Shown: positions 1-64,000 of the stretch, piece after piece
How positions within the stretch are numbered: the first letter of the stretch is position 1
How the letters are laid out: each line of letters begins with the position of its first letter
Assembly (NCBI GenBank): GCA_963737655.1
Contig: CAVTTN010000002.1
Span: forward strand, 3,008,001-3,072,000
Length of the DNA: 64,000 bases
Source: an uncultured Planctomycetota bacterium
Lineage (GTDB): Bacteria; Planctomycetota; Planctomycetia; Isosphaerales; Isosphaeraceae
Direction: 5' to 3'
Translations under genes and position numbers: made by a program
Notes under the pieces: model-generated
What the model was told of the DNA's origin: nothing
Databases searched by the model: none
Seen by the model: the letters and a program-made list of their open reading frames with translations, nothing else

Positions 1-3
1 GCG

Positions 4-2820
4 ATGCGATTCATCCGAGGGGTCAGCCTTCGGGAGGCGATCTCGAAGTTTCACGCCTCGGCGGCCTCCGGGAGCGACCCGGGTCGGCGATCCCTGGAGC
101 TTCGGACGCTCCTGGACCGGTTCCTCGACGTCTGCGACGCGATCGCCTACGCGCACAGCCGAGGCGTGATCCACCGGGACATCAAGCCGAGGAACATCAT
201 GCTCGGCCCGTTCGGCGAGACACTGGTCGTCGATTGGGGCCTGGCCAAGATGATCGGCCGGATCGAAGACCCGACCCTCTTCGCCGAGGCGACCCTGACG
301 CCGGAATCGGGCTCGCAGCTCGAGGCGACCCTGCCGGGCCAGAGGATCGGGACCCCCGCCTACATGCCCCCGGAGCAGGCCGCCGGACGGCTCGACGAGA
401 TCGGCCCGCGGAGCGACGTGTACAGCCTGGGAGCCACGCTCTACACGATCCTGGCCGGCCGGCCGGCGTTCCAGGATTCGGACGTGCCCAGCATGCTTCG
501 CCGGGTCGAACGGGGCGAGTTCGACCCGCCTCGGAGGGTCTGGCCCTGGGTGGATCGGGCCCTGGACGCGGTCTGCCTGAAGGCGATGGCGGTCCGGCCC
601 GAGGATCGTTACGGATCGCCCCGGGCCCTGGCCGAGGACATCAAGAAGTGGATGGCCGACGAGCCGGTCTCGGCGTGGAAGGAGCCGAGGTCCAGGCGCC
701 TGAGTCGCTGGGCGAGGCAGAGGCAGACGCTGGTGACCTCCTCGGCCGTCGCGGCGGTCCTGGTCCTGTCCGTCCTGGGCTATCTCGGCTATGAGGAGCG
801 GCTCCGCGAGGGCCGGAGGCTGACCGGGGCCCTGGCCAGGGTCGAGGCGCTGGAGACCGCCCAGACCCTGGCCCTGCCCGTGATCGTCCGCCAGCTCGGC
901 CCGGACATCGCTCTGGTCCGCGATCGCCTGAAACGGATGGCGGCCGGGGACGGCTCGGACCGGGACGGCCGGCGTCGGCTGCCGGCGGCGCTCGCCCTGC
1001 TGGTCGAGGACCCGTCCCAGGCGGATTTCCTCACCCGGTTCCTCCTGAGTCCCGAGCCCGGTCCCGCCGAGGTCCTGGTGATCCGCGAGGCCCTGGCCGA
1101 ATTCGGGCCCGAGGGCTCGGCCGAGCCGTTCCGCAAGGCCCTGGCAGCCGATCCCGGGGAGCTCGACGACGTCCAGCTCCGCGCGGCGGGCGTGCTCGCG
1201 GGCCTGGACCCCTCGGAGGCCGCCCGGGACGCGCTGGCCGGCCCCCTGGCTCGGAAGCTCGTGACCGAGAATCCGCTGCTCCTGGGGACCTGGTCCCAGG
1301 TGTTCCAGCCGGTCAGCCGCGGCCTGATCGAGCCCTTGCGGATGCTGTTCGCCGAGACGAGCCGACCCGAATCGCGCGACCGGGCTTTTCGGCTCCTCCT
1401 GGAGTTCATCGACCGGCCGGAAAACGCGAGCCACCCCGAGGACCTCGCGTCCCTGCTGATCGACGCCGATCCCGACCGGGCCCATCTCGTGATCCGACGG
1501 CTCGGCAGCCCCCTCGAACGGGCCCGTGCCGTCGCCGCCCTGGCCCCCCTGCTCGACGACGTGGCCCGGTTCGACGCCCCGAAGGCGGCCCGCCAGGGGA
1601 GGATCGCCACCGCCCTGTTCCTGCTGGGCGAGGCCGGGAGGGTCTGGCCCCTCTTCGCCCAGAGGGACGATCCGAGCGTCCGGACGGAGCTGGTCCACAA
1701 CCTCGCCCCCTATGGCGTGGATGTCTCGAAGGTCATGGGGCGGCTGAGGACCGAGCCCGACGCCTCGGCGCGGAGGGCCCTGCTGCTCAGCCTCGGCGGA
1801 TTCGCCCCCGACCGGATCGCCGCGCCGGCCCGTCGGGACTGGGCGGCCGACCTTCTCAAGCGATATCGGGCCGACTCCGATCCCGGGGTCCACTCGGCGA
1901 TCGGCTGGCTGCTCCGAACCCGTTGGGGACTCGCGACGGACGTGGAGACGGCCGACCACGAGCTCCAGTCGTCGCAGATCCCGGCCGACCGCGAATGGTT
2001 CGTGAACGGCCAGGGCCAGACCTATGCGATCGTCCGGGGGCCCCTGACGTTTCGGATGGGTTCGACGCCCCTGGCCGTCCCCGACCTCCAGCCGTCGGAG
2101 CCGGACCATCCCCGACGGCTCCCCCGGTCGTTCGCCATCGCCAATCGCGAAGTGACGATGCGAGAGTTCGGCCGGTTCCTCGACACCCGGCCTCCCGGGG
2201 TCACGGACAATCGCTCCGATCCCCTCTACAAATCGCTCGCCCCCGACTGCGCCGCCGCCGCGATGACCTGGTTCGAGGCCACGCGTTACTGCAACTGGTT
2301 GAGCGCCCAGGAAGGGCTGCCCGAAGACCAGTGGTGCTACCCCAGGGAGTTCGGGCCCGGCTCGTCCCTCCCCGCGGACTTCCTGGATCGGACCGGCTAT
2401 CGGCTGCCGACCGAGGCCGAATGGGAATTCGCGTGCCGGGCGGGCACGACCTCCGCGTACCCGTTCGGCCAGGCCGTCTCCTGGCTCCCGAACTATGCCT
2501 GGTTCGAGAAGCAGTCGGGCATGACCATGAAGCGAGTGGCCCAGCTCGAGCCCAATGACCTCGGCCTGTTCGACATACTGGGCAACGCCTATGAATGGGT
2601 CAATGACCCCCACGAGCCCTACCCGCTCGATCCCGCGGGCAAGCCGGTCCTGGACATCCTGAGGAACCTGAACTGTCCCGAGGATTTGGTCCGGGTGATC
2701 CGAGGAGGGGCCTATCCGCTGGCCTCGGCGTCGCTCCGCTCGGGCTATCGCTCGTTCGGCCTGAAGCCGTCCTTCCGATACCCCTATTTCGGCTTCCGGC
2801 CCGCCCGGACCCTGCCCTGA
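4..2820 (+). CDS. Ser/Thr protein kinase with TM helix, helical repeats and C-terminal FGE-sulfatase (SUMF1, C-type lectin fold) domain; 5' part lies outside the window
   Basis: HRDIKPRN, DWGLAK, GTPAYMPPEQ and SDVYSLG kinase motifs; TM VAAVLVLSVLGYLG; FGE motifs YRLPTEAEWEFACRAG, PNDLGLFDILGNAYEW, GFRPART. Confidence 0.9.
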   Translation: MRFIRGVSLREAISKFHASAASGSDPGRRSLELRTLLDRFLDVCDAIAYAHSRGVIHRDIKPRNIMLGPFGETLVVDWGLAKMIGRIEDPTLFAEATLTPESGSQLEATLPGQRIGTPAYMPPEQAAGRLDEIGPRSDVYSLGATLYTILAGRPAFQDSDVPSMLRRVERGEFDPPRRVWPWVDRALDAVCLKAMAVRPEDRYGSPRALAEDIKKWMADEPVSAWKEPRSRRLSRWARQRQTLVTSSAVAAVLVLSVLGYLGYEERLREGRRLTGALARVEALETAQTLALPVIVRQLGPDIALVRDRLKRMAAGDGSDRDGRRRLPAALALLVEDPSQADFLTRFLLSPEPGPAEVLVIREALAEFGPEGSAEPFRKALAADPGELDDVQLRAAGVLAGLDPSEAARDALAGPLARKLVTENPLLLGTWSQVFQPVSRGLIEPLRMLFAETSRPESRDRAFRLLLEFIDRPENASHPEDLASLLIDADPDRAHLVIRRLGSPLERARAVAALAPLLDDVARFDAPKAARQGRIATALFLLGEAGRVWPLFAQRDDPSVRTELVHNLAPYGVDVSKVMGRLRTEPDASARRALLLSLGGFAPDRIAAPARRDWAADLLKRYRADSDPGVHSAIGWLLRTRWGLATDVETADHELQSSQIPADREWFVNGQGQTYAIVRGPLTFRMGSTPLAVPDLQPSEPDHPRRLPRSFAIANREVTMREFGRFLDTRPPGVTDNRSDPLYKSLAPDCAAAAMTWFEATRYCNWLSAQEGLPEDQWCYPREFGPGSSLPADFLDRTGYRLPTEAEWEFACRAGTTSAYPFGQAVSWLPNYAWFEKQSGMTMKRVAQLEPNDLGLFDILGNAYEWVNDPHEPYPLDPAGKPVLDILRNLNCPEDLVRVIRGGAYPLASASLRSGYRSFGLKPSFRYPYFGFRPARTLP

Positions 2821-2980
2821 GCCGGGGGCATGCGTGGCCGGAGACGCGATCGTCTCCGCGATCTCGATTTTTCTCTGGCTTTCTCCCGATTGAGCAGGTC
2901 TATTTCATAACCTCCTGATGAGGGAGGCGTTTTCTCCATTTCGACCGTGAAAGCCCCGCCGAGTGAGGCCCGCCCCCGTG

Positions 2981-4357
2981 ATGGAGACCGCCCCGGCTGG
3001 CCGAAGGTCGCCTGGCCCGCGGATCGAGACCACGCCGAGGTCGCTTGCCGCGCCCGGGCCCTTCGGGGATCGGTGCGACTCGCGGAAGTACTCGACGATC
3101 GGCGTCGAACGGACCATCCCTCCGGCCGAGACGATCCGTCGCGTCGCGCCCCTGCTCGCACGGATCGGCGTGACCCGGGTCGGCGAGGTCACCCATCTCG
3201 ACCGCAACGGCCTGCCGAACTTCGTCGCCGTGAGGCCCCGCGAGGCCGGCCGAGGCATCTCCTATTACAACGGCAAGGGGGCGACCCGGACCCAGGCGAA
3301 GGCCAGCGCCATGATGGAGGCGGTCGAACGCGTTAGCGCCGAGACGTGTGCTCTCCCCGTGATCCGATCGTCGTTCCGGCGGCTCCGCCGCGAGGCGGAC
3401 GCCATCGACCCGGAGGAGCTGCTCGCCCCGAGGGCCCGGAGCGGCCCTCCGGGAGAGGTCGAGCTCGAATGGGTGCTCGGCCAGGACGTGATCGCGGGAT
3501 ACCCCCGATACGTCCCTCGGAACGCCGTCGTTTCGCCGTATGATCCCTCCCCGGGGGCCGTGGCGCTCTGGGATTCGAGCACCAACGGGCTGGCCTCGGG
3601 CAACACCCGGGACGAGGCGCTCTGCCAGGCCCTCTGCGAGGTCATCGAGCGCGACGCGATGGCCGTCCAGCTCGCGAGCGGCCGGCTTCGCGGAGGCATC
3701 GAGGCGGTCCTGGAGGGACTCGGCGTCGGGGGCCCGCCCTCAGATCGGCCGATTCCGCCTCGGATCGACTTCGCCACCCTCCCTCCGCGAGCCGCCCGGC
3801 TCGGGAGGCGTCTCCGAGGGGCGGGGCTGGCGATCTACCTCCGCGACATCACCTCGGATGTCGGCGTGGCGACGATCCATTGCGCCCTGGCCGAGCCTCG
3901 CGGGGGCGGGCGATTCGCGATCCACGGCGGATACGGCTGCCATCCCGACGCCCGGGTGGCGGTCGTCCGCGCGCTGACCGAGGCGGCCCAGAGCCGCTCC
4001 GGGTGCATCCAGGGAGGGCGCGAAGACCTGCCGGACTTCGCCGGGGGGCCGCCTCCCCGGATCGACCCCGACGAGGTCTTCGGGCAGGGCGAGCGACGGG
4101 CCTTCCGGGACGTTCGGTCCGTCGAGCATCCCCGGGTCGCCGACGATGTGTCCTGGCTGATCGGCCGGCTCGAGGCGGCCGGGTTCCGGCAGGCGGTCGT
4201 GGTCGAGCTGACCCGGGCCGACCTGGGCGTGCCGGTCGTCCGGGTCGTCGTCCCCCGGGCGGAGACCTGGGCCGCGTTCCATCTCCATTCCCGCCGAGGG
4301 ACGCTCGGCCCGAGAGCGATCCACCGACTCACCCGGGGCATCCACGACCATGAATGA
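2981..4357 (+). CDS. ycaO: YcaO-family enzyme, TfuA-associated (thioamide-forming) type
   Basis: NGKG..QAKASAMMEAVER, SSTNGLASGN..EALCQALCEVIERDA, RALTEAAQSR..IQGGREDL, VPVVRVVVP; no fused E1-like domain; start may be GTG 2963. Confidence 0.92.
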   Translation: METAPAGRRSPGPRIETTPRSLAAPGPFGDRCDSRKYSTIGVERTIPPAETIRRVAPLLARIGVTRVGEVTHLDRNGLPNFVAVRPREAGRGISYYNGKGATRTQAKASAMMEAVERVSAETCALPVIRSSFRRLRREADAIDPEELLAPRARSGPPGEVELEWVLGQDVIAGYPRYVPRNAVVSPYDPSPGAVALWDSSTNGLASGNTRDEALCQALCEVIERDAMAVQLASGRLRGGIEAVLEGLGVGGPPSDRPIPPRIDFATLPPRAARLGRRLRGAGLAIYLRDITSDVGVATIHCALAEPRGGGRFAIHGGYGCHPDARVAVVRALTEAAQSRSGCIQGGREDLPDFAGGPPPRIDPDEVFGQGERRAFRDVRSVEHPRVADDVSWLIGRLEAAGFRQAVVVELTRADLGVPVVRVVVPRAETWAAFHLHSRRGTLGPRAIHRLTRGIHDHE

Positions 4358-5921
4358 GCGCGTGACCCTTTGCAGCGCCACCCTGGGCGAGGACGGCAAG
4401 CGGGAACCGCCCCTCGGCCCGCTCTACATCGCCGGGGCCCTGGAGTCCCTGGGCGTCGAGGTCGATTTCCGCGACTATCAGCTCGCCCCCGGGGCCGACG
4501 GCTTCTCCAGCCGGCATCTCGCCGAATTCCTGGGGGATCATGCCGAGATCGTCGCCGTCTCGTGCTTCGTGGACATGCTCCCGGTGGTGATCGACGCGAC
4601 CCGGAGGCTCCGGGAGGCGAACCCCGAGACCACCATCGTCCTGGGAGGCCCCGGACCCAGCGCCTCGGCCGACCGGATCCTGGAGCTCTATCCCTGGATC
4701 GACGCCGTGGTCCGGGGCGAGGGGGAAGAGACCATCTCCGAATGGTGGCTCCGAAGGCGGGCCGGTCGGCACGACCTGGAACCGATCGCGGGCATGAGCG
4801 ACCGGCGAGGAAGCCAGATCGTGGTCGGCGAGGCCCGGACCCGGCTCCTCGATCTCGAATCGCTCGCGCGGCCCGCCTACCACCTCGCCGAGTGGGACGC
4901 CTACGGATACGCCCGGATCATCACCACCCGCGGCTGCGCCTATCGCTGTTCGTTCTGCGACGTGACCGCGCTCTGGGGCAACCGGAGCGTCTACCGGGAC
5001 GTGGACGCGGTGATCGACGAGATGGAGTTCCTCCGGGACGTCCACGGCAAGAGCGTGATCACCATCGTCGATGACACCTTCGTCCAGGATCGCAAGCGGG
5101 TGCGGGCCTTCTGCGAACGGCTTTTGGAGCGACGGAGCGGGATCGCCTGGTCGTGCTTCTCCCGGATCAACCTGATGTCCCGCGACCTGGCCGAGACGAT
5201 GGCCGAGGCGGGGTGCCGATCGGTCCTCTACGGGATCGATTCGGGGTCGCCGGCCGTCCTGGCGAGGACTCACAAGATGGTCCGCGCCGAGAGCGTCGAG
5301 CCCGTGATCGAGTACTCGGCGGAGGTCTTCGATTTCGTCGAGGCGTCGTTCATCTGGGGCTACCCATTCGAGGACCTCGACGATTTCCGGATGACGCTGG
5401 ACCTGGCCGCGAGGGTATCTCGATGGGCGCCCCGGGTGAACGTCCAGCTCCACCGGCTCAGCCCGTTGCCGAACTCGCCGATCTATCGGGAATATCCCAG
5501 CCCTCTGCTCGAGCCCGATCCGCAGGACCGGCCCTGGCTCCTGCTCCCGGCCGTCCTGCTGGAACCCCGGGCCGAGGAGATCGGCCGACTCGTCCGCGCC
5601 GCCCCGGACGTCTATCCGGGCTTCTTCACCCTGCCGACCCCTGACGAGGCCGAGAAGCGCCGGCTGATGGGCAAGATCAAGCGGACCCTGGATCGGACGA
5701 TCGGCGCCACCCTGTTCGACCCGGAGACGGCCCGGCTCCTCGACGAGGACGCGCCCGAGGTCGAACGCTCGCTGTTCGACGCCGAGACGGACTCCAGCGG
5801 GCGGCTCGGGGTCGGGCTGGCGATCAGCTTCTTCCGCCGGAGCCGTCGCCGACGAGGGGCCGGGTGCGACCCGCTCCTCGGGGTTCGCGGGCCGTCGCTG
5901 GTCCGGGAGAGGAACGGATGA
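4350..5921 (+). CDS. Cobalamin-binding radical SAM enzyme (class B methyltransferase-like)
   Basis: N-terminal PPLGPLYIAGAL...VLGGPG...VVRGEGE B12-binding region; TTRGCAYRCSFC (CxxxCxxC); overlaps the ycaO stop. Confidence 0.9.
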   Translation: MNERVTLCSATLGEDGKREPPLGPLYIAGALESLGVEVDFRDYQLAPGADGFSSRHLAEFLGDHAEIVAVSCFVDMLPVVIDATRRLREANPETTIVLGGPGPSASADRILELYPWIDAVVRGEGEETISEWWLRRRAGRHDLEPIAGMSDRRGSQIVVGEARTRLLDLESLARPAYHLAEWDAYGYARIITTRGCAYRCSFCDVTALWGNRSVYRDVDAVIDEMEFLRDVHGKSVITIVDDTFVQDRKRVRAFCERLLERRSGIAWSCFSRINLMSRDLAETMAEAGCRSVLYGIDSGSPAVLARTHKMVRAESVEPVIEYSAEVFDFVEASFIWGYPFEDLDDFRMTLDLAARVSRWAPRVNVQLHRLSPLPNSPIYREYPSPLLEPDPQDRPWLLLPAVLLEPRAEEIGRLVRAAPDVYPGFFTLPTPDEAEKRRLMGKIKRTLDRTIGATLFDPETARLLDEDAPEVERSLFDAETDSSGRLGVGLAISFFRRSRRRRGAGCDPLLGVRGPSLVRERNG

Positions 5922-6586
5922 GCTCGGAGGCCCCCGACGATCGGCCCTGCGTGTTCCTCGGCCCGAGCCTCCCCCGGGATCAGGCTCGATCGTTGATCGA
6001 TGCCGAGTTCCGCCCCCCGATCCGCCGGGGAGACCTCGCGGCCCTGGACCCACGCCGCGTCGTGGTGATCCTCGACGGCGAGTTCGACCAGAGCTTCGCC
6101 GTCTCGCCCAAGGAGATCCTCCGCCTCCTCGACCTCGGGACGACGGTGGTGGGGGCGGCGAGCATGGGGGCGATCCGCGCGGCGGAGCTGGCCGAGGTCG
6201 GGATGACCGGGCTGGGCTGGGTCTTCTCCGCCTATCGAGAGGGGCGGATCGTGGGGGATGACGAGGTGGCCCTCCGCTTCTGTCCGTTCGGCCTCCACGC
6301 CCTGACCGTCCCTCTGGTGAACGTCCGCCGCTGGCTCGGTCGCCTCGAAGAGGCCGAGCTGATCGACGCCTTGACCTCGGCCCGCGTCTTGAGGCGGGCC
6401 CGCCAGGTCTTCTTCGCCGATCGGACGCCGGAGAGGCTCGACGAGGTGATCGCGACGGCCCTCGGGCCCGAACGATCCGGGCGAATCCGTGGTCTCGGCC
6501 TCGCCGAGATCGGCGACGTGAAGGCGGAGGACGCCAGGTCCGCCCTCCGGAGCGTCGCAAGTTGGGGCAAGGTTCCTCAATCCTAG
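5918..6586 (+). CDS. tfuA: TfuA-like protein
   Basis: VFLGPSL, PPIRRGDL, ILDGEF..SPKEI, VGAASMGAIRAAEL, DDEVAL, TVPLVNVR; ATGA overlap with the radical SAM stop. Confidence 0.92.
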   Translation: MSSEAPDDRPCVFLGPSLPRDQARSLIDAEFRPPIRRGDLAALDPRRVVVILDGEFDQSFAVSPKEILRLLDLGTTVVGAASMGAIRAAELAEVGMTGLGWVFSAYREGRIVGDDEVALRFCPFGLHALTVPLVNVRRWLGRLEEAELIDALTSARVLRRARQVFFADRTPERLDEVIATALGPERSGRIRGLGLAEIGDVKAEDARSALRSVASWGKVPQS

Positions 6587-6599
6587 GGAGTTCCGCGAA

Positions 6600-6922
6600 A
6601 TGAGTCCAGCCACCGCGTCCGACGGCCTGAAAGAACTCATCGGGAGGGCGCTCGTCGATAGCGACTATCGCGACCTGCTCTTCGACGACCGCCCCCGAGC
6701 CTTGCAGGACTACGAGCTCTCGGAGATCGACCTGGCCGCGCTCGATCGCCTGGATCGCGAGACGCTCGAAGCCCAGGCCGAGAAGGTCGGCTCCGGCGAG
6801 CTGGTGATCATGATCGCGCCCGAGCCGCGCCTCCGCCCGAACCGACCCCCGAGCCGCCGCCGGAACCGGAGCCGGAACCCGAGCCCAAGCCCGAGCCGCC
6901 TCCCAAGCCCGACGAAGACTGA
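6600..6922 (+). CDS. Putative RiPP precursor (NHLP-clan / Os1348-Franean1_4349-like leader), 107 aa after restoring one base near 6828
   Basis: Leader LKELIGRALVDSDYRDLLFDDRPRALQDYELSEIDLAAL; GGGAG RBS; shifted frame reads PPPEPTPEPPPEPEPEPEPKPEPPPKPDED to TGA at 6920-6922. Confidence 0.75.
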
Positions 6923-6945
6923 GTTCGCTCGGCCTGCCGACTTGG

Positions 6946-7054
6946 GTAGGGTCCGCTGTTGCGGACCTCTTCGATTTCAGTTTTGTAGGGTCCGCTCTTG
7001 CGGATCTCTTGTCGACGAAGCGAATTCGAAGAGGTCCGCAAGAGCGGACCCTAC
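6946..7054. repeat. Cluster of three GTAG-type REP elements (two direct, one inverted)
   Basis: GTAGGGTCCGCT(G/C)TTGCGGA(C/T)CTCTT at 6946 and 6985, reverse complement ending at 7054; internal palindrome GGTCCGC-N4-GCGGACC. Confidence 0.8.
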
Positions 7055-7136
7055 AAAAACCGCGATTCGACGCGCGAAACACGAACCCCGTCTCGGTCTC
7101 GCGGCGGACCCGCCACGACCATCGCGGGCCATTTGG

Positions 7137-8141
7137 CTACTTGACGCGTTGCAGCTTCATGATGCGGCCCGAGACGTTCCAGTCCTGGACGTAGAGGTTC
7201 CCGCCCGCGTCCCAGGCCGAGCCGTGGGTGCCGCTGAAGATCCCCTCGACCCATTGCTCCTGGGGGATGTTGTAGTCCCGGCCCTTGCCTGCGTCGGGGT
7301 TGTTGCCCAGGACGGCGATGATCGTGTTGTTCCGGTTGAGGATGACGAGCCGACCGTGCAGGTCGGGCACCGACACGAAATCCCCCTGGACCGACGCCGA
7401 GGTGGGCATCCCCAGGCCGGTGACGACCTCGTCGAGGAACTCGCCGTCCAGGCTGTAGTGGAGCAAGCGGCCCTTGGGTTCGTGGTTGCGGTCGCAGATC
7501 AGGAGGCGGGGCGGGTCGTACCTCGGGTCGATCGTCATCCCGTGGGCCGTGTTGAACTCGCGGAGGCCGTTGCCCTTGGTCCCGAAGTGCTTGAGGTACT
7601 TGCCGGCCTTGTCGAACTTGAAGATGCGATCGCTGGCATAGCCGTCGGCCAGGAAGATGTCGTCGTTGGGGGCGACGGCGATGGCCGTGGGGTTGAACTT
7701 CGCCGGCTTCGGCCCGGCCTCCTCCGGGAAACCGAGCCTCAGGACGATCTCGCCGGTCCCGGAATGGAACTTGATCCCCTCGGCGGCGTTGTTCCTGGCC
7801 CCGTAGAGGAACTCGGTGCCGCCCTCGTCGCGAATCTTCAGGTCGTGGATGTCGGAGTACTTGTCGCCGAGGAAGCTGCGGACGACCCGGCCGTCGGGCG
7901 CGAAGACGAAGACCCCGGCGTGGGCGCTGGTGTAGACCAGGCCGTCCTTGCCGACGGCCACCCCGCCGTGGCACGGGCCGATCTGCGACTTGCCGTCGGT
8001 CCCCAGGCCCCAGCCCGGGACGGTGTCGAACGTCATCGCCCCGTCGCCCATCCTCACGGGCCGGGCCGGCTCGTCGGCGAGGGCCGGCAGGGCGAGTCCC
8101 ACGGCGAGGGCCAAAATGAGGGAACTCCGGCGGATCTTCAT
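7137..8141 (-). CDS. Secreted NHL-repeat beta-propeller protein (amidating lyase-like)
   Basis: Signal peptide MKIRRSSLILALAVGLALPALA; FNPTAIAVAPNDDIFLADGY, FNTAHG, GNLYVQDWN; AGGAG RBS. Confidence 0.8.
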   Translation of the reverse strand: MKIRRSSLILALAVGLALPALADEPARPVRMGDGAMTFDTVPGWGLGTDGKSQIGPCHGGVAVGKDGLVYTSAHAGVFVFAPDGRVVRSFLGDKYSDIHDLKIRDEGGTEFLYGARNNAAEGIKFHSGTGEIVLRLGFPEEAGPKPAKFNPTAIAVAPNDDIFLADGYASDRIFKFDKAGKYLKHFGTKGNGLREFNTAHGMTIDPRYDPPRLLICDRNHEPKGRLLHYSLDGEFLDEVVTGLGMPTSASVQGDFVSVPDLHGRLVILNRNNTIIAVLGNNPDAGKGRDYNIPQEQWVEGIFSGTHGSAWDAGGNLYVQDWNVSGRIMKLQRVK

Positions 8142-8410
8142 CGAAGGGACTCCTGACAGCGAGGTGGACGACACCCGGGCGGTGATCGTCCCGGGGAGAG
8201 GCCGACAGCACTCGGAGAGCCTACCGGGCCCGGCCGCCCATGAGAAGCCGATGGCGGCGGTGCGCGGCCCCTCCCGAAAGGAAGGCGGGATTCCTTCCCG
8301 GGCGTCTGCCCGCGGCCGTCCTCTCGCCCTTGGGCGGCTGAACCCGTACCCTGGGGACAGGGATTGCGAAGGATCGCCGCCGAATCGAGGCATTGCGAGA
8401 GCGCCGGGCC

Positions 8411-8996
8411 ATGCGAAGAACGACTCGCGAGGACATCGCGGTGCTCGAGGACTACCGCGAATACCTGCTGTTGCTGGTCCGCCTCCAGTTGGGCACGCGT
8501 CCTCGGGCCCGGTTGGATGCCTCGGACGTGGTCCAGCAGGCGATCCTCCAGGCCCATGAGCGGCGGGCCCAGTTCCGGGGCGAGACCGAGGGGGAGTGGC
8601 TGGGCTGGCTCCGCGCCATCCTCGCCAACGCCCTGGCGGCCGAGCTCCGACGGCTCGACACCCAGGCGCGCGACCCTCGGCGAGAGCGTTCTCTGGAGGC
8701 CGAGGCTCGATCGTTCGTCGTCGAGGCTGGAGGGCCTGCTCGCCGCCGACCAGACCTCGCCGAGCGAGGGGGCCGTCCGCGGCGAGGAGTTGCGGAGGCT
8801 CGCCCTCGCCCTCGCCCGACTGCCGGAAGACCAGAGGCGAGTCGTGGAGCTTCACTACTTGAACGGCCTGGCCGTGGCCGACGTGGCCGAGCAGATCGGC
8901 CGGACTCGGCCGGCGGCCGTCGGCCTGATTTTTCGGGGATTGAAGCGGCTCCGAGAAATCCTCCGAGACCCCGAGGAGGCGAGCCATGAGCCCTGA
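8411..8996 (+). CDS. ECF sigma-70 factor, planctomycete type (frameshift near 8704)
   Basis: Region 2 YREYLLLLVRLQL..DASDVVQQAILQA..WLRAILAN in one frame; region 4 LARLPEDQRRVVELHYLNGLAVADVAEQIGRT in the other. Confidence 0.88.
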
Positions 8997-11237
8997 TCTC
9001 ATCGCCGAGCCCGACCGGGAAGGACGCCGCAATCAACTGCTCCTGGACTATCTGGAGGCCATGGAGGAGGGCCGCGAACCCGACCGCGGCCAGCTCCTGG
9101 CCGCCCACCCGGACCTCCGGCCCGATCTGGAGGCGTTCCTCGCCGGCCATGACGAGATCGCTCGGATCACGGTGCCCCTGCGAGCCTCGGGGATCGGCGC
9201 GACGAGACCTCCGGGCGGCCCGGCCCGCGAGGGACCGGGCGTGTCATCCCCGGGGATCGGCGAGATCGGCGACTTCCGCCTGATCCGCGAGGTGGGCCGG
9301 GGAGGGATGGGGGTCGTCTACGAGGCCGAGCAGATCTCTCTCCGGCGGAGGGTCGCGCTGAAGGTCCTGCCGTTCGCCTCGGCCATCGACCCTCGCCGGC
9401 TCCAGAGGTTCAAGACCGAGGCGTTGACCGCCGCCCTCGTCCAGCACGAGAAGATCGTGCCGGTTCACGCCGTCGGCTCCGAGAGGGGCGTGCACTATTA
9501 CGCCATGCAATTCATCGAGGGGCAGAGCCTCGCCGCGTTGATCGCCGAGCTCCGCCGACTCCGCGAGAAGCACGCCCCCCTCACCTCGCGGGGTGGATCG
9601 AATCCGGAGGAAGGAGCGATCGTCGCCGATCCAGCCGAGTCGAGAACGGGGAGCGAGACCTCGCTCGCCGCGACGACCATCTCCCGAGAACGGTCGTCGG
9701 ATCGTCGCCGCTACTTCGACCGGGCGGCGGGCCTGGGGCGGCAAGCGGCCCTGGCCCTGGAGCACGCCCACCAGGCCGGGATCGTCCATCGCGACGTGAA
9801 GCCGGGCAACCTGCTCCTGGACCTCCGGGGGCAGCTCTGGGTGACCGACTTCGGACTGGCCCAGGTCACCGGCGATCCCGGGCTCACGATCACCGGAGAG
9901 CTCCTGGGAACGCTCCGATACGCCAGCCCCGAGCAGGTCCTCGCCCGCCGGGGGATCGTCGATCATCGCAGCGACCTTTACTCGCTCGGCGCGACCCTCT
10001 ACGAGCTCCTGACCCTGCGACCTCCGTTCGAGGATCGGGACCGAAACGCCCTGATCCGGCGGATCGCCGAGGAACAGCCCACCCAGCCCCGCGACCTGGA
10101 CCGGTCCATCCCGCCCGAGCTGGAAACGATCGTCCTCAAGGCCCTGCGCAAGGAACCCGCCGAGCGCTACGGGACGGCCCAGGACCTGGCCGACGACCTG
10201 CAACGCTATCTCGACGGCCGGCCGATCCGGGCCCGACGACCGACGCCCGCCGAGAGGCTTCGGGCCTGGTCTCGCCGGCATCCGTCGATCGTGTGGGCCG
10301 GCGCCGGGGCCTTGATCCTGGTCTCGGCCGGGTCGATGGTCAGCACGGCCCTGGTCCGCCGGGAGCAGGCCCGGACCCTGGCCGAACAGAAGAACGCGGA
10401 ATCCGCCTACCTGAGGGCCCGGCAGAGGGCGGAAGAAGCCGAGGCACGCTTCCGCCTGGCCCGCCGATCGGTCGATGAGCTGATCCGGGTCAGCGAGGAG
10501 GAGCTGGCCCATCGACCCGGGATGGAGGGCCTCCGCAAACGGCTCCTGGCGTCGGCCCTGGCGTATTATCGGGAGTTCGTCGAACAGAGGCGGAGCGACC
10601 CGAACGCCCAGGCCGAGTTGCGAGACACCACCCGACGGATCGAGACGATCCTGGCAGACCTGGCGGTCCTCCGGGCCGCCGGGGAACTCTTCTTGCTCGC
10701 GCAGCCCTCGGCGCTGGAGGACCTCCGGCTCGACCCGGTCCAGAGGAGGAAAGTGGCGGACCTCTCCGACCGCGCGGGGAAGCGATGGATGGACGCGTTC
10801 GGCGACCCGGCCCATCGGCCTCCCCCGGCGGAGCGAGTGCGGATCGCCCTGGAGCAGGCTCGGTCCAACGAGGCGGAGGTCGAGGCCATCCTGTGGCCCT
10901 CCCAGAGAGTCCGGCTCCGCCAGATCGCCCTCCAGTCCGAGGGACCGGCCGCCTTCCGAGAACCCGAGGTCGTCGAGAGGCTCGGACTGACCCCCGGGCA
11001 GCGAGAACGCGTCCGCGCGATCGAGGAGGAGTCCTTCTTCGGCTCGATCCGCGACCTGCAAGAGGGGAAGGCGCCGAGGAGGCCGGCAAGGCGGCGATGG
11101 AACGGATCGTGGCCGTCCTCACGGACGATCAGAGGAGACTCTGGAAGGAGATGGCCGGCGAACCGATCCGGGGCCCGTTGAACGCCTTCCCCATGCCGTT
11201 CGGATCTCGGCGAGACCCGAGGCGAGCCTCCCGCTGA
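8986..11237 (+). CDS. Membrane Ser/Thr kinase coupled to the ECF sigma (frameshift near 11072)
   Basis: GRGGMGVVY, VALKVL, HRDVKPGN, TDFGLA, GTLRYASPEQ; TM IVWAGAGALILVSAG; C-terminus continues in ORF 10785-11237. Confidence 0.9.
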
Positions 11238-11407
11238 ACCCGGATTGACCTTCCGGGTCGCGGGATCGTCGAAAAAACCTCGGACCACGCGCGACATCGG
11301 GCGCCGGATCGCATCTCTTCCCTCAGAGGGGCGCCGTCCTCGGGCCGATCCCCCCCTCTCGGCCTCGTCGTGACGGCCCCTGATCCCTCTACTCGTGAGG
11401 TCCCTCC

Positions 11408-14400
11408 ATGCATCGACGATGCCTCGCCGGGATGGTCTGCGGCGTCCTCCTGCTCGCCGGTCCCGCCGTCGTGCGCTCGGGGCCCGTCGAGGACGGAGAC
11501 GCGAAGGAGAAGGCCGCCGCGGCCGGGCCGTTCGGCCTCACCAGGGTCGTCGGCGTTCACGTCGAGATGTCGGCCGACGAGTACCAGGCCATGCAGCCCC
11601 CGGCCCCGGCCGCCGGCTTCGGCGCCCCCCTCCCCCCGCGAAGCCGAAGCAGCCCGGCGAGAGGGCGAGCGAGCGGAACCTTTTCGGCATCGAGTTCCCG
11701 TGGGCGACCGGGACTTTGACAGCCGACGGCCGGACGAGCCGGGGCGTGGGCCTCCGCTACTCGGGGAACGCGTCGTACATGGCGTCCGCCGGGGGGCTGA
11801 AACGCTCCCTCCTGATCGACCTGGACCGATCCGACCACGGGGACGGTCTCGGCTTGCACGGCCTGATCCTTCAAAGCGGGGCGCTCGACCCGACCAGGGC
11901 GCGCGAGGCCCTGGCCTTCGCCCTCTTCCGCGAAGCCGGAGTGCCCGCGCCCCGGACCGCCTTCGCCGAGGTCACCCTGTCCGTCCCGGGCAAGTACGAC
12001 CGGGCCTTGCTCGGCCTCTATACCCTGGTCGAACCCGTGGACCTCGCCTTCCTGAAGGGCCGATTCCACGCCGATACGGGCCTGCTCGTCCGGCCCCAGG
12101 GTCTGCGGGGGCTCGACTTCCTCGGCGACGACTGGGAGAAGTACCGAGGGCCGTATCGCCCCTTATCCGAGCCCTCGCCCGACCAGGCGAAGCGGCTGAT
12201 CGAGTTCCTCCGCCTCGTCCAGCAGGCCGATGACGAGCGATTCCGCAAGGAGATCGGCTCCTATCTGGACATCGACGAATTCCTGAAATTCATGACCGTA
12301 CAGGCGATGCTCGCCAACGCCGACGGCTTCTTCACGCTCGGCTACAACTACTCGATCTATCTCGACCCGACCACGAATCGCTTCGTGTTCATCCCGGGCG
12401 ATCAGGAACTCTCGTTCGCGAACTTCGCGATGATGGGCTCCGCCGATCAGCTCATGGACATGAGCCTTGCCCATCCCTACGCGGGCCAGAACCGGCTGGC
12501 CGATCGCCTGCTCGCCATCCCCGAGGTCCAGGAAACGCGGGAGAAGATCGCCCGGGACCTCGCCTCGACCGTCTTCCGCAAGGAGCGCCTGACGGCCGAC
12601 GTGGCGGCGATCGAGGCCGCGACGAAGGCCATCGTGGAACGCGAGGCCGGGGCGAAGGCGGCCAGGGCCGAGCCTCCGGTCGGGTTCGGGGCCCCGGGAG
12701 GGCCGGCGGCGCCCGACCTTCGCACCTTCGCCGAGCGGCGGACCGCCTCGATCGCCGATCAGCTCGCGGGCAAGAAGGACGGCTACCGCCCCCAGTTCAA
12801 TTTCGGCCCGCCGGGAGGCAACGCCCCGCCGAAGCCGATCGACGACAAGACGATCGGCGAGGTCGTGAAGGCCCCGCCCGGGTTCCGCGTCAACCTCTTC
12901 GCGGCCCCGCCGAAGGTGAATTATCCGGTCACGCTCGCGGTCGCTCCCGACGGGGCGGTTTACGTCGCCGTGGATGAGCAAGGCTCGCTCGGCCGGACGC
13001 CCGGAGGCGGCCGGGTCATGCGATGCGTGGACGACGATGCCGACGGCAAGGCCGATCGCATCACCACCTTCGCCAGGATGGAGCACCCGCGAGGCGTGGT
13101 CGCCCAGGACGGCAAGGTCTGGGTCCTGCACCCGCCCTTCCTGAGCGTCTTCCGCGACGACGACGGCGACGGGGTCTCCGATCAACAGGACCGCCTCGTT
13201 ACCGGCCTGACCACCAGCCAGATCGACGAGCGGGGCGGCGATCACACGAGCAACGGCATTCGCATGGGGATCGATGGCTGGATCTACATCGCCGTGGGCG
13301 ATTACGGGTTCCTCGGCGCGAAGGGCAAGGATGGGACGACGCTCTCTCAACGAGGCGGCGGCATCCTCCGGGTGAGGCCCGACGGCACCGAGCTGGAGGT
13401 CGTCGCCACCGGCCTGCGCAACCCGTTCGCCGTCGCGATCGATCCGTTCCTGAACCTCTTCACCCGAGACAACACCAACGACGGGGCCGGCTGGGACGTC
13501 CGGGTGAGCCACCTGTTCCCGTCTGCCGAATACGGCTACACCCGGACGTTCGCCAACTTCCCCGACGAGACCATGCCCGCCCTGGGCACGTATGGGCAAG
13601 GCGGAGGCACCGGGGCGCTCGCGTTGAACGACGGCCGATGGCCCGAGGCGTATCGCGGGGCGCTCCTCACGGGCGACTGGGGCCGGAGCGAGGTCTATCG
13701 ACACGCCCTCAAGCCTTCGGCCGCGTCGTTCCGCACCTCCCAGGAAGTCATGCTGGCCATCCCCCGGCCGACCGGGATGGACGTCGGCCCCGACGGTCGG
13801 CTGTATGTCGCGAGCTGGCGAGGCGGCGAGGCCAGCGTCTTCGTCGGCCCGCAGGTCGGCTTCGTGGCGAGCATCACCCCGCCGGGCCTGGAGGTCGCGA
13901 AGGTCACGGACCCTCGCGAGGCCGACTTTTCGAAATTAATTGCGGGCTTGACCGCCGGGGACGCGGCGACCTGCTTCGGTTGCCAGCGCGAGATCATCCG
14001 ACGAGGCCGGTCGCCCGAGACGACCCGGGCGCTCGCCGATCTCGCCTCCGACCCCGCGAAACCGCTGTCGGCGAGGGTCGCAGCCCTGTTCGCGATCAAG
14101 CAGATCGACGGCGCGGATTCGCATGCGATCTTGACGAAGCTCGCGGCGGTCCCAGCCGTCCGCGAGTTCGCGATTCGCGCCCTGGCCGACCGCAAGGGCG
14201 AGATCGATCGGACCGATGCGCGGGTGTTCGTCGAGGCACTGACGGACGCCCCTCCCCGGGTCCAGGCGCAGGCCCTGATCGCCCTCGGGCGGCTGGGAGA
14301 CGCCTCCTCGGCCGAGAACATCCTACCGCTGACCGCCCGGCCCGAGGGGCGCCCATGCCGACGACCCGGCCGATCCACTTCCAGCCCGATCCCGACCGCG

Positions 14401-15362
14401 TGGTGCCTCACCTGGCCGTCCGAACCCTGATCTCGCTCCGGGCCGTGGATGCGTGCCTGGCGGCGATCGACGGCCCGTACCGCGACGGCGCGCTCCACGC
14501 CCTGCGATGGATGCACGAGCCCAGGGTCGTCGAAGGGCTGATTCAGAAGCTCGCCTCGGCGCGCTCTCCCGAAGTTCGCCGCGATCTCCTCGCGACCCTG
14601 GCGAGGCTCCAGCAGCGCGAGGCGGAGTACGACGGGAGCTGGTGGGGAATCCGGCCCGACTCGACCGGCCCCTATTACGACCCGACCGACTGGGAATGCA
14701 GTGCCCGGATCGCCTCGGTCCTCAAGGCCGCCCTGCTCGACGCGGACGCCGAAACCGCGGCCTGGCTTCGGAAGGAGCTCGTCAAGAATCGAGTCCGCAT
14801 CGGGGGGATGACGGCCGAGTCCCTGGCGGGAAACGCCCGGCCGGAGGACGCCCTCCTCGTCACGATCGCCAGGGTCGATCCGAAGAACCCGGACCAGATC
14901 GGCAACATGCCGTTCGAGGTTGCCTCCAGCCGGGCCCTCCAGGCGAAGGGGGATGCCGGTCGCGGCAAGGCCCTCTTCGCCTCGCAATCCTGCCGGGCCT
15001 GCCACACCGACGCCGACGGCCAGACGCCCAAGGGGCCTCACCTGGTCGATATCGGCAAGCGTTATCCGCCCGCCGAGCTCGTGGAATCGATCCTCAAGCC
15101 GAGCGCCAAGATCGCCCAGGGCTATGAAGCGTACAGCTTCGCGATGGCCGACGGACGAGTCGTCTCGGGCTTCGTCGTCCGCGAAGGCGCGGCGGTCGTC
15201 CAGGTCCGCGAATCGTCGGGCGCCCTCCGCGAGCTCAAGAAATCCGAGATCGAGGAACGCAAGAGGCAGGAGCCGTCGGCGATGCCCGAGGGGATCGCCT
15301 CGGCGATGACCCCGGAGCAACTCGCGGACCTCATCGCCTACCTCCGTTCCCTGACCCAGTGA
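11408..15362 (+). CDS. Exported fusion: CotH kinase + PVC-type beta-propeller dehydrogenase + HEAT repeats + cytochrome c (frameshifts near 11630 and 14348)
   Basis: Signal peptide at 11408; CotH-like VGLRYSGNAS, REALAFALFREAGVPAPRT, GLYTLVE, NYSIY..FVFIPGDQELSF; then PPGFRVNLFAAPP, DDDADGKAD, GLRNPF; C-terminal CRACH..GPHL..ESILKPSAKIAQGY..SAMPEG. Confidence 0.8.
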
Positions 15363-15397
15363 GCCTCCCGGGTGCCCCGAGGAAAGGACGCATCGTC

Positions 15398-18103
15398 ATG
15401 GCCGGATTCTCGGCTCGCCTGGCCCTGGTGCTCGGTCTGCTCGTGGCGGGCCGGGCCTCCGCCCAGGCCCAGCGATTTCCCGCCTTCGACCCGGAGCGGA
15501 TCTTCGTCCTGGGCGACGCCGACCTCGACGGCCGTCTGTCCCTCGACGAATACCGGGACTTCCTCCGGTCGTCTCCTCGGATGAAAGACGCGGGCGCGAC
15601 GATCGAACCCATGTTCCGCCGTCTCGACGTGGATGGCGACGGGTTCCTCTCGCTCGCGGAATATCGCAAGTCCTTCCCCGCCAGGCCCGGAGTCGCTCCC
15701 GCCCAACCTGGGACGCCGAACGAGAAGCCGGCGGGGCCCATCGAGGCGGAGGCCCCGATCACCCCCGAGCAGGAGGCATTCTTCGAGGCGAAGATCCGAC
15801 CGATCCTTGCGACGAATTGCGGCAAGTGCCACGCGAGTACGGCCGAGAAGCTCCGGGGCGGCCTCCGGCTCGACAGCCGCGAAGGCGCCCGACTCGGAGG
15901 CGATTCCGGCCCGGCGATCGTGCCCGGCAATCTCGACGAGAGCCTCCTAATTCGCGCGATCCGCTACCGGGACGACGACCTTCGGATGCCCCCGAAGGCG
16001 AAGCTGACCGACTCGGTGATCGCCGACTTCGAGGCGTGGGTCAAAATGGGCGCGCCGGACCCTCGGAATGGGCCGGCGGGCGGCGCGGCTCGGCCGTCGG
16101 TCGATCTCGTGAAGGGGCGGGAGTTCTGGTCGTTCCGCCCGCCGAAGAAGTCGGCCCCTCCGGCCGTGAAGAGGCAGGATTGGCCCCGCGATGAGCTCGA
16201 CCGTTTCCTCCTCGCTGCTCTCGAATCTCGGGGGCTCTCGCCGGTCGGCGACGCCGCACGGCCCCGACTGCTCCGCCGGGTCACGTTCGACCTGATCGGG
16301 CTGCCGCCGTCGCCCGAGGAGTTCGACGCCTTCGTCGGCGACGCCTCGCCGGACGCCCTGGCGAAGGTCGTCGATCGCCTGCTCGCGTCGCCCCGGTTCG
16401 GCGAACGGTGGGGCCGACACTGGCTGGACGTGGCCCGGTTCGCCGAATCGAGCGGCAAGACCAACTTCGCCTATTCCCACGCCTGGCGATATCGCGACTG
16501 GGCCATCGCCTCGTTCAACGCCGACAAGCCGTACGACCAGTTCGTCCGCGAGCAAATCGCCGGGGATCTGCTCCCGGCCTCGGACGACCGCAAGAGGGCC
16601 GATCAGCTCATCGCCACCGGGTTCCTCGCCCTGGGGAGCAAGGCCCACGACGCCGAGAATCGCGGGCAGTTCATCCTGGACGTGATCGACGAGCAGATCG
16701 AGGCGACGACGCGCGCCTTCCTCGGCCTGACCGTCGCGTGCGCCCGCTGCCACGACCACAAGATGGACCCGATCCCCCAGCGCGATTATTACGCGCTGTC
16801 GGGCGTGTTCCGCAGCTCTCAGACCTGCTCGGGCACGCTTGCGGGCGTCTTCCCGAACTTCAACGCATCGCCCCTGATCGAGCTTCCCGACGGGGCGGGC
16901 GTCCCGTCGGCGACGCCCTCGCTGCCGGCCGAACAACGGGCCGCGATGGAGGAACGGCTCACGGCCCTGGTCCTGGAGCGCGACTCGATCCCTCCGGGCG
17001 AGGCGAATCGAGACCGGCTCCGCCGCGCCAACTCGATGCTTTCGACGCTCCGCTATCGCCTGAAGATCGACCGGCGGGGCGGCTCGCCCCGGGCCTTCGC
17101 GATGGGGGTCCGCGAGCGAGACGAGGCCGTCGATAGCCCCCTGTATGCGAGGGGCGAGCTGGACCAGCCCGGCGAGACCGTCCCTCGCGGGTTCGTCCGC
17201 GTCCTCTGCGAGGAATCGTCCGCGAACATCGCCTCGGGGAGCGGCCGTCGCGAGCTGGCCGAGTGGCTGACGGCCCCCTCCAACCCGCTGACGGCCCGGG
17301 TGATGGTCAATCGCGTCTGGCTGCACCTGTTCGGTCGAGGGCTCGTCCCGACGCCCGACAACTTCGGCGCCGCCGGCCAGAGGCCGAGCCATCCCGAGCT
17401 CCTCGACTCCCTGGCCGTCGATTTCATGGCGGACGGCTGGTCGATCAAGCGCCTGATTCGCCGGATCGTGCTGAGCCGGGCCTATGGGTTGGATTCCACG
17501 CACGATCCGGGCCACTTCGAGGCCGACCCCGACGACGCGCTGGTCTGGCGGATGAGCAAGAGGCGGCTGGAGGGCGAGGCGATCCGGGATGCCCTGCTGT
17601 TCGTGGGAGGCCGGCTCGCGACCGAGCCCCCGGTCGGTTCGGCGGTGGCGCGAACGGGAGAGGGCCTGGCCTTCTTCGTCCGCGTGGCCGGCCTGGATGC
17701 CTCCGACACGCATCGATCGGTCTATCTGCCGGTGGTTCGGGACCAGGTGCTCGAATCGCTGGCGCTGTTCGACTTCGCCGACCCGAGCCTCGTGACGGGC
17801 GAACGGGCGGCGACGACCGGCCCGGCCCAGGCGCTGTTCTTCCTGAACGGGCCGTTGGTGATCCGCCAGTCCGAGGCCCTCGCCGATCGGCTCCTCGCCG
17901 CGGAACGGGACGACGTCCGCCGGATTGACCTGGCCTATCGGCTCGCCCTGGCCCGCCCGGCCACGGCCTCGGAACGGGACCGCGCCCTCGGCTTCCTTCG
18001 TGCCGCCTCCGCCCGGGCGAAGGCGGCCGACCCGGCCCGTGAGGCCTGGTCGCTGTTCTGCCAGGCGATCTTCGCCGGCGCCGAGTTCCGATACCTCGAC
18101 TGA
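15398..18103 (+). CDS. PSD1/planctomycete cytochrome c protein (DUF1549/DUF1553) with N-terminal EF-hand pair
   Basis: FFEAKIRPILATNCGKCH, GERWGRHWLDVARFAES, CARCHDHK, NPLTARVMVNRVW, PSHPELLDSLA; DADLDGRLSLDEY and DVDGDGFLSLAEY. Confidence 0.92.
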   Translation: MAGFSARLALVLGLLVAGRASAQAQRFPAFDPERIFVLGDADLDGRLSLDEYRDFLRSSPRMKDAGATIEPMFRRLDVDGDGFLSLAEYRKSFPARPGVAPAQPGTPNEKPAGPIEAEAPITPEQEAFFEAKIRPILATNCGKCHASTAEKLRGGLRLDSREGARLGGDSGPAIVPGNLDESLLIRAIRYRDDDLRMPPKAKLTDSVIADFEAWVKMGAPDPRNGPAGGAARPSVDLVKGREFWSFRPPKKSAPPAVKRQDWPRDELDRFLLAALESRGLSPVGDAARPRLLRRVTFDLIGLPPSPEEFDAFVGDASPDALAKVVDRLLASPRFGERWGRHWLDVARFAESSGKTNFAYSHAWRYRDWAIASFNADKPYDQFVREQIAGDLLPASDDRKRADQLIATGFLALGSKAHDAENRGQFILDVIDEQIEATTRAFLGLTVACARCHDHKMDPIPQRDYYALSGVFRSSQTCSGTLAGVFPNFNASPLIELPDGAGVPSATPSLPAEQRAAMEERLTALVLERDSIPPGEANRDRLRRANSMLSTLRYRLKIDRRGGSPRAFAMGVRERDEAVDSPLYARGELDQPGETVPRGFVRVLCEESSANIASGSGRRELAEWLTAPSNPLTARVMVNRVWLHLFGRGLVPTPDNFGAAGQRPSHPELLDSLAVDFMADGWSIKRLIRRIVLSRAYGLDSTHDPGHFEADPDDALVWRMSKRRLEGEAIRDALLFVGGRLATEPPVGSAVARTGEGLAFFVRVAGLDASDTHRSVYLPVVRDQVLESLALFDFADPSLVTGERAATTGPAQALFFLNGPLVIRQSEALADRLLAAERDDVRRIDLAYRLALARPATASERDRALGFLRAASARAKAADPAREAWSLFCQAIFAGAEFRYLD

Positions 18104-18141
18104 TCGATCGCGGGCCGCCCCCGGGCGAGAGGATCACTCCG

Positions 18142-19527
<1,386 letters not shown>

Positions 19528-19625
19528 CGGATCTTCCACGAGCGATCGGGGCGGGCGATTGACGCTCGGTTCGTGTACGATCCATCCTCCCTGACCCACT
19601 GATCCCGGGACCGAGGGCCTCTCCC

Positions 19626-21080
<1,455 letters not shown>

Positions 21081-21099
21081 TCCAGGGAGAGGGCCCGCG

Positions 21100-22296
21100 A
21101 TGATTGGCCTCGATCGCCGCCGCCGGGCGGGCCTCCTGGCCCCGGCCCTCGTCGTCCTGACCATGGCCGGGGCCCGGAGCGAGGAGGGCCGCTGGGTCGG
21201 CACCTGGACGGCGGCCCCTCAGTTGACCGAGCCCGCCAACCTGCCCCCCGATCCCGGGCTCGCCGATTCCACCCTCCGCCAGGTCGTCCGCGTCTCCCTG
21301 GGGGGCAAGCGGCTCCGCGTCCGATTCTCCAATGCTTTCGGCACCAAGCCGTTGACGATCCTCTCGGCCCTGGCGTCCAGGTCCGCCGGAAGCGGCGCGA
21401 TCGTTCCGGACGGCGGCAAGCCCCTGACGTTCGCCGGGAAGGCCGCGGTCACCATCCCGATCGGGGCGCCGACGGTCTCCGACCCGATCGACTTCGACCT
21501 CGCCCCCCTCTCCGACCTCGTGGTCACGATCCGGGTCCAGGACCCGACCCGGACGATCACCGGACACCCCGGGGCCCGGTGCACGTCCTATCTGGTTCGC
21601 GGAGACCGGGTCACCGATCCCACCATGCCCGACGCGGCCCGGACCCCGCACTGGTACTACCTCTCCGGCGTCGATGTGGAAGCCGGGGACGCCTCCGCCG
21701 TGGTCGTGATCGGAGACTCGCTCACCGACGGTCGGGGCTCGCCGACCGACGGCAACGGCCGATGGACGGACCACCTCGCTCGTCGTCTCCACGACCGCGG
21801 AGGGGCCGGCGTCGGGGTCTTGAACCAGGGTCTGGGCGGCAATCGGGTGTTGAATGACGGCCTCGGGCCCAACGTTTTGGCGAGGCTGGACCGCGACGTC
21901 CTGGCCCAGCCCGGGGTCCGCTGGCTGATCGTCCTGGAGGGGATCAACGATCTTGGCACTCGCTCGGCGACCGCACGCGACCTGATCGCCGCCTATGATC
22001 AGATCCTCGTGCGATCGCACGACCGGGGCATCCGGGTGTACGGGGCGACGATCCCACCGTGCGAGGGTTCGTCCTACTTCTCGCCCGAGCTGGAGGCGGC
22101 CCGCCGGGAGGTCAACGCCTGGATTCGCGACTCCGGCCGCTTCGACGCCGTGATCGACTTCGACGCCGCGACCCGCGATCCCCGCAAGCCCGCGAGCCTC
22201 TCGCCCCAGGCGGACGGCGGCGACCACCTGCACCCGGGCCCGGAAGGTTACAGGATCATGGCGGAATCCGTCGATCTCAGGCTCTTCGAAAAGTGA
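21100..22296 (+). CDS. Secreted SGNH/GDSL hydrolase
   Basis: GDSLTDG, NQGLGGNR, LEGINDL, DHLHP blocks; TLRQVVRVSLGG N-terminal domain. Confidence 0.9.
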   Translation: MIGLDRRRRAGLLAPALVVLTMAGARSEEGRWVGTWTAAPQLTEPANLPPDPGLADSTLRQVVRVSLGGKRLRVRFSNAFGTKPLTILSALASRSAGSGAIVPDGGKPLTFAGKAAVTIPIGAPTVSDPIDFDLAPLSDLVVTIRVQDPTRTITGHPGARCTSYLVRGDRVTDPTMPDAARTPHWYYLSGVDVEAGDASAVVVIGDSLTDGRGSPTDGNGRWTDHLARRLHDRGGAGVGVLNQGLGGNRVLNDGLGPNVLARLDRDVLAQPGVRWLIVLEGINDLGTRSATARDLIAAYDQILVRSHDRGIRVYGATIPPCEGSSYFSPELEAARREVNAWIRDSGRFDAVIDFDAATRDPRKPASLSPQADGGDHLHPGPEGYRIMAESVDLRLFEK

Positions 22297-22319
22297 TCCG
22301 GAAGCGTCGGTTGAGGGGT

Positions 22320-23309
22320 TCAGGGTCCGTGGGGATCGCGCCCGGACGTGCATTCGATCAGGAGTTCGCGGAAGCGCTCGCCGGACGGCGAAAGGTCTCG
22401 CCCCTCCCGGCCGATGGCCCGTCGGCAGATTAAATGGAGCCGGATCGGCCGAAATTGCTCGGCCCGGAGCGGACGGGACCACAGGCCGGGTCCGAACCGC
22501 TCGCCGGCCGATCTCGGGACGACCCCGACCCCCAGCCCCTCGGCCACGAACGCCAGGATGGCCGACCAGCCGCCCACCTCGATCGCGATCTTCAGCCCAT
22601 CGGTCACCCCGGCCGCGTCCAGGTCGCGGTCAATCTGCCCCCGGACGGCGGAATCCGGCTCGGGGAGGACCAGGGGGATAGTCCGGAGGGCCTCGGCCGG
22701 CACGGGCCCTTCGGGGAGGGCGCGAAGCGCGTCAGCCCAGTCTTCACCCGCTTTGAGGCTGGCGACGAGGACGAGCGGATCATCGCGGAGATGATCGACG
22801 TGCAAGGATCGGCGGGCGATGGCGCGAATCTCGGCCTCGTCGTGGGTCACGGTGGCCAGGTCGAGCAGCCCGCTGGCCACCCCCTCGATCCGTGATCGCC
22901 CCCTCGTCGTGGAAATCCTCGCCTGGACCTCCGGCTTCTCGCGACGGAGGCGTCGCAGGGCCTCCAGGGCGTAGGTCGCCGCGCCCTCCTGACCGCAGGC
23001 GAACGCGAACTCGGCCTCGCCGCGAGTCCCAGCGGAGAATCGCCCCAGGGCCCGGTAGCGCCGAACCAGCTCGTGGACCGAGGGGAACATCCGCCGCCCC
23101 TCCTCGGTCATCCCCCACGTCTTGCCGTCTCGTTCCAGCCAGGGCGAAGCCACGGACGGACCCGGCCCCTGCAACTGCGACATCCTCTTGGACATGCTCG
23201 GCTGATTGATCCCCAGCCGAGCCGCCGCCTTCGAGGCGTCCCCGCCCTCCTCGATCAGCGTGACGAACGTTTCCAGCAGCTCGAAGCTCAGACTCGGCGA
23301 TCGTGGCAT
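22320..23309 (-). CDS. LysR-family transcriptional regulator
   Basis: LETFVTL..ASKAAARLGINQPSMSKRMSQL HTH; LDLA, AFVAEGLGVGVVP substrate-binding region. Confidence 0.88.
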   Translation of the reverse strand: MPRSPSLSFELLETFVTLIEEGGDASKAAARLGINQPSMSKRMSQLQGPGPSVASPWLERDGKTWGMTEEGRRMFPSVHELVRRYRALGRFSAGTRGEAEFAFACGQEGAATYALEALRRLRREKPEVQARISTTRGRSRIEGVASGLLDLATVTHDEAEIRAIARRSLHVDHLRDDPLVLVASLKAGEDWADALRALPEGPVPAEALRTIPLVLPEPDSAVRGQIDRDLDAAGVTDGLKIAIEVGGWSAILAFVAEGLGVGVVPRSAGERFGPGLWSRPLRAEQFRPIRLHLICRRAIGREGRDLSPSGERFRELLIECTSGRDPHGP

Positions 23310-23340
23310 GGCGTTAAGCCCCCCGCCATCCGCGGAATTC

Positions 23341-23382
23341 ATTCTTTTTTTTCCAATATCTGGCCGTTCATCGCGTATAGCT
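23341..23382. promoter_or_regulatory. Candidate LysR box (ATT-N11-AAT) and -10-like TATAGC in the divergent intergenic region
   Basis: ATTctttttttttccAAT at 23341-23357 fits T-N11-A; AT-rich island between LysR and the Nudix genes. Confidence 0.4.
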
Positions 23383-23462
23383 TAAGGAGTAGAGAGGGAT
23401 CAGGCAAGGGTGAGGCCCGGAGCCATCGCCCGACTGGCCCGTTCCTGGGGAGGGTTCCTGAG

Positions 23463-23945
23463 ATGACGATGCCCACGTTCCCCGAAGTCCGCGTGGCGGC
23501 GGTGGCGATCACCCGAGGCGACGAGTTCCTGACGACCTTCAACGGCCGGTGGGGCGGGTTCACCTTGCCGATGAGCAAGAGGCGGACCTGGAGCGACCCG
23601 CAGGTGCCGGGGTCGGAGCGGCACGAGGAAGCCGGCGACGCCGCCATCCGCGCCTCGGCCGAGGCCCTGGGCCGGCCCCTCGGGCCCGACGACCGGCTGG
23701 AGAGGCTGGAACTGATGGAGCTCGAACCGTACCACCAGTCCAACCGCGACGGGGCCTGGAAGAGCTACCGCTTCGAGGTCTTCCGGCTCCGGTTGGCGGC
23801 CGATACCCGGCCCTCGGTCGCGCCCGGGGCGATCTTCGCCTGGCTGTCGCTCGACGCGATGAGGGAGTCTCGGCCGGTCTCGCCCACGGCGATCCGGCTC
23901 GCCGAGGCGATCCGAGGGGCCGCGGTGCTCCGGGGCGAGGTCTGA
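23463..23945 (+). CDS. Nudix-fold protein with degenerate Nudix box
   Basis: VAAVAITRGDEFL...WGGFTLP...EEAGDAAIRASAEALG; the REUXEE motif is not intact. Confidence 0.6.
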   Translation: MTMPTFPEVRVAAVAITRGDEFLTTFNGRWGGFTLPMSKRRTWSDPQVPGSERHEEAGDAAIRASAEALGRPLGPDDRLERLELMELEPYHQSNRDGAWKSYRFEVFRLRLAADTRPSVAPGAIFAWLSLDAMRESRPVSPTAIRLAEAIRGAAVLRGEV

Positions 23946-23984
23946 GCGTCGAATCCACCTCTCCGGGACATCGGGTGACACGTC

Positions 23985-24437
23985 ATGAGAACGTCCGAAG
24001 CCGCCCTGGCCGCGATCCGAAACCGGCCGGGCGGCGAAACCTTGTGGCTGGCCCGCTGGAACGAGGCGTGGGGCGCGTTCCACTTCGTCGGCGGCCACCG
24101 CCTCGACGGCGAATCGTTCCGCGACTGCCTGACCCGCGAGCTGTTCGAGGAACTCGGGCTGAGCGAGGGGGCCGATTTCACGGTCGGGACCGCGCCGCCG
24201 GTTCGGTTCGATTACGTCGGCTGGTCGCGCCGGGCCCAGGCCGAGACCCGCTATCGGATCGAGATGTTCCCCGTCGATCTCCGCGAGCCCGACGGCCGGG
24301 CGATCGCGAGTCGGACGATGACTCGCTGGCTCGATCGTGAGACAATGGACCGAGGCCGATGCGTCGATGGCCTGCCCGTCAGCCCGACGATGGGACTCCT
24401 GATCGCCAAGGCCAAATGGACCGAGACGGCCCCCTGA
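23985..24437 (+). CDS. Nudix hydrolase
   Basis: Canonical box G-HRLDG-E-SFRDCLT-RELFEELGL. Confidence 0.88.
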   Translation: MRTSEAALAAIRNRPGGETLWLARWNEAWGAFHFVGGHRLDGESFRDCLTRELFEELGLSEGADFTVGTAPPVRFDYVGWSRRAQAETRYRIEMFPVDLREPDGRAIASRTMTRWLDRETMDRGRCVDGLPVSPTMGLLIAKAKWTETAP

Positions 24438-24453
24438 CGAGGAGCCCGCGACG

Positions 24454-27400
24454 ATGTTCGACGACGACCGACCGCCGATCCTCCACGACCTCTTCGTGAG
24501 TTACGCCCACATCGACGACCAGGGCGAGAACGCCGGCCACGTCTCGGCCCTCGTCTCCGCCATCGAGGCCGATTACCGACGCTTCGCCGGCTCGCCGTTG
24601 CGCGTGTTTTTCGATCGCGACGAGATCCGGGCGATGGACGACTGGGAAGGCCGGATCTTGACGGGCTTGCGGCACTCCAAGATGATGGTGGCGATCCTTT
24701 CGCCCTCCTATTTCGCCAGCGCCTATTGCCGGAAGGAATGGGAATACTACGTCGAGACCGAGCTGGCCCATGCCTTACCCGGCGATGGGATCGCGCCGAT
24801 TTATATTCTGACTCACCCGAGCTTCGATGCCGATCCGGTCGAGGAAACGCTCCGCCGCTGGGTCCACGACCTTCGGAAGCGGCAGTACATCGACTGGAAG
24901 GACTTCTGGCCCCACGGCTACAGGGCCCTGGAGCGGGAGGACGTCCGCCGGAGGCTGGACCACCTTCCCGGCCAGATCGCCGAGCGGTTGAAACGGTCGA
25001 AGATCCGTCAAGAAAGCCCTCACACCGTCCCCCTGCCGAGCGAGCATTTCGTCGGCCGTCGCGACGAGATGCAGACGCTTCGGCACGACCTGATCCGCCG
25101 TCAAATCGGCGCGATCACGGCCCTCCACGGCATCGCGGGCATTGGCAAGAGCATGCTGGCGTTCGCGTATGCGTGGGGCTACGGCTACGAGTATCCCGGG
25201 GGCCGGTTCCTGATCCAGGCGGCGAACCTGGGAGACCTCGCCTCGGGCGTGATCGCCCTGGCCGAGCGGAAGGGCGTGACGCTCTCCGAGGCCGAGCTGC
25301 GAAGTCCCGATTTGGCTCTCGATCGGGTCAAGAAGGCGTTCGAGGAAGGCCCGGCGGCGCTGATCGTGATCGACAACGTGGACGATCCGGCCTTGCTGGA
25401 CGTCCAGGCGCGGGAGCGGGCGTTGCCCCGGGGGGATCATATCCACGTCCTGGTGACGACTCGCGTATCACCGGAAAACCTGCCTCGCATCCATTGCCTG
25501 CCGCTCGACTCCCTCGAACCGCAGGACGCCCTGAGCCTCCTGAACGAGTTCCGCCCGATCGCCGACTCGCCCCAGGACGACGAATGGAAGGCCGCCCTGG
25601 AGATCGTCCGCCGCCTCGACGGCCACGCTCTGGCCCTGGAGGTGGTGGCGGTCTCGCTCCGCGAGCATCCCGAGGTGTCCTATCGCGAGATGGCCCGGTC
25701 TCTGGAAGAAAACGGCATCTCGCTCCTGGAGGAAGACCTCGGCCCGAGGCGAGGGGCAAGCTCACCTGGCACCGCGAAACCTGCATCGGCAAGCTGCTCG
25801 AACCGACCTGGAATTCGCTCTCGGACGAGGAGAGGAGGGCCGTCGAATACGCCGCGATGCTGCCGCCCGACAACGTGCCGCTCCCCTGGCTCCGCGAACT
25901 GCTCCTCAAGGACTTCCCCACGCTCGCCCAGAGCCGGATCGGCGACCCGATCGCCCGCCTCTTCCAGAAGCTCGAACGCCTCCGCCTGATCGTCGCCACC
26001 GGCCGAGATCGCCAGGACCAACCCCAACCCTCCACCGCCCCCACCCAAACCCGAATTGCCCGGATGCACCGGCTCGTCGGCGACGTGATCCGCCGACAAC
26101 TGGGGAGGGTTGAGGAAACGGCGCGGGAAGAGGTGGTCCACAAGTTCGCCTACGGCCGGGCCGAATGGATCAAGGCGAACTGGGGCAAGGCTGGCCTGGG
26201 CTGGGAAGTGCCGCCTTTGCGTGAGGTGACCCTCGGTCTGATCGACCGAGTCGAGTATCGCGGCGTTTACATGGGAGATTGCATCTCAACGGCATTACTC
26301 CACAGCGGAAGGATGTTCGAGGCCATCTCGCTCTGTCGTCGATCTTCGGAGGCCCTGAAAAAGCTTCTTGATGCAGAACCCGAAAGCAATTTTTACTCCC
26401 GTGAACTGTCAGTGACCTACAACAAGCTGGGCGACCTGGCGCGTTCGTCGGGCGACGCGGCCGGGGCGCGTCGGTACTACGAGGACGGCCTGGCGATCCG
26501 GCGGCGGCTGTCCGACGGCGCGCCCGAGAGCGCCGACTACGCCCGCGACCTGTCGGTCAGCTACAACAAGCTGGGCGACCTGGCGGTGTCGTCGGGCGAC
26601 GCGGCCGGGGCGCGTCGGTACTACGAGGACGGCCTGGCGATCCGGCGGCGTCTGTCGGAGGGCGCGCCCGAGAGCGCCGACTACGCCCGCGACCTGTCGA
26701 TCAGCTACGATCGGCTGGGCGACCTGGCGCGTTCGTCGGGCGACGCGGCCGGGGCGCGGCGGTACTACGAGGACGGCCTGGCGATCCGGCGGCGGCTGTC
26801 CGACGGCGCGCCCGAGAGCGCCGACTACGCCCGCGACCTGTCGGTCAGCTACAACAGGCTGGGCGACCTGGCGCGTTCGTCGGGCGACGCGGCCGGGGCG
26901 CGGCGGTACTACGAGGACGACCTGGCGATCGCGCGGCGGCTGTCCGACGGCGCGCCCGAGAGCGCCGACTACGCCCGCGACCTGTCGGTCAGCTACGATC
27001 GGCTGGGCGACCTGGCGCGTTCGTCGGGCGACGCGGCCGGGGCGCGGCGGTACTACGAGGACGGCCTGGCGATCCGGCGGCGGCTGTCCGACGGCGCGCC
27101 CGAGAGCGCCGACTACGCCCGCGACCTGTCGGTCAGCTACGATCGGCTGGGCGACCTGGCGCGTTCGTCGGGCGACGCGGCCGGGGCGCGGCGGTACTAC
27201 GAGGACGGCCTGGCGATCCGGCGGCGTCTGTCGGAGGGCGCTCCCGAGAGCGCCGACTACGCCCGCGACCTGTCGATCAGCTACAGCAAGCTGGGCGACC
27301 TGGCGCGTTCGTCGGGCGACGCGGCCGGGGCGCGGCGGTACTACGAGGACGGCCTGGCGATCGCTCGGCGTCTGTCGGAGGGCGCTCCCGAGAGCGCCGA

Positions 27401-27887
27401 CTACGCCCGCGACCTGTCGATCAGCTACAACAAGCTGGGCGACCTGGCGCGTTCGTCGGGCGACGCGGCCGGGGCGCGGCGGTACTACGAGGACGGCCTG
27501 GCGATCCGGCGGCGGCTGTCCGACGGCGCGCCCGAGAGCGCCGACTACGCCCGCGACCTGTCGGTCAGCTACAACAGGCTGGGCGACCTGGCGCGTTCGT
27601 CGGGCGACGCGGCCGGGGCGCGGCGGTACTACGAGGACGACCTGGCGATCGCGCGGCGGCTGTCTGACGGCGCGCCCGAGAGCGCCGAGTACGCCCGCGA
27701 CCTGTGGGTTTCCTACAGCAAGATGGCCCTTCTTGCCGAGAATGCCGGGGATTCGGCCGGGGCGCTGGCCTGGTGGCGGCGGGTTTGGGAGACGTTGACC
27801 GACATGAAACGGCGGGGGATGCACATCTCGCCCGGGGATGAGGCTTATCGACAGGGCTTGGAGGATCGCTTCGGATTTGGCCGGTGA
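24454..27887 (+). CDS. TIR - NB-ARC (STAND) - TPR NLR-like protein (frameshift near 25745)
   Basis: TIR LFVSYAH..VFFDR..ILSPSYFASAYCRKEW; FVGR, Walker A GIAGIGKS, Walker B LIVIDNVD, LVTTR, GHALAL, MHRLV; 48-aa TPR array. Confidence 0.9.
26394..27689 (+). repeat. Nine tandem 144-bp (48-aa) TPR units
   Basis: Unit YARDLS[VI]SY[NDS][KR]LGDLARSSGDAAGARRYYED[GD]LAI[RA]RRLS[DE]GAPESAD, in register from 26394 to 27689. Confidence 0.97.
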
Positions 27888-28086
27888 GGGATCGTTCTGA
27901 GCGTGCCCGGAGGGGGTAGGACGGAGCGGTCCCGTCGTTTCCTGGTGGGATGGCATCTCAGTCGGGCAGGCCCTGGCCTGCCTGGCCTTGCGACGACGGC
28001 AGGCCGGGGACTGCTTGGCGGGAAATGGCTGAGTCCCGGCCGATTTTGGACGGTTGATGCGTTATGTTCTCCGGGGAGTTCCGACC

Positions 28087-29564
28087 ATGCCGGTCTTCTG
28101 GACGATCCGGGCTCAGCGGCACTTGCGGCAGGCGTTGGCCGAGGAGCTGGGGCGCGAATTTGCCCCGGCGAGGCCGGTTTCCTCGGCGGGTGAGGTGGGA
28201 GGGAGTTGCCCTGGGGTCCTGGAGGGGCGGATGAGGCACCTCAATGCCATGCTGGCCGAGGCGTTCGGCCAGGCGACCGTCGTGGTCAAGGACCAGGTGA
28301 TCGGCTATCGCCGCAAGAAGGATCGATTCACCCTGATGGTGGACGTTTTCGACCCCAAAACCGCCGCGCCCCTCGGCTCGTTCGTCGTCAAGATCGGCCC
28401 CGAGGACGAGATTCGCGAAGAGGTCCGGGGCTGGGACTGCTGCCGGCCCCCCGGATTGCGGCATGACCTGGTTCTGCTCACGCTCGAACCGAGGGAACCC
28501 GTCGATCATGAAGGCCGGTCGTGGATGTGCCTCGTGTACGGCGACGCCCAGCAGTTCCTCGGGGTGGCCGAGACCCGCCCGTTCGAAGACGTGATGCTCG
28601 AATGCGTCCGCGACGGCGTGCCCAAGCTGCTGTCGATCCATGTCGTGATCGGCGAGCTTTACGACCGGATCGGCCACTTGCTCTATGGTCAAGCCTTCAT
28701 CGACAACCCCGCCCACGCCGACTACGTTCTGGATGTCCCCCGGCTCGACGACGGGCTGAAGGCGTGGGAGGTCGATCCGGCCTGCCAGGCCGCCCGCCGA
28801 GACGCGAGCGTGGTCCAGGGAAAAGTTCCCTATCTCGACCCGGTCGATTACCTCCGCTACGTGCAGAAGTATTCGGCCCATCGCGACGGCCGGGGAAACG
28901 TCGTCCCCCGCGCCAGCCCGATGCCCCGAAGCCGGGCGATTTACCGGCCCCGTTCCCGGTCCCGAGGGTCGTCGATGTCGTGCCGAGGATGCTTCGCGGT
29001 TGCGCTCATGGCGACCTCCACGGCCGGAATATCCTGGTGGGGATCGTCCGCGACCAGGCGATGTGGCCGACGGTGTTCGACTACGAAGACATGGGGCCGC
29101 GGAACCTGATCGGCTGGGACTTCGTGAAGTTGGAGACCGAGATGAAGGTCCGGGCCTATCCCGACGTCTTCCGGGGCAAGGAGCCGATCCCGTTCGCCCA
29201 GGCGATCCGCGAGTTCGAGGCCGACCTGGACGCCCGGACCGAGACATGCCACCTGACCCGCTCGTGGCCCGAGCCGGATGACCCGACCCTGGCCGCCGAT
29301 CGATTAAGGTCGATCCTCCTCGCGATCCGCCGGATGGCCTCGCAGCACCTGGGGATGATCCACGGGCGCCCGAACGACTGGCTGGAAGAGTACTATTTCC
29401 TCCTGGTCTGCTACGGGGTGATCACCGCGAGGTTCGAGAACCTCCAGCATCGCGAACGGATCGGGGCCCTGATCTCGGCCGGGGTGGCGGCGGCCCGATT
29501 GAGCTGGCCCCGGGCCGTCGAGCTGGCCGAACTCAAGCTCCCGCCGCCGACCGACCCCGAATGA
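28087..29564 (+). CDS. APH/phosphotransferase-fold kinase, TCAD9-like (frameshift near 28908)
   Basis: FVVKIG..EIREE, HGDLHGRNILV, VFDYEDM, WDFVKLETE; GGGGAG RBS. Confidence 0.75.
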
Positions 29565-29618
29565 GGCCGTCGAAAACCGCGAAGGGCCACGGCGGCCCGT
29601 CGGACCCGAGGAGTCCTG

Positions 29619-30446
29619 GTGATGAATGCGAATAACCCGCCCTGGATCGATGCCGTCCTCCGGGCCCCCTTCCCCAGCTACCGCGCCCCGATGGCGCTGG
29701 CCGGCGAGCTCGGCCGATCGGGCCGGGCCGACTCCCGCGCCCAGGCCATCACGCTCTTGAAGGCGCTCGCCGAGCGATATCCCTATGCCCTGGCGATCCG
29801 CCAGGAGCTCGTCTTCGTGATGATGGAGGCGAACGAGGACGTCGAGCTGATCCTCCACCGGCTCGAACGGGAATTCGCCAACCTCGATGAGGAGACCCTG
29901 TGCCGCTGGGGCCGCCTCTTCAAGGAGAAGGGCGATGGCCTGGCCCGGACGCTCCAGCCGGACCAGGCGGAACGATACTACCGGAAGTCCCTGGAAAAGT
30001 ACGATCGAGCCTATCGGATCCGCGACGGCCATTACCCGGCGATCAACAAGGCGACGCTCCTCCTGATCGTCGGGTCGCTCCGGCCGTTATCGCCCGGGGC
30101 ATCCGAGCCTTCGGAGTGCCTCGAATCGGCAAAGCTGGCGGAGAAGATCCTCACGAGTCGCGGTTCCTGGCGGGCCGAGCTCCCGGCCGATGAGGCGATC
30201 TGGTTCCCCGCGACCGAGGCGGAGGCCCACCTGCTCCGCCGGGAATGGGCCGAGGCGGCAGTCCTCTATCGCCATGTCCTGGACCAGGATGCGCTGAATC
30301 CGCACTCGCGGGCGACCATGCATCGCCAGGTCGAGCGAATCCTAAGCTGCTTCCGCAACCTGAACGTCCCGCCGGCGCCCCCGTTCGACGACCCCGGGAC
30401 GTTATTCGGGGCCGAGGCCGGTCTGGACCCGTTGGCCTCCTCGTGA
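29619..30446 (+). CDS. TPR-S / MAP3K TRAFs-binding (DUF4071)-like TPR protein
   Basis: EETLCRWGRLFKE..YDRAY..HYPAINKATLLL..WFPATEAEAHLL..AAVLY pattern. Confidence 0.72.
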   Translation: MMNANNPPWIDAVLRAPFPSYRAPMALAGELGRSGRADSRAQAITLLKALAERYPYALAIRQELVFVMMEANEDVELILHRLEREFANLDEETLCRWGRLFKEKGDGLARTLQPDQAERYYRKSLEKYDRAYRIRDGHYPAINKATLLLIVGSLRPLSPGASEPSECLESAKLAEKILTSRGSWRAELPADEAIWFPATEAEAHLLRREWAEAAVLYRHVLDQDALNPHSRATMHRQVERILSCFRNLNVPPAPPFDDPGTLFGAEAGLDPLASS

Positions 30447-30471
30447 ATCCTCTGGGATACAGGATCTGCTC

Positions 30472-30765
30472 ATGTCGTATCGTCCTCAGCCCATCGATAC
30501 CTCGAAGACCGAGCTGCCCGATTCGCTCGTCGCCCTGACGGAGCGGCTGGCGGAGAACACGCACGACGTCTGGGCCGCGCATCGACTGTCCGAGGGCTGG
30601 TCGCTCGGTCCTCGTCGCGACGACGCCTCGAAGACCCATCCGTGCCTGGTCCCGTACGCCGATCTGCCCGAGTCCGAGAAGCAGTATGACCGTCAGACGG
30701 CGATCGAGACGCTCAAGGCGGTGCTCGTCCTGGGCTATGCGATCGTCCCGAGGCTGGAGGATTGA
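30472..30765 (+). CDS. Standalone RyR (ryanodine receptor repeat) domain protein
   Basis: YRPQPIDTS..L..LTERLAENTHDVWA..R..EGW..G..RDD..KTHPCLVPYADLPESEKQYDR..A.ETLK..GY.I. Confidence 0.93.
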   Translation: MSYRPQPIDTSKTELPDSLVALTERLAENTHDVWAAHRLSEGWSLGPRRDDASKTHPCLVPYADLPESEKQYDRQTAIETLKAVLVLGYAIVPRLED

Positions 30766-32613
30766 TCGATGACCGAGACGACGGCGGCCCCGGGCCCCGG
30801 AGGTGGCCCCACGCGATCGATTACCACTTCGCGAACCTCCTCCGAAGGCTGGGCGGGGCGTGGTTCCCGTCGCTCGTCGCCCTGGCGATCCTCGCGCTGG
30901 CCCTGGGCTGCTGGGGCTACCACGAATTCGCCGTTCAGAACCGGAAGGTGCCCTCGGCCACGATCACGCTCTACCGGTCCTTGCAACTCTTCGCCCTGGA
31001 AATGCCCGAGACGGAGACCGAATACCCGCTGGCCCTGGACGTGGCCCGGTTCCTCGCGGCGTTCGTCTCGTTCTCGGCGGTCCTGGGCGTCCTGGGGACG
31101 ATCTTCGAGGCCAGGGTCCAGGCCGCCCGGCTCTGGGTCCTGGGGAGGCATCACGTGGTCCTCTGCGGCCTGGGCGAGAAGGGGGCCGAGCTCGTCCAGG
31201 TCCTCAGGAAGGACCGGCATTTCGTCGTGGTCATCGAGCCGGACGCGACTCACGAAGACCTGTCGAGATGCCGGGCCCTTGGGGCCGTCGTCCTGACCGG
31301 CAACCCGACCGACTCCTGGCGTCTCAAGAAGGCGAGGGTCCATCGGGCCGACGTGCTGATGGCGATCGTCCCGGGAGACGACCGGCTGAACGTCGAGACG
31401 GCGATTCTCGCCCATGCGATCTGCCGGAGCCCTCGCCATGGAACGCTGACGTGCGTCCTCCAGGTCTCCGACCCGGACCTCACCACGGTGGTCCGCAAGC
31501 ACCCGATGGCGACCGAAGGGGGCGACGGCTTCGACCTCCAGCCGTTCCGCATCGACGATGCCTGCGCCCAGGCCATGCTCCGCGAGGCCCTGGTCGGCGG
31601 CCGGGCGCAAGTCCCGGGCGGATCCTGGTCGTCGGCATCGGTCCGGGAGCCAGGATGGGCGAGAGGCTGATCCTCAGGGCCGCCAAGGACTGGCACCTGG
31701 AGAATCCCGACGGGCCGAAGCTGCAGATCGACGTCCTGAGCCCCGGGGCGACCGTCGAGACGGAGAGGATGCGGACCTCGTACCCGCCTCTGGACCTCGC
31801 CTGCGAGCTCCGACCCCACGACGTGGCCCCGGAGCCGCTCTCATTCGTCGAGACGTTGGATCGAATCCACGGGGCCCGCTCCTCGTCGCGGCGTTCGTTG
31901 GCCTGGACGACGAGGGCGCCGCCCTGATTGCCGCGGACCGGCTCCGCGATGCCCTGCCCAAACTCGTCCCGGTCATCGTCCGGACGATCGAGAGGGATGC
32001 CGGCCTCGGCGCCCTGATCCGGGAACGAGGCGCCGAGGGGCTGATCGCCGTCGGCTCCAAGGACCGCGCGTTTCATCTCGCCGCGTCGCTCCGGCCGGTC
32101 CAGGAACTTCTCGCGCAAGCCGTCCACCACGAGTACCACCGCCACCAGGGCGGCCCGTCGAGCCCCTCCGGGAGCTGAGAAACCGGCCGTTCGCTTCTGG
32201 GAAGACCTCGACGAGGACTATCGCGAAGCCAGTCGAGCCCAGGCGCGCGACATCGCCCGGAAGCTCGGCCTGATCGGTCTCCGCGCCGTCACGTCTCCCG
32301 AGGGTTTTTTCCCCCTCCATCAGTTTCGGGAGGACGAGATCGAACGCCTCGCTCGAGATGAGCACGATCGCTGGTGCCAGGAGCGGAGGAGCCGGGGCTG
32401 GACCTACGGCGAAATTCGCGACAACCGAAAGAAGCTCCACCCCAACCTGCTCCCCTGGGACGATCCCCGCATCACCGAGCCCGTGAAGGAGATCGACCGC
32501 AACGCGATCCGTCGCCTCCCGGCGATCCTCGCCCGAGCGGATTACCAGATCGTGCGGATCGGCCCCGCGCCCGGCCCGACGAGCCTGGGGCGTTCGAGTC
32601 TCGGGAGAAATGA
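30762..32613 (+). CDS. Membrane channel-like protein: TM / pore-like helix / TM, TrkA-N (RCK) domains, C-terminal RyR domain (frameshifts near 31612, 31872, 32165 and probably 32570)
   Basis: TM helices flanking LYRSLQLFALE; HVVLCGLGEKG..VVVIE; RILVVGIG..MGERL; frame read by hand WEDLDEDYREASRAQA..EIERLARDEHDRWCQERRSRGWTYGEIRDNRKKLHPNLLPWDD; 3' end uncertain. Confidence 0.78.
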
Positions 32614-32638
32614 GATCGGTTTGGTGGGGTTGCATCGA

Positions 32639-33910
32639 TCACCCGCCTCGCGTCAGGTCGAGAAAGACGATCGAGGAAGGATTTCCGACCGGTGTATAGC
32701 TCCCGGTGAATTTCAGGTGGCCGGTTGTGCGATCCACGAGAAAACTCGTGATGTTGTCTCCTCTCTGATTGCAGCAGAAGAGGAATCGTCCGGACGGATC
32801 GAACGAGAAGCTCCGCGGATAATCGCCCCGGGTCCATTCCTCGCCGGCGAATGTCAACTCGCCGTCGGGGCCGATGGAGAAGAAGGAAATGCTGTCATGG
32901 AGCCGATTCCCCGCGTACACGAATCGTCCGTCGGGGGAGACCAGGACCTCCGAGCAGAAGTTACTGCCCTGGAAGCCCGGGGGGAGGCTGGAGATCGTCC
33001 GCCGATGCGTGAGGCGCCCCGTCGCGGCCTCGAAATCGAAGAGGGCGATGGTCGAGGCTTCCTCCTGGATCGAATAGAACCAACGGCCGTTGGGGTGAAA
33101 GTGAAAATGTCTGGGCCCGTCGCCGGGAGGGAGGGTCACCTGGGGCGTTCCCGCCGGTTTCAGGAGGCCGGCTCGCTCGTCGAACCTCCAGACGAAGAGA
33201 CGGTCGAGCCCCAGGTCCGCATGGATCGCGAAACGGCCGGAGGGGTCGGCCTGGATCATGTGAGCGTGCGTTCGGTCGTGGCCGCTGAACGCGAAGCTGC
33301 CCGGCGGGGCCCCCGACGCTCGCGCGGGGCCGATCTCGCCGACATCGTGCTTGACGTCGGTGGGATCGCCCAGGCGGCCGTCGGGCCGGACGGGCAAAAC
33401 GGCGACGGAGCCGCCGAAATAGTTCGCCACGAGGACGAACCGACCCGAGGAGTGGACGGACACGTAAGTTGGGCCGGCGCCCCCGGAGCGAACCGAGTTG
33501 AGCGGCGTCAAGCGGCCATTCACCCGATCGATGGCGAAGGCTCCGACCGTGCCCTCCGCATCGTCGCCAACCCGATCGGTCTCATTGGCCGAATAGAGGC
33601 GCGTCCCCTCGGGATTCAGGGCGAGGCAGCTTGGGCTGGTGCCCATCTCGAGGACGCCGGAGGCCGTCATCGCCCCGGTTGAACGATCGACCCGAAAGAG
33701 ATGGATGCCGCGTCCGTTGCCGGGGGGCAGGTCCACCTGGGTCCGGGGAACGTCTCGGAGAGGCGAGCTGAAGGTTCCGACGTAGGCGACCCACGGCGGA
33801 CCGTTCTCGTCCGCTCCGGCGGGGAGCCCGGGATCGACCAGCGGGGCCGTCGCCGCCAGCGCGGTGGAGGCCCGAAGAAACGAGCGACGCGACCGGTCCG
33901 ATGAAGTCAT
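32639..33910 (-). CDS. Tat-exported lactonase (6-phosphogluconolactonase / cycloisomerase 2 family)
   Basis: SRRSFL; YVGT, VLVANYFGGSV, HAHMI, PGDGPRHFHFHP, YPRSF. Confidence 0.9.
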   Translation of the reverse strand: MTSSDRSRRSFLRASTALAATAPLVDPGLPAGADENGPPWVAYVGTFSSPLRDVPRTQVDLPPGNGRGIHLFRVDRSTGAMTASGVLEMGTSPSCLALNPEGTRLYSANETDRVGDDAEGTVGAFAIDRVNGRLTPLNSVRSGGAGPTYVSVHSSGRFVLVANYFGGSVAVLPVRPDGRLGDPTDVKHDVGEIGPARASGAPPGSFAFSGHDRTHAHMIQADPSGRFAIHADLGLDRLFVWRFDERAGLLKPAGTPQVTLPPGDGPRHFHFHPNGRWFYSIQEEASTIALFDFEAATGRLTHRRTISSLPPGFQGSNFCSEVLVSPDGRFVYAGNRLHDSISFFSIGPDGELTFAGEEWTRGDYPRSFSFDPSGRFLFCCNQRGDNITSFLVDRTTGHLKFTGSYTPVGNPSSIVFLDLTRGG

Positions 33911-34107
33911 GGGGATCGGTGTTCCTTGGAAGAGCGGGAATCCGACGGACCGAGCCTCATGATAATCGATCGGTTCGGGGCGTGCGTGAGGGGGTCGGCC
34001 GACCGAGGAGAGGGCGGCGATTGCTCCAACGACGCGGGGCCCCTCGGCAGCCGATGCGGCGCCGAGGGGCCCCGGGAAAGAGCGATCTGGCGGAGGGACG
34101 CCCCGGC

Positions 34108-35961
34108 CTAGCGGGCGAAGTTCAGGCCCGGATCTTGCGCGGGAGAGCTGACGAGGCGGAAGTTGAAGTGGTCCGCGTCCTTCCAGGCGAGGTTGCCGGC
34201 GAGTGCGCCGTCCTGCCCGGTCTTGGCGGCGAGGGAGAGGACGCCGTCGGTGAGCGACGACGAGCCGGCGATGGTCGAGGCCGGCTTGCCCGGCCCGGCC
34301 GCGGTCCAGGTGAAGCCGCCGTCATCGCCAATCACCAGGGTGATCTTGGCTCCCGGGACCGGCTGGGCGGTCCAGGTCCCCGCCAGCTTGCCCTCGGGGC
34401 CCGGAGCGGCGGCCGAAGCCGGCGCGGAGGCGGGCTCGGGCGATCCGGCCGGGTGGTACTGCGCGACGAGCTGGGCCGAGAGGGTGTCTCCGGGCTGGAG
34501 CTTCGTGATCTCGCGGAACTGGCGGACGGCGTTCTCGTCCTGGCCCTCGCACAGGTAGATGTAACCGAGGACGAACCGGGCCGGCGCGGAGTTGCGATTG
34601 GCGCCGACATAGGCCTCCAGCTGGCGGAGCTGGGTGGTGAACGTGGCCACGTCGGGGTACATGCCGCTGAGGGTCGTCCAGTCCCAGCCGGGCCCGACCG
34701 ACAGGACCGCGTAGAGCGGGGCGGCGGCCTGCTCATACTTGCCCTGGGCGAAGAGGGTCAGCGCGAGGAACTGATGGGCGGTCGGATCGTTGGGAGACTG
34801 GGCCAGGGCCTGCTGATCGAGCGTGAGGGCCTGGTCGTAGTTGCCCGCCATGAACGCCTGGCGGGCCCCGTCGAAGGCGGAAGCGGCGGAATCGGCCGCG
34901 GCCGGTTCGGGGGGAGGCGCCGTGGTGCTGATCGGCTGCGAGTAATTCGAGGCCTGGGCCGGCGCGTCGCCTTGCTGGGGAGCGTTCGCATTGACCTGGG
35001 CGTTGCCGCCACCGCCACCGCCGCCGCCGCCGCCAGGATATCCGCCCGAATAGGGGTTGCTGTAGTTCGAGTAGCCCCAGCCGTATTGAGGAGAGCCGGT
35101 GCCCCAGGCCCCGACCCCGCCGTAACCCATCGGGTAACCGCCCATCCCCCACGCACCGGAGTTGTTGTTCCAGGAGTTGGCGCCCACGGAGGCGCCGAGG
35201 GCCGCGGCTCCGAGGTTCGAATAGTTGTTGTTGCGATTCGCGTAATTCGCCCCGGCGGCGGCCCCAACGGCCCCGGCGCCGTTGTTCGGAAGGTAGCCGT
35301 TGTTGCGATTTGAGTAGCCCGCGCCCGCCGCCGCTCCGACGGCCCCGGCGCCGTTGTTCGGCAGGGTCGAATTGTTGCGGTTGGCGTAGCCCGCGCCCGC
35401 GGCGGCGGCGCCGTTGTTCGGGAGCGTCGAGTTGTTGCGGTTGGCGTACCCGGCGCCCGCGGCGGCTGCCCCGTTGTTGGGCAAAGTGGAGCTATTCCGG
35501 TTTTCATAGCCGGCGCCGGCGGCGGCGGCCCCATTATTGGGGAGGGTCGATTTGTTGTTCTTGTTCTCGTAGCCGGCGCCGGCTGCGGCGGCCCCATTAT
35601 TGGGGAGGGTCGATTTGTTGTTCTTGTTGGATGCCCCCGCGCCGGCGGCCGCCGCCCCTGCGTTGGGATAGCTGGAGCCGTTGCGGCTGCCTCCGCTCCC
35701 GCCGGACGGGTACTGCCTCTGGCCCGAGGAGCCGCCCGCCGACGGCGGGCGGGGCTGGCTGAACGACGGCGAGTGTCCCATCGACGAGCCTCCCATCTGT
35801 CCCCCGCCGTAGCCCCCGCGCTCGCCTCCGCCGCCGCCTCGCTCGCCGCCTCCTCCGCTGTATCCGCCGCGACCGCCACCGCGACCCGCCAGGACGTCTC
35901 CGGGGTAGGCCGCCAGCGTTGCGGCGAGGACCAGGGCCGATCTCCACAGATTGCGATTCAT
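34108..35961 (-). CDS. Exported Gly/Asn/Ala-rich repeat protein with TPR domain
   Basis: Signal peptide, RGG-rich start, LPNNGAAAAGAGY repeats, TPR region ARQAFMAGNYDQAL..VLSVGPGWDWTTL. Confidence 0.8.
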   Translation of the reverse strand: MNRNLWRSALVLAATLAAYPGDVLAGRGGGRGGYSGGGGERGGGGGERGGYGGGQMGGSSMGHSPSFSQPRPPSAGGSSGQRQYPSGGSGGSRNGSSYPNAGAAAAGAGASNKNNKSTLPNNGAAAAGAGYENKNNKSTLPNNGAAAAGAGYENRNSSTLPNNGAAAAGAGYANRNNSTLPNNGAAAAGAGYANRNNSTLPNNGAGAVGAAAGAGYSNRNNGYLPNNGAGAVGAAAGANYANRNNNYSNLGAAALGASVGANSWNNNSGAWGMGGYPMGYGGVGAWGTGSPQYGWGYSNYSNPYSGGYPGGGGGGGGGGNAQVNANAPQQGDAPAQASNYSQPISTTAPPPEPAAADSAASAFDGARQAFMAGNYDQALTLDQQALAQSPNDPTAHQFLALTLFAQGKYEQAAAPLYAVLSVGPGWDWTTLSGMYPDVATFTTQLRQLEAYVGANRNSAPARFVLGYIYLCEGQDENAVRQFREITKLQPGDTLSAQLVAQYHPAGSPEPASAPASAAAPGPEGKLAGTWTAQPVPGAKITLVIGDDGGFTWTAAGPGKPASTIAGSSSLTDGVLSLAAKTGQDGALAGNLAWKDADHFNFRLVSSPAQDPGLNFAR

Positions 35962-36012
35962 GATGCGAATCCTCGATGAGGGAAGTTCGTTGGGGAATGA
36001 CTCGGCCGGGAG

Positions 36013-36963
36013 TTACTTCCCGGCCTCGGGCGCCTTGCGGACGATCGTGAACTCGTCGATCCCCGGGATCGCGGCACCTCCCAGGGTCCGATCCAGCGAC
36101 TGCCAGCTCGCGCGATCCTTGCCCAGCTTCGTGATGATGTTGGTGGCCGAGGCGTGAAGGCCGTCCTGCCGGACCCCCTCCGCCTTGATCACCCAGCGGT
36201 CGCCGTCCCGGGTCCAGTATCCCTCGCCGAACCCGCCCTCGGAGTCGAAGATCCACATCTTGAACTGGCTGCGGACCGGGTCCCAGCCGATCCTCTGCGT
36301 TCCCGAGAGGACCGCCTCGCCCTTGGTCTTCATCGTGAACTCACGGACCAGGAAGTTTCCGTCGGCGGTCCACTTGCACGTGGTCTGCACCAGCGCGTCC
36401 TGACTCTCGTTGATCCAGTCGCCGACCATCCATTCCAACGCCTTGAGCCGGTCGTGGGCGGTGAGTTCCTTGGAGGTCTCGTCGCGGACTGCGGATTGGA
36501 GCCAATGTCCCCGAATTTTCACGTAGATGGCCGTGAATCGAGTGATCTCGGGGGCACCCTTGCCTTCCTCGGGCTTGATCGTGGCTCGGCCCTCTTCCAG
36601 GGCCGTCTCCGGGCCGAGGAAACGGAAGGATTCGACCCGGAGCTCGATCTTGTGGCCGGGATTCTCGGCGAAGCTCGCGGCGTATTGCTCCTGGATCGCG
36701 GCGCGGCCTTCGATCCGTTCACCCTCTTCGCCAACGACGATCGCGGTTTCCGTGTAGGTCGCGGCGGCGGCGGCGGCGTCTCCCGCGTTGAAGGCTCGCG
36801 TGAACTCGTCGCGAAGGGCGTGGATGGCCTTCGCGTCCTCGCTCCGGTCCTCGGCCGCGGGCTTCGATGCCGGGGTCGAGGGGGCGGGCCTGGTTTCCTG
36901 GGCGATCAGGTCGTCGCCGATCGCGAAGGTCGCGACGGCAAGCATCAAGGAGACCTTCATCAT
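36013..36963 (-). CDS. Exported NTF2-like (SgcJ/EcaC, DUF4440) protein
   Basis: Signal peptide; AIHAL..FTRAFNAGDA, GRAAI, LEWMVGDW, IGWDP..WIFDSEGGFGEG. Confidence 0.82.
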   Translation of the reverse strand: MMKVSLMLAVATFAIGDDLIAQETRPAPSTPASKPAAEDRSEDAKAIHALRDEFTRAFNAGDAAAAAATYTETAIVVGEEGERIEGRAAIQEQYAASFAENPGHKIELRVESFRFLGPETALEEGRATIKPEEGKGAPEITRFTAIYVKIRGHWLQSAVRDETSKELTAHDRLKALEWMVGDWINESQDALVQTTCKWTADGNFLVREFTMKTKGEAVLSGTQRIGWDPVRSQFKMWIFDSEGGFGEGYWTRDGDRWVIKAEGVRQDGLHASATNIITKLGKDRASWQSLDRTLGGAAIPGIDEFTIVRKAPEAGK

Positions 36964-37562
36964 CGGCGTCTTCCCTCATCCAAGAGGGACGGTCCGTCTC
37001 CGGGTCAGCCCTCGTTCGTCGCGAGGAGAGATCCTGACCTTGAGGCGGAGCGTCTGGGGATGTCAAGTAGGGCGTGGGGCGATCGGCCCGGGGTGATCGA
37101 CTCAGCGAGAACCTTGTTCAGGACGAACCGCCCCAGGGGGGTAGGGAATCGGCTTCGATGTCCCATGCAAGTAGGGCAAATTATCGTCCCGCAGCAACAT
37201 GAATGCAAGAGGGCGGCGGACCCGATTCCCGCGGAGGGTACAGTGCCGATCCCCGCTCGACTCGCCGCAAACCGGGGATGGGCCGTGGGGGGCTTTCCCG
37301 GCGCCGGCCTCCCTTCCATGAGTGGCTCCGCCCGACGAGAAAAGGAACAGTCCCCGGAGAACGAGCGGGCCGGGTCATGCAGAATCGGGCCGATCCTGAT
37401 ACAGTCGTGGAGAGAAGGGCCGAGGCTCGCCCGGCCGCGAAGGGTTCACGGATAACCCCCCGGACGAGATCCGTCGGCTCGGCCGGGCACTGCGGAGTCC
37501 TGCCGCCGTCCGCTCGGGCCGTGTCGTGTCGTCGGGAAACCGACTCGGGGAGGCCGCTGCAG

Positions 37563-40421
37563 ATGATCGGGAATCCCAGGCCGATGCGCTATGCGGTCGC
37601 CACTCTTGCCGTGGCGCTGGCGATCGGCCCGTTGTTCCTGCCGGGTCTCGGGCAGGGTATGGGGGGTGTCTTGCTGTTCGGCGTCCTGATCGCCGCCTGG
37701 TACGGTGGGCTGGGCCCGGGGATCTGGGCCAGCCTCCTGGTCCCGGCGATCCTCGTCGCGTTCTTCCGTGCGGCCGGCGTGACGATCCCGACCTGGCAGA
37801 TCTGGTCCTTCGGCATCTTCGTGGCCCTGGGCGGGCTGATCTCGGTGATTTTCGAGTCCCTCCATGCGGCCCAGAGGCGGTCCGAGGCGAACCGAAGGTG
37901 GCTCTCGGCGGTCCTGACCAGCATCGGCGACGCCGTGATCGCCACCGATCGCCGAGGGGCCGTCGTCTTCATGAACCCGGTCGCCCAGGCCCTGACCGGC
38001 TGGGACCCGGAGGAGGCGTCCGGCCGCCCTCTGCCCGAGGTCTTCCGACTCCTGTCCGAGGACACCAAGGAACCCGTCGAGGACCCGGTCGGGCGCGTCC
38101 TCCGCGACGGCGCGATCGTGGGCCTCGGCAACCATGCCCTCCTGATCGGCCGGGACGGATCGGAACATCCGGTCGCCGATCGGGCGGCGCCGATCCGAGG
38201 CGCCTCGACCGACATCTCGGGCGCCGTCCTCGTCTTCCGCGACGTGGCGGAGCAGAAGCAGGCCGAACGGCGAGTCGCCCTCCTGGCCGAGGCCGGGCGT
38301 CTCCTGGGCTCCTCCCTGGAAGAAGAGACGATCCTGCGGAGCGTGCACGATCTCGTCGTCGCGACCTTCGCGGACCGCTGCGCCCTGACGATCCAGGACG
38401 AGCGAGGTGCCCTCCGTCACCTGGCCGACACTCCAGGCGATTCCCACGAGCCGAAGTCGTGCCGCGATCTCTCCTGGCAGGCTCCCCCGGCCGAGGCCGA
38501 CGACCTGGGCTTGCGGCAAGTCCTCCTGGGCGGCGAGCCGGTCTTGCTCGCGGATTCTTCCGAGTTGGCCCCGGGCCAGTCGAGGCCGAGGATCGCGCCC
38601 GCCGGAGGTTCCGTCCTGATCCTCCCCATAAACGCCCGGGGCCGGACGATTGGGGCCATGACGCTCCTCAACAACCGCCCTTCCCGACCATTCGAGAAGG
38701 AAGACCTGCGGGTCGCCCTGGACCTGGCGTCCCGGATCGGCCTGGCCATCGAGAACGCCCGGCTTTTCTCGGAACGTGAGCAAGCGGCACGGAAGCGGGA
38801 GGAAGCCCTGTCCCTCCACCGGAGCGTGGAGGAGCAATTGACCGTGCTCGTCGAGGCCTCGGGCAGCCTGAGCGCCTCGCTCGACCCGCCCTCGGTCCTC
38901 TCCGCGGTCCTCGCCCTGTCGCGGAGGCTGATCGACTCGGACGCCCACGCGATCTGGCGACAGGATACCGCGACGGGCTCCTGGGGGATCGGCCACAGCT
39001 CGGGCCTTTCCGAGGAGTATCGCGAATCGACGATCCGCAGGCTCCGGGACGTGGCCAGGATGCCCGAAGTCCCGATCGTCGCCGATGACGTCATGGATGT
39101 TCCCCTGCTCGGGGCTCGGGAGCACGCGTACCGCAAGGAGGGGATCTGTTCCCTGCTCGCCGTCCCCTTGAGGGTCCGGGACCGGAACAGCGGGACCCTG
39201 GTGTTCTATTACCGAACGCCTCATCGCTTCACGGAGGTTGAAGTCCGGGTGGCCACGGCGCTCTCGAACATCTCGGCCGCCGCGATCGGGACGTCGGAGC
39301 TTTACGAGGAGCTGAAGGACCATGATCGCCGCAAGGACGAGTTCCTCGCGATGCTGGCCCACGAGCTCCGAAATCCTCTGGCCGCGGTGAGCAACGCGGT
39401 CTCCGTCCTCCGGAGCCCCGGCGACACCGAGGGCCGCGCCTGGGCGAGCGAGGTCATCGCCCGGCAGGTTCGGCATCTCACCCGATTGATCGACGACTTG
39501 CTGGACGTGTCGCGGATCACTCGGGGCAAGATCCGCCTCCGCCGGGGTTTCGTCGATGCCTCGTCGATCCTCGATCAGGCCGTGGAGACCGTCCGTCCCC
39601 TGATGGAGGAACGGATGCACTCGCTGCTGATCTCGATCGAGAGGGGGCGCTCCCGCTCTGGGTCGATTCGGCCAGGCTCGAACAGATCGTCGTCAACCTG
39701 CTGACCAATGCGGCGAAATACACCGATTCCGGAGGGCGAATCTGGCTGATCGCCGGACGAGAAGGCGAGCACGTGGCCATCACCGTCCGCGACACGGGCA
39801 TCGGCATCCCTCCGGAAAAGCTCCCCGAAATGTTCCAGCTTTTCGCGCAGGGGGAGCGCTCCATCGCTCGCTCGGAGGGAGGGGCTCGGGATCGGCCTGA
39901 CGGTCGTGCAGATGCTCGCCGAAATGCACGGGGGGAGCGTCTCGGCGACGAGCCGAGGACCGGGCGAGGGAAGCGAGTTTACCGTCCGGCTGCCGATCGC
40001 CCGGGAGGCGGAATCGGAGAGTTCGGAGGCCCCGAGCCCGCCGAACCGATCGGGTCGGTGTTCGCGGATCCTGGTCGTCGATGACAGCATCGACACGGCC
40101 CGGGGCATGGTCCGCCTCCTCAAGCTCCTCGGGCACGAGGTCGCGGTGGCCCACGACGGCCCCTCGGCCGTCGAGTTGGCCCGAGGGTTCGGCCCCGCGT
40201 TCATCCTTCTCGATATCGGCCTACCCGGGATGAATGGATACGAGGTGGCCGAGACGCTTCGACGCGACCCCGGCTCGAAGGACGCCATCATCATCGGAGT
40301 CTCGGGCTATGGCCGGGATGAGGACCGTCGGCGATCGGAGGCCGCCGGCTTCAATCACCACCTGGTCAAGCCGGTCGATTTCGACGCGCTCGTCTCGCTC
40401 CTGGCCGCGAGCATCGGCTAG
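37563..40421 (+). CDS. Hybrid sensor histidine kinase: TM sensor, PAS, two GAF, HisKA, HATPase, receiver (frameshifts near 39645 and 39880)
   Basis: SIGDAVIATD..MNPVAQALTGW; FLAMLAHELRNPL; NLLTNAAKYT, DTGIGI; ILVVDD..LDIGLPGMNGYEVA..KPVD; start uncertain. Confidence 0.9.
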
Positions 40422-40521
40422 GAGACGCCCCTTGACGTGAGCCGCATCGGCTCCCTAATCGGAGCAACCGGATCGTGTACCGAATCCCATTCCAAAGTCA
40501 GCTTCGATGGACGCAAGTCAG

Positions 40522-40594
40522 TGGAGCGGAAGGGGATCGAACCCTCAACCTCAGCATTGCGAACGCTGCGCTCTCCCAATTGAGCTACCGCCCC
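40522..40594 (-). tRNA. tRNA-Ala (anticodon CGC), CCA not encoded
   Basis: GGGGCGGTAGCTCAATTGGGAGAGCGCAGCGTTCGCAATGCTGAGGTTGAGGGTTCGATCCCCTTCCGCTCCA; G3:U70 pair, TTCGA T-loop. Confidence 0.96.
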
Positions 40595-40764
40595 AACGAG
40601 GGTCCATGCAGCATAACGGCCCGCCGAGGGCGATTCAAGACGCACTGACCCAGATTGCTGGCCTGTCGGGCGGTGATGAACCCCGGAAGGGTCCCGCCTC
40701 GTGGCGGTTTCGAGCCGTGGTTTCGAAGATCATCCACAGCATTTAGGCTGGCCTCGCTCCCGAG

Positions 40765-41925
40765 GTGGCCGATTCCTCCTTCGATGGGCCCTCGATGACG
40801 CTGACCGTCTGCATCCTGACTCGAAACGACGAGGCCACGCTGGGCCGGGCCGTGGAATCGGTCCTCGGAGTGGCCGATCAGGTCGTGGTGGCCGATACCG
40901 GCTCGACCGACCGGACTTCGGCCGAGGCCGCCCGCGGAGGGGCCGATTTCGTCGAAATCCCCTGGGACGACGACTTCTCCGAGGGTCGGAATCGCGCCAT
41001 CGCCCGGGCCCGCGGGGACTGGATTCTGTGGCTGAACCCGGATGAGGAGTGGCTCGCGCCGGACCGGCCGACCCTGGATCGCCAGACGGCCGATCCGTCG
41101 GTCTTCGGTCGGCTCGCGACGATCCGCAACGTCTTCGAGTCGCGATCGCCGGATCAGTTCAGCGAGACTTTGGATCTTCGTCTCTTCCGCAACCGGCCAG
41201 ACCTCCGTTTCGAGGGCCGATTGTATCCCAGGCTGGCCGAGGAGGTTGTGGAGACGGTCCGGCGAGCGAGCCAGACGGTTTCCCCCGGCGAGCCGGGCCT
41301 CACGATCCGATCGTGGTCGCCCGCTCTGGAGACTTCCGAAGAAAAGCTGCGATGGACGACTCGCCTCCTGAGCAGGGAACTCCGCGACCGACCCGGCCGT
41401 CTGCCTTACTTGATCGAATATGGCCGGGCCTTGCTCTTGCTGAACGACCCGAACGGCCACCTGGTCTTCGGCGAGGCCGCCGAGCAGGTGGCCTTGAGGT
41501 CGGCCGACCCTCAACCGCCCTCGTCCAAGGTCCAGATGCTCCTGGAATACCTCATCGAGGCGCCGCCGGGCCTCGTCCGAGGTCCGATGACCCGGGAACA
41601 GGCGATTCGGATGGTCGTTCGATGGTTCCCGAATAGCCCGGGACCGCTCTGGACGCTCGCCGGTTGGCACTACCGTCGGGGGGAGTATCGCGAGGCGGGT
41701 GGCCCCCTCGAACGTCTCGTCGAACTCGGGGCCACCGGGGCGTACGACCGATCTCGGCCGTTCAACCCGGCCATCGTCGGCGGTCAGGCGGCGTTGAACC
41801 TGGCCTCCTGCTATGCCCGGCTCGGCCGTCCCGACGACGCCGAGGCCCTGTTGCGTCAGCTCCTCGTCATTCCCGAGTACTCGGCCGTCGCCGCGAAAAA
41901 TCTCGGGCTCCTCGGCCGGCCCTGA
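40765..41925 (+). CDS. Family 2 glycosyltransferase with C-terminal TPR
   Basis: LTVCILTRND..VVADTGSTDRT..WDDDFSEGRNRA..DWILWLNPDE..RLFRN; start may be ATG 40795. Confidence 0.85.
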   Translation: MADSSFDGPSMTLTVCILTRNDEATLGRAVESVLGVADQVVVADTGSTDRTSAEAARGGADFVEIPWDDDFSEGRNRAIARARGDWILWLNPDEEWLAPDRPTLDRQTADPSVFGRLATIRNVFESRSPDQFSETLDLRLFRNRPDLRFEGRLYPRLAEEVVETVRRASQTVSPGEPGLTIRSWSPALETSEEKLRWTTRLLSRELRDRPGRLPYLIEYGRALLLLNDPNGHLVFGEAAEQVALRSADPQPPSSKVQMLLEYLIEAPPGLVRGPMTREQAIRMVVRWFPNSPGPLWTLAGWHYRRGEYREAGGPLERLVELGATGAYDRSRPFNPAIVGGQAALNLASCYARLGRPDDAEALLRQLLVIPEYSAVAAKNLGLLGRP

Positions 41926-42437
41926 TCGGACCCCGGACGAATCTCGCCGGTCGGGACCTCGGGGCGACTCGGCCGGGAAGAGGCGGACCCCGGATTTCGC
42001 CGGGCCCCCCGTCCCGTCCACGCCTGGGCGACGGGATTGCGACGGCCGATGACTCTCGGCCTCGGCGCTTGCCGTGACGGAGCAGGGCTTTTCCCGGGCC
42101 CTTTCGCGGATGGAATCGGTTTCTCGGCGGGAAGCCCGCGATCGTCATAACTCGATGCCCCACGTCGAGATCTCGACGTGGTCGTCGGCTGCCACCTGAC
42201 GCATCGAGGCGCCTCGGGCGTGCTCCGCGATCGGCACGGGAAGGTTTGCGCCGGCCCCCGGACCCGACCGTCTCTCAGGCGGACGGGGAACCCGGGGCGA
42301 ACCGGCGCGCCTACCGCGATCCAGACATTGTCAAGGGATTCGTGACCGCGAATCGGGCGCACCGTGAGGGATGATTGGGTGTCAAATTAGGTGTTTTGGA
42401 AATTCTGGGATATTTTATTGAACCATGGGGAAAAGTC

Positions 42438-42466
42438 TTGACTGAGAGGATTAGGCGGATTATACG
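42438..42466 (+). promoter_or_regulatory. Candidate sigma70 promoter for the adhesin
   Basis: TTGACT-17 nt-TATACG within an AT-rich stretch (42375-42490). Confidence 0.45.
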
Positions 42467-42723
42467 TTACAGCCATCTTGTGATGAATTCACAAGAGCGG
42501 AACGAAGTGTTCGAAACCGATCGGGGAAGATCGGTGGGGCGGCGGGGCATGGTGGCCCCTGGATGGGCATCCCTCGCGATCGTCGGGGTCGGGGTGTAGG
42601 CCGTCGGTCGAGCCAGCCGGAATCAGGCGCGGGTGTCGCGCTTGGGTCGCTTGCGCGCGCTGCCAGGGCTGTTTGACCAGGCCGGGGCGAAGTCGCTGAT
42701 CTCTCTACATTGAGGTGCTACCA

Positions 42724-45700
42724 ATGTCTCGCGATTCCAAGAGCGGTCTCTTCACTCGTTCGAGCCGGGGGCGGACGACGACGCGTCGGGCATCGCCGGC
42801 GAAGCGGCTGGCCTTCGGGCTGTCGCCGAAGATCGAAGACCTGGAAGCCAGGCGGCTCCTTGCGACGCTGACCTGGACCGGTACTCTTGCCGCCGGCAAC
42901 GGCGCGATGAACATGTTCGACTCCGGCACGAACAACGTGAGCACGAACTGGGACACCAACACCTTCCCCGTGAGCGGCGACACCCTGGTCTTCCCCGACG
43001 CGGCCCAGTACAAGGGGCCGATCGTCAATGACACCGCGGCGGACACGCCGTATGTCCTGCACTTCACGGGGTCCGGCTTCACGATCAACGGCAACGAGAT
43101 CGTCCTGGCGACCTCGGCGTCGCTGAAGGATATGAGCACCACGACGCCGCTCAACACCCTGGCGACCCCGCTCCAGCTCGAGGCCAATCCGACGATCACC
43201 GTCTCGACGACCGGGCACACCCTCAGCCTGACCGGGGCCATCAGCCAGTCGGGCGGGACGTTCGGCCTGGCCAAGAACGGGACGGGGACGCTGTCCTTCG
43301 ACGGCTCGGCGGTGAACACCTACGCCGGCAACACGGCGATCCTCAACGGGATCCTCCAGGTCGATCGGACCGTGGCGGGCGCCGCGATCCCCGGTGCCAG
43401 TCCTCTGGTGATCGGGTCGGGCTCCAATGGTGTTTCCACGGCCCAGCTCGTGGTGCCCTCGACGGCGACGACGACCCAGTTCGGCTCGGGCCTGGTCGCG
43501 ACGATCCACACCGACGGCCATCTGGAGATCGATTCCGCCTCGTCGGAGACGCTGGCCAGCCTGACCGAGGACGGCCAGGCGTCGGTGAACCTCGGCAATG
43601 CCAGCAAGACTTCCGGCCTGAGTCTCGGGACCCTCAGCTCCTCGGCGACGACCTCCCAGATCAGCAGCTCCGGCGGTGTTCTCAGCCTGAACGGCAAGGT
43701 CTCGGCCCTGACCGGCGCGACGACGATCTCCGCCGACGTCGAATTGAACAACGCGGCCCGATCGATCGTCGTCAGCACCGGCGCGAGCCTGACGATCTCC
43801 GGGGTGATCTCCGATGGGACGGTCACCCCGAGCGGCTTCGCCCTGACCGGGGGCGGGACGCTCACGCTGACCGGGGCGAATACCTTCACCGGCACGGCCA
43901 ACGATAGCGCGAGCACGCTCGCCCTGGCCCAGGCCGGCGGCTTCCCGTCGCTCCTGGGACCGCTGGTCGTCGGCGGTGCCTCGGGCCTGGTCACTGCGAC
44001 CGGGGGCCAACTGAGCAGCGGGCAGCCGCTGACGGTCAACACCGGGGGCACGTTCCGGCTCCTGGGAGCGGCGACCGAGGACGCCACGCCGATTTCGGTG
44101 ACGGGCACCCTGGATACCGGGACCGATCCCACGGCCTCGATCGGCGCCACGGGGCTGATGCTCAACGGCGGAGCGAAGGTGATCGGGTCGGGCACCCTCA
44201 GCCTCCTCGGCGATCTGACCGTCACCGGGGGCACCGCGGCGATCTCCTCGCTGGTCCAACTGAACGACCCGGCTCGCCTCTTTTCTATCGCGACCGGCGC
44301 CACATTGAACGCGTCCGGCGTGATTTCCGACGGATCCACCTCCCCCTCGGGCATCCTCCAGAGCGGCGGGGGTAAGCTGGTCCTCTCCGGGGCCAACACC
44401 TACACCGGCACGACCGAGGTCCTGACCGGGACCCTGAGCCTGGCCAATCCGACCGGGACGTCGATCCTCGGCCCCCTGGTCGTGGGCGATCCCACGACGA
44501 CGACGTCGGCCCTGGCCACCTCCAGCGGCGGCCAGATCGCCGTGGGGGAGCCTCTGACGGTCAACAGTGGCGCCACGTTCCGGCTGAAGAATGGTTCGGA
44601 GTCGCTGGGAGCGACCACGGTCACGGCCGGGACGATCACGATCAACGGGACCTCGCTGGCCCTGACCCCCGGTTCCCTCCTGACCGTCAACGGCGGGACG
44701 ATCGGCGGGACGGGCGCCCTGCTCCTCGCCGAGAACGTCACGTCCGACGGCACGTACGGCCCCTCGACGATCAGCGCCGCCTCGGTCGTCCTCGCCTCGC
44801 CCTCGACCACCTTCACCGTCTTGCCCGGCGCGGCGACGAGCACGGGCGACCTGATCATCAGCAGCCCGATTTCCGACGGCACGCCTCCGTTTTCCTCGCT
44901 CATCAAGGCCGGCACAGGCCGGTTGGTCCTCACCGGGGCGAGCACCTACTCCGACGTGACCAGGCCCGACGGCACGAGCGTGACGGGCGGCGTCCTGGAG
45001 GTCGATGGCTCGATCACCTCGAACGTCCTGCTCGACGGAGGGACGCTCGCGGGGACCGGGACCGTCGGCAACGTCACGTTCGCGACCCCGACGATCATCG
45101 ATCCCGGCACGACTCCCGGGAGCAACGGGACCCTCACGGTCAACAACCTCCACCTCGATTCGACGGACACCTACCACGTCGATATCAACGCGGGCGGCAA
45201 TGACGAGATCATCGTCAAAGGGACGGTCATCCTCGACCCGCCCGTCCTGGACATCGCCCTGAACTTCGATCCGGCGCTCGGCCAGGTCTTCACCCTGATC
45301 GATAACCTCGGGACCGACCCGATCGACGGGACCTTCCTCGTCAAGACGACGAACACGAGCAACGTGTCCGTGGACGTGCCGTTCAAGCAGATCGACGCGA
45401 ACCGGTACCTGCTCAATCCGTCGGCCGATCCGACGATCCTCCGGGGCACGCAGTTCATCCTGAACTACGCCGGAGGGACCGGGAACGACCTGACGCTCAT
45501 GGTCGTGGCGCCCCCGGTGGCGGTGGACGACTCCTACGCTCTGCCGGAGAACGCGGGCCAGCCCGGCAACTCGCCGAGCTCCCCGCCGGTGTTCACCGTC
45601 CCTGCGTTCGCGGGTGTCCTGGCCAACGATGTCGACACGAACCACCTCGGCCTCCAGGCCCAGCTGGTTTCGCCGCCTTATCAGCCCCCGGGCTCGAATC

Positions 45701-48700
45701 CGGCCGCTCCGCCGGCCACGGACTTGCCGTTCGTCGGTCCGAAGCACGGCACGCTGGTCCTGAACGGCGACGGCTCGTTCACCTACATCCCCGCGGCGAA
45801 TTACGTCGGCGAGGACAGCTTCGTCTACTTCGCGTCCGACGGCGTCTACAGCGCGACCGATCCGAGCTCCCCGGCCGGTGCGGCCTCGGCTTACGGAGTG
45901 GTCCATCTGTTCGTCAACGCGACGTCCGAGAACCCGGTGGCGAGCGACGACTTCGTCACCACCCTGCAGAATACGGCCCTGACGTCGATCAACGTCCTGG
46001 GCAACGATTTCAGCCCCGACGGCCTTGCCCTGACGGCCGAGCTCGTGGCCGGCGCGACCCACGGGACCGCGACCCTCAACGGCGACGGCAAGACCTTCAC
46101 CTACACCCCGGACCCGGCCTTCCACGGCACCGACACCTTCACCTATCGCGCCGTGGACAGCAACGGCTACGCCAGCCCCATCACCACCGTGAGCATCGAC
46201 GTGCTCCAGGTGGACCAGAAGCCGGTGGCCAACAACGATTTCTACTCGACGAACGAGGAATCCACGCTCTTCGTGGACGCGCCGGGCGTGCTGGCCAACG
46301 ACACCGACCCCGACAACACGCCGGCCGACCCGACCGCGCAGACCCTCCGAGCGGTCCTGCTCCAGGGGCCGACGCACGGCATGCTGACCCTGTTCAACGA
46401 CGGCTCGTTCTCCTACACGCCGGACCCGCTGTTCAACAGCTCCGCCGCCAACGGCGGGGTGAAGGACAGCTTCATGTACGAGGTCTCCGACGGCCTGCTC
46501 TTCAGCGACCCGGCGACCGTCACGATCACCGTCAACGCGGTCGATCACGCCCCGATCGCCCGGGACGACGCCTATGCCTCGGCCGAGGGAGCCACGCTGA
46601 CCGTCCCCGTCACCGACGGCAAGGGAGTCGCCGTGGGCGTCCTGGCCAACGACACCGACCCGGACAACACCTCGACCAACACGGCCCCTCAGACCCTGAC
46701 CGCCGTGATCCTCAGCCAGCCTCTGCACGGGACCCTGGCCCTCGCCGCCAACGGCTCGTTCGTCTACACGCCGACCGATACCTCCTTCAGCGGCACGGAC
46801 TCGTTCACGTACCGGGCCTTCGACGGGACCCTGTACAGCGATCCGGCCACGGTCAACCTCTTCATCAGCTCCGTGAACCACGCCCCGGTGGCCGTCGCCG
46901 ACGCCTTCATCACGAACGAGGACGTCCCCCTGGTCGTCGCGGCCCCGGGCGTCCTCGGCAACGATTCGGACCCGGATAACACCCCGGCCGACCCGACCGC
47001 GCAGACCCTCAGCGCGATCCTGATCCAGGGCCCGGAGCACGGCACGATCGCCCTGGCGGCCGACGGTTCGTTCACCTACACCCCGGACCCGAACTACAAC
47101 AACGACGGCAAGAACACCGACTTCTTCACCTATCAGGTCTCCGACGGCCAGCTCCTCAGCGGGGTGGTTCGGGTCGACCTGACCGTCAACCCCGTCGCCG
47201 ACGCTCCGACGGCCGTGCCAAGCAGCTATACCGGGATCGAGGACACGAACCTGGTCGTCCCGGCCCCGGGTATCCTTCTGGGCTCGACCAACGTGGACGG
47301 CGGGACCCCGACGATCGTCCTCGACAACGGCCCGCAGCACGGGGCGTTCCTGGGCGGGGCGATCAACGCCAACGGCTCGTTCACCTACATCCCGAATCCG
47401 AACTACAACGGCACCGACAGCTTCACCTACCACCTGCTCAACCCGACCTCGGGCCTGACCAGCGATCCGGTGACCGTCACGCTGACTCTCCTGGCCACCC
47501 CCGACGCCCCGGTGGGGGTGCCCGACCCGATCGGGCCGGCGGGGTCGGCGTACACGACCCTCGAGAACGTGCCGCTGGTCGTCAACGACGGCGGCGTCCT
47601 GGCCAACGACATCAACGTCGACGGCGACGCGCTCCACGCCCAGCTCGTCACCGGGCCGGCGCACGGCAGCGTGGTCCTCAACAGCGACGGGACGTTCACC
47701 TACACGCCCGCCCCGTACTACAACGGGCCGGACAGCTTCACCTACGTCCCGGTCAACACCTCGCTGGCGGGGATGCCGACGCTGGTGAACCTCTCGGTGG
47801 TCGCGGTGCCGACGACGCCGACGGCCGTCGGCGACAGCTACTCGACCCTGGAGGACACGGCGCTGACGCCGGCCGCGCCGGGCGTCCTGGTCAACGACAC
47901 GTTCCCCGACGGTGCGCCGACGATCACGGTGGACAACCTCCCTCAGCACGGGACGCTGACCGGCGGGATCATCAACGCCAACGGCACGTTCACCTACACC
48001 CCGGCGGCCAACTATCACGGGCCGGACAGCTTCACCTATCACCTGACCAACGCCTCGGGAGAGACGAGCGCGTCGGTCACGGTCTCCCTGACGGTGATCT
48101 CGGTCCCCGACGCCCCGGTGGGGGTGCCCGACCCGATCGGGCCGGCGGGGTCGGCGTACACGACCCTCGAGAACGTGCCGCTGGTCGTCAACGACGGCGG
48201 CGTCCTGGCCAACGACATCAACGTCGACGGCGACGCGCTCCACGCCCAGCTCGTCACCGGGCCGGCGCACGGCAGCGTGGTCCTCAACAGCGACGGGACG
48301 TTCACCTACACGCCCGCCCCGTACTACAACGGGCCGGACAGCTTCACCTACGTCCCGGTCAACACCTCGCTGGCGGGGATGCCGACGCTGGTGAACCTCT
48401 CGGTGGTCGCGGTGCCGACGACGCCGACGGCCGTCGGCGACAGCTACTCGACCCTGGAGGACACGGCGCTGACGCCGGCCGCGCCGGGCGTCCTGGTCAA
48501 CGACACGTTCCCCGACGGTGCGCCGACGATCACGGTGGACAACCTCCCCCAGCACGGGACGCTGACCGGCGGGATCGTCAACGCCAACGGCACGTTCACC
48601 TACACCCCGGCGGCCAACTACTTCGGCCCGGACAGCTTCACCTATCACCTGACCAACGCCGCGGGCCAGACCAGCCCGTCGGTCACGGTCTCCCTGACGG

Positions 48701-50835
48701 TGATCGCCGTGGCCGACGCCCCGGTGGCCATGGACGACTCCTTCCAGACCCTGGAAGACACCCCGCTGGCGGTCAACGACTCCGGGGTCCTGGCCAACGA
48801 CACCAACGTGGACAAGGACACGCTCCACGCCAAGCTGGCCAAGGGGCCGCTGCACGGCAGCGTGGTCCTGAACAGCGACGGGACGTTCACCTACACGCCG
48901 TCGCTGAACTACAACGGGTCGGACTCGTTCACCTATTACGCGGTGAACACGTCCCTCTCCAGCGCCACCCCGGCGACCGTCACGATCGACGTGGTGGCCG
49001 TCCCCGACGCCCCCACGGCGGCCAACGACAGCTACTCGCTGCTGGAGGACACGACCCTGACCGTGCCCGCGCCGGGCATCCTCCTGAACGACACGAACGT
49101 GGACGGCGGGCTGCCGACCATCAGCATCGATAACGGGACGCTCCACGGCGGCCTGAACGTCGGCACCGACGGCAAGGTCACCTACGTCCCGATGCCGAAC
49201 TATTTCGGCACCGACAGCTTCACCTACCACCTGACCAACGCGGCCTCCGGGCTCACCAGCGGCACGGCGACGGTCACCCTGACGATCCTCCCGGTGCCCG
49301 ACGCCCCGGTGGCCATCAATGATGCCTATCAGACCAACGAGGACGTCCCGCTGGTCGTCAACGACTCGGGCGTCCTGGCCAACGACATCAACGTCGACAA
49401 GGACACGCTCCACGCCCAGCTCATCAACGGGCCGGTCCACGGCAGCGTGGTCCTGAACACCGACGGGACGTTCACCTACACCCCCGACCCGAACTACAAC
49501 GGGACGGACACGTTCACGTACCTCGCCGTGAACACCTCGCTGCCCAGCGCCTCGACGGCCACGGTGACGATCACCGTCCTGCCCGTCAACGATGCCCCGG
49601 TGGCGAACCCGGACACCTACAACACCGAGGAAAACCAGACGCTGACGATCCCGGCCCCCGGGGTCCTCGGCAACGATTCCGACGTGGAAGGGCCGGACAT
49701 CACGGCGGTCCTCGTCAACACGACCCAGCACGGGACGCTGTCTCTCAAGGCCGACGGCTCATTCGTCTACGTGCCCAACCCCGAGTTTACCGGAGTCGAT
49801 ACGTTCACCTACCGGGCGTTCGACGGCCAGCTCTACAGCCCGGTGACCACCGTCACGATCAACGTGGCGATGATCCCCGTGACCACGGTCATGCTCGACC
49901 CGGCCAGCGACACCGGGGTCTCGAACACCGACCGGATCACCAACGACACCACCCCGACGTTCTACGGGACGACCCGTCCCGACCTGACCGTCAAGCTCTA
50001 CGCCCAGCCGCTCGGCTCGTCCTCCGCCCCGATGCTCGTCGGGACGACCACGGCCGACGCCTTCGGCAACTACCGGGTGACCTCGAGCGCCCTGCCCGAC
50101 GGCCAGTATGCGTTCTCCGTGAACGTGTTCCGGCCCGACGGACTCCAGACCGGCGTGGCGATCAGCGGCGGAGACCTCCTGATCGACACCGTGGCCCCGC
50201 GGGTCCAGGGCGTCCAACTCGACCCGAAGACCGGCCAGGTCTACGTCGTCTACATCGACCAGGGTGGGGCGGGCATGGGCCAGGCGTCGATCACCGACGT
50301 CGCCAACTACGCCTTCGATAAGCTCTACACCCACGCCCCCCGCGCCTTCGCCGTCAGCAGCGTGACGGGCCTCAACAACAACATCGGATCGCCGACGGCC
50401 CCGCAGACCGTGGTGGTCAACGTGTTCAAGGGCAAGGGCCTGAAGCACGGTCGCTACCTCTTCGGGATCGTCTCCGGCGGCGTGACCGACGTGGCGGGCA
50501 ACCCGCTCGACGGCGAGTTCGTCAACGGCTTCCCCTCGGGCGACGGCGTCCCGGGCGGGAACTTCCAGTCCGAGTTCCTCAACAACGGCCACGACATCGT
50601 CAACGCGACGAATAGCGGTCAGTTCGTGCCCATCTTCTCGGCCTCGGCCGGCAAGGCGCCGAACATCGGCTACACCATCGGCAAGACGCCCACGGCCGTC
50701 CCGTCCGGGCCGGTGACGGCGGCGAGCGCTAAGAAGGGCCCCACGGCCAAGGCGGCCCGGGTCGTCAAGCAGGCGTCGGTCTCGCCGAGCGTCCACAAGC
50801 TGTCGGTCGCCCATCGGGCCCGCAAGGGCCGCTGA
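42724..50835 (+). CDS. Giant surface adhesin: LExRxLL motif, autotransporter-associated beta-strand repeats, tandem Ig/cadherin-like (Big_9) domains
   Basis: EDLEARRLLA; KNGTGTLSF..NTYAG, GGGTLTLTGANTFTG; many PVAxDDxY..GVLAND..HGT..DGSFTYTP..GTDSFTY units; SDTGVSNTDRITNDTTPTF. Confidence 0.92.
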   Translation: MSRDSKSGLFTRSSRGRTTTRRASPAKRLAFGLSPKIEDLEARRLLATLTWTGTLAAGNGAMNMFDSGTNNVSTNWDTNTFPVSGDTLVFPDAAQYKGPIVNDTAADTPYVLHFTGSGFTINGNEIVLATSASLKDMSTTTPLNTLATPLQLEANPTITVSTTGHTLSLTGAISQSGGTFGLAKNGTGTLSFDGSAVNTYAGNTAILNGILQVDRTVAGAAIPGASPLVIGSGSNGVSTAQLVVPSTATTTQFGSGLVATIHTDGHLEIDSASSETLASLTEDGQASVNLGNASKTSGLSLGTLSSSATTSQISSSGGVLSLNGKVSALTGATTISADVELNNAARSIVVSTGASLTISGVISDGTVTPSGFALTGGGTLTLTGANTFTGTANDSASTLALAQAGGFPSLLGPLVVGGASGLVTATGGQLSSGQPLTVNTGGTFRLLGAATEDATPISVTGTLDTGTDPTASIGATGLMLNGGAKVIGSGTLSLLGDLTVTGGTAAISSLVQLNDPARLFSIATGATLNASGVISDGSTSPSGILQSGGGKLVLSGANTYTGTTEVLTGTLSLANPTGTSILGPLVVGDPTTTTSALATSSGGQIAVGEPLTVNSGATFRLKNGSESLGATTVTAGTITINGTSLALTPGSLLTVNGGTIGGTGALLLAENVTSDGTYGPSTISAASVVLASPSTTFTVLPGAATSTGDLIISSPISDGTPPFSSLIKAGTGRLVLTGASTYSDVTRPDGTSVTGGVLEVDGSITSNVLLDGGTLAGTGTVGNVTFATPTIIDPGTTPGSNGTLTVNNLHLDSTDTYHVDINAGGNDEIIVKGTVILDPPVLDIALNFDPALGQVFTLIDNLGTDPIDGTFLVKTTNTSNVSVDVPFKQIDANRYLLNPSADPTILRGTQFILNYAGGTGNDLTLMVVAPPVAVDDSYALPENAGQPGNSPSSPPVFTVPAFAGVLANDVDTNHLGLQAQLVSPPYQPPGSNPAAPPATDLPFVGPKHGTLVLNGDGSFTYIPAANYVGEDSFVYFASDGVYSATDPSSPAGAASAYGVVHLFVNATSENPVASDDFVTTLQNTALTSINVLGNDFSPDGLALTAELVAGATHGTATLNGDGKTFTYTPDPAFHGTDTFTYRAVDSNGYASPITTVSIDVLQVDQKPVANNDFYSTNEESTLFVDAPGVLANDTDPDNTPADPTAQTLRAVLLQGPTHGMLTLFNDGSFSYTPDPLFNSSAANGGVKDSFMYEVSDGLLFSDPATVTITVNAVDHAPIARDDAYASAEGATLTVPVTDGKGVAVGVLANDTDPDNTSTNTAPQTLTAVILSQPLHGTLALAANGSFVYTPTDTSFSGTDSFTYRAFDGTLYSDPATVNLFISSVNHAPVAVADAFITNEDVPLVVAAPGVLGNDSDPDNTPADPTAQTLSAILIQGPEHGTIALAADGSFTYTPDPNYNNDGKNTDFFTYQVSDGQLLSGVVRVDLTVNPVADAPTAVPSSYTGIEDTNLVVPAPGILLGSTNVDGGTPTIVLDNGPQHGAFLGGAINANGSFTYIPNPNYNGTDSFTYHLLNPTSGLTSDPVTVTLTLLATPDAPVGVPDPIGPAGSAYTTLENVPLVVNDGGVLANDINVDGDALHAQLVTGPAHGSVVLNSDGTFTYTPAPYYNGPDSFTYVPVNTSLAGMPTLVNLSVVAVPTTPTAVGDSYSTLEDTALTPAAPGVLVNDTFPDGAPTITVDNLPQHGTLTGGIINANGTFTYTPAANYHGPDSFTYHLTNASGETSASVTVSLTVISVPDAPVGVPDPIGPAGSAYTTLENVPLVVNDGGVLANDINVDGDALHAQLVTGPAHGSVVLNSDGTFTYTPAPYYNGPDSFTYVPVNTSLAGMPTLVNLSVVAVPTTPTAVGDSYSTLEDTALTPAAPGVLVNDTFPDGAPTITVDNLPQHGTLTGGIVNANGTFTYTPAANYFGPDSFTYHLTNAAGQTSPSVTVSLTVIAVADAPVAMDDSFQTLEDTPLAVNDSGVLANDTNVDKDTLHAKLAKGPLHGSVVLNSDGTFTYTPSLNYNGSDSFTYYAVNTSLSSATPATVTIDVVAVPDAPTAANDSYSLLEDTTLTVPAPGILLNDTNVDGGLPTISIDNGTLHGGLNVGTDGKVTYVPMPNYFGTDSFTYHLTNAASGLTSGTATVTLTILPVPDAPVAINDAYQTNEDVPLVVNDSGVLANDINVDKDTLHAQLINGPVHGSVVLNTDGTFTYTPDPNYNGTDTFTYLAVNTSLPSASTATVTITVLPVNDAPVANPDTYNTEENQTLTIPAPGVLGNDSDVEGPDITAVLVNTTQHGTLSLKADGSFVYVPNPEFTGVDTFTYRAFDGQLYSPVTTVTINVAMIPVTTVMLDPASDTGVSNTDRITNDTTPTFYGTTRPDLTVKLYAQPLGSSSAPMLVGTTTADAFGNYRVTSSALPDGQYAFSVNVFRPDGLQTGVAISGGDLLIDTVAPRVQGVQLDPKTGQVYVVYIDQGGAGMGQASITDVANYAFDKLYTHAPRAFAVSSVTGLNNNIGSPTAPQTVVVNVFKGKGLKHGRYLFGIVSGGVTDVAGNPLDGEFVNGFPSGDGVPGGNFQSEFLNNGHDIVNATNSGQFVPIFSASAGKAPNIGYTIGKTPTAVPSGPVTAASAKKGPTAKAARVVKQASVSPSVHKLSVAHRARKGR
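47499..48710 (+). repeat. Near-identical 606-bp tandem duplication (two Ig domains) inside the adhesin
   Basis: CCGACGCCCCGGTGGGGGTGCCCGACCCG at 47501 and 48107; the copies match almost base for base to about 48660. Confidence 0.93.
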
Positions 50836-50864
50836 TCCGGGCGAATCGTCCGCGACAACCCCTC

Positions 50865-50913
50865 CCGAGGCCCCGCACCGCCCCACCGGCGGGGCGGGGC
50901 CTCGGCTTTTTTT
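50865..50913 (+). terminator. Rho-independent terminator
   Basis: CCGAGGCCCCGC...GCGGGGCCTCGG stem followed by a run of 7 T. Confidence 0.88.
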
Positions 50914-51145
50914 GCCATCCCGTTGGACGGGGAGTTCGTTTGCGATCCATGAGGCTTGACGCCCCTTCGATCGTCAGGATCGGTCCGCCCGTCAAATTGG
51001 ACAAGCCAGCGGTTACCCGTGCCGATAAGTATGCCTGGAGACTCTCCCCCCCTCGATCTCCATTCGTCGATCAGCCAGGCCCCTGCTCGCGGGGGGCGGT
51101 CGGCGAGGTTCCTGGATCGGTGCCCAGGGCGAGCGGATGGCTTGA

Positions 51146-52849
51146 ATGTATGCTCATGTTTTATGGAAACGGGTCGCGGGATCGTGGATCGCCTCGGGCT
51201 TGATCCTTGGGGCTTCGGCCGGAACAGCCCGATCGGACGACGAGAACGGGACTCAGACGCCGCCGCCGGACGTCCCCGCGCAGGCGCCTGCTCTGGAAGA
51301 ACGACTCCGTCGGCTCGAAGAGGTCAACCGCAAGCTCCTCGACCAGTTCGAGAAGGTCTCTTCGCAGAACGAGGCCCTCTCCAAGAAGGTCCAGGACCTG
51401 TCGAAAAAGCTCTCCGACGAGGAAAAAAAGGACAAGGAGAAGGCCGAGAAAGACAAGCAGGCCAAGGACGGCAAGGACAAGGAGAAAGACGACAAAGAGG
51501 AGAAAGAGAAGTCCGAAGGGGGCTCGGGCGGGAGCGGCGGCTCCGGCGGAGGGTCGTCGAGCGGATCGGGCGGGGCCAAGAAGCGAGAGGCCCAGGACGT
51601 CGGCAACCGTCACCTCGGCAAGGCCAAGCTGAAATCGTATTACGACTACGACCGCACCGGATACGAATTCGCCACCGAGGACGACGAGTTGCGTCTCCGC
51701 TTCCGAGGCATGGTCCAGGCCGATGCCCGGATCTATCAGCAGGCGAATCAGGACCCCGTCAACGGCGGCTTCTTCCTTCCTCGGACCCGGTTCTATTTCG
51801 ATGGCCGGATCACCAAGCCCATCGAGTATCAGCTCTCGATCCAGAGGGGCTACACCAGCCTGGACGTCCTGAATGCCTATCTCGATTTCAAGTACGACGA
51901 ACGATTCCAGCTCCGCGCCGGCCGTTTCAAGACTCCGTATACTTACGAATACTATAAAATCAATGTCTACAACCTCCTGGCCCCGGAACGCTCGCTCTTC
52001 AACGTGAATTTCCAGGGGAATCGCCAGGTCGGCCTGATGGCCCACGGCCAGGTCTTCAACAAGAAATTGGAGTACGCGGTCGGGGCGTTCGACGGCCCCC
52101 GAAAGTCGTACGCGGACACGAACAACTCGCCCGATGTGATCGCGTTCCTGAACTTTCGGCCGTTCGACGGGTCGGGGTCGTTCCTCGAGAACCTGAACGT
52201 CGGCGGCTCGGTCGATTTCGGCAACGAGAACAACCCGACGAACCCGGCCGTCCTGCGGACCTCGGTCCAGGAGTCGTCCGGCAATGCGTCGAGCGCCAAC
52301 GCGGGAGTGCCCATCCTGGCGTTCAACCAGGGGGTCCGCGAGAGGGGGGATCGTGCGCTCTGGGACCTCCACGCGGTCTATTATTACAAGGGCCTGAGCC
52401 TCCTGGGATCGTGGGATGGCGGGTTCGCCGATTATGCCGTCTCGGGGACCGGCCGGAGTCCCGTCCACCTGCCGGTCGGCGGCTATTATGTGCAGGCCGG
52501 CTACATCCTCACCGGCGAGACGATCAATGAACGGACCATGATCGACCCGCTCCACCCCTTCGACCTTCGACCCGGCAAGTTCGGCCTCGGGGCGTTCGAG
52601 GCGACGGCCCGGTTCAGCGAGCTCTCGCTCGGCAAGTAGGTTTTCACCCAGGGACTGGCCGACCCGAACCTCTGGACCAACCAGGCGTCGATGGTCGATG
52701 TCGGCATGAACTGGTATCTGAACCGGTTCGTGAAACTCTACTTCGACTGGGAACACGTGATGTTCGACCAGCCGGTCTATTACCGTCCTGGTCCGGCCCT
52801 CCAGAAGACCAGCGACCTGTTCTGGCTGAGGCTCCAGCTTTACTTCTAG
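51146..52849 (+). CDS. OprO/OprP-family porin with an in-frame TAG at 52637-52639 (pseudogene or sequence error)
   Basis: Coiled-coil N-terminus; LPRTRFYFDG, RAGRFKTPYTYE, ERSLF; 69 more in-frame codons after the TAG end in GMNWYLN..LFWLRLQLYF. Confidence 0.85.
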
Positions 52850-52903
52850 GCCCGGGTCCAGGGATCGGGCCGGAACCGTCCCACTTCGCGGGGAGGAGGT
52901 CCG

Positions 52904-54292
52904 ATGGGTCGGTCGCAATCGAGGGGGGCGCCGCCGGCTCGGCCGTTCGCCGAGGCCGTCGAGGGGCGACGGCTCCCCAGCTCGGGGCCCCTCCCCGCGG
53001 GTCTGACCCATGTGGAGAGGCCCAACGTGCCGGTGGCCCCGTATTCGGCATCGTCCGATGGCGCCAGCTTCATCGACCCGTCCGCGAACGTCGCCAATGG
53101 GAATCGCGTGGTGATCGGCCGGGATTCGCTGGTCGCTCCCTTCGCCGTGCTGGATGGCCGTCGGGGCGTGGTCGGGATCGGCAGCTATTCGGCCGTCCTC
53201 GACAATGCCCACCTCCTGACCGGCCCCGGCGACGGCGTCCCCTCCGGCCGGATCAACGTCGGGGACTCGGTCGAGGTCGGTTCCGGGGCCACGATCCGGG
53301 GCGGGTCGGTCCTGGGCGCGTTCGCGTCCCAGAACGGGGACCAGGCGGTCTCGCCGGTCGGGATCGGTTCCAATGCCCTGGTCGATGGCGCCACGATCCA
53401 GCCCGGCGCGATCGTGTCGAGTCTGGCGAGGGTCGGTCCCGGCGTGACGGTCCCCTCCGGGATGGTCGTCCTCCCGGGCGCGGACGTGACCACCGAAGCC
53501 CAGGCGACCGACCCGGCCCTCGGCCAGGTCCGCAAGGCCACCGCCGCGGATCTCTCCGACCTCGGCCTGAACCTGGCGCACGACAACGCCCTGGCCCTGG
53601 GCTATGCGAAGCTCTACCGGGGCAATTCCTCGACGGGCTCGTCGCCCGGCGCGAGATCGGGTGTCAGCGGGGTGGATAGCGGCGACCTCACGACCGTCGA
53701 GGGGACCAGTCCCGAACCGGGATCGACCAACGGCGTCACGTTCGAGCCGTCCAAACCGACCGGCCCGACCTTCCCCGACCGCGCGGGCCAGGCCGTCCAG
53801 GGACTCTTCGCCGCGTTTCCCGGCCGGGCTACGGGCAAGGCGACCTTCAAGGTCGCGGCCCGCAAGGTCGCGAAGGGACAGGGCGGCTCGGACTCGATCC
53901 GGGCCGACGACGGCCAGCCGATCCAGTTCGCCTCGGCGCCTCAACTCGGGCGAGGGGTGACGATCCGTTCCCCGGCGGCGATCGAAGGGAATGGATCTTC
54001 CGCAGGGTCCGGCAAGATCTCCATCGGCAAGGGATTTCAGGCGGGCGACGGATCGGTCCTGCTCGGCGGTGATCCCTCGGCCACCGCCTCGCGTTCGTGG
54101 AGCGTGACCCTGGGCGACTCGGTGACGATCGGGGCCGGGGCGGTCGTCGAGGGCTCCTCCCTCGGCTCGGGAGCGACGATCGGGCCGAGGGCTCTCGTGC
54201 TCGATTCGGAGGTCCCTGCCGGCGCGACCATCCCCCCCGGCGAGATCCTGATCGATGGCAAGGCCCAGGGGACCGTCGGATGGTCTCCCTGA
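52904..54292 (+). CDS. Hexapeptide-repeat left-handed beta-helix protein (gamma-carbonic anhydrase / acetyltransferase-like)
   Basis: FIDPSANV..VVIGRDSLVAPFAVL..VGIGSYSAVLDNA; second block VTLGDSVTIGAGAVV; EAVEGRRLPS motif. Confidence 0.7.
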   Translation: MGRSQSRGAPPARPFAEAVEGRRLPSSGPLPAGLTHVERPNVPVAPYSASSDGASFIDPSANVANGNRVVIGRDSLVAPFAVLDGRRGVVGIGSYSAVLDNAHLLTGPGDGVPSGRINVGDSVEVGSGATIRGGSVLGAFASQNGDQAVSPVGIGSNALVDGATIQPGAIVSSLARVGPGVTVPSGMVVLPGADVTTEAQATDPALGQVRKATAADLSDLGLNLAHDNALALGYAKLYRGNSSTGSSPGARSGVSGVDSGDLTTVEGTSPEPGSTNGVTFEPSKPTGPTFPDRAGQAVQGLFAAFPGRATGKATFKVAARKVAKGQGGSDSIRADDGQPIQFASAPQLGRGVTIRSPAAIEGNGSSAGSGKISIGKGFQAGDGSVLLGGDPSATASRSWSVTLGDSVTIGAGAVVEGSSLGSGATIGPRALVLDSEVPAGATIPPGEILIDGKAQGTVGWSP

Positions 54293-54354
54293 GGCGACCC
54301 CAGAACTCCTCCAATTCCGGGAAGAGAGCCATGAGCCGATCGCGGACCGACCGT

Positions 54355-54903
54355 CGACCCGCCTTCGACACGACCGACCCAGTGCTTGGCGCAGGCAACC
54401 ACGCGATCGGGCCGGCCCAGGTCTTCCCATCGCGGGTCGCGACCGATCCCGACCATCGGCGCGAACGTCTAGCGAACGCCTCGCGACGAGGCCTCCTCGG
54501 CGGCGATCCGCGACGCCGTCTCGAGGCTCGCCGGGTCCCAGGATGAGGCCATCTCGAGCGGGACCGGGAAAATCGTCCGATAGCCGTGGGTCACGTCGAA
54601 TCCAAACAAGAGCGGCACTCGCGACGGCGACTCCTCGACGGCCACCTTCTGTGCCCGATTGGCGTGTTCGACCCCCCGGACGTTGAGGAATGACCCGATT
54701 TTCCCCCGGCGGACAAGGTCGAGCTGCCCCTCCATCGAGGCGCCGGTCTCTCCCTTGCCGCTCACCTGTTCGAGCTGGCCGACCCTCTCCTCGAGGGTCA
54801 TCCGGCGCAGGAGGGCGTCCATCCTCTCGTCGATCTCGTCCCCGCGAGCCGGGGCGAAAGACCCAAGCCCGGCGAGGATCGCCATCAGGAACGGGACTCG
54901 CAT
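54355..54903 (-). pseudogene. Remnant of a GH3 beta-glucosidase (BglX-like)
   Basis: MTLEERVGQL, LFGFDVTHGYRTIFPVPL..ASSWDP, GVR*TFAPMV..RDPRW (TAG at the conserved Trp), then directly ACAKHWVG; the rest is missing. Confidence 0.85.
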
Positions 54904-55083
54904 CGGGAACTCCGTCCGGGGCCCTTCACGTCGAACCCGCCGAGGGAACGTTCCCCGACGACCCATCGGCCTGGCTCCGGAGCAAGCGACGGGCCGTTCT
55001 CCCGCGGGCGAGGCCGTGATAACATGGTCAGAGAGACATTTCGAGTTGGCCCATCGTTTCGCCCAGCTCCCGGGAACCTACCG

Positions 55084-56190
55084 ATGCCCCCGAGCGACTT
55101 CCCCCTGAAGCGGATCGACCACGTCCGGTTCGTCGTCGGCAACGCCCGGCAATCGGCCTATTTTTATCGGAATGCGTTCGGGTTCGACGTCGTCGCCTAT
55201 TCCGGGCTCGAGACCGGGGTGCGCGACCGGGCCAGCTACGTTTTGCGACAGGGAGAGATCACGTTCGTCCTCTCCTCGCCGCTCAGCCCGGATAACCCCG
55301 ACAATGACCGGTTGATGTCTCACGGCGACGGCGTGGAATCGATCGCCCTGGAGGTCGAGGACGTGCCGGCGGCCTACGAGGCCGCCGTTTCGCGGGGCGC
55401 GGTCGGCCTGACCCCTCCGAAGCTCCTGGAAGACGATCACGGCGTCCTGGTCGTCGCCGAGATCGCCGCCTACGGCGACACCCGCCATGCCTTCATCGAC
55501 CGATCCCGATATGGCGGCGTCTTCGCGCCCGGGTACAAGCCCATCGACCCCGACCGATACAGCCCCCGGAGCTTCCGCGCCTGCGGCCTCCACGCGATCG
55601 ACCACGTCGTGGCGAACGTCGAGGAGGGGAAGATGGACGAGTGGGTCCACTTCTACGCCAAGGTCATGGGCTTCTCCCTGCTCGCGTCGTTCGACGACAC
55701 CGACATCAGCACCGAGTACTCGGCGCTGATGTCCAAGGTCGTCTCCGACGGCCAGGGCCGGATCAAGTTCCCGATCAACGAGCCGGCGAAGGGCCGCCGT
55801 CGGTCCCAGATCGAGGAATACCTCAAGTTCCACAACGGGCCGGGCGTCCAGCACATCGCGATGGCCACGGAGGACATCGTCGAGACCGTCCGCGCCATGC
55901 AGGCCAACGACGTCTCGTTCCTCCGGGTCCCGGCCGCCTACTACGAGATGCTGCCCGACCGCGTCGGCGAGATCCAGGAGGCGATCTCGGACCTCGCCGA
56001 GCTCGGCATCCTCGTCGATCGCGACGACGAAGGTTACCTCCTCCAAATCTTCACCAAGCCCGTTTCCGACCGCCCCACCGTCTTCTTCGAAATCATCGAA
56101 CGACGGGGCGCCCGCAGCTTCGGCAAGGGCAACTTCAAGGCCCTCTTCGAGTCGATCGAGCGTGAGCAAGAGAAACGCGGGACCCTGTAG
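55084..56190 (+). CDS. hppD: 4-hydroxyphenylpyruvate dioxygenase
   Basis: IDHVVANV, KFPINEP..SQIEEYL..GPGVQHIA, LLQIFTKP..FFEIIER..FGKGNFKALFESIEREQ. Confidence 0.96.
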   Translation: MPPSDFPLKRIDHVRFVVGNARQSAYFYRNAFGFDVVAYSGLETGVRDRASYVLRQGEITFVLSSPLSPDNPDNDRLMSHGDGVESIALEVEDVPAAYEAAVSRGAVGLTPPKLLEDDHGVLVVAEIAAYGDTRHAFIDRSRYGGVFAPGYKPIDPDRYSPRSFRACGLHAIDHVVANVEEGKMDEWVHFYAKVMGFSLLASFDDTDISTEYSALMSKVVSDGQGRIKFPINEPAKGRRRSQIEEYLKFHNGPGVQHIAMATEDIVETVRAMQANDVSFLRVPAAYYEMLPDRVGEIQEAISDLAELGILVDRDDEGYLLQIFTKPVSDRPTVFFEIIERRGARSFGKGNFKALFESIEREQEKRGTL

Positions 56191-56240
56191 CATCCGGAAA
56201 AGCACCCATTTCGGGATGGTGCATTTCATGCACCCTACCT

Positions 56241-56966
56241 ATGCGCGGTCCACTCCCGGAAATCCGTTCCCTCCGCGACTTCTACGCCTTCGAGCAGCAC
56301 GTCAAGACGTGCCGGGGCCATCGCGGACTCGACATGGTCCCCGAATGGTATCGAATCCCGGCGTTCTACTTCGGCAACCCCGCCGGCATCCTCGGACACG
56401 ACGCCCCGGTCTTCGCCCCGATCGGCTCGAACGCGCTGGACTTCGAGCTGGAAATCGCCTGCGTGATCGGCTCTCCGGCACGCGATCTGCCCGAAGATGA
56501 TCGCGCGCTCGACTGCGTCGCCGGGTTTACGATCATGAATGACTGGAGCGCCCGGGACCTCCAGGCGATCGAGATGAAGGTCGGCCTCGGCCCGAGCAAG
56601 GGGAAGGATTTCGCCACCTCGCTCGGCCCCGAGCTGGTCTCCTTCGACGAGCTGGCCGTCGCCTACCGAGACGGCCGGCTCCACCTGGCGATGACGGCCT
56701 CGGTCAACGGCCGAATCCTCTCCCGAGGCGACTCCGGCACGATGCACTGGACCTGGCCGCAGGTCCTGGCGCACGCCAGCCGTGACGTGGACCTCCGCCC
56801 CGGCGACGCGATCGGCTCGGGGACCGTCGGCACCGGCTGCATCCTGGAGCTGACCCCGGAGGCGGTCGGGGGTTGGCTCAAGCCGGGCGACGTGGTGGAA
56901 TTGACCGTCGAACGGCTCGGGACTCTCCGCAACCGAATCGTCTCAAACCCCCGAACGGCCTCCTGA
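56241..56966 (+). CDS. Fumarylacetoacetate hydrolase family protein
   Basis: SLRDFYAFEQH, LDFELEIA, MNDWSARDLQ..GKDFATSLGP, GSGTVGTGC; lies between hppD and hmgA. Confidence 0.9.
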   Translation: MRGPLPEIRSLRDFYAFEQHVKTCRGHRGLDMVPEWYRIPAFYFGNPAGILGHDAPVFAPIGSNALDFELEIACVIGSPARDLPEDDRALDCVAGFTIMNDWSARDLQAIEMKVGLGPSKGKDFATSLGPELVSFDELAVAYRDGRLHLAMTASVNGRILSRGDSGTMHWTWPQVLAHASRDVDLRPGDAIGSGTVGTGCILELTPEAVGGWLKPGDVVELTVERLGTLRNRIVSNPRTAS

Positions 56967-56980
56967 CGAGGGCCCCTCCC

Positions 56981-58149
56981 ATGCCCCCGTATCTCCGGCT
57001 CGGATCGATCCCCCGGAAGCGCCACATCGCCCACCCGGCCTCGCCGGGGTATCGGGGCGAGGGGATCTATTATGAGGAAGTTATCACGATTGGAGGGTTC
57101 GGACGGGCTTATAGCATCGTCTATCACCTCCGGCCGCCGACCCGCGTCGTGAGGATCGAGCCCGCCGGGACGGTCCCCCTCGAATTCTCCGAGGAAACCG
57201 CCCTCCGCCACCACCACTTCAAGACGGGCCGGCTCGAACCCGGCGGCGACCCCGTCTCCGGCCGCATTCCGATCCTTGGAAATGACGATGTGTGCATGTT
57301 TCGGTGCCGCCCTGACCGCCCCCAGGCCGAACTCTTCCGCAACGCCGGGGCCGACGAGGTGATCTTCGTCCAGTCCGGCCGAGGGACGCTCCACACCCAG
57401 TTCGGCCCCCTGCCGTTCCGACCGTTCGATTATGTGGTGATCCCGCAATGCACCACGTATCGCCTCGAATTCGCCGCGGAAAGCCGCCCGGACTTGCTGA
57501 TCCTCGAATCGACGGGGACGGTCGCCGTCCCGCCGCGATATCTGAACCCGGACGGCCAGATCAAGCTGGGGGCCCCTATTCCGAACGGGATTTGCACGGC
57601 CCAGGCCGCCCCGAGCCGATCGACGAGGAGCGAGAGACGCCCGTCGTCATCAAGGACGGCCTCCGCCTGACCCGTTACGTGATGGCGAGCCATCCCTTCG
57701 ATGTCGTCGGCTGGGACGGCATGGCGTACCCCTTCACCTTCAACGCCGACGACTTCGAGCCGATCACGGGCACGGTCCACCAGCCCCCGCCCATCCAGCA
57801 GACCTTCGAAGCCCCCGGGTTCGTCGTCTGCACGTTCGCGCCCAGGATGCTGGACACCCATCCCGAGGCGATCAAGGTGCCGTATGCCCATTCGAACGTC
57901 CAGGCCGATGAGGTCCTGTATTACGTCCGGGGCCGATTCGGCAGTCGTCGAGGGGTCGAGGAGGCGTCGATCACGCTCCATCCCCGAGGCATCCCGCACG
58001 GCCCTCATCCCGGGACGATCGTCGCCAGCCGCGACATGACCCGGACCGACGAGCTCGCGGTGATGGTCGACACGTCTCGACCGCTGCGGATCGCCCGAGC
58101 CGCCCTGCCGATGGATGATCCTGCTTACCCGTTGAGCTGGATCGATTAG
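56981..58149 (+). CDS. hmgA: Homogentisate 1,2-dioxygenase (frameshift near 57570)
   Basis: PRKRH, RNAGADEVIFVQSG, HPFDVVGWDG, HQPPP, PYAHSNV..DEVLYY, LHPRGIPHGPHPG. Confidence 0.9.
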
Positions 58150-58170
58150 GGATCGCGAAACCAGCTCGGC

Positions 58171-59499
58171 CTATGAGCGGATGAGTTCGTGCACCGGCGA
58201 GGCCGTCCCCGGCAGGATCGTCACGGGGCGTCCCGTCGGGTCGCTGACGAAGCCGTGAGGGTCGATGCCGAGGTTGTGGTAGACCGTCGCGAGGACGTCG
58301 TGATAGTGGACAGGCCTCGACGCGGCGTAGGCGCCGAGGCGGTCGGTCGAGCCGATGTACTGGCCGACGTTCATGCCCCCTCCGGCGAGGATCGCGCTGT
58401 TGACCGGGGCCCAGTGGTCCCGGCCGGCTTGCTTGTTGATCTTCGGAGTCCGGCCGAACTCGCCCCAGACGAGGACCGTGACGTCCCGGTCGAGCCCCCG
58501 GGCGTGGATGTCCTCGACGAGGGCCGAGACGCCCTGATCGAACAGCGGCAGATGGCGGCGGAGGTGGTTGAAGTTGTCGCCGTGGGTGTCCCAGAACCCA
58601 TAGGCCACCGTCACGACCCGGGCCCCGGCCTCGACGAGTCGCCTCGCCGCCAGCAGCTGGTCATTCCACATCGGGGCGCCGTCGCCCAGGTGCTTCGCGG
58701 AGCCTCGCCCATAGCGGTCCCGCAACCTGGGGTCTTCTCGCTCGACGTCCAGCGCCTTCGCGACCTTGTCCGAGGCCAGAACGTCGAAGGCGCGGCGGTA
58801 CGTGCCGTCCATCGCTTCGAGGCTCTGCGAGTCGATCCGCCGCCTTAGCGAGTCGAACCGTTCGAGGAGGCCCTTGCGGCCCGAGAAGCGCTCGGCCGAG
58901 ACGGCGGTTTGCTCCATCAGGCGCTGGTCCTCGCCGTCCATCCTCGCTCCGGCGGCCGTGGGGCCGAGGAAGCCGGGGCCGGGGGCGTTGTAGGGCTTGT
59001 GCTGCATCGTGGGGAACAGGTCGATGAACGGCGGGACGACCGGGTCTCTCGGCCCTTGCACCCGCGACACGACCGAGCCGAAATGCGGCTTCCCCTCGCG
59101 CTGGCTGATCGATTGGTTGAAGCCGGTGAGGCTCTGGAAGCTCGAATGCTCGTCCCTCTGGCCGACGACCGAGCGAATCACGGCGATCTTGTCCATCGCC
59201 AGGGCCGTCATCGGCAGGAGCTCGCAGACCTGTAAGCCCGGGACGCGGCTGGCGATCGGCTTGAACTCGCCGCGGACCTCCTTGGGCGAATCCGGCTTCA
59301 AATCAAACGTATCCTGATGCGAAATCCCGCCCGATAGGTAGACCATGATGACCGACTTGCCCGACGACCCGCCCGAGGCCGCCTCGGCCCGGAGCAAATC
59401 CGGCAACGCCAGGCCGCCGAGGGCCAATCCGCCCAGGCGGAGGAACGACCGGCGGGTCACCCCGTCGCAGAAGGTCCGGCCCTCGGTGCCCTGGCTCAT
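58171..59499 (-). CDS. DUF1501 family protein with Tat signal
   Basis: CDGVTRRSFL; VYLSGGISHQDTFDLKP, WDTH, WGEFGRTPKIN..GRDHW. Confidence 0.92.
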   Translation of the reverse strand: MSQGTEGRTFCDGVTRRSFLRLGGLALGGLALPDLLRAEAASGGSSGKSVIMVYLSGGISHQDTFDLKPDSPKEVRGEFKPIASRVPGLQVCELLPMTALAMDKIAVIRSVVGQRDEHSSFQSLTGFNQSISQREGKPHFGSVVSRVQGPRDPVVPPFIDLFPTMQHKPYNAPGPGFLGPTAAGARMDGEDQRLMEQTAVSAERFSGRKGLLERFDSLRRRIDSQSLEAMDGTYRRAFDVLASDKVAKALDVEREDPRLRDRYGRGSAKHLGDGAPMWNDQLLAARRLVEAGARVVTVAYGFWDTHGDNFNHLRRHLPLFDQGVSALVEDIHARGLDRDVTVLVWGEFGRTPKINKQAGRDHWAPVNSAILAGGGMNVGQYIGSTDRLGAYAASRPVHYHDVLATVYHNLGIDPHGFVSDPTGRPVTILPGTASPVHELIRS

Positions 59500-59693
59500 C
59501 GTCGCCTCCCCCTCCCGATTCCTCGGATCACCGTCGAAGTTTAACATTCGCTGGAGCCTTCGGGAAGCGAGTCCTGGGCCGGTCGATGGTCGGGGGGGAA
59601 TTCTTTTGCAATCGCGCGTCGGCGGCCCGAGAATGCGGAGGCCCTTCGAGGGGCGACGTAACCCGTGCCGAGGTCAGGCTCTCCAGGAATTCG

Positions 59694-62345
59694 ATGATGA
59701 ACCGAAATGTGCGTTCGATGGCCCTCGCGGTCGCCCTGGCGGTCGCGTGGGGTTCGGGTGTCTTATCGCCGCGGGTTGCGTATGCCCAGATCAACCCCGA
59801 GGCCCTGAGGGCGGGCAAGGACGCCACGGCGTTGGTCGAGTCGGAGGACGAGGAAGGGGTCGCGGCCTCGGCGTTCTGCATCGATCCCGGGGGCCTCTTC
59901 GTGACCAGCGCCCACGCGGCCGAGGCCGGCTCCCGGTTCCGCCTGATCCTCCATGCGGGGCGGCCCACGCAGGTCACGGTGAAGGCCCGGGTCGTCCGGT
60001 CCGACAAGAAATCGGACCTCGCCCTGCTCCAGGCCGAGGGGGCCGGGCCGTTCCGGCCCCTGGAGCTGGGCCGGGACGACGAGCTGATCGAGACCATGGA
60101 CGTGGTCGCCTTCGGCTACCCGTTCGGCAAGGCCAAGGGCAGGCTGAAGGGGGAGGACGTCCCGAGCGTGAGCGTGAACACGGGGCGGATCACCTCGCTG
60201 CCGTCGCCCGGCGGGAAGCTCTCGGCGATCCAGCTCGACGTGGTGCTCAACCCGGGGAACTCGGGCGGGCCGGTCCTGGACCGGGCGGGGAAGGTGATCG
60301 GGGTGGTCCAGGGGGGCATCCGGGGCTCGGGGGTGAATTTCGCCGTCCCGGTCGGGAGGCTGGCCGAGATGCTCGAATCCCCCGTGGTCCTCCTGGAGGC
60401 CCCGGGCCTGAGCTTCGCCACGAGGCAAGCGCCGGCGGACTGGACCGTCCGCGTGATCCCCAAGGCCAGGGCCGAGGGGGCGACGGTGGGGATCGCCCTG
60501 TCGGTCGATGGCGGGGAGGCCCGGACGGTGGAGGCGAAGCCCTCGGGGCGAGGCGACGGCACGTTCGTGGCCCGGGTCGCCCCGGTGCCGGGCGGCGCCC
60601 CCGCGGCGGCGACCCTGGCGATCCGGGCCGAGTTCCCGGCCGGGCAGGTCGAGGGACGGATCGCCGACCGCGCCGTGACGGCCGGGGGCCGCACCCTCCG
60701 CCTCTCCGAGGTCGCCACGATCCGGACCGGGCCGCCCCCGACCCTGGTCCTCCACGAAGGGGCCGAGGTCCCCGCCGGACCGGCCGGGATCGGGGCCTCG
60801 ACGATCGACCTGGGCGGGCCCTCCGTGACGGTGGACCTGGCGAAGGCGTCCCGGGTCGAGCTGGAGAGGCCGAGGGCGGCGTCGGCCTCGTTGCGGTGTA
60901 CCGTGACCGTCCGCAAGGGGGGGACGCCGGTGGCGACCCTCGAACGGGGCTTCGAGCTGACCGAGGCGGGCGGCTCGACGGGCGCCCCGGGCGAGTCCGG
61001 CCCTCTCGCCGCGATCAAGTCGCCGGCGCTCGACTCCGACCGGGTCGAGATCAAGCTGCCCGGGGCCGTCACCGACGTCGTCCAGGCCGCCGGGGGCCGC
61101 CTCCTCCTCCTGGTCATGAGGGACCTGAAGAAGCTCGCCGTCTTCGACGTGAACGCCGGCAAGGTCGTCCGCCTCCTCGGCCTGCCGGCGGACGACGCCC
61201 TGGTGGTCGCCGGGTCGAGGAAGTTCCTGGTCCTCTCCACGTCCCAGGGGATCATCCAGCGCTGGGACCTCGCGACCCTGGAGCGGGAGCGGGTCTCTCC
61301 GATCCCCATCGAGGGCTCGGTCTGGGCCCTGGCGATGGGATCGGCGTCGAACGGGCCGGTCATGTACTTCGCCACGGCCGAGGGCCGGAACGGCTTCGGG
61401 GCCGCCTGGTTCGGGTTCCTCGACCTGGAGGGCCTGAGGCCGATCCGGGGCTTCACCCAGCTCAACGTCTGGATGGGCAATCGTCAGAACGTCCAGGGCG
61501 AGGCCCAGCAGGCCGGGAGGCTCACGTCGCCCCACTTCTCCCAGCCGAACGAGCGGGTCCAGCTCCGCGCGTCGCCCGGCGGTGAGGTGTTCGCGGCGTG
61601 GTCGATGACCCACTCGCCCGAGGGGATGCTCGACTTCATCTGGAAGGACAGGAAGACGCTGGAGACCGGCTACGAGCATTCCGGGGTGGGGTACCTCGTG
61701 CCGGGCCCCGACGCCCGGACCCTGTTCACCCGGAACGGCCTCTTCGGCCTGGACCTGAAGCCGGCCCGCGGCGACTCGCCGAAGATGGGGGCCCTGGTCC
61801 CGTCCACCTCGCCCGGATTCTTCGTCGGGCTCCAGGGCAAGAAGGCCTCGCTCTTCCTGCCCGGGAACACCTCCCCTCTGGTCGCGATCGGGGACCTCGC
61901 CGAGCTCGAACCCGCGGGGTCGCCGCCGCAACAGTACGGCCACCAGAACGCCGACCCGATCGCCGACAAGAGGGTCGTCTTCATCGTCGCGGCCGACCTC
62001 CTGGTGACGATCCCCAGGGGCCAGAACCTGATCGTCCTCCGCCGGGCGAGGCCCCTGGACCTCCTCCGCGCCTCCCGGATCGACTACCTCTTCGTCCAGT
62101 CGGTCCCGATCGCCGAGGCCGAGCGCGGCAAGGCCTATGAGTACGCCCTGAAGGTCCAGTCGCGGAAGGGCGGGGTGAAGTACGAGCTGAACAGCGGCCC
62201 GGACGGCATGGCGATCTCCCCGGAAGGCAAGCTCTCCTGGAACGTCCCCGGGGACTTCGCCGAGGACGAGGCCACCCCGGTCGTCCTGGTCAAGGACGCC
62301 GGAGGGCAGGAGGTCTTCCACACCTTCACGATCCGGGTGCGGTAG
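59694..62345 (+). CDS. Secreted S1 (trypsin-like) serine protease with beta-propeller-like region and C-terminal Ig domain
   Basis: Signal peptide; TSAHA, DLALL, NPGNSGGP triad; YELNSGPDGMAISPEGKLSW. Confidence 0.85.
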   Translation: MMNRNVRSMALAVALAVAWGSGVLSPRVAYAQINPEALRAGKDATALVESEDEEGVAASAFCIDPGGLFVTSAHAAEAGSRFRLILHAGRPTQVTVKARVVRSDKKSDLALLQAEGAGPFRPLELGRDDELIETMDVVAFGYPFGKAKGRLKGEDVPSVSVNTGRITSLPSPGGKLSAIQLDVVLNPGNSGGPVLDRAGKVIGVVQGGIRGSGVNFAVPVGRLAEMLESPVVLLEAPGLSFATRQAPADWTVRVIPKARAEGATVGIALSVDGGEARTVEAKPSGRGDGTFVARVAPVPGGAPAAATLAIRAEFPAGQVEGRIADRAVTAGGRTLRLSEVATIRTGPPPTLVLHEGAEVPAGPAGIGASTIDLGGPSVTVDLAKASRVELERPRAASASLRCTVTVRKGGTPVATLERGFELTEAGGSTGAPGESGPLAAIKSPALDSDRVEIKLPGAVTDVVQAAGGRLLLLVMRDLKKLAVFDVNAGKVVRLLGLPADDALVVAGSRKFLVLSTSQGIIQRWDLATLERERVSPIPIEGSVWALAMGSASNGPVMYFATAEGRNGFGAAWFGFLDLEGLRPIRGFTQLNVWMGNRQNVQGEAQQAGRLTSPHFSQPNERVQLRASPGGEVFAAWSMTHSPEGMLDFIWKDRKTLETGYEHSGVGYLVPGPDARTLFTRNGLFGLDLKPARGDSPKMGALVPSTSPGFFVGLQGKKASLFLPGNTSPLVAIGDLAELEPAGSPPQQYGHQNADPIADKRVVFIVAADLLVTIPRGQNLIVLRRARPLDLLRASRIDYLFVQSVPIAEAERGKAYEYALKVQSRKGGVKYELNSGPDGMAISPEGKLSWNVPGDFAEDEATPVVLVKDAGGQEVFHTFTIRVR

Positions 62346-62358
62346 CTCGGCCCGTCGC

Positions 62359-62392
62359 CCTCGGGGTCGCGATCGGCGCGTGACCCCGAGGG
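62359..62392. terminator. Hairpin between convergent genes
   Basis: CCTCGGGGTCGCG...CGTGACCCCGAGG inverted repeat; no clear U-tract. Confidence 0.5.
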
Positions 62393-62400
62393 AAACCGCC

Positions 62401-64000
62401 TCAGCCGGGAGTCGCCCATCGCTCGCGAAGGCCTGCCAGCCACTCGGAGGAGGGCAGGCCGTAGGGGCGGAACTTCTCCATCCGGGCCTGCTCCTCGCTG
62501 GCGAACAGGGCGCGGCTGGCCCGAGCTTGCTGGCCAGGGGGGAGTCGATCAGGTTGCTGGAGTCGCCGGGGCTCGATCTGGAAGAGAACGCGGAGCTCGA
62601 ACTCGCGGAGGGCCTGGCGGTCGAAGGCGCGATTGGCGTTGTTCAGCGAGTCGCACCAGATCAGGACGTGGACGCCGACCGGCGGGCCGTCTCGGAGGAG
62701 GGTGCCGAGGAGCTTGCCGGGGTTCGCCGGCTTGTCCTCGCCCCTCCGGGAGAAGCTGAAGTCGTCGTCCGACTTCCTCAGGTCGCGGAACCTCGGCATG
62801 TCGTGGATCAGGACGAAGCTCGGGGCCGATTCGGCGCCTCCTCCCTGGCGATCGGCCACCTCGGCCGAGGCTTCGGTGAGGATTCGGGCCGCGTCGCGGA
62901 TCCCGCCGACGGAGACCGAGTGCGGGAGGACCTCGGCGAGCTTCGCCAGGGTGCCGAAGAACGGCGAATCTTCGGGCGTCCCATCAAGGATGTAGAACTT
63001 CGAGGCGAGCGGCACCTGCGCCCCCAGGCCGAGGATGGCGGCGAACATCAGGCCGATGGCCATCTCGTCGTTCTGGCCGATGATCAGGAGGTTCGCGCCC
63101 CCTGGGCCCGGAACGTGGCGGCGGTGGGGTCCTTGATCGCCACGGCCTCGCCGAGCCAGGCGTGGGCGACACGCCCTCCGGCCGTGGCGAGCTCGCCCCT
63201 CGTCGCGAGGAAGGCCGGATGGCGGGCGAGGTCCGACGGCTTATTGCCTTCGAAGACGATCTGGTCCTTGCGGTCGAAGCCTTGCTGGCGGGCCATCTCG
63301 GCGAGCGTCTTGAGGTAGGCCTCGCGGCGGGCGTCGGGCAGCCAGACGACCTGGAAGATGTGGTTGCCCTCGCTCGATCCGTTGGAGTCGTTGTAGATCG
63401 CCTCGCCGGGCCTCGACAGGTTCCTCGCGGCGGCGTTGTCCTCGTTCAGGATCAGCTGGGCGTCGGCTTCCGAGCACTGGAGGGCCACCCGGATGGCCAT
63501 CTGCCCGAGCGTGCTCCTCGCGAGCGAATAGGCCCCGCTGAGGGTCTGTGAACCGAGGATCACGTGGACGCCGAAGGCCCGGCCTTGCCGGACCAGGCGG
63601 TCAAGGAGCAGGCTGGATTCCTGGGCGAGCTTGTCGTCCTCGACGAAAAATTCCTGGAACTCGTCCACGATGAACAGGATGCGAGGCATCGGCTTGCCGG
63701 TGGCCTGGCGATATCCGGCCACGTCCTGGACGCCGAGGTCCCGGTAGATGTCGCCCCGGGTCTTCAGCTCGACGTCCAGCCTCTGCAACACGCTGAGGCC
63801 GAACTCGCGCTCGCTCTCGACGGCGATCACCCGGGCGTGGGGCAGGCGGTGGGTGGCGTAGGTCTTGAACTCGACGCCCTTCTTGAAGTCGAGGAGGTAC
63901 AGCTCGATGTCGTCCGGGCTGTAGATCAGGGCCGCGTTGGTGATCAGGGCGTGCATCAGCGTCGATTTACCGGAACCGGTCCGGCCGGCGATCAGGACGT
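62401..64000 (-). CDS. C-terminal part of a multi-domain FtsK/SpoIIIE ATPase (EssC/EccC-like); frameshift near 63100 and probable compensating indels near 62520-62570
   Basis: VLIAGRTGSGKST at the window edge, LYLLDFKKGVEF, ILFIVDEFQEFF, QGRAFGVHVILGSQ; degenerate later domain with LLRDGPPVGVHV. Confidence 0.85.

Follow-up and report, generated by a model that had tools for sequence, protein, structure and literature searches.

We examined if the DNA between positions 6600 and 6922 of a 64-kb window (the window being the whole stretch of DNA analysed, in which all coordinates below are positions) is one short gene with an interrupted frame, or the start of a 518-aa open reading frame that continues to 8156. 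The answer that we consider probable is that 6600-6922 is a single gene that encodes 107 residues, a RiPP precursor or else a small modified protein, and is placed last in a cassette of YcaO, B12-radical SAM, TfuA and precursor genes for which thioamidation and C-methylation are proposed, and that the break in its frame is an error of assembly.

The precursor gene and its cassette

The features to which the argument refers are as follows.

2963..4357, + strand: YcaO-family enzyme that activates the backbone with ATP, 464 aa when counted from the earliest possible start, with the family match from aa 49 onward
4350..5921, + strand: B12-binding radical SAM protein, putative C-methyltransferase, overlapping the YcaO stop by 8 nt
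5864..6586, + strand: TfuA-like protein; likely start ATG 5918, overlapping the radical SAM stop (ATGA)
6586..6590, + strand: Shine-Dalgarno-like motif GGGAG, 9 nt 5' of ATG 6600, read from the sequence
6600..8156, + strand: open reading frame of 518 aa, open under table 11 (ORF list)
6600..6827, + strand: precursor residues 1-76 in frame 0 (leader, KVGSG, ELVIMIA, PEP)
6825..6850, + strand: frame-break zone of short C runs, with one base very probably missing somewhere inside
6830..6922, + strand: Pro/Glu tail, one base behind frame 0, with TGA at 6920-6922
6946..7058, no strand assigned: REP-like palindromic cluster directly 3' of the stop, with two inverted-repeat pairs (94-97% complementary)

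The G+C content of the window is about 70%, and its ORF list has long open frames on all six frames. The GGGAG motif ahead of ATG 6600 was invariant when the DNA was aligned with that of L006, a metagenome contig carrying an intact precursor. From the ATG, frame 0 encodes a helical Os1348-like leader (about residues 8-63), KVGSG (62-66), the aliphatic stretch ELVIMIA (67-73) and PEP (74-76). Homology to the intact relatives stops at residue 76 (APEP, ending at 6827), and past 6827 frame 0 is a Pro/Arg/Ser-rich run without a stop until 8156. The frame from 6602 gives APPPEPTPEPPPEPEPEPEPKPEPPPKPDED, then TGA 6920-6922; read from 6827, the tail comprises 31 residues (Pro 17, Glu 8, Lys 2, Asp 2, Ala 1, Thr 1). 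Two bases, 6828-6829, lie between the last homologous codon of frame 0 and the first codon of the tail, so that one added base (equivalent to a -1 shift) yields 76+31 = 107 aa. The frame can be restored at the C runs 6825-26, 6830-31, 6833-34, 6836-38 or 6846-50; with several candidate runs, the 1-10 residues right after APEP are ambiguous, and the length of 107 aa and the stop are firm. In the full-gene reading of 6600-6922 the tail is about 31-34 residues long. A hand count of GC3 (about 84% versus 87% for the two tail frames) did not discriminate between them.

These frames, and the intact relatives described below, agree with an earlier note on this DNA, which had proposed a 66-aa leader ending in KVGSG, followed by ELVIMIA and then the tail. 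The ORF list bears out its statement that the 518-aa frame runs antisense to the next gene, an NHL-repeat gene at 7137..9032 (-), and with TGA at 6920-6922 and repeats from 6946 onward the tail does stop just before the REP cluster. The note had also placed the added base near 6828: the resulting length and stop stand, but not the exact site, as any C run within 6825-6850 fits equally.

The four genes of the cassette lie tightly packed on the same strand in the order YcaO, B12-radical SAM, TfuA, precursor; start and stop codons overlap among the first three, and about 13-14 nt separate TfuA from the precursor. The YcaO protein matched PF02624 (247 bits) and TIGR03266, the model of the YcaO for McrA-glycine thioamidation (263 bits; equivalog cut-off 365). 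The radical SAM protein matched PF02310 (68 bits) and PF04055 (65 bits), and its best NCBIfam match, ApyD, at 167 bits was far under the cut-off of 750. The TfuA-like protein matched PF07812 (125 bits) and NF033432 (175 bits versus a cut-off of 235). Because YcaO and TfuA fall under the McrA equivalog cut-offs and the radical SAM protein under those of all named equivalogs, no enzyme function transfers by rule.

The same arrangement was found at other loci, in metagenomes. Locus L008 holds a YcaO C-terminus 46% identical to that of the window, a B12-radical SAM protein 53% identical over 524 aa, TfuA and a precursor, and locus L007 has radical SAM, TfuA and precursor in the same order; the precursors of both belong to a sister class described below. 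The C-terminus of the window TfuA is 77% identical to the TfuA fragment on L006, straight after which stands an intact 111-aa precursor. The genes flanking the cassette in the window (a large kinase-like ORF 5'; the NHL-repeat gene, a sigma factor-like ORF and a kinase-like ORF 3') do not look part of it. The cassette has no protease, exporter or sulfur-carrier gene, and there was no C39 peptidase-ABC transporter in positions 1-11000 of the window; two C39 peptidase domains occur elsewhere in the genome, 1.4 and 3 Mb distant, at C2:4.45 Mb and C2:6.01 Mb respectively.

The REP-like unit of about 26-33 nt is present in three copies at 6946-7058, and the genome has 62 copies of its 26-nt form when up to 3 mismatches are allowed. 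As no T run follows the unit, it is not a canonical intrinsic terminator.

Cause of the frame break

The genome is represented by 7.63 Mb in 3 contigs, with a marker completeness of only 87.7%. In this assembly rpoC and secA are each split over two frames and three of the four uvrA paralogues are split, and rpoB, dnaE and ileS each occupy one frame. Twelve long genes sampled from the assembly had about 5 breaks in about 34 kb, and the 3 of the 5 that were legible against conserved motifs were each one base too many or too few, within G/C runs of 2-5. Since essential genes such as rpoC and secA are broken in like manner, the breaks in this assembly are usually artefacts, and frameshifts seen anywhere in this genome are to be distrusted. 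Against the L006 DNA, the window tail lacks 4+6 = 10 bases (3n+1), with the first gap just past 6833; beyond the break the codons align as the shifted frame reads them, and the two stop codons fall at matching positions. We judge it very probable that the break in the precursor frame is an assembly error, with one base lost in a short C run.

The break could instead be a real frameshift, making the precursor a recent pseudogene in an otherwise intact cassette. The break is present in the sequence as given, and a cassette that is rare in this lineage could suit a dispensable, recently acquired island; yet the same kind of break is found in the essential genes rpoC and secA of this assembly, the three enzyme genes (about 3.6 kb) are unbroken, and the in-phase alignment of the post-break codons and stop with L006 is still preserved, so that we regard a pseudogene as improbable. 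Programmed -1 ribosomal frameshifting as the link between the tail and what precedes it is very improbable. Slippage by -1 at 6825-6827 would make the identical 107-aa product, but 6819-6830 contains no slippery heptamer of the form X XXY YYZ, no structure lies within the usual 5-9 nt (the repeats begin about 120 nt 3'), and all intact relatives carry leader, core and tail in one frame. That the 518-aa frame at 6600..8156 is a genuine protein deserves almost no credence. It is open under table 11, but with a G+C content near 70% all six frames abound in long open stretches; this one runs across the palindromic repeats (6946-7058), is antisense to a gene that has beta-propeller/NHL matches, and shows no homology past residue 76.

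The breaks of the rpoC, secA and uvrA set, all outside the window, map to C2:6639380; C2:323539; C2:4180519; C2:2379825-2379849; and C2:150090-150102, and in the sampled genes the indel rate of the assembly is about 1 per 6-7 kb. Within the window, a hybrid histidine kinase at 37203-40418 (+) has PAS, GAF, HisKA, HATPase_c and receiver domains; its frame passes from 0 to 2 and back to 0 inside HATPase_c, with breaks near 39640 and 39870, and the N and G1 boxes are legible in frame 2 only. These are probably two further assembly indels.

Relatives of the precursor and fold of its leader

A word-indexed search found one related protein, P0002 (108 aa, 75% identical), in which the leader is the same, the aliphatic stretch reads GEIQIMIAPEP and the tail is Pro/Lys. 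Exhaustive searching with HMMER gave 103 proteins at E<=0.001, of which 9 reached E<=1e-10. The closest intact relatives are P0002 (108 aa), the L006 ORF (111 aa), P0003 (112 aa) and P0004 (102 aa), all four sharing the leader, a stretch of the form I/L-x-I/L-M-I-A/V-P-E/G-P and a Pro-rich tail. Residues M71, I72, P74 and P76 are invariant in 4/4 of the closest sequences, and so is G64, at which position the sister class has L-G-G. The aliphatic stretch itself is kept only in the closest relatives; farther out, its hydrophobic character and the prolines that follow persist.

The tail is always Pro-rich and varies in length and charge, being Pro/Glu in the window, Pro/Lys in P0002 and L006, and near-pure Pro in P0004. 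The C-terminal ends of P0003 (KPKDD) and P0004 (DKED) are much like that of the window (KPDED). The tail of P0040, made of Pro, Glu and Lys, closely resembles that of the window, and at least 35% Pro over the last 20 residues was found in 8/104 relatives, P0003, P0004 and P0040 being among these. Because the X-Pro periodicity is kept while length and net charge differ among close relatives, a passive, extended, solubilising follower is favoured over a recognised substrate. The earlier note had asked if homologous precursors keep the hydrophobic motif and vary in the tail, as the closest relatives do. It had named homologues lacking a Pro/Glu tail, together with accurate reads showing no missing base, as counting against its reading; the closest homologues do have Pro-rich tails. 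Its suggestion that the tail is a follower or spacer also gains from the comparison, as variable length and charge is what a spacer would be expected to show.

The sister class, which is larger, lacks the Pro tail and finishes instead with an alternating hydrophobic strand and Phe as the last residue. A sequence pattern flagged 44/104 as belonging to it, of which P0049, P0076 and P0094 look false by eye. Many of its members (P0006, P0007, P0010, P0011, P0018, P0022, P0023, P0027, P0028, P0087 and others) have long Lys/Ala/Pro-rich N-terminal extensions, and 2/55 aligned relatives weakly matched histone H1-like DNA-binding models. One protein, P0021 (339 aa), was called as a single chain of TfuA domain, basic linker and sister-class precursor; it is either a real fusion or a read-through/frameshift artefact in its source.

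The distribution of the family was also surveyed. No convincing homologue came from searching the proteins of 60 other genomes, and none from the 3 among them that share the genus; a single match at E 0.004 sits in a 694-aa open frame that is not precursor-like, and was set aside. When the family profile was run against 400 other genomes of the phylum, 14 matched at E<=1e-5; 17 translated matches from this 400-genome sample have other NHLP-like architectures, without the C-terminal pattern seen here. Two further candidates were rejected: L005, the one locus returned by a contig scan with a profile of the four closest sequences, is a match in a zinc-ribbon protein with unrelated neighbours, and at metagenome locus L009 the Frankia_peptide ORFs stand beside a PqqD/M50-like gene, which is a different context. 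ESM Atlas feature scores were all <=0.80 and are used as leads only.

The leader belongs to a catalogued family. Residues 10-63 matched NF038399, 'Os1348 family NHLP clan protein', at 46 bits versus a cut-off of 40, and 55/55 aligned relatives matched the same model at E<=0.01. The match to PF14407 Frankia_peptide (34.5 bits, E 2.5e-8) is under the gathering score of 48 and marks a related family below threshold. The NHLP leader model TIGR03793 had no match in the window at E<=0.1, and 2/55 relatives matched it at E<=0.01. Over positions 1-74 the family profile matched the crystal entry of Os1348, 6lk7, with E 2.3e-11.

The fold was modelled on the homologue P0003 (68% identical), not on the window's own protein. 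The AF2 model has five helices over residues 8-63 (pLDDT 86-91), and residues 64-112 are without secondary structure (pLDDT 51-72). Its best PDB match is again 6lk7 (probability 1.00, TM 0.61-0.72 by target, Foldseek E 0.04), with an rmsd of 2.3-2.5 over 61 columns. On this model the precursor is predicted to have a folded domain of helices as its leader, with the aliphatic stretch and the Pro-rich tail both extended.

Proposed chemistry and form of the product

A YcaO partnered by TfuA is the signature of backbone thioamidation, and the B12-radical SAM enzymes of RiPP pathways methylate unactivated carbons. The stretch GELVIMIAPEP contains no Cys, Ser or Thr, which together with a TfuA-partnered YcaO argues for a thioamide rather than an azoline. 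In the sequence of events that we propose, the leader domain would dock on YcaO by protein-protein contact; YcaO and TfuA would turn at least one backbone amide, in or beside the aliphatic stretch, into a thioamide; the B12-radical SAM enzyme would methylate unactivated carbons in the region of that stretch; and the proline tail would be a follower, extended and soluble, by which the greasy stretch remains accessible. Thioamidation and C-methylation directed by the leader, within residues 67-76 or beside them, is thus the likely chemistry; the aliphatic stretch, which the earlier note took for the modified core, is a candidate for that role. The literature searched contains no observation of a thioamide or methyl group for any member of this cassette.

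The docking step was modelled with residues 40-464 of YcaO and 77 aa of the precursor, the latter with a family alignment, and the complex scored 0.68 versus 0.14 for the best control. The 0.68 mark was reached by 116/157 solved complexes and by 2/215 mismatched pairs, counts that are rough because an alignment of our own was used. The runs agreed in at least 50% of contacts, with partner pLDDT at least 72, and the predicted interface sets leader residues 4-64 against YcaO 237-257 and 436-457; the aliphatic stretch lies outside the confident interface. The model suggests that the leader docks on YcaO. Residues of about 237-257 of YcaO, which face the leader in the model, coincide with an interruption of the McrA-type YcaO match (the best stretch of which ends at 237), and may represent a lineage-specific leader-binding insertion.

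McrA and ribosomal protein uL16 retain their thioamides, and archaea install the pair of thioamide and C-methyl modifications in McrA. In the precursor, the leader ends in (K/R)-(L/V)-G-(G/S), which resembles a double-glycine cleavage site. It is unlikely that the product is an uncleaved small modified protein which keeps both leader and tail, or that the tail is itself modified. The cassette is without a protease or exporter, its enzymes score best against models of McrA modification, the leader is a folded domain, and the relative with a crystal structure dimerises (PMC7726476). Many sister-class members also have long Lys/Ala-rich N-terminal extensions, which are odd for a leader that is disposable and discarded. 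Against retention stand the double-glycine-like motif at the leader end and the C39 peptidase domains elsewhere in the genome; against the tail as a substrate, its length and charge are not conserved. A definite picture of the product, to which we give only a minor share of belief, is an aliphatic segment bearing thioamides and C-methyls on a rigid polyproline rod, perhaps with the leader still attached, as a small modified protein. Whether cleaved or retained, the preferred reading of 6600-6922 as one precursor gene includes both forms.

Several known systems resemble parts of this one. Proteusins such as polytheonamide have an NHLP leader and the B12-radical SAM C-methyltransferases PoyB and PoyC, which act on aliphatic side chains. 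The window system resembles them in its long nitrile-hydratase-like leader and its B12-radical SAM enzyme; it differs in that epimerase (radical SAM), dehydratase and N-methyltransferase genes are absent from the cassette, the single radical SAM gene of which is B12-binding, and in that the core is 7 residues in the window versus about 48 in proteusins, besides the window leader leaving TIGR03793 unmatched. TonB-type proteins have a Glu-Pro / Lys-Pro rod, an X-Pro repeat with alternating charge for which a polyproline-II-like extension is expected. The likeness of the window tail to this rod is in composition only, as it comes with no TonB C-terminal domain, membrane anchor or signal peptide; 1/55 relatives weakly matched a TonB model via the tail (E 0.0021). 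The YcaO-TfuA thioamidation systems (McrA thioglycine; thioamitides, thiovarsolins) have an adjacent YcaO and TfuA pair, as in the window. The window enzymes of this pair best match the McrA-type models, but under the equivalog cut-offs, and the precursor family differs from those of the YcaO-TfuA systems.

In genome mining, thioamidated RiPP clusters have been defined by the YcaO and TfuA pair (PMC8120280, PMC6511847). YcaO-TfuA clusters with a B12-radical SAM protein, for which methylation was proposed, are described in Bradyrhizobium and Desulforegula, and these have the same three enzyme types as the window cassette (PMC8120280). Their precursors, as given there, are CCRG-2 or Nif11-like with Gly-Gly motifs, with dedicated transporters in one case, and neither an Os1348-like leader nor a Pro tail is described among them (PMC8120280).

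Os1348 itself (Pseudomonas sp. Os17, 6lk7) has the helical leader domain in common with the window precursor. It is described as a small precursor-like protein encoded beside putative modifying genes, in cluster OS3, which has a GNAT acetyltransferase, a HEXXH peptidase-like protein and a SagB-type dehydrogenase (PMC7726476). The neighbours of the window precursor are YcaO, B12-radical SAM and TfuA in contrast to those given there, and Os1348, at 85 aa in the same source, is without a Pro-rich tail, whereas the window precursor has 107 aa and a tail. Structured NHLP leaders engage an azoline-forming YcaO by protein-protein contact, as stated by Wakeel et al. 2025 (PMC12455567), and the docking of a folded leader on YcaO in the complex model is of the same kind. 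The YcaO of that study forms azolines, whereas that of the window is TfuA-partnered, faces a core without Cys, Ser or Thr, and has a docking that is predicted only.

The precursor family and the enzyme types are thus already known, the leader family being catalogued and having a crystal structure. In the literature searched, which took in few subscription journals and no supplements, there was no YcaO/B12-radical SAM/TfuA cassette with an Os1348-like or Pro-tailed precursor, and the Pro-tailed subclass and the product of the cassette are undescribed in that literature. The locus illustrates how one assembly indel can hide a precursor gene within a 518-aa phantom ORF; with the precursor so hidden, automated annotation and biosynthetic gene cluster miners would miss the substrate of the cassette. 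Two precursor subclasses, one with a Pro-rich tail and one with a hydrophobic strand and Phe, are served by one enzyme cassette, and this pair is a natural experiment on the action of YcaO-TfuA and B12-radical SAM enzymes on a purely aliphatic sequence. Intact homologues exist for expression.

Two other regions of the window were noted. An ORF with TIR and NB-ARC-like matches (24403-25986, +) comes directly after a NUDIX ORF (23979-24434, +) in which the domain match ends at position 67 of 134; this may be either a gene pair of the defence type or one more broken gene. At 42700-50832 (+) there is a 2711-aa open frame with GC3 of 0.94 and 14 matched stretches each of Big_9, Cadherin_4 and Cadherin_5, which by its domain matches is a putative giant adhesin-like protein.

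Follow-up and report, generated by a model that had tools for sequence, protein, structure and literature searches.

The 64,000-nucleotide stretch of DNA analyzed here (the window), from an uncultured Planctomycetota bacterium, contains a putative operon of seven co-oriented genes and a divergently transcribed gene for a LysR-family regulator, and ORF calls and Pfam searches bore out the gene positions and domains claimed for it in an earlier note (Table 1). The intergenic gaps from NudA through the RyR gene measure, in order, 39, 16, 166, 54, and 25 nt, and the stop codon of the RyR gene overlaps the TTG start codon of the channel gene by 4 nt. The whole 7.63-Mb genome has just two TIR_2 and two RyR matches, of which one TIR_2 match and both RyR matches fall in the operon, so this grouping exceeds chance expectation. 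The operon is flanked by ordinary planctomycete and housekeeping genes; the defence-island setting considered in the earlier note was not found among the flanking genes examined. Genes for YcaO and radical SAM proteins are located at window positions 2951-5918, approximately 17 kb from the operon.

Table 1. Genes and other features of the operon region (window coordinates)
Feature	Position	Strand	Evidence and remarks
LysR-family regulator	22320..23342	-	Pfam LysR_substrate 4e-26, HTH_1 1.4e-7; divergent from operon
LysR-NudA intergenic region	23343-23462		120 nt
NudA	23463..23945	+	no Pfam match; Nudix-fold paralogue of NudB (alignment)
NudB	23985..24437	+	Pfam NUDIX 4.4e-9
TIR-NB-ARC-TPR protein (NLR-like), ~1,140 aa	24454..27887	+	Pfam TIR_2 1.7e-14, NB-ARC 1.2e-6, TPR_10/12 8.4e-47
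TPR repeat array inside NLR gene	26394..27709	+	Tandem Repeats Finder
TCAD9 kinase, APH/sugar-kinase-like fold	28054..29564	+	Pfam TCAD9 on both halves
TPR-S protein	29619..30446	+	Pfam TPR-S 1.9e-11, 44.9 bits vs cut-off 27.6; MAP3K_TRAF_bd 1.7e-3
Stand-alone RyR (Repeat12-type) protein, 97 aa	30472..30765	+	Pfam RyR 2.3e-35
2TM-RCK-RCK-RyR channel-like membrane protein	30762..~32613	+	Pfam TrkA_N 4.4e-13, RyR 4.3e-13

The glutamate that the earlier note had pointed out as catalytic is present in the NLR-like protein, and so is a P-loop. The glutamate of the motif YCRKEW aligns, at weak E-values (0.13-0.18), with the glutamate of the CLxEL motif in the TIR domains of flax L6 and grapevine RUN1, which we take to be the catalytic residue of these two proteins, and the Walker A motif reads GIAGIGKS. 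The TPR array consists of 9.1 near-identical 144-nt (48-aa) repeats with 94% matches, 0% indels, and a score of 2280. The best NCBIfam similarities, to FxSxx_TPR (2.5e-25) and FxsC_Nterm (3.4e-12), both lie under the family cut-offs, and identity to the orthologue in locus L008 is 72% across a frameshift described below. A TIR domain fused to a STAND module is usually an NAD-depleting effector rather than a signal maker, which speaks against the signalling scheme favoured below.

The Nudix pair had been regarded as two hydrolases, which can be upheld only for NudB. Its Nudix box is canonical (GGHRLDGE...RELFEELGL), with REx2EE kept in nine of nine orthologues, suggesting an intact enzyme, whereas all five NudA sequences in the alignment have RAxxE at the place of REx2EE; with such a degenerate box NudA is probably a non-hydrolase. 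Orthologues of NudB occur fused to SLATT (L004), to TIR-NB-ARC-TPR (L017), to DUF4062-STAND-TPR (L018), or to TCAD9 (L012).

The stand-alone RyR protein matches the first repeat of animal RyR2 with 80.6 bits. Multiple alignment of 12 sequences showed no variation at H31, W34, and D73, and H56 is kept in nine of them; the spacing of these residues (+3, +25, +42) is the same as that of H75, W78, H100, and D117, by which the phage RyR-domain proteins RyDEP are reported to cleave or sequester 2'cADPR and 3'cADPR (PMC13232231). Another such protein, RyR Tad, is reported to bind 1''-3' gcADPR with a KD of 43 nM (bioRxiv 10.64898/2026.06.04.730250). The earlier proposal that the RyR domains read a TIR-made nucleotide thus has experimental backing, in so far as these two reports describe it, for phage homologues that share with the protein studied here the Pfam family PF02026, the four pocket residues at identical spacing, and a small single-repeat architecture; by analogy, a similar ligand may be bound here. 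In contrast to the phage proteins, those of the window are host-encoded and lie in a TIR-NLR operon, one copy forms the tail of a membrane RCK protein, and their expected role is sensing or self-regulation, not immune evasion. The RyR gene is not a phage-encoded anti-defence gene, as seen from its position in a chromosomal operon with ordinary bacterial flanks and from the conservation of the locus in bacterial genomes. SLOG-RyR fusions were seen in sister genomes, and an Atlas cluster of 122 proteins, in which TPR-S and RyR occur together, provides a lead only.

The next gene pair encodes a kinase of the TCAD9 family, whose name originates from the vWA-MoxR-VMAP ternary systems, and a TPR-S protein. 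The two halves of the kinase score 5.3e-4 and 4.8e-9, under the Pfam cut-off, solely because the gene is split; an intact orthologue reaches 68 bits (cut-off 40). All 11 aligned orthologues share K138, E148, the motif HGDLHxRN, and D378, and the best PDB matches of the structural model are N-acetylhexosamine 1-kinase, maltokinase, choline kinase, and methylthioribose kinase. A search with a profile of the TCAD9 C-terminal part yielded 17 related Planctomycetota loci, in each of which a TPR-S gene follows TCAD9, and the two are fused in L066, P0044, and P0046. The TPR-S protein is a predicted sensor of NAD-derived signals; the TPR domain of ThsI from type VIII Thoeris presumably belongs to the same Pfam family, TPR-S. 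Given that the kinase invariably occurs together with this predicted sensor, in some loci as a fusion, it is probably more than the threshold setter that had been supposed, and it looks like another output controlled by the signal or like an enzyme that processes ADPR.

The last gene of the operon is colinear, in four frame pieces, with an intact 612-aa orthologue in L012. The AF2 model of the latter (pLDDT 87.4) matches GsuK, TrkA, CASTOR, and MthK, and at the C-terminus repeat R12 of RyR3; Foldseek aligned it to GsuK with E 1e-8, including NAD- and ADP-bound entries, and the full chain with 3e-8 over 552 columns. The modeled fold, in which a 2TM pore-like module precedes two Rossmann-type RCK domains, agrees with the RCK-channel identity proposed earlier and resembles the RCK-gated K+ channels GsuK, MthK, and TrkA. 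It differs from them in the extra C-terminal RyR domain, in the TIR/STAND genomic context, and in the selectivity filter: no TVGYG-type sequence was found in the L012 protein or the family consensus, where the short helix leads into a loop with LQLFVL and then variable residues, and ion conduction is therefore not assured. In sister loci SLATT pores occupy the place of the channel. Among ten further channel loci only two have a TIR gene nearby, only one has the TCAD9/TPR-S/RyR core, and eight show no such link. Systems for comparison in animals are TRPM2/NUDT9-H, the SLOG-bearing TRPM channels, and cADPR-ryanodine receptor signalling, in which a membrane channel is likewise combined with sensor domains of ADPR type (RyR R12, degenerate Nudix); the proteins described here are bacterial, with an unrelated channel core and a putative ligand.

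The gene set is a recurring unit rather than a chance grouping, with a constant TCAD9-TPR-S pair to which variable partners are added: two Nudix proteins, a small RyR protein, LysR, TIR/STAND proteins, and either SLATT pores or the 2TM-RCK-RyR channel. A small RyR gene was found in nine, a Nudix gene in 11, and a LysR homologue in nine of the 17 loci; the 12 loci scanned with Pfam contain TIR in seven cases, SLATT/DUF4231 in four, and a class III cyclase in four. A 100%-complete genome from another family, G321, has genes for TIR, DUF4062-TPR, fused TCAD9-TPR-S (723 aa), RyR (102 aa), channel (675 aa), and nSTAND1-WD40 proteins, all intact and in the same order as in the window. The TIR-NLR gene had been counted as part of the set, which holds for the window and some loci but for only part of the family: no TIR gene was detected within approximately 10 kb of the core in L009, L010, L011, and L016, and the core can therefore occur with no TIR gene linked to it. 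Only L021 showed a small Nuc_deoxyrib_tr-like gene. The system is rare and patchy, the TCAD9 subfamily being present in five of 401 sampled Planctomycetota genomes and a TPR-S orthologue in two of 40 relatives, a distribution that is usual for defence genes.

The earlier claim of a new immune system is too strong, since a recent Thoeris survey reports experimental validation of TIR+SLATT (type VII), TIR+ThsI (type VIII, a TPR-domain enzyme), and TIR+ion channel (type X) combinations (bioRxiv 10.64898/2025.12.03.692087). According to this survey, ThsI joins a CMP-hydrolase to a TPR domain 'predicted by Aravind and colleagues', and its signal is canonical cADPR; Avs-type TIRs were removed, and 29 putative types are listed in a figure and Table S1, the word 'RyR' being absent from the main text. 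The operon shares with types VII, VIII, and X a TIR domain bearing the aligned glutamate and, encoded beside it, proteins that have domains presumed to bind the signal and outputs at the membrane or through an enzyme; the family of loci includes SLATT, a TPR-type sensor, and an effector resembling an ion channel. The RyR and TPR-S domains have, as judged from sequence, conserved ligand residues; binding is known only for the phage RyR homologues and, indirectly, for ThsI. Unlike the stand-alone TIR protein ThsB, the TIR domain here heads an NB-ARC-TPR protein encoded by one gene; the sensors include RyR domains, the TPR sensor is joined or fused to a TCAD9 kinase and not to a CMP-hydrolase, and the set adds two Nudix genes, a free RyR gene, and LysR.

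The TIR + NB-ARC + TPR architecture is also shared with TIR-STAND (Avs-like or bacterial NLR-like) proteins and, as described for them, with the TIR-AP-ATPase-TPR proteins of the FxSxx-type VMAP ternary systems (PMC7159879), from which the NLR studied here differs by its scores under the family cut-offs. Neither vWA, MoxR, or VMAP genes nor the FxSxx peptide-maturation gene set were recognized by Pfam next to the operon, and the 12 scanned loci likewise lack the former three, with the exception of one weak VWA_CoxE match (2.6e-4) in L007; with no vWA, MoxR AAA+, and VMAP genes among the Pfam matches of its neighbourhood, the operon does not conform to a ternary system of this kind. PADLOC, suggested earlier as a check, produced only weak single-gene matches on the operon, to PDC-S07 (3e-5) and PDC-S66 (4.3e-7), and no named Avs family model was matched, the NLR giving PDC-S66 with its TIR part and a generic TPR model.

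The scheme we favour, at roughly even confidence, is a Thoeris-like signalling pathway that the NLR triggers and that RyR and TPR-S sensors read, the channel and the kinase being its outputs and Nudix/RyR providing turnover. Its biochemical steps, the identity of the signal, and the antiviral function are predicted from the domains, conserved catalytic and ligand residues, channel and kinase folds, recurrence, and fusions. Activation would start with the TIR-NB-ARC-TPR protein, which would detect an invader through its TPR array or its STAND module and oligomerize; its TIR domain would then produce ADP-ribose or a cyclic isomer of ADPR from NAD+. The RyR (Repeat12) tail of the GsuK-like 2TM-RCK-RCK protein would read this nucleotide and open or disturb the membrane, and the TPR-S protein would serve as a second reader for the small-molecule-type kinase. 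The free RyR protein (a binder or a glycosidase) and the presumably active NudB may buffer and destroy the signal, thus providing a threshold and reset; NudA may bind without cleaving, and LysR would control expression. The interpretation given in the earlier note is supported in part: the gene set as a unit, the TIR residues, the RyR idea, the RCK fold, and NudB stand, whereas the role of the kinase, NudA, the ubiquity of TIR, and the novelty call for revision.

Compared with intact orthologues, the operon as assembled contains five clear frameshifts, and probably a sixth, in approximately 10 kb: one in the NLR gene (~25741-25745), one in TCAD9 (between 28887 and 28989), and three in the channel gene (31598-31604, 31825-31888, and 32148-32171), at the 3' end of which the matching frame continues without a stop until 33682, the stop at 32611-32613 being in another frame. 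If these breaks were real, none of the three large genes would be functional and the operon would be a dead relic in this genome, an unlikely reading that gains from the number of breaks and from their clustering in the operon, given that an 8.1-kb adhesin ORF (42700-50832), several 3-kb ORFs of the window, and rpoB are unbroken. However, breaks of this sort also affect rpoC, an essential gene that lies in two frames here, and a histidine kinase unrelated to the operon, which has two frameshifts, so most breaks in the operon are probably assembly indels. Against a relic also speak the completeness of only 87.74% for a three-contig assembly, G/C runs of 4-5 bases in or touching four of the five mapped break intervals, high similarity to orthologues in the frames on both sides of each break, and the intact state of the four short genes.

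We consider it rather improbable that two or three independent systems lie here side by side, namely an Avs-like NLR depleting NAD+ and a separate Nudix/TCAD9/TPR-S/RyR module, with or without the channel, that uses another nucleotide and could answer cNMP made by the cyclases of sister loci or the products of NAD+ breakdown in general. This reading gains from the well-known TIR-STAND proteins that act in defence on their own, from a gene order around the core that differs between loci, from the mostly solitary occurrence of the channel, and from the five of 12 Pfam-scanned loci without TIR/NLR, which have cyclases or CYTH (L009) instead. Nevertheless, NudB is fused to TIR-NLR and to DUF4062-STAND elsewhere and ends 16 nt ahead of the NLR start in the window, one of the two TIR genes of the genome accompanies both its RyR domains, and TIR, STAND, TCAD9-TPR-S, RyR, and channel reappear together in G321. 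A physiological circuit, in which NAD-derived nucleotides would regulate ion flux and metabolism under LysR control, for example in the stress or developmental response of a bacterium whose life cycle is complex, is very unlikely, even though LysR is not usually conserved with defence systems, ion homeostasis is the normal task of RCK channels, and the flanks are housekeeping genes. The near-identical repeats of the NLR, the patchy distribution, the association with STAND NTPases, SLATT pore-formers, and many TIR genes, and the modular swapping of partners are typical of conflict systems and count against such a circuit.

The operon is best read as a conflict system of Planctomycetota that comprises several genes, signals through TIR in the manner of Thoeris, and is most likely antiviral. 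Since this planctomycete gene set combines a TIR immune sensor of plant-like type with proteins bearing the ryanodine-receptor domain by which phages bind TIR-made cADPR, it probably represents a variant within an established type of antiviral signalling in bacteria.

Seven plus-strand genes of the ORF listing point away from a divergent LysR regulator, separated by gaps of 39, 16, 166, 54 and 25 nt and then by a 4-nt overlap; together with Pfam, the listing bore out every domain assignment of the earlier note. NudA, which has no Pfam match, aligns with NudB, and RAxxE stands in all five NudA sequences at the position of the catalytic REx2EE of all nine NudB sequences; NudA is therefore probably a Nudix fold without catalysis, as judged from the alignment. 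The TPR region of the TIR-NB-ARC-TPR protein (NLR) contains a 144-nt unit in 9.1 copies of 94% identity. A promoter/terminator scan of 22000-33200 yielded chance-level counts (1 vs. 0.5 and 4 vs. 4.2). The GC content of the window is ~69%, and the source genome comprises 7.63 Mb in 3 contigs with an estimated completeness of 87.74%; the operon holds one of its two TIR_2 matches and both of its RyR matches.

Genes of the operon (window coordinates) and of a second RyR architecture (locus coordinates)
Feature	Coordinates	Strand	Source
LysR regulator	22320-23342	minus	ORF listing + Pfam
NudA	23463-23945	plus	ORF listing
NudB	23985-24437	plus	ORF listing + Pfam
TIR-NB-ARC-TPR protein	24454-27887	plus	ORF listing + Pfam
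TCAD9 kinase	28054-29564	plus	ORF listing + Pfam
TPR-S protein	29619-30446	plus	ORF listing + Pfam
RyR-domain protein, 97 aa	30472-30765	plus	ORF listing + Pfam
Membrane TrkA_N...RyR protein (channel)	30762 to about 32613	plus	ORF listing + Pfam
RelA/SpoT-SLOG-RyR gene	L070:8376-11108		
RelA/SpoT-SLOG-RyR gene	L071:7479-10250		
RelA/SpoT-SLOG-RyR gene	L072:9894-13517		
RelA/SpoT-SLOG-RyR gene	L073:7062-9995		

The flanks carry no phage genes, and a prophage origin was rejected. In three genomes of the same genus, compared for an insertion site, the lactonase and the GDSL lipase that flank the operon are on separate short contigs. Elsewhere in the window, positions 1-5918 encode a protein that joins a Ser/Thr kinase to an FGE-sulfatase domain; next come a YcaO cyclodehydratase and a radical SAM enzyme of the B12-binding type, and the group may constitute a peptide-modification cluster. 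A single ORF of 2,711 aa (42700-50832), giant, adhesin-like and unbroken, contains 14 cadherin-like/Big_9 repeats and PATR repeats, and an FtsK/SpoIIIE-type P-loop ORF (63087-63998, minus strand) is truncated at the window edge.

Comparison with intact orthologues places one frameshift in the NLR gene (about 25741-25745), one in the TCAD9 gene (between 28887 and 28989) and three in the channel gene (31598-31604, 31825-31888 and 32148-32171). The matching frame of the channel is free of stops up to 33682 and crosses the convergent lactonase gene, which makes a sixth indel likely towards the 3' end of the channel gene. These breaks could reflect real decay, and their clustering in the operon, with the 8.1-kb adhesin ORF and several 3-kb ORFs of the window whole, counts against a purely technical cause. 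However, the essential rpoC gene (G000:C2:6635601-6639726, outside the window) is in two frames, split near 6639380, with rpoB intact, and a PAS-GAF hybrid histidine kinase/receiver gene (window 37203-40418) changes frame twice within ~250 nt, around 39650-39880; both are evidence of indel errors of the assembly outside the operon. Assembly error, perhaps caused by low coverage of an accessory region, is in our judgement the probable origin of the operon frameshifts, and decay a rather unlikely one.

A profile of the TCAD9 C-terminal region, scanned against one genome per species, detected 17 loci, all in Planctomycetota, whose neighbours were then scored by tblastn. The TPR-S gene follows TCAD9 at all 17 loci, NudA and/or NudB occur at 11, and the small RyR gene and a LysR homologue at nine each; of the eight loci without the small RyR gene, five are on contigs that measure less than 12 kb. 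With 5 of 401 sampled genomes carrying it, the TCAD9 subfamily is rare, and a TPR-S orthologue was found in 2 of 40 relatives. Among the 12 TCAD9 loci scanned with Pfam, TIR proteins (TIR-NB-ARC-TPR, TIR-nSTAND1-WD40, TIR-kinase and short TIRs) are present at seven, DUF4062-STAND at two, SLATT/DUF4231 two-TM effectors at four, and class III cyclases, some with TPR-S, at four; the channel gene is intact in L012 (612 aa) and fragmented in L007. A vWA-MoxR-VMAP ternary system was rejected, as no vWA, MoxR or VMAP gene was seen in these 12 loci. In L012, the best-conserved sister locus, the small RyR and channel genes are separated by a gene (L012:13206-15314) whose 702-aa product has a single TM segment and matches no Pfam family. 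In genome G007, the gene of an HSP90/HtpG-like paralogue of 782 aa (L004:7208-9556, minus strand) overlaps the TPR-S gene at its end and may be part of the operon at that locus.

Scanning 401 sampled genomes of the phylum with a channel profile gave full-length matches in about eight other genomes, and 10 matching loci were examined. The genome G321, which belongs to another family and is 100% complete, contains TIR, DUF4062-TPR, TCAD9-TPR-S fusion, RyR, channel and nSTAND1-WD40 genes, all intact, closely packed and in the same order as in the window. A 135-aa gene 5' of the G321 fusion was rejected as a Nudix gene (hhalign probability 0.3 against the Nudix alignment). In genome G402 the channel is flanked by a DUF4062-nSTAND1 giant and a TIR-FGE-TPR gene, in one of the 10 loci it adjoins a type I restriction system, and in one an AbiEii-like gene lies ~3.5 kb away; the remaining channel loci show no link. 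Two tandem 2TM-RCK-RyR copies occur in genome G396 (L061:8506-12338), with no TIR, TCAD9 or TPR-S gene nearby. The predicted structure of a channel orthologue (pLDDT 87.4) begins with two TM helices, the first of them long, between which lie a short helix and then a loop, and continues with two Rossmann domains and RyR; the model matches GsuK (NAD- and ADP-bound entries included), TrkA, CASTOR and MthK, and its tail matches the Repeat12 domain of RyR3. The GYG filter is absent from the channel.

The small RyR protein aligns with the first repeat of animal RyR2 at 80.6 bits, about half of the aligned residues being identical by eye. The cited passages on phage anti-Thoeris proteins report that phage RyR-domain proteins cleave 2'cADPR and 3'cADPR or, in the case of other homologues, sequester them with nanomolar affinity, the pocket comprising H75, W78, H100 and D117 (PMC13232231), and that RyR Tad binds 1''-3' gcADPR with a KD of 43 nM (bioRxiv 10.64898/2026.06.04.730250). 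The spacing of H31, W34, H56 and D73 in the small RyR protein is identical to that of the phage pocket. All 12 small-RyR and channel-RyR sequences keep the first His, the Trp and the Asp without change, and nine keep the second His. Four Planctomycetota genomes encode a second host RyR architecture, with a RelA/SpoT-like nucleotidyltransferase, in some cases TPR, a TRPM-type SLOG domain (LSDAT_prok, detected in two of the four proteins) and a C-terminal RyR; the L071 gene adjoins Nudix and patatin genes, and the L073 gene lies among TIR genes, one of them TIR-DUF4062-NACHT-TPR. An ESM Atlas cluster of 122 proteins of ~392 aa, most commonly from Acidobacteriota, combines TPR-S (100%) with RyR (90%), and a single open frame at L010:10551-12947 contains RyR, TPR-S and a cyclase.

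The kinase Lys and Glu, the HGDLHxRN loop and the Mg-binding Asp of TCAD9 are kept in all 11 orthologues. Its predicted structure (pLDDT 71.8) has small-molecule kinases as best matches, namely N-acetylhexosamine 1-kinase, maltokinase, choline kinase, 5-methylthioribose kinase and APH(3'), with E about 1e-4. Several of these kinases act on an anomeric sugar hydroxyl. TCAD9 is listed as a kinase-like family in a KINtaro-based preprint. Complex prediction for TCAD9 with TPR-S gave scores of 0.04, 0.42 and 0.00 (mark, 0.32), which count neither for nor against an interaction. Burroughs and Aravind reportedly assigned this TPR scaffold in 2020 to the sensing of NAD-derived signals and linked it to the TPR of ASK kinases, a kinship that fits the MAP3K_TRAF_bd co-matches in the window. 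The names TPR-S and TCAD9 are absent from the main text and two supplements of PMC7159879 and from PMC8195603, and a full-text literature search returned no paper joining TPR-S, TIR and Nudix.

Most economically, the operon would encode an NLR-triggered, Thoeris-like system. The TIR domain would yield ADPR or a cyclic isomer, the RyR and TPR-S domains would read it, and the outputs would be the TPR-S-coupled kinase and the channel-like membrane protein, for which sister loci have SLATT pores instead. Signal removal would fall to the free RyR protein and to NudB, NudB possibly also acting on linear ADPR. The main rival explanation is that the NLR and the Nudix/TCAD9/TPR-S/RyR core are neighbours and not partners: at 5 of 12 loci no TIR is linked to the core, and the channel stands alone in 8 of 10. 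Parts of the operon are tied together by fusions, of NudB with SLATT (L004), TIR-NLR (L017), DUF4062-STAND-TPR (L018) and TCAD9 (L012), and of TCAD9 with TPR-S (L066, P0044 and P0046).

Within the proposed Thoeris-like system, the TCAD9 kinase may instead, or also, process ADPR, which is worth considering given its nearest folds and the phage RyDEP in an NAD-rebuilding operon. We also propose, tentatively and with low confidence, that the bacterial RyR Repeat12 is a receiver of TIR-made cADPR gating a GsuK-like channel, and hence a prokaryotic precursor of the link by which cADPR and RyR release calcium in animals, with a built-in RyR/TCAD9/Nudix signal pathway. The free RyR protein would open the cyclic signal to ADPR, TPR-S-controlled TCAD9, modelled with a fold that most resembles those of anomeric-sugar kinases, methylthioribose kinase among them, would phosphorylate the freed ribose, and a Nudix enzyme would cleave the product; such a host pathway would mirror the phage arrangement of RyDEP with NARP1.

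The earlier statement that no named system has this gene set holds insofar as PADLOC and NCBIfam match none to the operon; however, TIR signalling, TPR-type sensors, SLATT/channel effectors and RyR as a cADPR binder are each already known or predicted. The cited parts of a Thoeris survey (bioRxiv 10.64898/2025.12.03.692087) define types I-XI, including type VII (TIR+SLATT, canonical cADPR) and type X (TIR+ion channel, signal unknown), remove Avs-type TIRs and do not contain the word 'RyR'; TIR-AP-ATPase-TPR proteins appear in the FxSxx-type systems of the cited part of PMC7159879. Host RyR-domain effectors and the TCAD9/TPR-S/Nudix set are not described in the cited passages of these papers, the 29 putative types of the survey aside.

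The operons of G321 (L066) and L012 are intact and usable as testable constructs. If the proposed system is real, it would add to bacterial TIR signalling a trigger of the NLR type, a kinase output linked to a TPR-S sensor, and host-encoded signal turnover by RyR and Nudix proteins, much as type III CRISPR has its ring nucleases. Bacteria would then possess in RyR a sensor of their own for TIR signals, connected to an ion-channel-like effector, and RyR would not be a phage counter-weapon only; this would bear on the long-running question of whether cADPR acts on the ryanodine receptors of animals and, if so, at which site.

Follow-up and report, generated by a model that had tools for sequence, protein, structure and literature searches.

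The window, a stretch of 64,000 nucleotides, contains an island of tightly packed genes (23985–32613), all on the plus strand, that encode a NUDIX hydrolase, a TIR-NB-ARC-TPR protein, a TCAD9 protein, a TPR-S protein, a small RyR-domain protein, and, as the last gene, an RyR/RCK channel-like protein (Table 1). With a TIR alarm enzyme, a small RyR protein, and a channel-like protein carrying tandem RyR repeats, the island looks like an antiviral signaling system. We give about an even chance to the reading that it is a Thoeris-like conflict island based on TIR nucleotide signaling, probably directed against phages, with the RyR channel as its output end. In this scheme, the NLR-like TIR-NB-ARC-TPR protein would sense the invader, and its TIR domain would turn NAD+ into a signal of the cyclic-ADP-ribose type. 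The effector, of ~600 aa, would combine a GsuK/MthK-like two-helix pore, two RCK/Rossmann domains, and a Repeat12-like tandem of RyR repeats; binding of the signal to the tandem would open a pore that is not K+ selective, collapsing the membrane potential and aborting the infection. The ligand, the gating, the defense role, and the division of labor between the RyR units are what we infer here.

What the analysis shows is the domain identities, fold, residue conservation, and gene neighborhoods, described here beginning with the genes upstream of the two RyR genes. The frame-0 translation of the NUDIX gene contains a Nudix-box-like GGHRLDGESFRDCLTRELFEELG. Another NUDIX-like ORF lies immediately upstream of it (~23463–23945). 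In the sensor gene, the ORF at 24454–25989 matches TIR_2 (PF13676; E = 1.7e-14) and NB-ARC (E = 1.2e-6), TPR_10 and TPR_12 are matched in the ORF that ends at 27887, and the position of the frame switch between the two was read from the GC3 plot. The TIR domain starts at 24454, 6 kb upstream of the RyR genes, and the N terminus of the protein reads DLFVSYAHID...SAYCRKEW; we take the Glu within SAYCRKEW to be a candidate for the catalytic-Glu motif. The TCAD9 gene is matched in two pieces (PF19974 profile positions 33–148 in the ORF at 28054–29109 and 291–418 in the ORF at 28521–29564); its frame switch is likewise supported by the GC3 plot, and its translation includes an HGDLHGRN motif. No vWA or MoxR gene is among the Pfam matches of the island, which is thus not a vWA-MoxR ternary system, the source of the TCAD name. 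A scan for promoters and terminators gave a signal no higher than that of shuffled sequence. Genome-wide, there are only two RyR matches, both in the island.

Burroughs and Aravind reportedly treated TPR-S and TCAD9 as components of conflict systems in J Bacteriol in 2020. Conflict components of these two families (PF20308 and PF19974; Kaur et al. 2020, PMC7159879, available in part) are both encoded here directly upstream of the small RyR gene, and in relatives they are fused to it. The words RyR, TPR-S, and TrkA are absent from the available main text of that paper, and in the available parts of Kaur 2020 and 2021 RyR domains are not discussed, "ryanodine" occurring in the references only; RyR domains are likewise undiscussed in Iyer 2022.

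Table 1. Features of the island, with positions in the window
Feature	Position	Strand	Basis or remark
NUDIX hydrolase, 150 aa	23985..24437	+	PF00293, E 4.4e-9; first clear gene of the island
TIR-NB-ARC (STAND)-TPR sensor gene	24454..27887	+	two frames: frame 1 to ~25680, then frame 0
TCAD9 kinase-like gene	28054..29564	+	PF19974; two frames, switch near 28920
TPR-S protein, 275 aa, intact	29619..30446	+	PF20308, E 1.9e-11
Free RyR-domain protein, 97 aa, intact	30472..30765	+	PF02026, E 8.4e-36
Channel-like gene (2TM, two Rossmann/RCK, tandem RyR)	30762..32613	+	~600 aa as read-through; broken in the assembly
LYRSLQLFALE short helix between TM helices	30969..31001	+	position of K+ channel pore helix/filter
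First Rossmann/RCK domain (TrkA_N)	31155..31496	+	PF02254, residues 132–245 of frame-0 ORF
Frame change 1 (frame 0 to 2), in ggcggccgggcgcaagtcccgggcgg	31590..31610, near 31604	+	P0001 alignment
Frame change 2 (frame 2 to 1), near ccacggggcccg	31845..31870, near 31858	+	P0001 alignment
Divergent first RyR repeat (A)	32092..32299 (approximate)	+	hhalign against canonical repeat
Frame change 3 (frame 1 to 2), near caccagggcggcccg, inside repeat A	32135..32152, near 32144	+	
Canonical C-terminal RyR repeat (B)	32330..32551	+	PF02026, E 4.3e-14
Channel tail	32560..32613	+	three-frame translation; frame-1 stop at 32611–32613

A preliminary description had read the last gene as a TM/RCK protein whose C-terminal RyR repeat is hidden by frameshifts, and the profile matches agree with it: TrkA_N (PF02254; E = 4.4e-13) lies in the frame-0 ORF at 30762–31670, and the RyR signature EHDRW...GWTYG...KLHPNLLPW is encoded in a different frame at 32360–32460. 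This canonical repeat (B) scores 53 bits against the PF02026 cutoff of 27.4 and covers profile positions 18–89. It is preceded by a divergent repeat (A) in which HxxY replaces HxxW and SNR replaces xDR; the family columns align to the canonical repeat with an hhalign probability of 97.5% (E = 8e-12). In the window gene, repeat A is detectable only by profile-profile comparison, and in the homolog from a related genome (G007) the small-RyR HMM also matches this region. The AlphaFold model of the intact homolog P0001 (pLDDT 76.4) consists of a TM helix (residues 3–47), a short helix (57–66), a second TM helix (81–118), two Rossmann domains, and a pair of RyR units. Thus a TM-pore helix-TM topology followed by RCK domains is found in the P0001 model, and PF02254 in the window ORF. 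The best Foldseek hits of the model are GsuK (4gx0, 4gx1, and 4gx5; E ~1e-9), the TrkA ring, and MthK, and ~190 columns align with the tandem Repeat12 of human RyR3.

The predicted fold resembles that of GsuK, MthK, TrkA, and KtrA (4gx0–4gx5, 6oly, and 4j9v) in placing RCK domains with a GxGxxG motif after a two-helix pore, two per chain as in GsuK. It differs from them in lacking TVGYG, in a pore sequence unrelated at the HMM level, and in the added Repeat12-like module. The short segment LYRSLQLFALE, in a region with the family consensus YxSLQLFxLE, had been noted as a pore-like stretch without TxGYG and for that reason unlikely to select K+; in keeping with this, a TVGYG-type filter is absent between the TM helices of the window gene and of all 13 family members. 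At the HMM level, only the RCK and RyR domains are matched. In the animal receptors, Repeat12 corresponds to residues 848–1055 of human RyR3 and has been solved with ATP (PDB 6uhh) and with dantrolene plus ADP (9l9b). There, as predicted for the island protein, a tandem of RyR repeats forms one globular nucleotide-binding module on an ion channel, but the island pore is a small 2TM/RCK unit rather than the six-TM RyR/IP3R type and its first repeat is degenerate.

Two ligand sites could be considered in the channel. Its first RCK domain keeps GLGEKG as well as the Glu that follows strand 2, with G127, G129, G132, and E150 invariant in 13/13 homologs (A1), and this intact dinucleotide-type motif (GxGxxG...E) could be the actual ligand site. 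Structures of GsuK, the best structural match, include complexes with NAD and with ADP, to judge from the titles of 4gx2 and 4gx1, and the matching TrkA rings bind ATP analogs (4j9v). These observations point to an alternative in which the RCK/Rossmann domain gates the channel through NAD+, NADH, ADP, or ADPR, for example upon TIR-caused NAD+ depletion, and the RyR repeats serve assembly or fine-tuning. We consider this improbable, given that the RyR repeats are the best-conserved part of the C terminus and retain the ligand-contact residues. RyR domains also recur near TIR genes on unrelated outputs (AAA proteins, Pkinase, and TPR-S-cyclase), as fits a shared sensor domain.

Which ligand the RyR repeats might bind is suggested by phage proteins. 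According to the available parts of two 2026 preprints, phage proteins with an RyR domain bind cADPR made by TIR enzymes or cut it (PMC13232231; 10.64898/2026.06.04.730250). RyDEP (PMC13232231) and RyR Tad (10.64898/2026.06.04.730250) are described there as members of PF02026 that remove 2'/3' cADPR by cleavage or sequestration; the residues quoted as contacting cADPR are H75, W78, H100, and D117 in RyDEP and H129, W132, H154, and D171 in RyR Tad. In the small RyR family, H31 and D73 are invariant and W34 and H56 are conserved at ≥90% (20 sequences, A4). The spacing from H31 (+3, +25, +42) is that quoted for RyDEP and RyR Tad, the mapping being based on the quoted spacing rather than on aligning the phage proteins themselves. 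Repeat B of the channel has H, W (+3), H (+25), and D (+44); 6/13 channel homologs have S, T, or N instead of the His in the HP motif, and 2/13 have N instead of the Asp. The preliminary description had proposed a nucleotide sensor formed by trans pairing of the free with the fused repeat. The sensor part of this proposal is retained, since the residue spacing and the TIR or DUF4062 genes beside 26/79 small RyRs make both RyR units plausible sensors of TIR-linked, NAD-derived nucleotides; the pairing part is not.

The free RyR protein had been recognized as a 97-aa RyR repeat from its letters alone, an assignment that stands: the match extends over nearly the whole PF02026 profile (positions 1–89 of 91; 122.5 bits against a cutoff of 27.4). 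Compared with repeat 1 of mammalian RyR2, the protein reaches 80.6 bits, and its PDB matches comprise the RyR1–3 repeats and 3nrt (E = 1.8e-33), a "putative ryanodine receptor" of Bacteroides thetaiotaomicron (3nrt, 6uag), which is likewise a stand-alone RyR protein of ~100 aa. We found 80 related loci, with 49 to 76% identity to it.

Trans pairing would make the free RyR an obligatory subunit that docks on the C-terminal RyR of the channel to form one Repeat12-like pocket. The two genes abut, the TGA stop of the free RyR overlapping the TTG at 30762 of the channel-like gene, an overlap that points to coupled translation. In L045 and L039, too, the gene immediately before the channel encodes a small RyR, and 4/6 channel-ascertained loci have a second clear RyR-domain gene, L034 having a weak one directly upstream. 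Moreover, RyR units operate as two-fold pairs, to judge from PDB titles and from the dimers of RyDEP and RyR Tad in the available preprint text. However, the channel already has two tandem repeats of its own, and the second RyR gene in L035 and L036 encodes an AAA protein of 930–1080 aa rather than a small RyR. Free and channel RyRs from the same locus are no more alike (mean identity 0.335, 9 loci) than those from different loci (0.334, 72 pairs). Free RyRs average 67% identity to one another and channel repeats B 35%, making a conserved hetero-interface unlikely. A channel occurs within 7 kb at just 8/80 small-RyR loci, and the recurrent fusion partner of the small RyR is TPR-S rather than the channel. 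Pairing in trans is accordingly an unlikely arrangement; the small RyR is a separate, strongly conserved family and not the missing half of the channel's sensor. Most likely, the protein forms a homodimer and binds the signal proposed for the channel. It would then either buffer or hydrolyze the signal, as a threshold or off-switch comparable to a host-side RyDEP, or serve as the sensing subunit of TPR-S/TCAD9.

The island RyRs share with RyDEP and RyR Tad, as described in the available preprint text, the Pfam family and, going by the quoted residue numbers, the His/Trp/His/Asp spacing; the free protein is, like them, of a small size that suits a homodimer. They differ in being encoded by the host within TIR islands instead of by phages in anti-defense loci, and in their fusions: the channel-like protein carries one of the island RyRs, and among relatives the domain is joined to TPR-S, cyclase, kinase, or AAA modules. 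RyR domains encoded by hosts would be the counterpart that the phage RyR/cADPR story still lacks. Near TIR or DUF4062 genes, they are carried by the channel-like effector, by proteins with TPR-S, cyclase, kinase, or AAA modules, and by the free 97-aa protein. In the parts available, the literature searched contains no description of bacterial TIR systems in which RyR domains serve as receptors, although preprint supplements may list such effectors. A bolder version of the scheme, which we advance only tentatively, is that a TIR-made cADPR isomer directly gates the channel through its Repeat12-type tandem, as a forerunner of the animal cADPR-RyR axis, and that the 97-aa RyR is a RyDEP-like host protein, a binder or a glycosidase, by which the threshold is set or the signal reset and from whose gene pool phages drew their RyR anti-defense proteins. 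The RyDEP and RyR Tad preprints, in the parts available, themselves raise the question of whether animal RyRs bind or cut such molecules with their homologous Repeat12 region (PMC13232231; 10.64898/2026.06.04.730250), and the host-encoded RyR domains would provide a small bacterial model for asking if ligands of the cADPR type can gate a channel by way of a Repeat12 module.

The association with TIR genes was examined in a Pfam census of 79 small-RyR loci, covering the RyR-bearing ORF and one gene on each side; genes two or more positions away were assessed only with custom HMMs. L040 and L081, where an antisense ORF was picked, and L114, where the RyR ORF was not found, count as misses in the Pfam census. 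TIR adjoins the small RyR in 19/79 loci and DUF4062 in seven more. TPR-S is fused to the small RyR in 13/79 loci and adjacent to it in 6/79, and TCAD9 is fused in 1/79 and adjacent in 5/79. The small RyR travels most often with TPR-S, adjacent or fused, together with TCAD9 kinase-like or cyclase outputs. A complex prediction for TPR-S (A3) and the free RyR (A4) gave a score of 0.00 and, run without controls, is uninformative either way. With custom HMMs, built from TIR and DUF4062 hits within these same census loci, TIR or DUF4062 was found within 43/80 small-RyR loci (911 kb), against a background of none in 344 kb from the contigs of a relative and two TIRs in the whole 7.6-Mb genome. Loci L039–L118 were found via the small RyR, whose presence there is by construction.

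The channel belongs to a very large family: 5,179 representatives have E ≤ 1e-30 (the best 150 of them all at E ≤ 1.7e-163), and PF02254 and PF02026 occur together in 14/14 longer homologs (509–606 aa). Source annotations call the homologs "voltage-gated potassium channel Kch" or "NAD-binding protein." Related channel loci were found with an eight-sequence alignment (A2). TIR or DUF4062 is present in 9/13 of the channel loci (the window, L033, L035, L036, L039, L041, L043, L045, and L056) and in 4/6 of those found through the channel itself; none lies within 7–10 kb in the other four (L034, L051, L105, and L139). The G007 locus, where the channel neighbors truB, TetR, and AcrB, is among these four. 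The channel can therefore exist without an adjacent TIR. L038 (Acutalibacteraceae) was dropped because its match is limited to the RyR part, and L037, with a channel fragment only (residues 63–264), was not counted.

The size of the family, its annotations, and the G007 and L051 loci without defense genes nearby would fit a housekeeping cation channel under adenine-nucleotide control that neighbors a defense island by chance, the small RyR being an unrelated nucleotide binder. We regard this as very unlikely. The channel is sporadic among relatives, a full-length homolog occurring in only 1/40 searched (G007), and it lacks a K+ filter. TIR or DUF4062 recurs at most of the channel loci in spite of the rarity of TIR genome-wide, and the gene is the last in a tightly packed, one-strand island.

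The preferred reading, a TIR signaling island with a channel output, can be compared with the two-gene Thoeris operons (types I–XI) as presented in the available preprint text. Type X pairs the TIR protein ThsB with the ion-channel effector ThsK and reportedly protects against phage, and the effector ThsI of type VIII has a TPR domain (10.64898/2025.12.03.692087). The island resembles type X in coupling a TIR gene with an effector, a membrane protein or ion channel, that presumably responds to a TIR-made signal. Unlike Thoeris, it has six or seven genes and carries its TIR on an NLR-like NB-ARC/TPR protein; its effector has a tandem RyR, and free RyR, TCAD9, and NUDIX genes are added. The word RyR does not occur in the available text of the Thoeris preprint (10.64898/2025.12.03.692087).

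Finally, the channel, TIR-STAND, and TCAD9 genes all read as broken in the assembly. Frame changes in the channel were placed by frameshift-aware alignment to P0001, an intact homolog of 606 aa. With P0002 as the reference, two compensating shifts (31839 and 31888) take the place of frame change 2. A short frame-0 stretch near 32150–32250 was suggested by the GC3 plot, and the homology-guided alignment needed none. The last frame (frame 2) stays open to 33682 (ORF 32483–33682), whereas homologs end 5–20 residues past ADYxVxR; the missing stop and the frame-1 stop in the tail make a fourth lesion there likely, and it is likely to be a further indel in the ggccccgcgcccggcccg run. Four indels and an end at 32613 had been claimed beforehand, and the alignment places three of them, with the fourth likely in the tail and the frame-1 stop ending at 32613. 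The sole frame-0 start of the channel is the TTG at 30762, and ATG 30769 is in another frame; a fifth break, at the start of the gene, is possible.

Such breaks are what a decayed island would show, with the three broken genes as pseudogenes and the system inoperative in this organism, and we consider this quite possible. The channel has three or four frame changes in 1.85 kb and the island at least six in 8.2 kb, compared with one per 8.1 kb in conserved genes (11 changes in 89 kb and 74 genes). Frame changes are thus enriched against core genes (Poisson P = 0.0017 for ≥3 in 1.85 kb and 6e-4 for ≥6 in 8.2 kb, with 9e-5 as a third value). In addition, three genomes of the same genus (G001–G003) have no match to the query, which indicates that the island is dispensable. 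Nevertheless, core genes carry indels too: rpoC is split across two frames, 10/74 conserved genes are broken, and CheckM completeness is 87.7% for this assembly of three contigs. Frame errors also cluster elsewhere, with three changes within 2.7 kb of two conserved genes (C2:7441963–7444636). Assembly indels are, on balance, somewhat more likely than decay as the cause of the frame breaks. The lesions in the channel are all one-base shifts in G/C runs, and the read-through protein shares 59% identity with P0001 across 589 positions, has no in-frame stop, and keeps 43 of the 44 residues that are invariant in the family.

On the plus strand of the window, whose G+C content is ~68%, a codon-position GC plot indicates uninterrupted coding from ~23.4 kb to ~32.6 kb. 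The island comprises a TIR gene as well as the two RyR genes, so the proximity of TIR and RyR noted in the preliminary description is borne out by Pfam. A LysR-type regulator gene, which forms one border, also adjoins the small RyR gene at two related loci (L039:5934-6932 and L046:5423-6457).

Features of the island and its flanks (window coordinates)
Feature	Position	Strand	Basis or remarks
LysR-type regulator gene, island border	22320-23342	-	
NUDIX hydrolase	23985-24437	+	Pfam match; second NUDIX-like ORF directly upstream
TIR - NB-ARC - TPR protein	24454-27887	+	Pfam matches
TPR part of the preceding gene	26400-27700	+	~ten near-identical ~42-aa units (ESADYARDLSVSYNKLGDLARSSGDAAGARRYYEDGLAIRRRLS...); GC up to 0.75
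TCAD9, kinase-like domain with HGDLHGRN	28054-29564	+	Pfam matches
TPR-S	29619-30446	+	Pfam match
97-aa RyR protein	30472-30765	+	Pfam PF02026, E 8.4e-36
Channel-like gene	30762 to about 32613	+	Pfam matches
Lactonase gene, island flank	32639-33910	-	
617-aa protein	34108-35961	-	signal-peptide-like start; C-terminal TPRs; long Gly/Asn/Ala-rich low-complexity repeats (NNGAAAAGAGYxNRNN)

The 97-aa protein is, as first described, a complete RyR repeat: it matches PF02026 over the full length of the domain, mammalian RyR2 repeat 1 scores 80.6 bits against it, and the genome (7.6 Mb) has no RyR match besides it and the channel RyR. Its H31, W34, H56, and D73 have spacing identical to the His, Trp, His, and Asp of two described proteins, RyDEP and RyR Tad, as far as the accessible portions of the sources describe them. 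Across 20 small-RyR relatives, H31 and D73 never vary, and conservation of W34 and H56 is at least 90%. According to those portions, RyDEP is a phage PF02026 homodimer that cleaves 2′/3′ cADPR via H75 and D117 and has W78 and H100 in its pocket, and 6/8 tested homologues bound signals (PMC13232231); RyR Tad is a dimeric sponge whose affinity falls ~100-fold in H129/W132, H154/K147, and K170/D171 mutants (10.64898/2026.06.04.730250).

The channel-like gene begins with a frame-0 ORF (30762-31670) encoding a hydrophobic N terminus and a TrkA_N domain, and its C-terminal RyR lies in another frame. PF02254 and PF02026 occur together in 14/14 longer channel homologues (509 to 606 aa). Frameshift-aware alignment to an intact 606-aa homologue (P0001), covering residues 9-600, placed frame changes near 31604, 31858, and 32144. 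Frameshifts thus do split off the C-terminal RyR, as had been proposed, and three of the four suggested indels are located; the fourth is likely in the C-rich tail, because the final frame stays open until 33682 and the frame-1 stop is at 32611-32613. The read-through sequence contains no in-frame stops, shares 59% identity with P0001 across 589 positions, and retains 43 of the 44 residues that do not vary among 13 family members, with L changed to I at the remaining one. In frame 0 the channel gene has a single start, a TTG (30762) overlapping the RyR stop; the ATG at 30769, which precedes a C/G-run (ggcggccccgggccccgg), belongs to a different frame, so an additional indel may affect the very beginning of the gene (30762-30810).

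Assembly error or true decay could account for these frame changes. The genome (3 contigs, marker completeness 87.7%) has an intact rpoB; its rpoC at G000:C2:6635601-6639726, outside the window, is split into two neighboring matches (model 2-1072 and 1041-1147) that differ in frame, and a frameshift in this essential gene is a sign that the assembly contains indel errors. The indel rate was estimated with ORFs of a same-genus genome, G001 (short-read-type assembly, 820 contigs). The first sample spanned 39 genes (14,419 aligned residues) and showed 10 frame changes; it included some duplicates on the antisense strand and, within 2.7 kb, a cluster of 3 changes. A larger, cleaner sample gave 11 changes in 74 genes (89 kb), with 10/74 genes broken. 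Both samples together suggest roughly 1 indel per 4 to 8 kb. Relative to the conserved genes, the island is unusually dense in frame changes, with at least 6 in 8.2 kb (Poisson P 6e-4), and the channel gene carries 3 to 4 in 1.85 kb (P 0.0017 and 9e-5). This density is compatible with true decay and also with local clustering of errors, for example where an accessory island has lower coverage; we lean modestly toward error. Many related genomes of this family combine few contigs with low marker completeness (for example 10 contigs at 61%, 20 contigs at 68%), as is expected when long-read assemblies carry frameshift errors.

An AlphaFold model of P0001, built on an eight-sequence family alignment (pLDDT 76.4, pTM 0.65), has two long helices (3-47 and 81-118), between which lie a short helix (57-66, corresponding to YxSLQLF) and then a 14-residue loop; two Rossmann domains and two C-terminal helical units follow. 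Foldseek returned GsuK first (E ~1e-9), then TrkA rings, MthK, CASTOR, and Slo1, and aligned ~190 C-terminal columns to the human RyR3 tandem Repeat12. By hhalign of the family columns, a divergent RyR repeat spans residues ~437-505 (probability 97.5%, E 8e-12), and a small-RyR HMM matches both repeats of the homologue in a relative, G007. PDB matches by sequence profiles involve the RCK and RyR parts only. The pore-like segment was said to lack TxGYG, and indeed no TVGYG-like filter was present in any channel-family member examined. RCK1 retains GxGxxG and the Glu after strand 2 in 13/13 homologues. In the canonical RyR repeat of the channel-like gene here, the H is followed by W at +3, H at +25, and D at +44; within the family, the second of these His residues and the Asp are less constant. 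At E≤0.001 the family has 27,330 representatives, of which 5,179 remain at E≤1e-30; the 150 matches listed, mostly 550 to 650 aa, align over the entire profile without a break. Of 40 relatives, G007 alone has a full-length homologue.

The free RyR and the channel's C-terminal RyR had been proposed to pair in trans as a nucleotide sensor. This model is disfavored: the channel has its own tandem pair and requires no partner for it, and free-versus-channel identity is the same within a locus (0.335) as across loci (0.334). Small RyRs average 67% identity among 9 loci and the channels' canonical repeats 35%; by sequence, the small RyR constitutes an orthologous family of its own, with TPR-S as its Rosetta-stone partner. 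The abutting genes here nevertheless argue that small RyR and channel are made together. A TPR domain of Thoeris VIII, which presumably corresponds to Pfam TPR-S, was predicted by Aravind's group to take part in TIR signaling, according to the accessible part of a 2025 preprint (10.64898/2025.12.03.692087).

Related small-RyR loci number 80, at 49 to 76% identity, in many phyla. A Pfam census of 79 of them (the RyR-bearing ORF plus one gene per side; 178 proteins) found TIR adjoining the small RyR at 19 loci and DUF4062 at 7 more. TPR-S is fused to RyR at 13 loci, 7 of these proteins also having an adenylate/guanylate cyclase domain, and adjoins it at 6; TCAD9 is fused at 1 and next door at 5, and Pkinase-RyR fusions and adjoining channels occur at 3 each. 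Custom HMMs, built from hits in these same loci, placed TIR or DUF4062 within 43/80 loci, found neither in 344 kb of G001 contigs, and gave two TIR matches in the whole genome, the only TIR-like ORF besides that of the island being G000:C2:6924268-6925734 (46 bits).

TIR or DUF4062 is present at 9/13 channel loci, a count that includes small-RyR-ascertained loci. Four loci found via the channel read NUDIX-TCAD9, TPR-S, small RyR, two further genes, channel, TIR-Pkinase (L033); PIN, weak small RyR, channel, SLATT-like protein (L034); Pkinase-TIR, channel, AAA-RyR, TIR, DUF4062-FGE-sulfatase (L035); and AAA-RyR, channel, DUF4231/SLATT, TIR (L036). No defense genes were found near the G007 channel.

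Beyond the domain assignments, we infer that the TIR-NB-ARC-TPR protein would yield a cADPR-type signal; on receiving it, the GsuK-like protein's tandem RyR module would open a non-selective pore; the small RyR, TPR-S/TCAD9, and NUDIX proteins may bind, relay, or destroy the signal. Among published systems, Thoeris type X comes closest; it is a system which pairs TIR with an ion-channel effector and whose signal is unknown; the accessible text on type X never mentions RyR (10.64898/2025.12.03.692087).

Other RyR architectures were also observed. Proteins of 900 to 1,080 aa ending in one or two RyR domains adjoin channel homologues (L035:12128-14923 and L036:5720-8956, both also with an AAA ATPase domain) or small RyR genes (L044:1421-4189 and L047:4124-6946). 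At L054, L079, L082, L086, L093, L102, and L103, ~750-aa proteins run from an N-terminal RyR through TPR-S to an adenylate/guanylate cyclase, a "RyR input, cyclase output" layout in a single protein, frequently with TIR genes adjoining. Ser/Thr protein kinases of ~403 aa with a C-terminal RyR (L096:6074-7282, L100:6074-7282, and L104:3930-5141) adjoin a DUF188 gene in Halioglobus-type genomes. L105:80-2327 holds a fragment of a PT-HINT polymorphic toxin together with an Imm49 immunity gene, and a small RyR and a channel homologue follow directly downstream.
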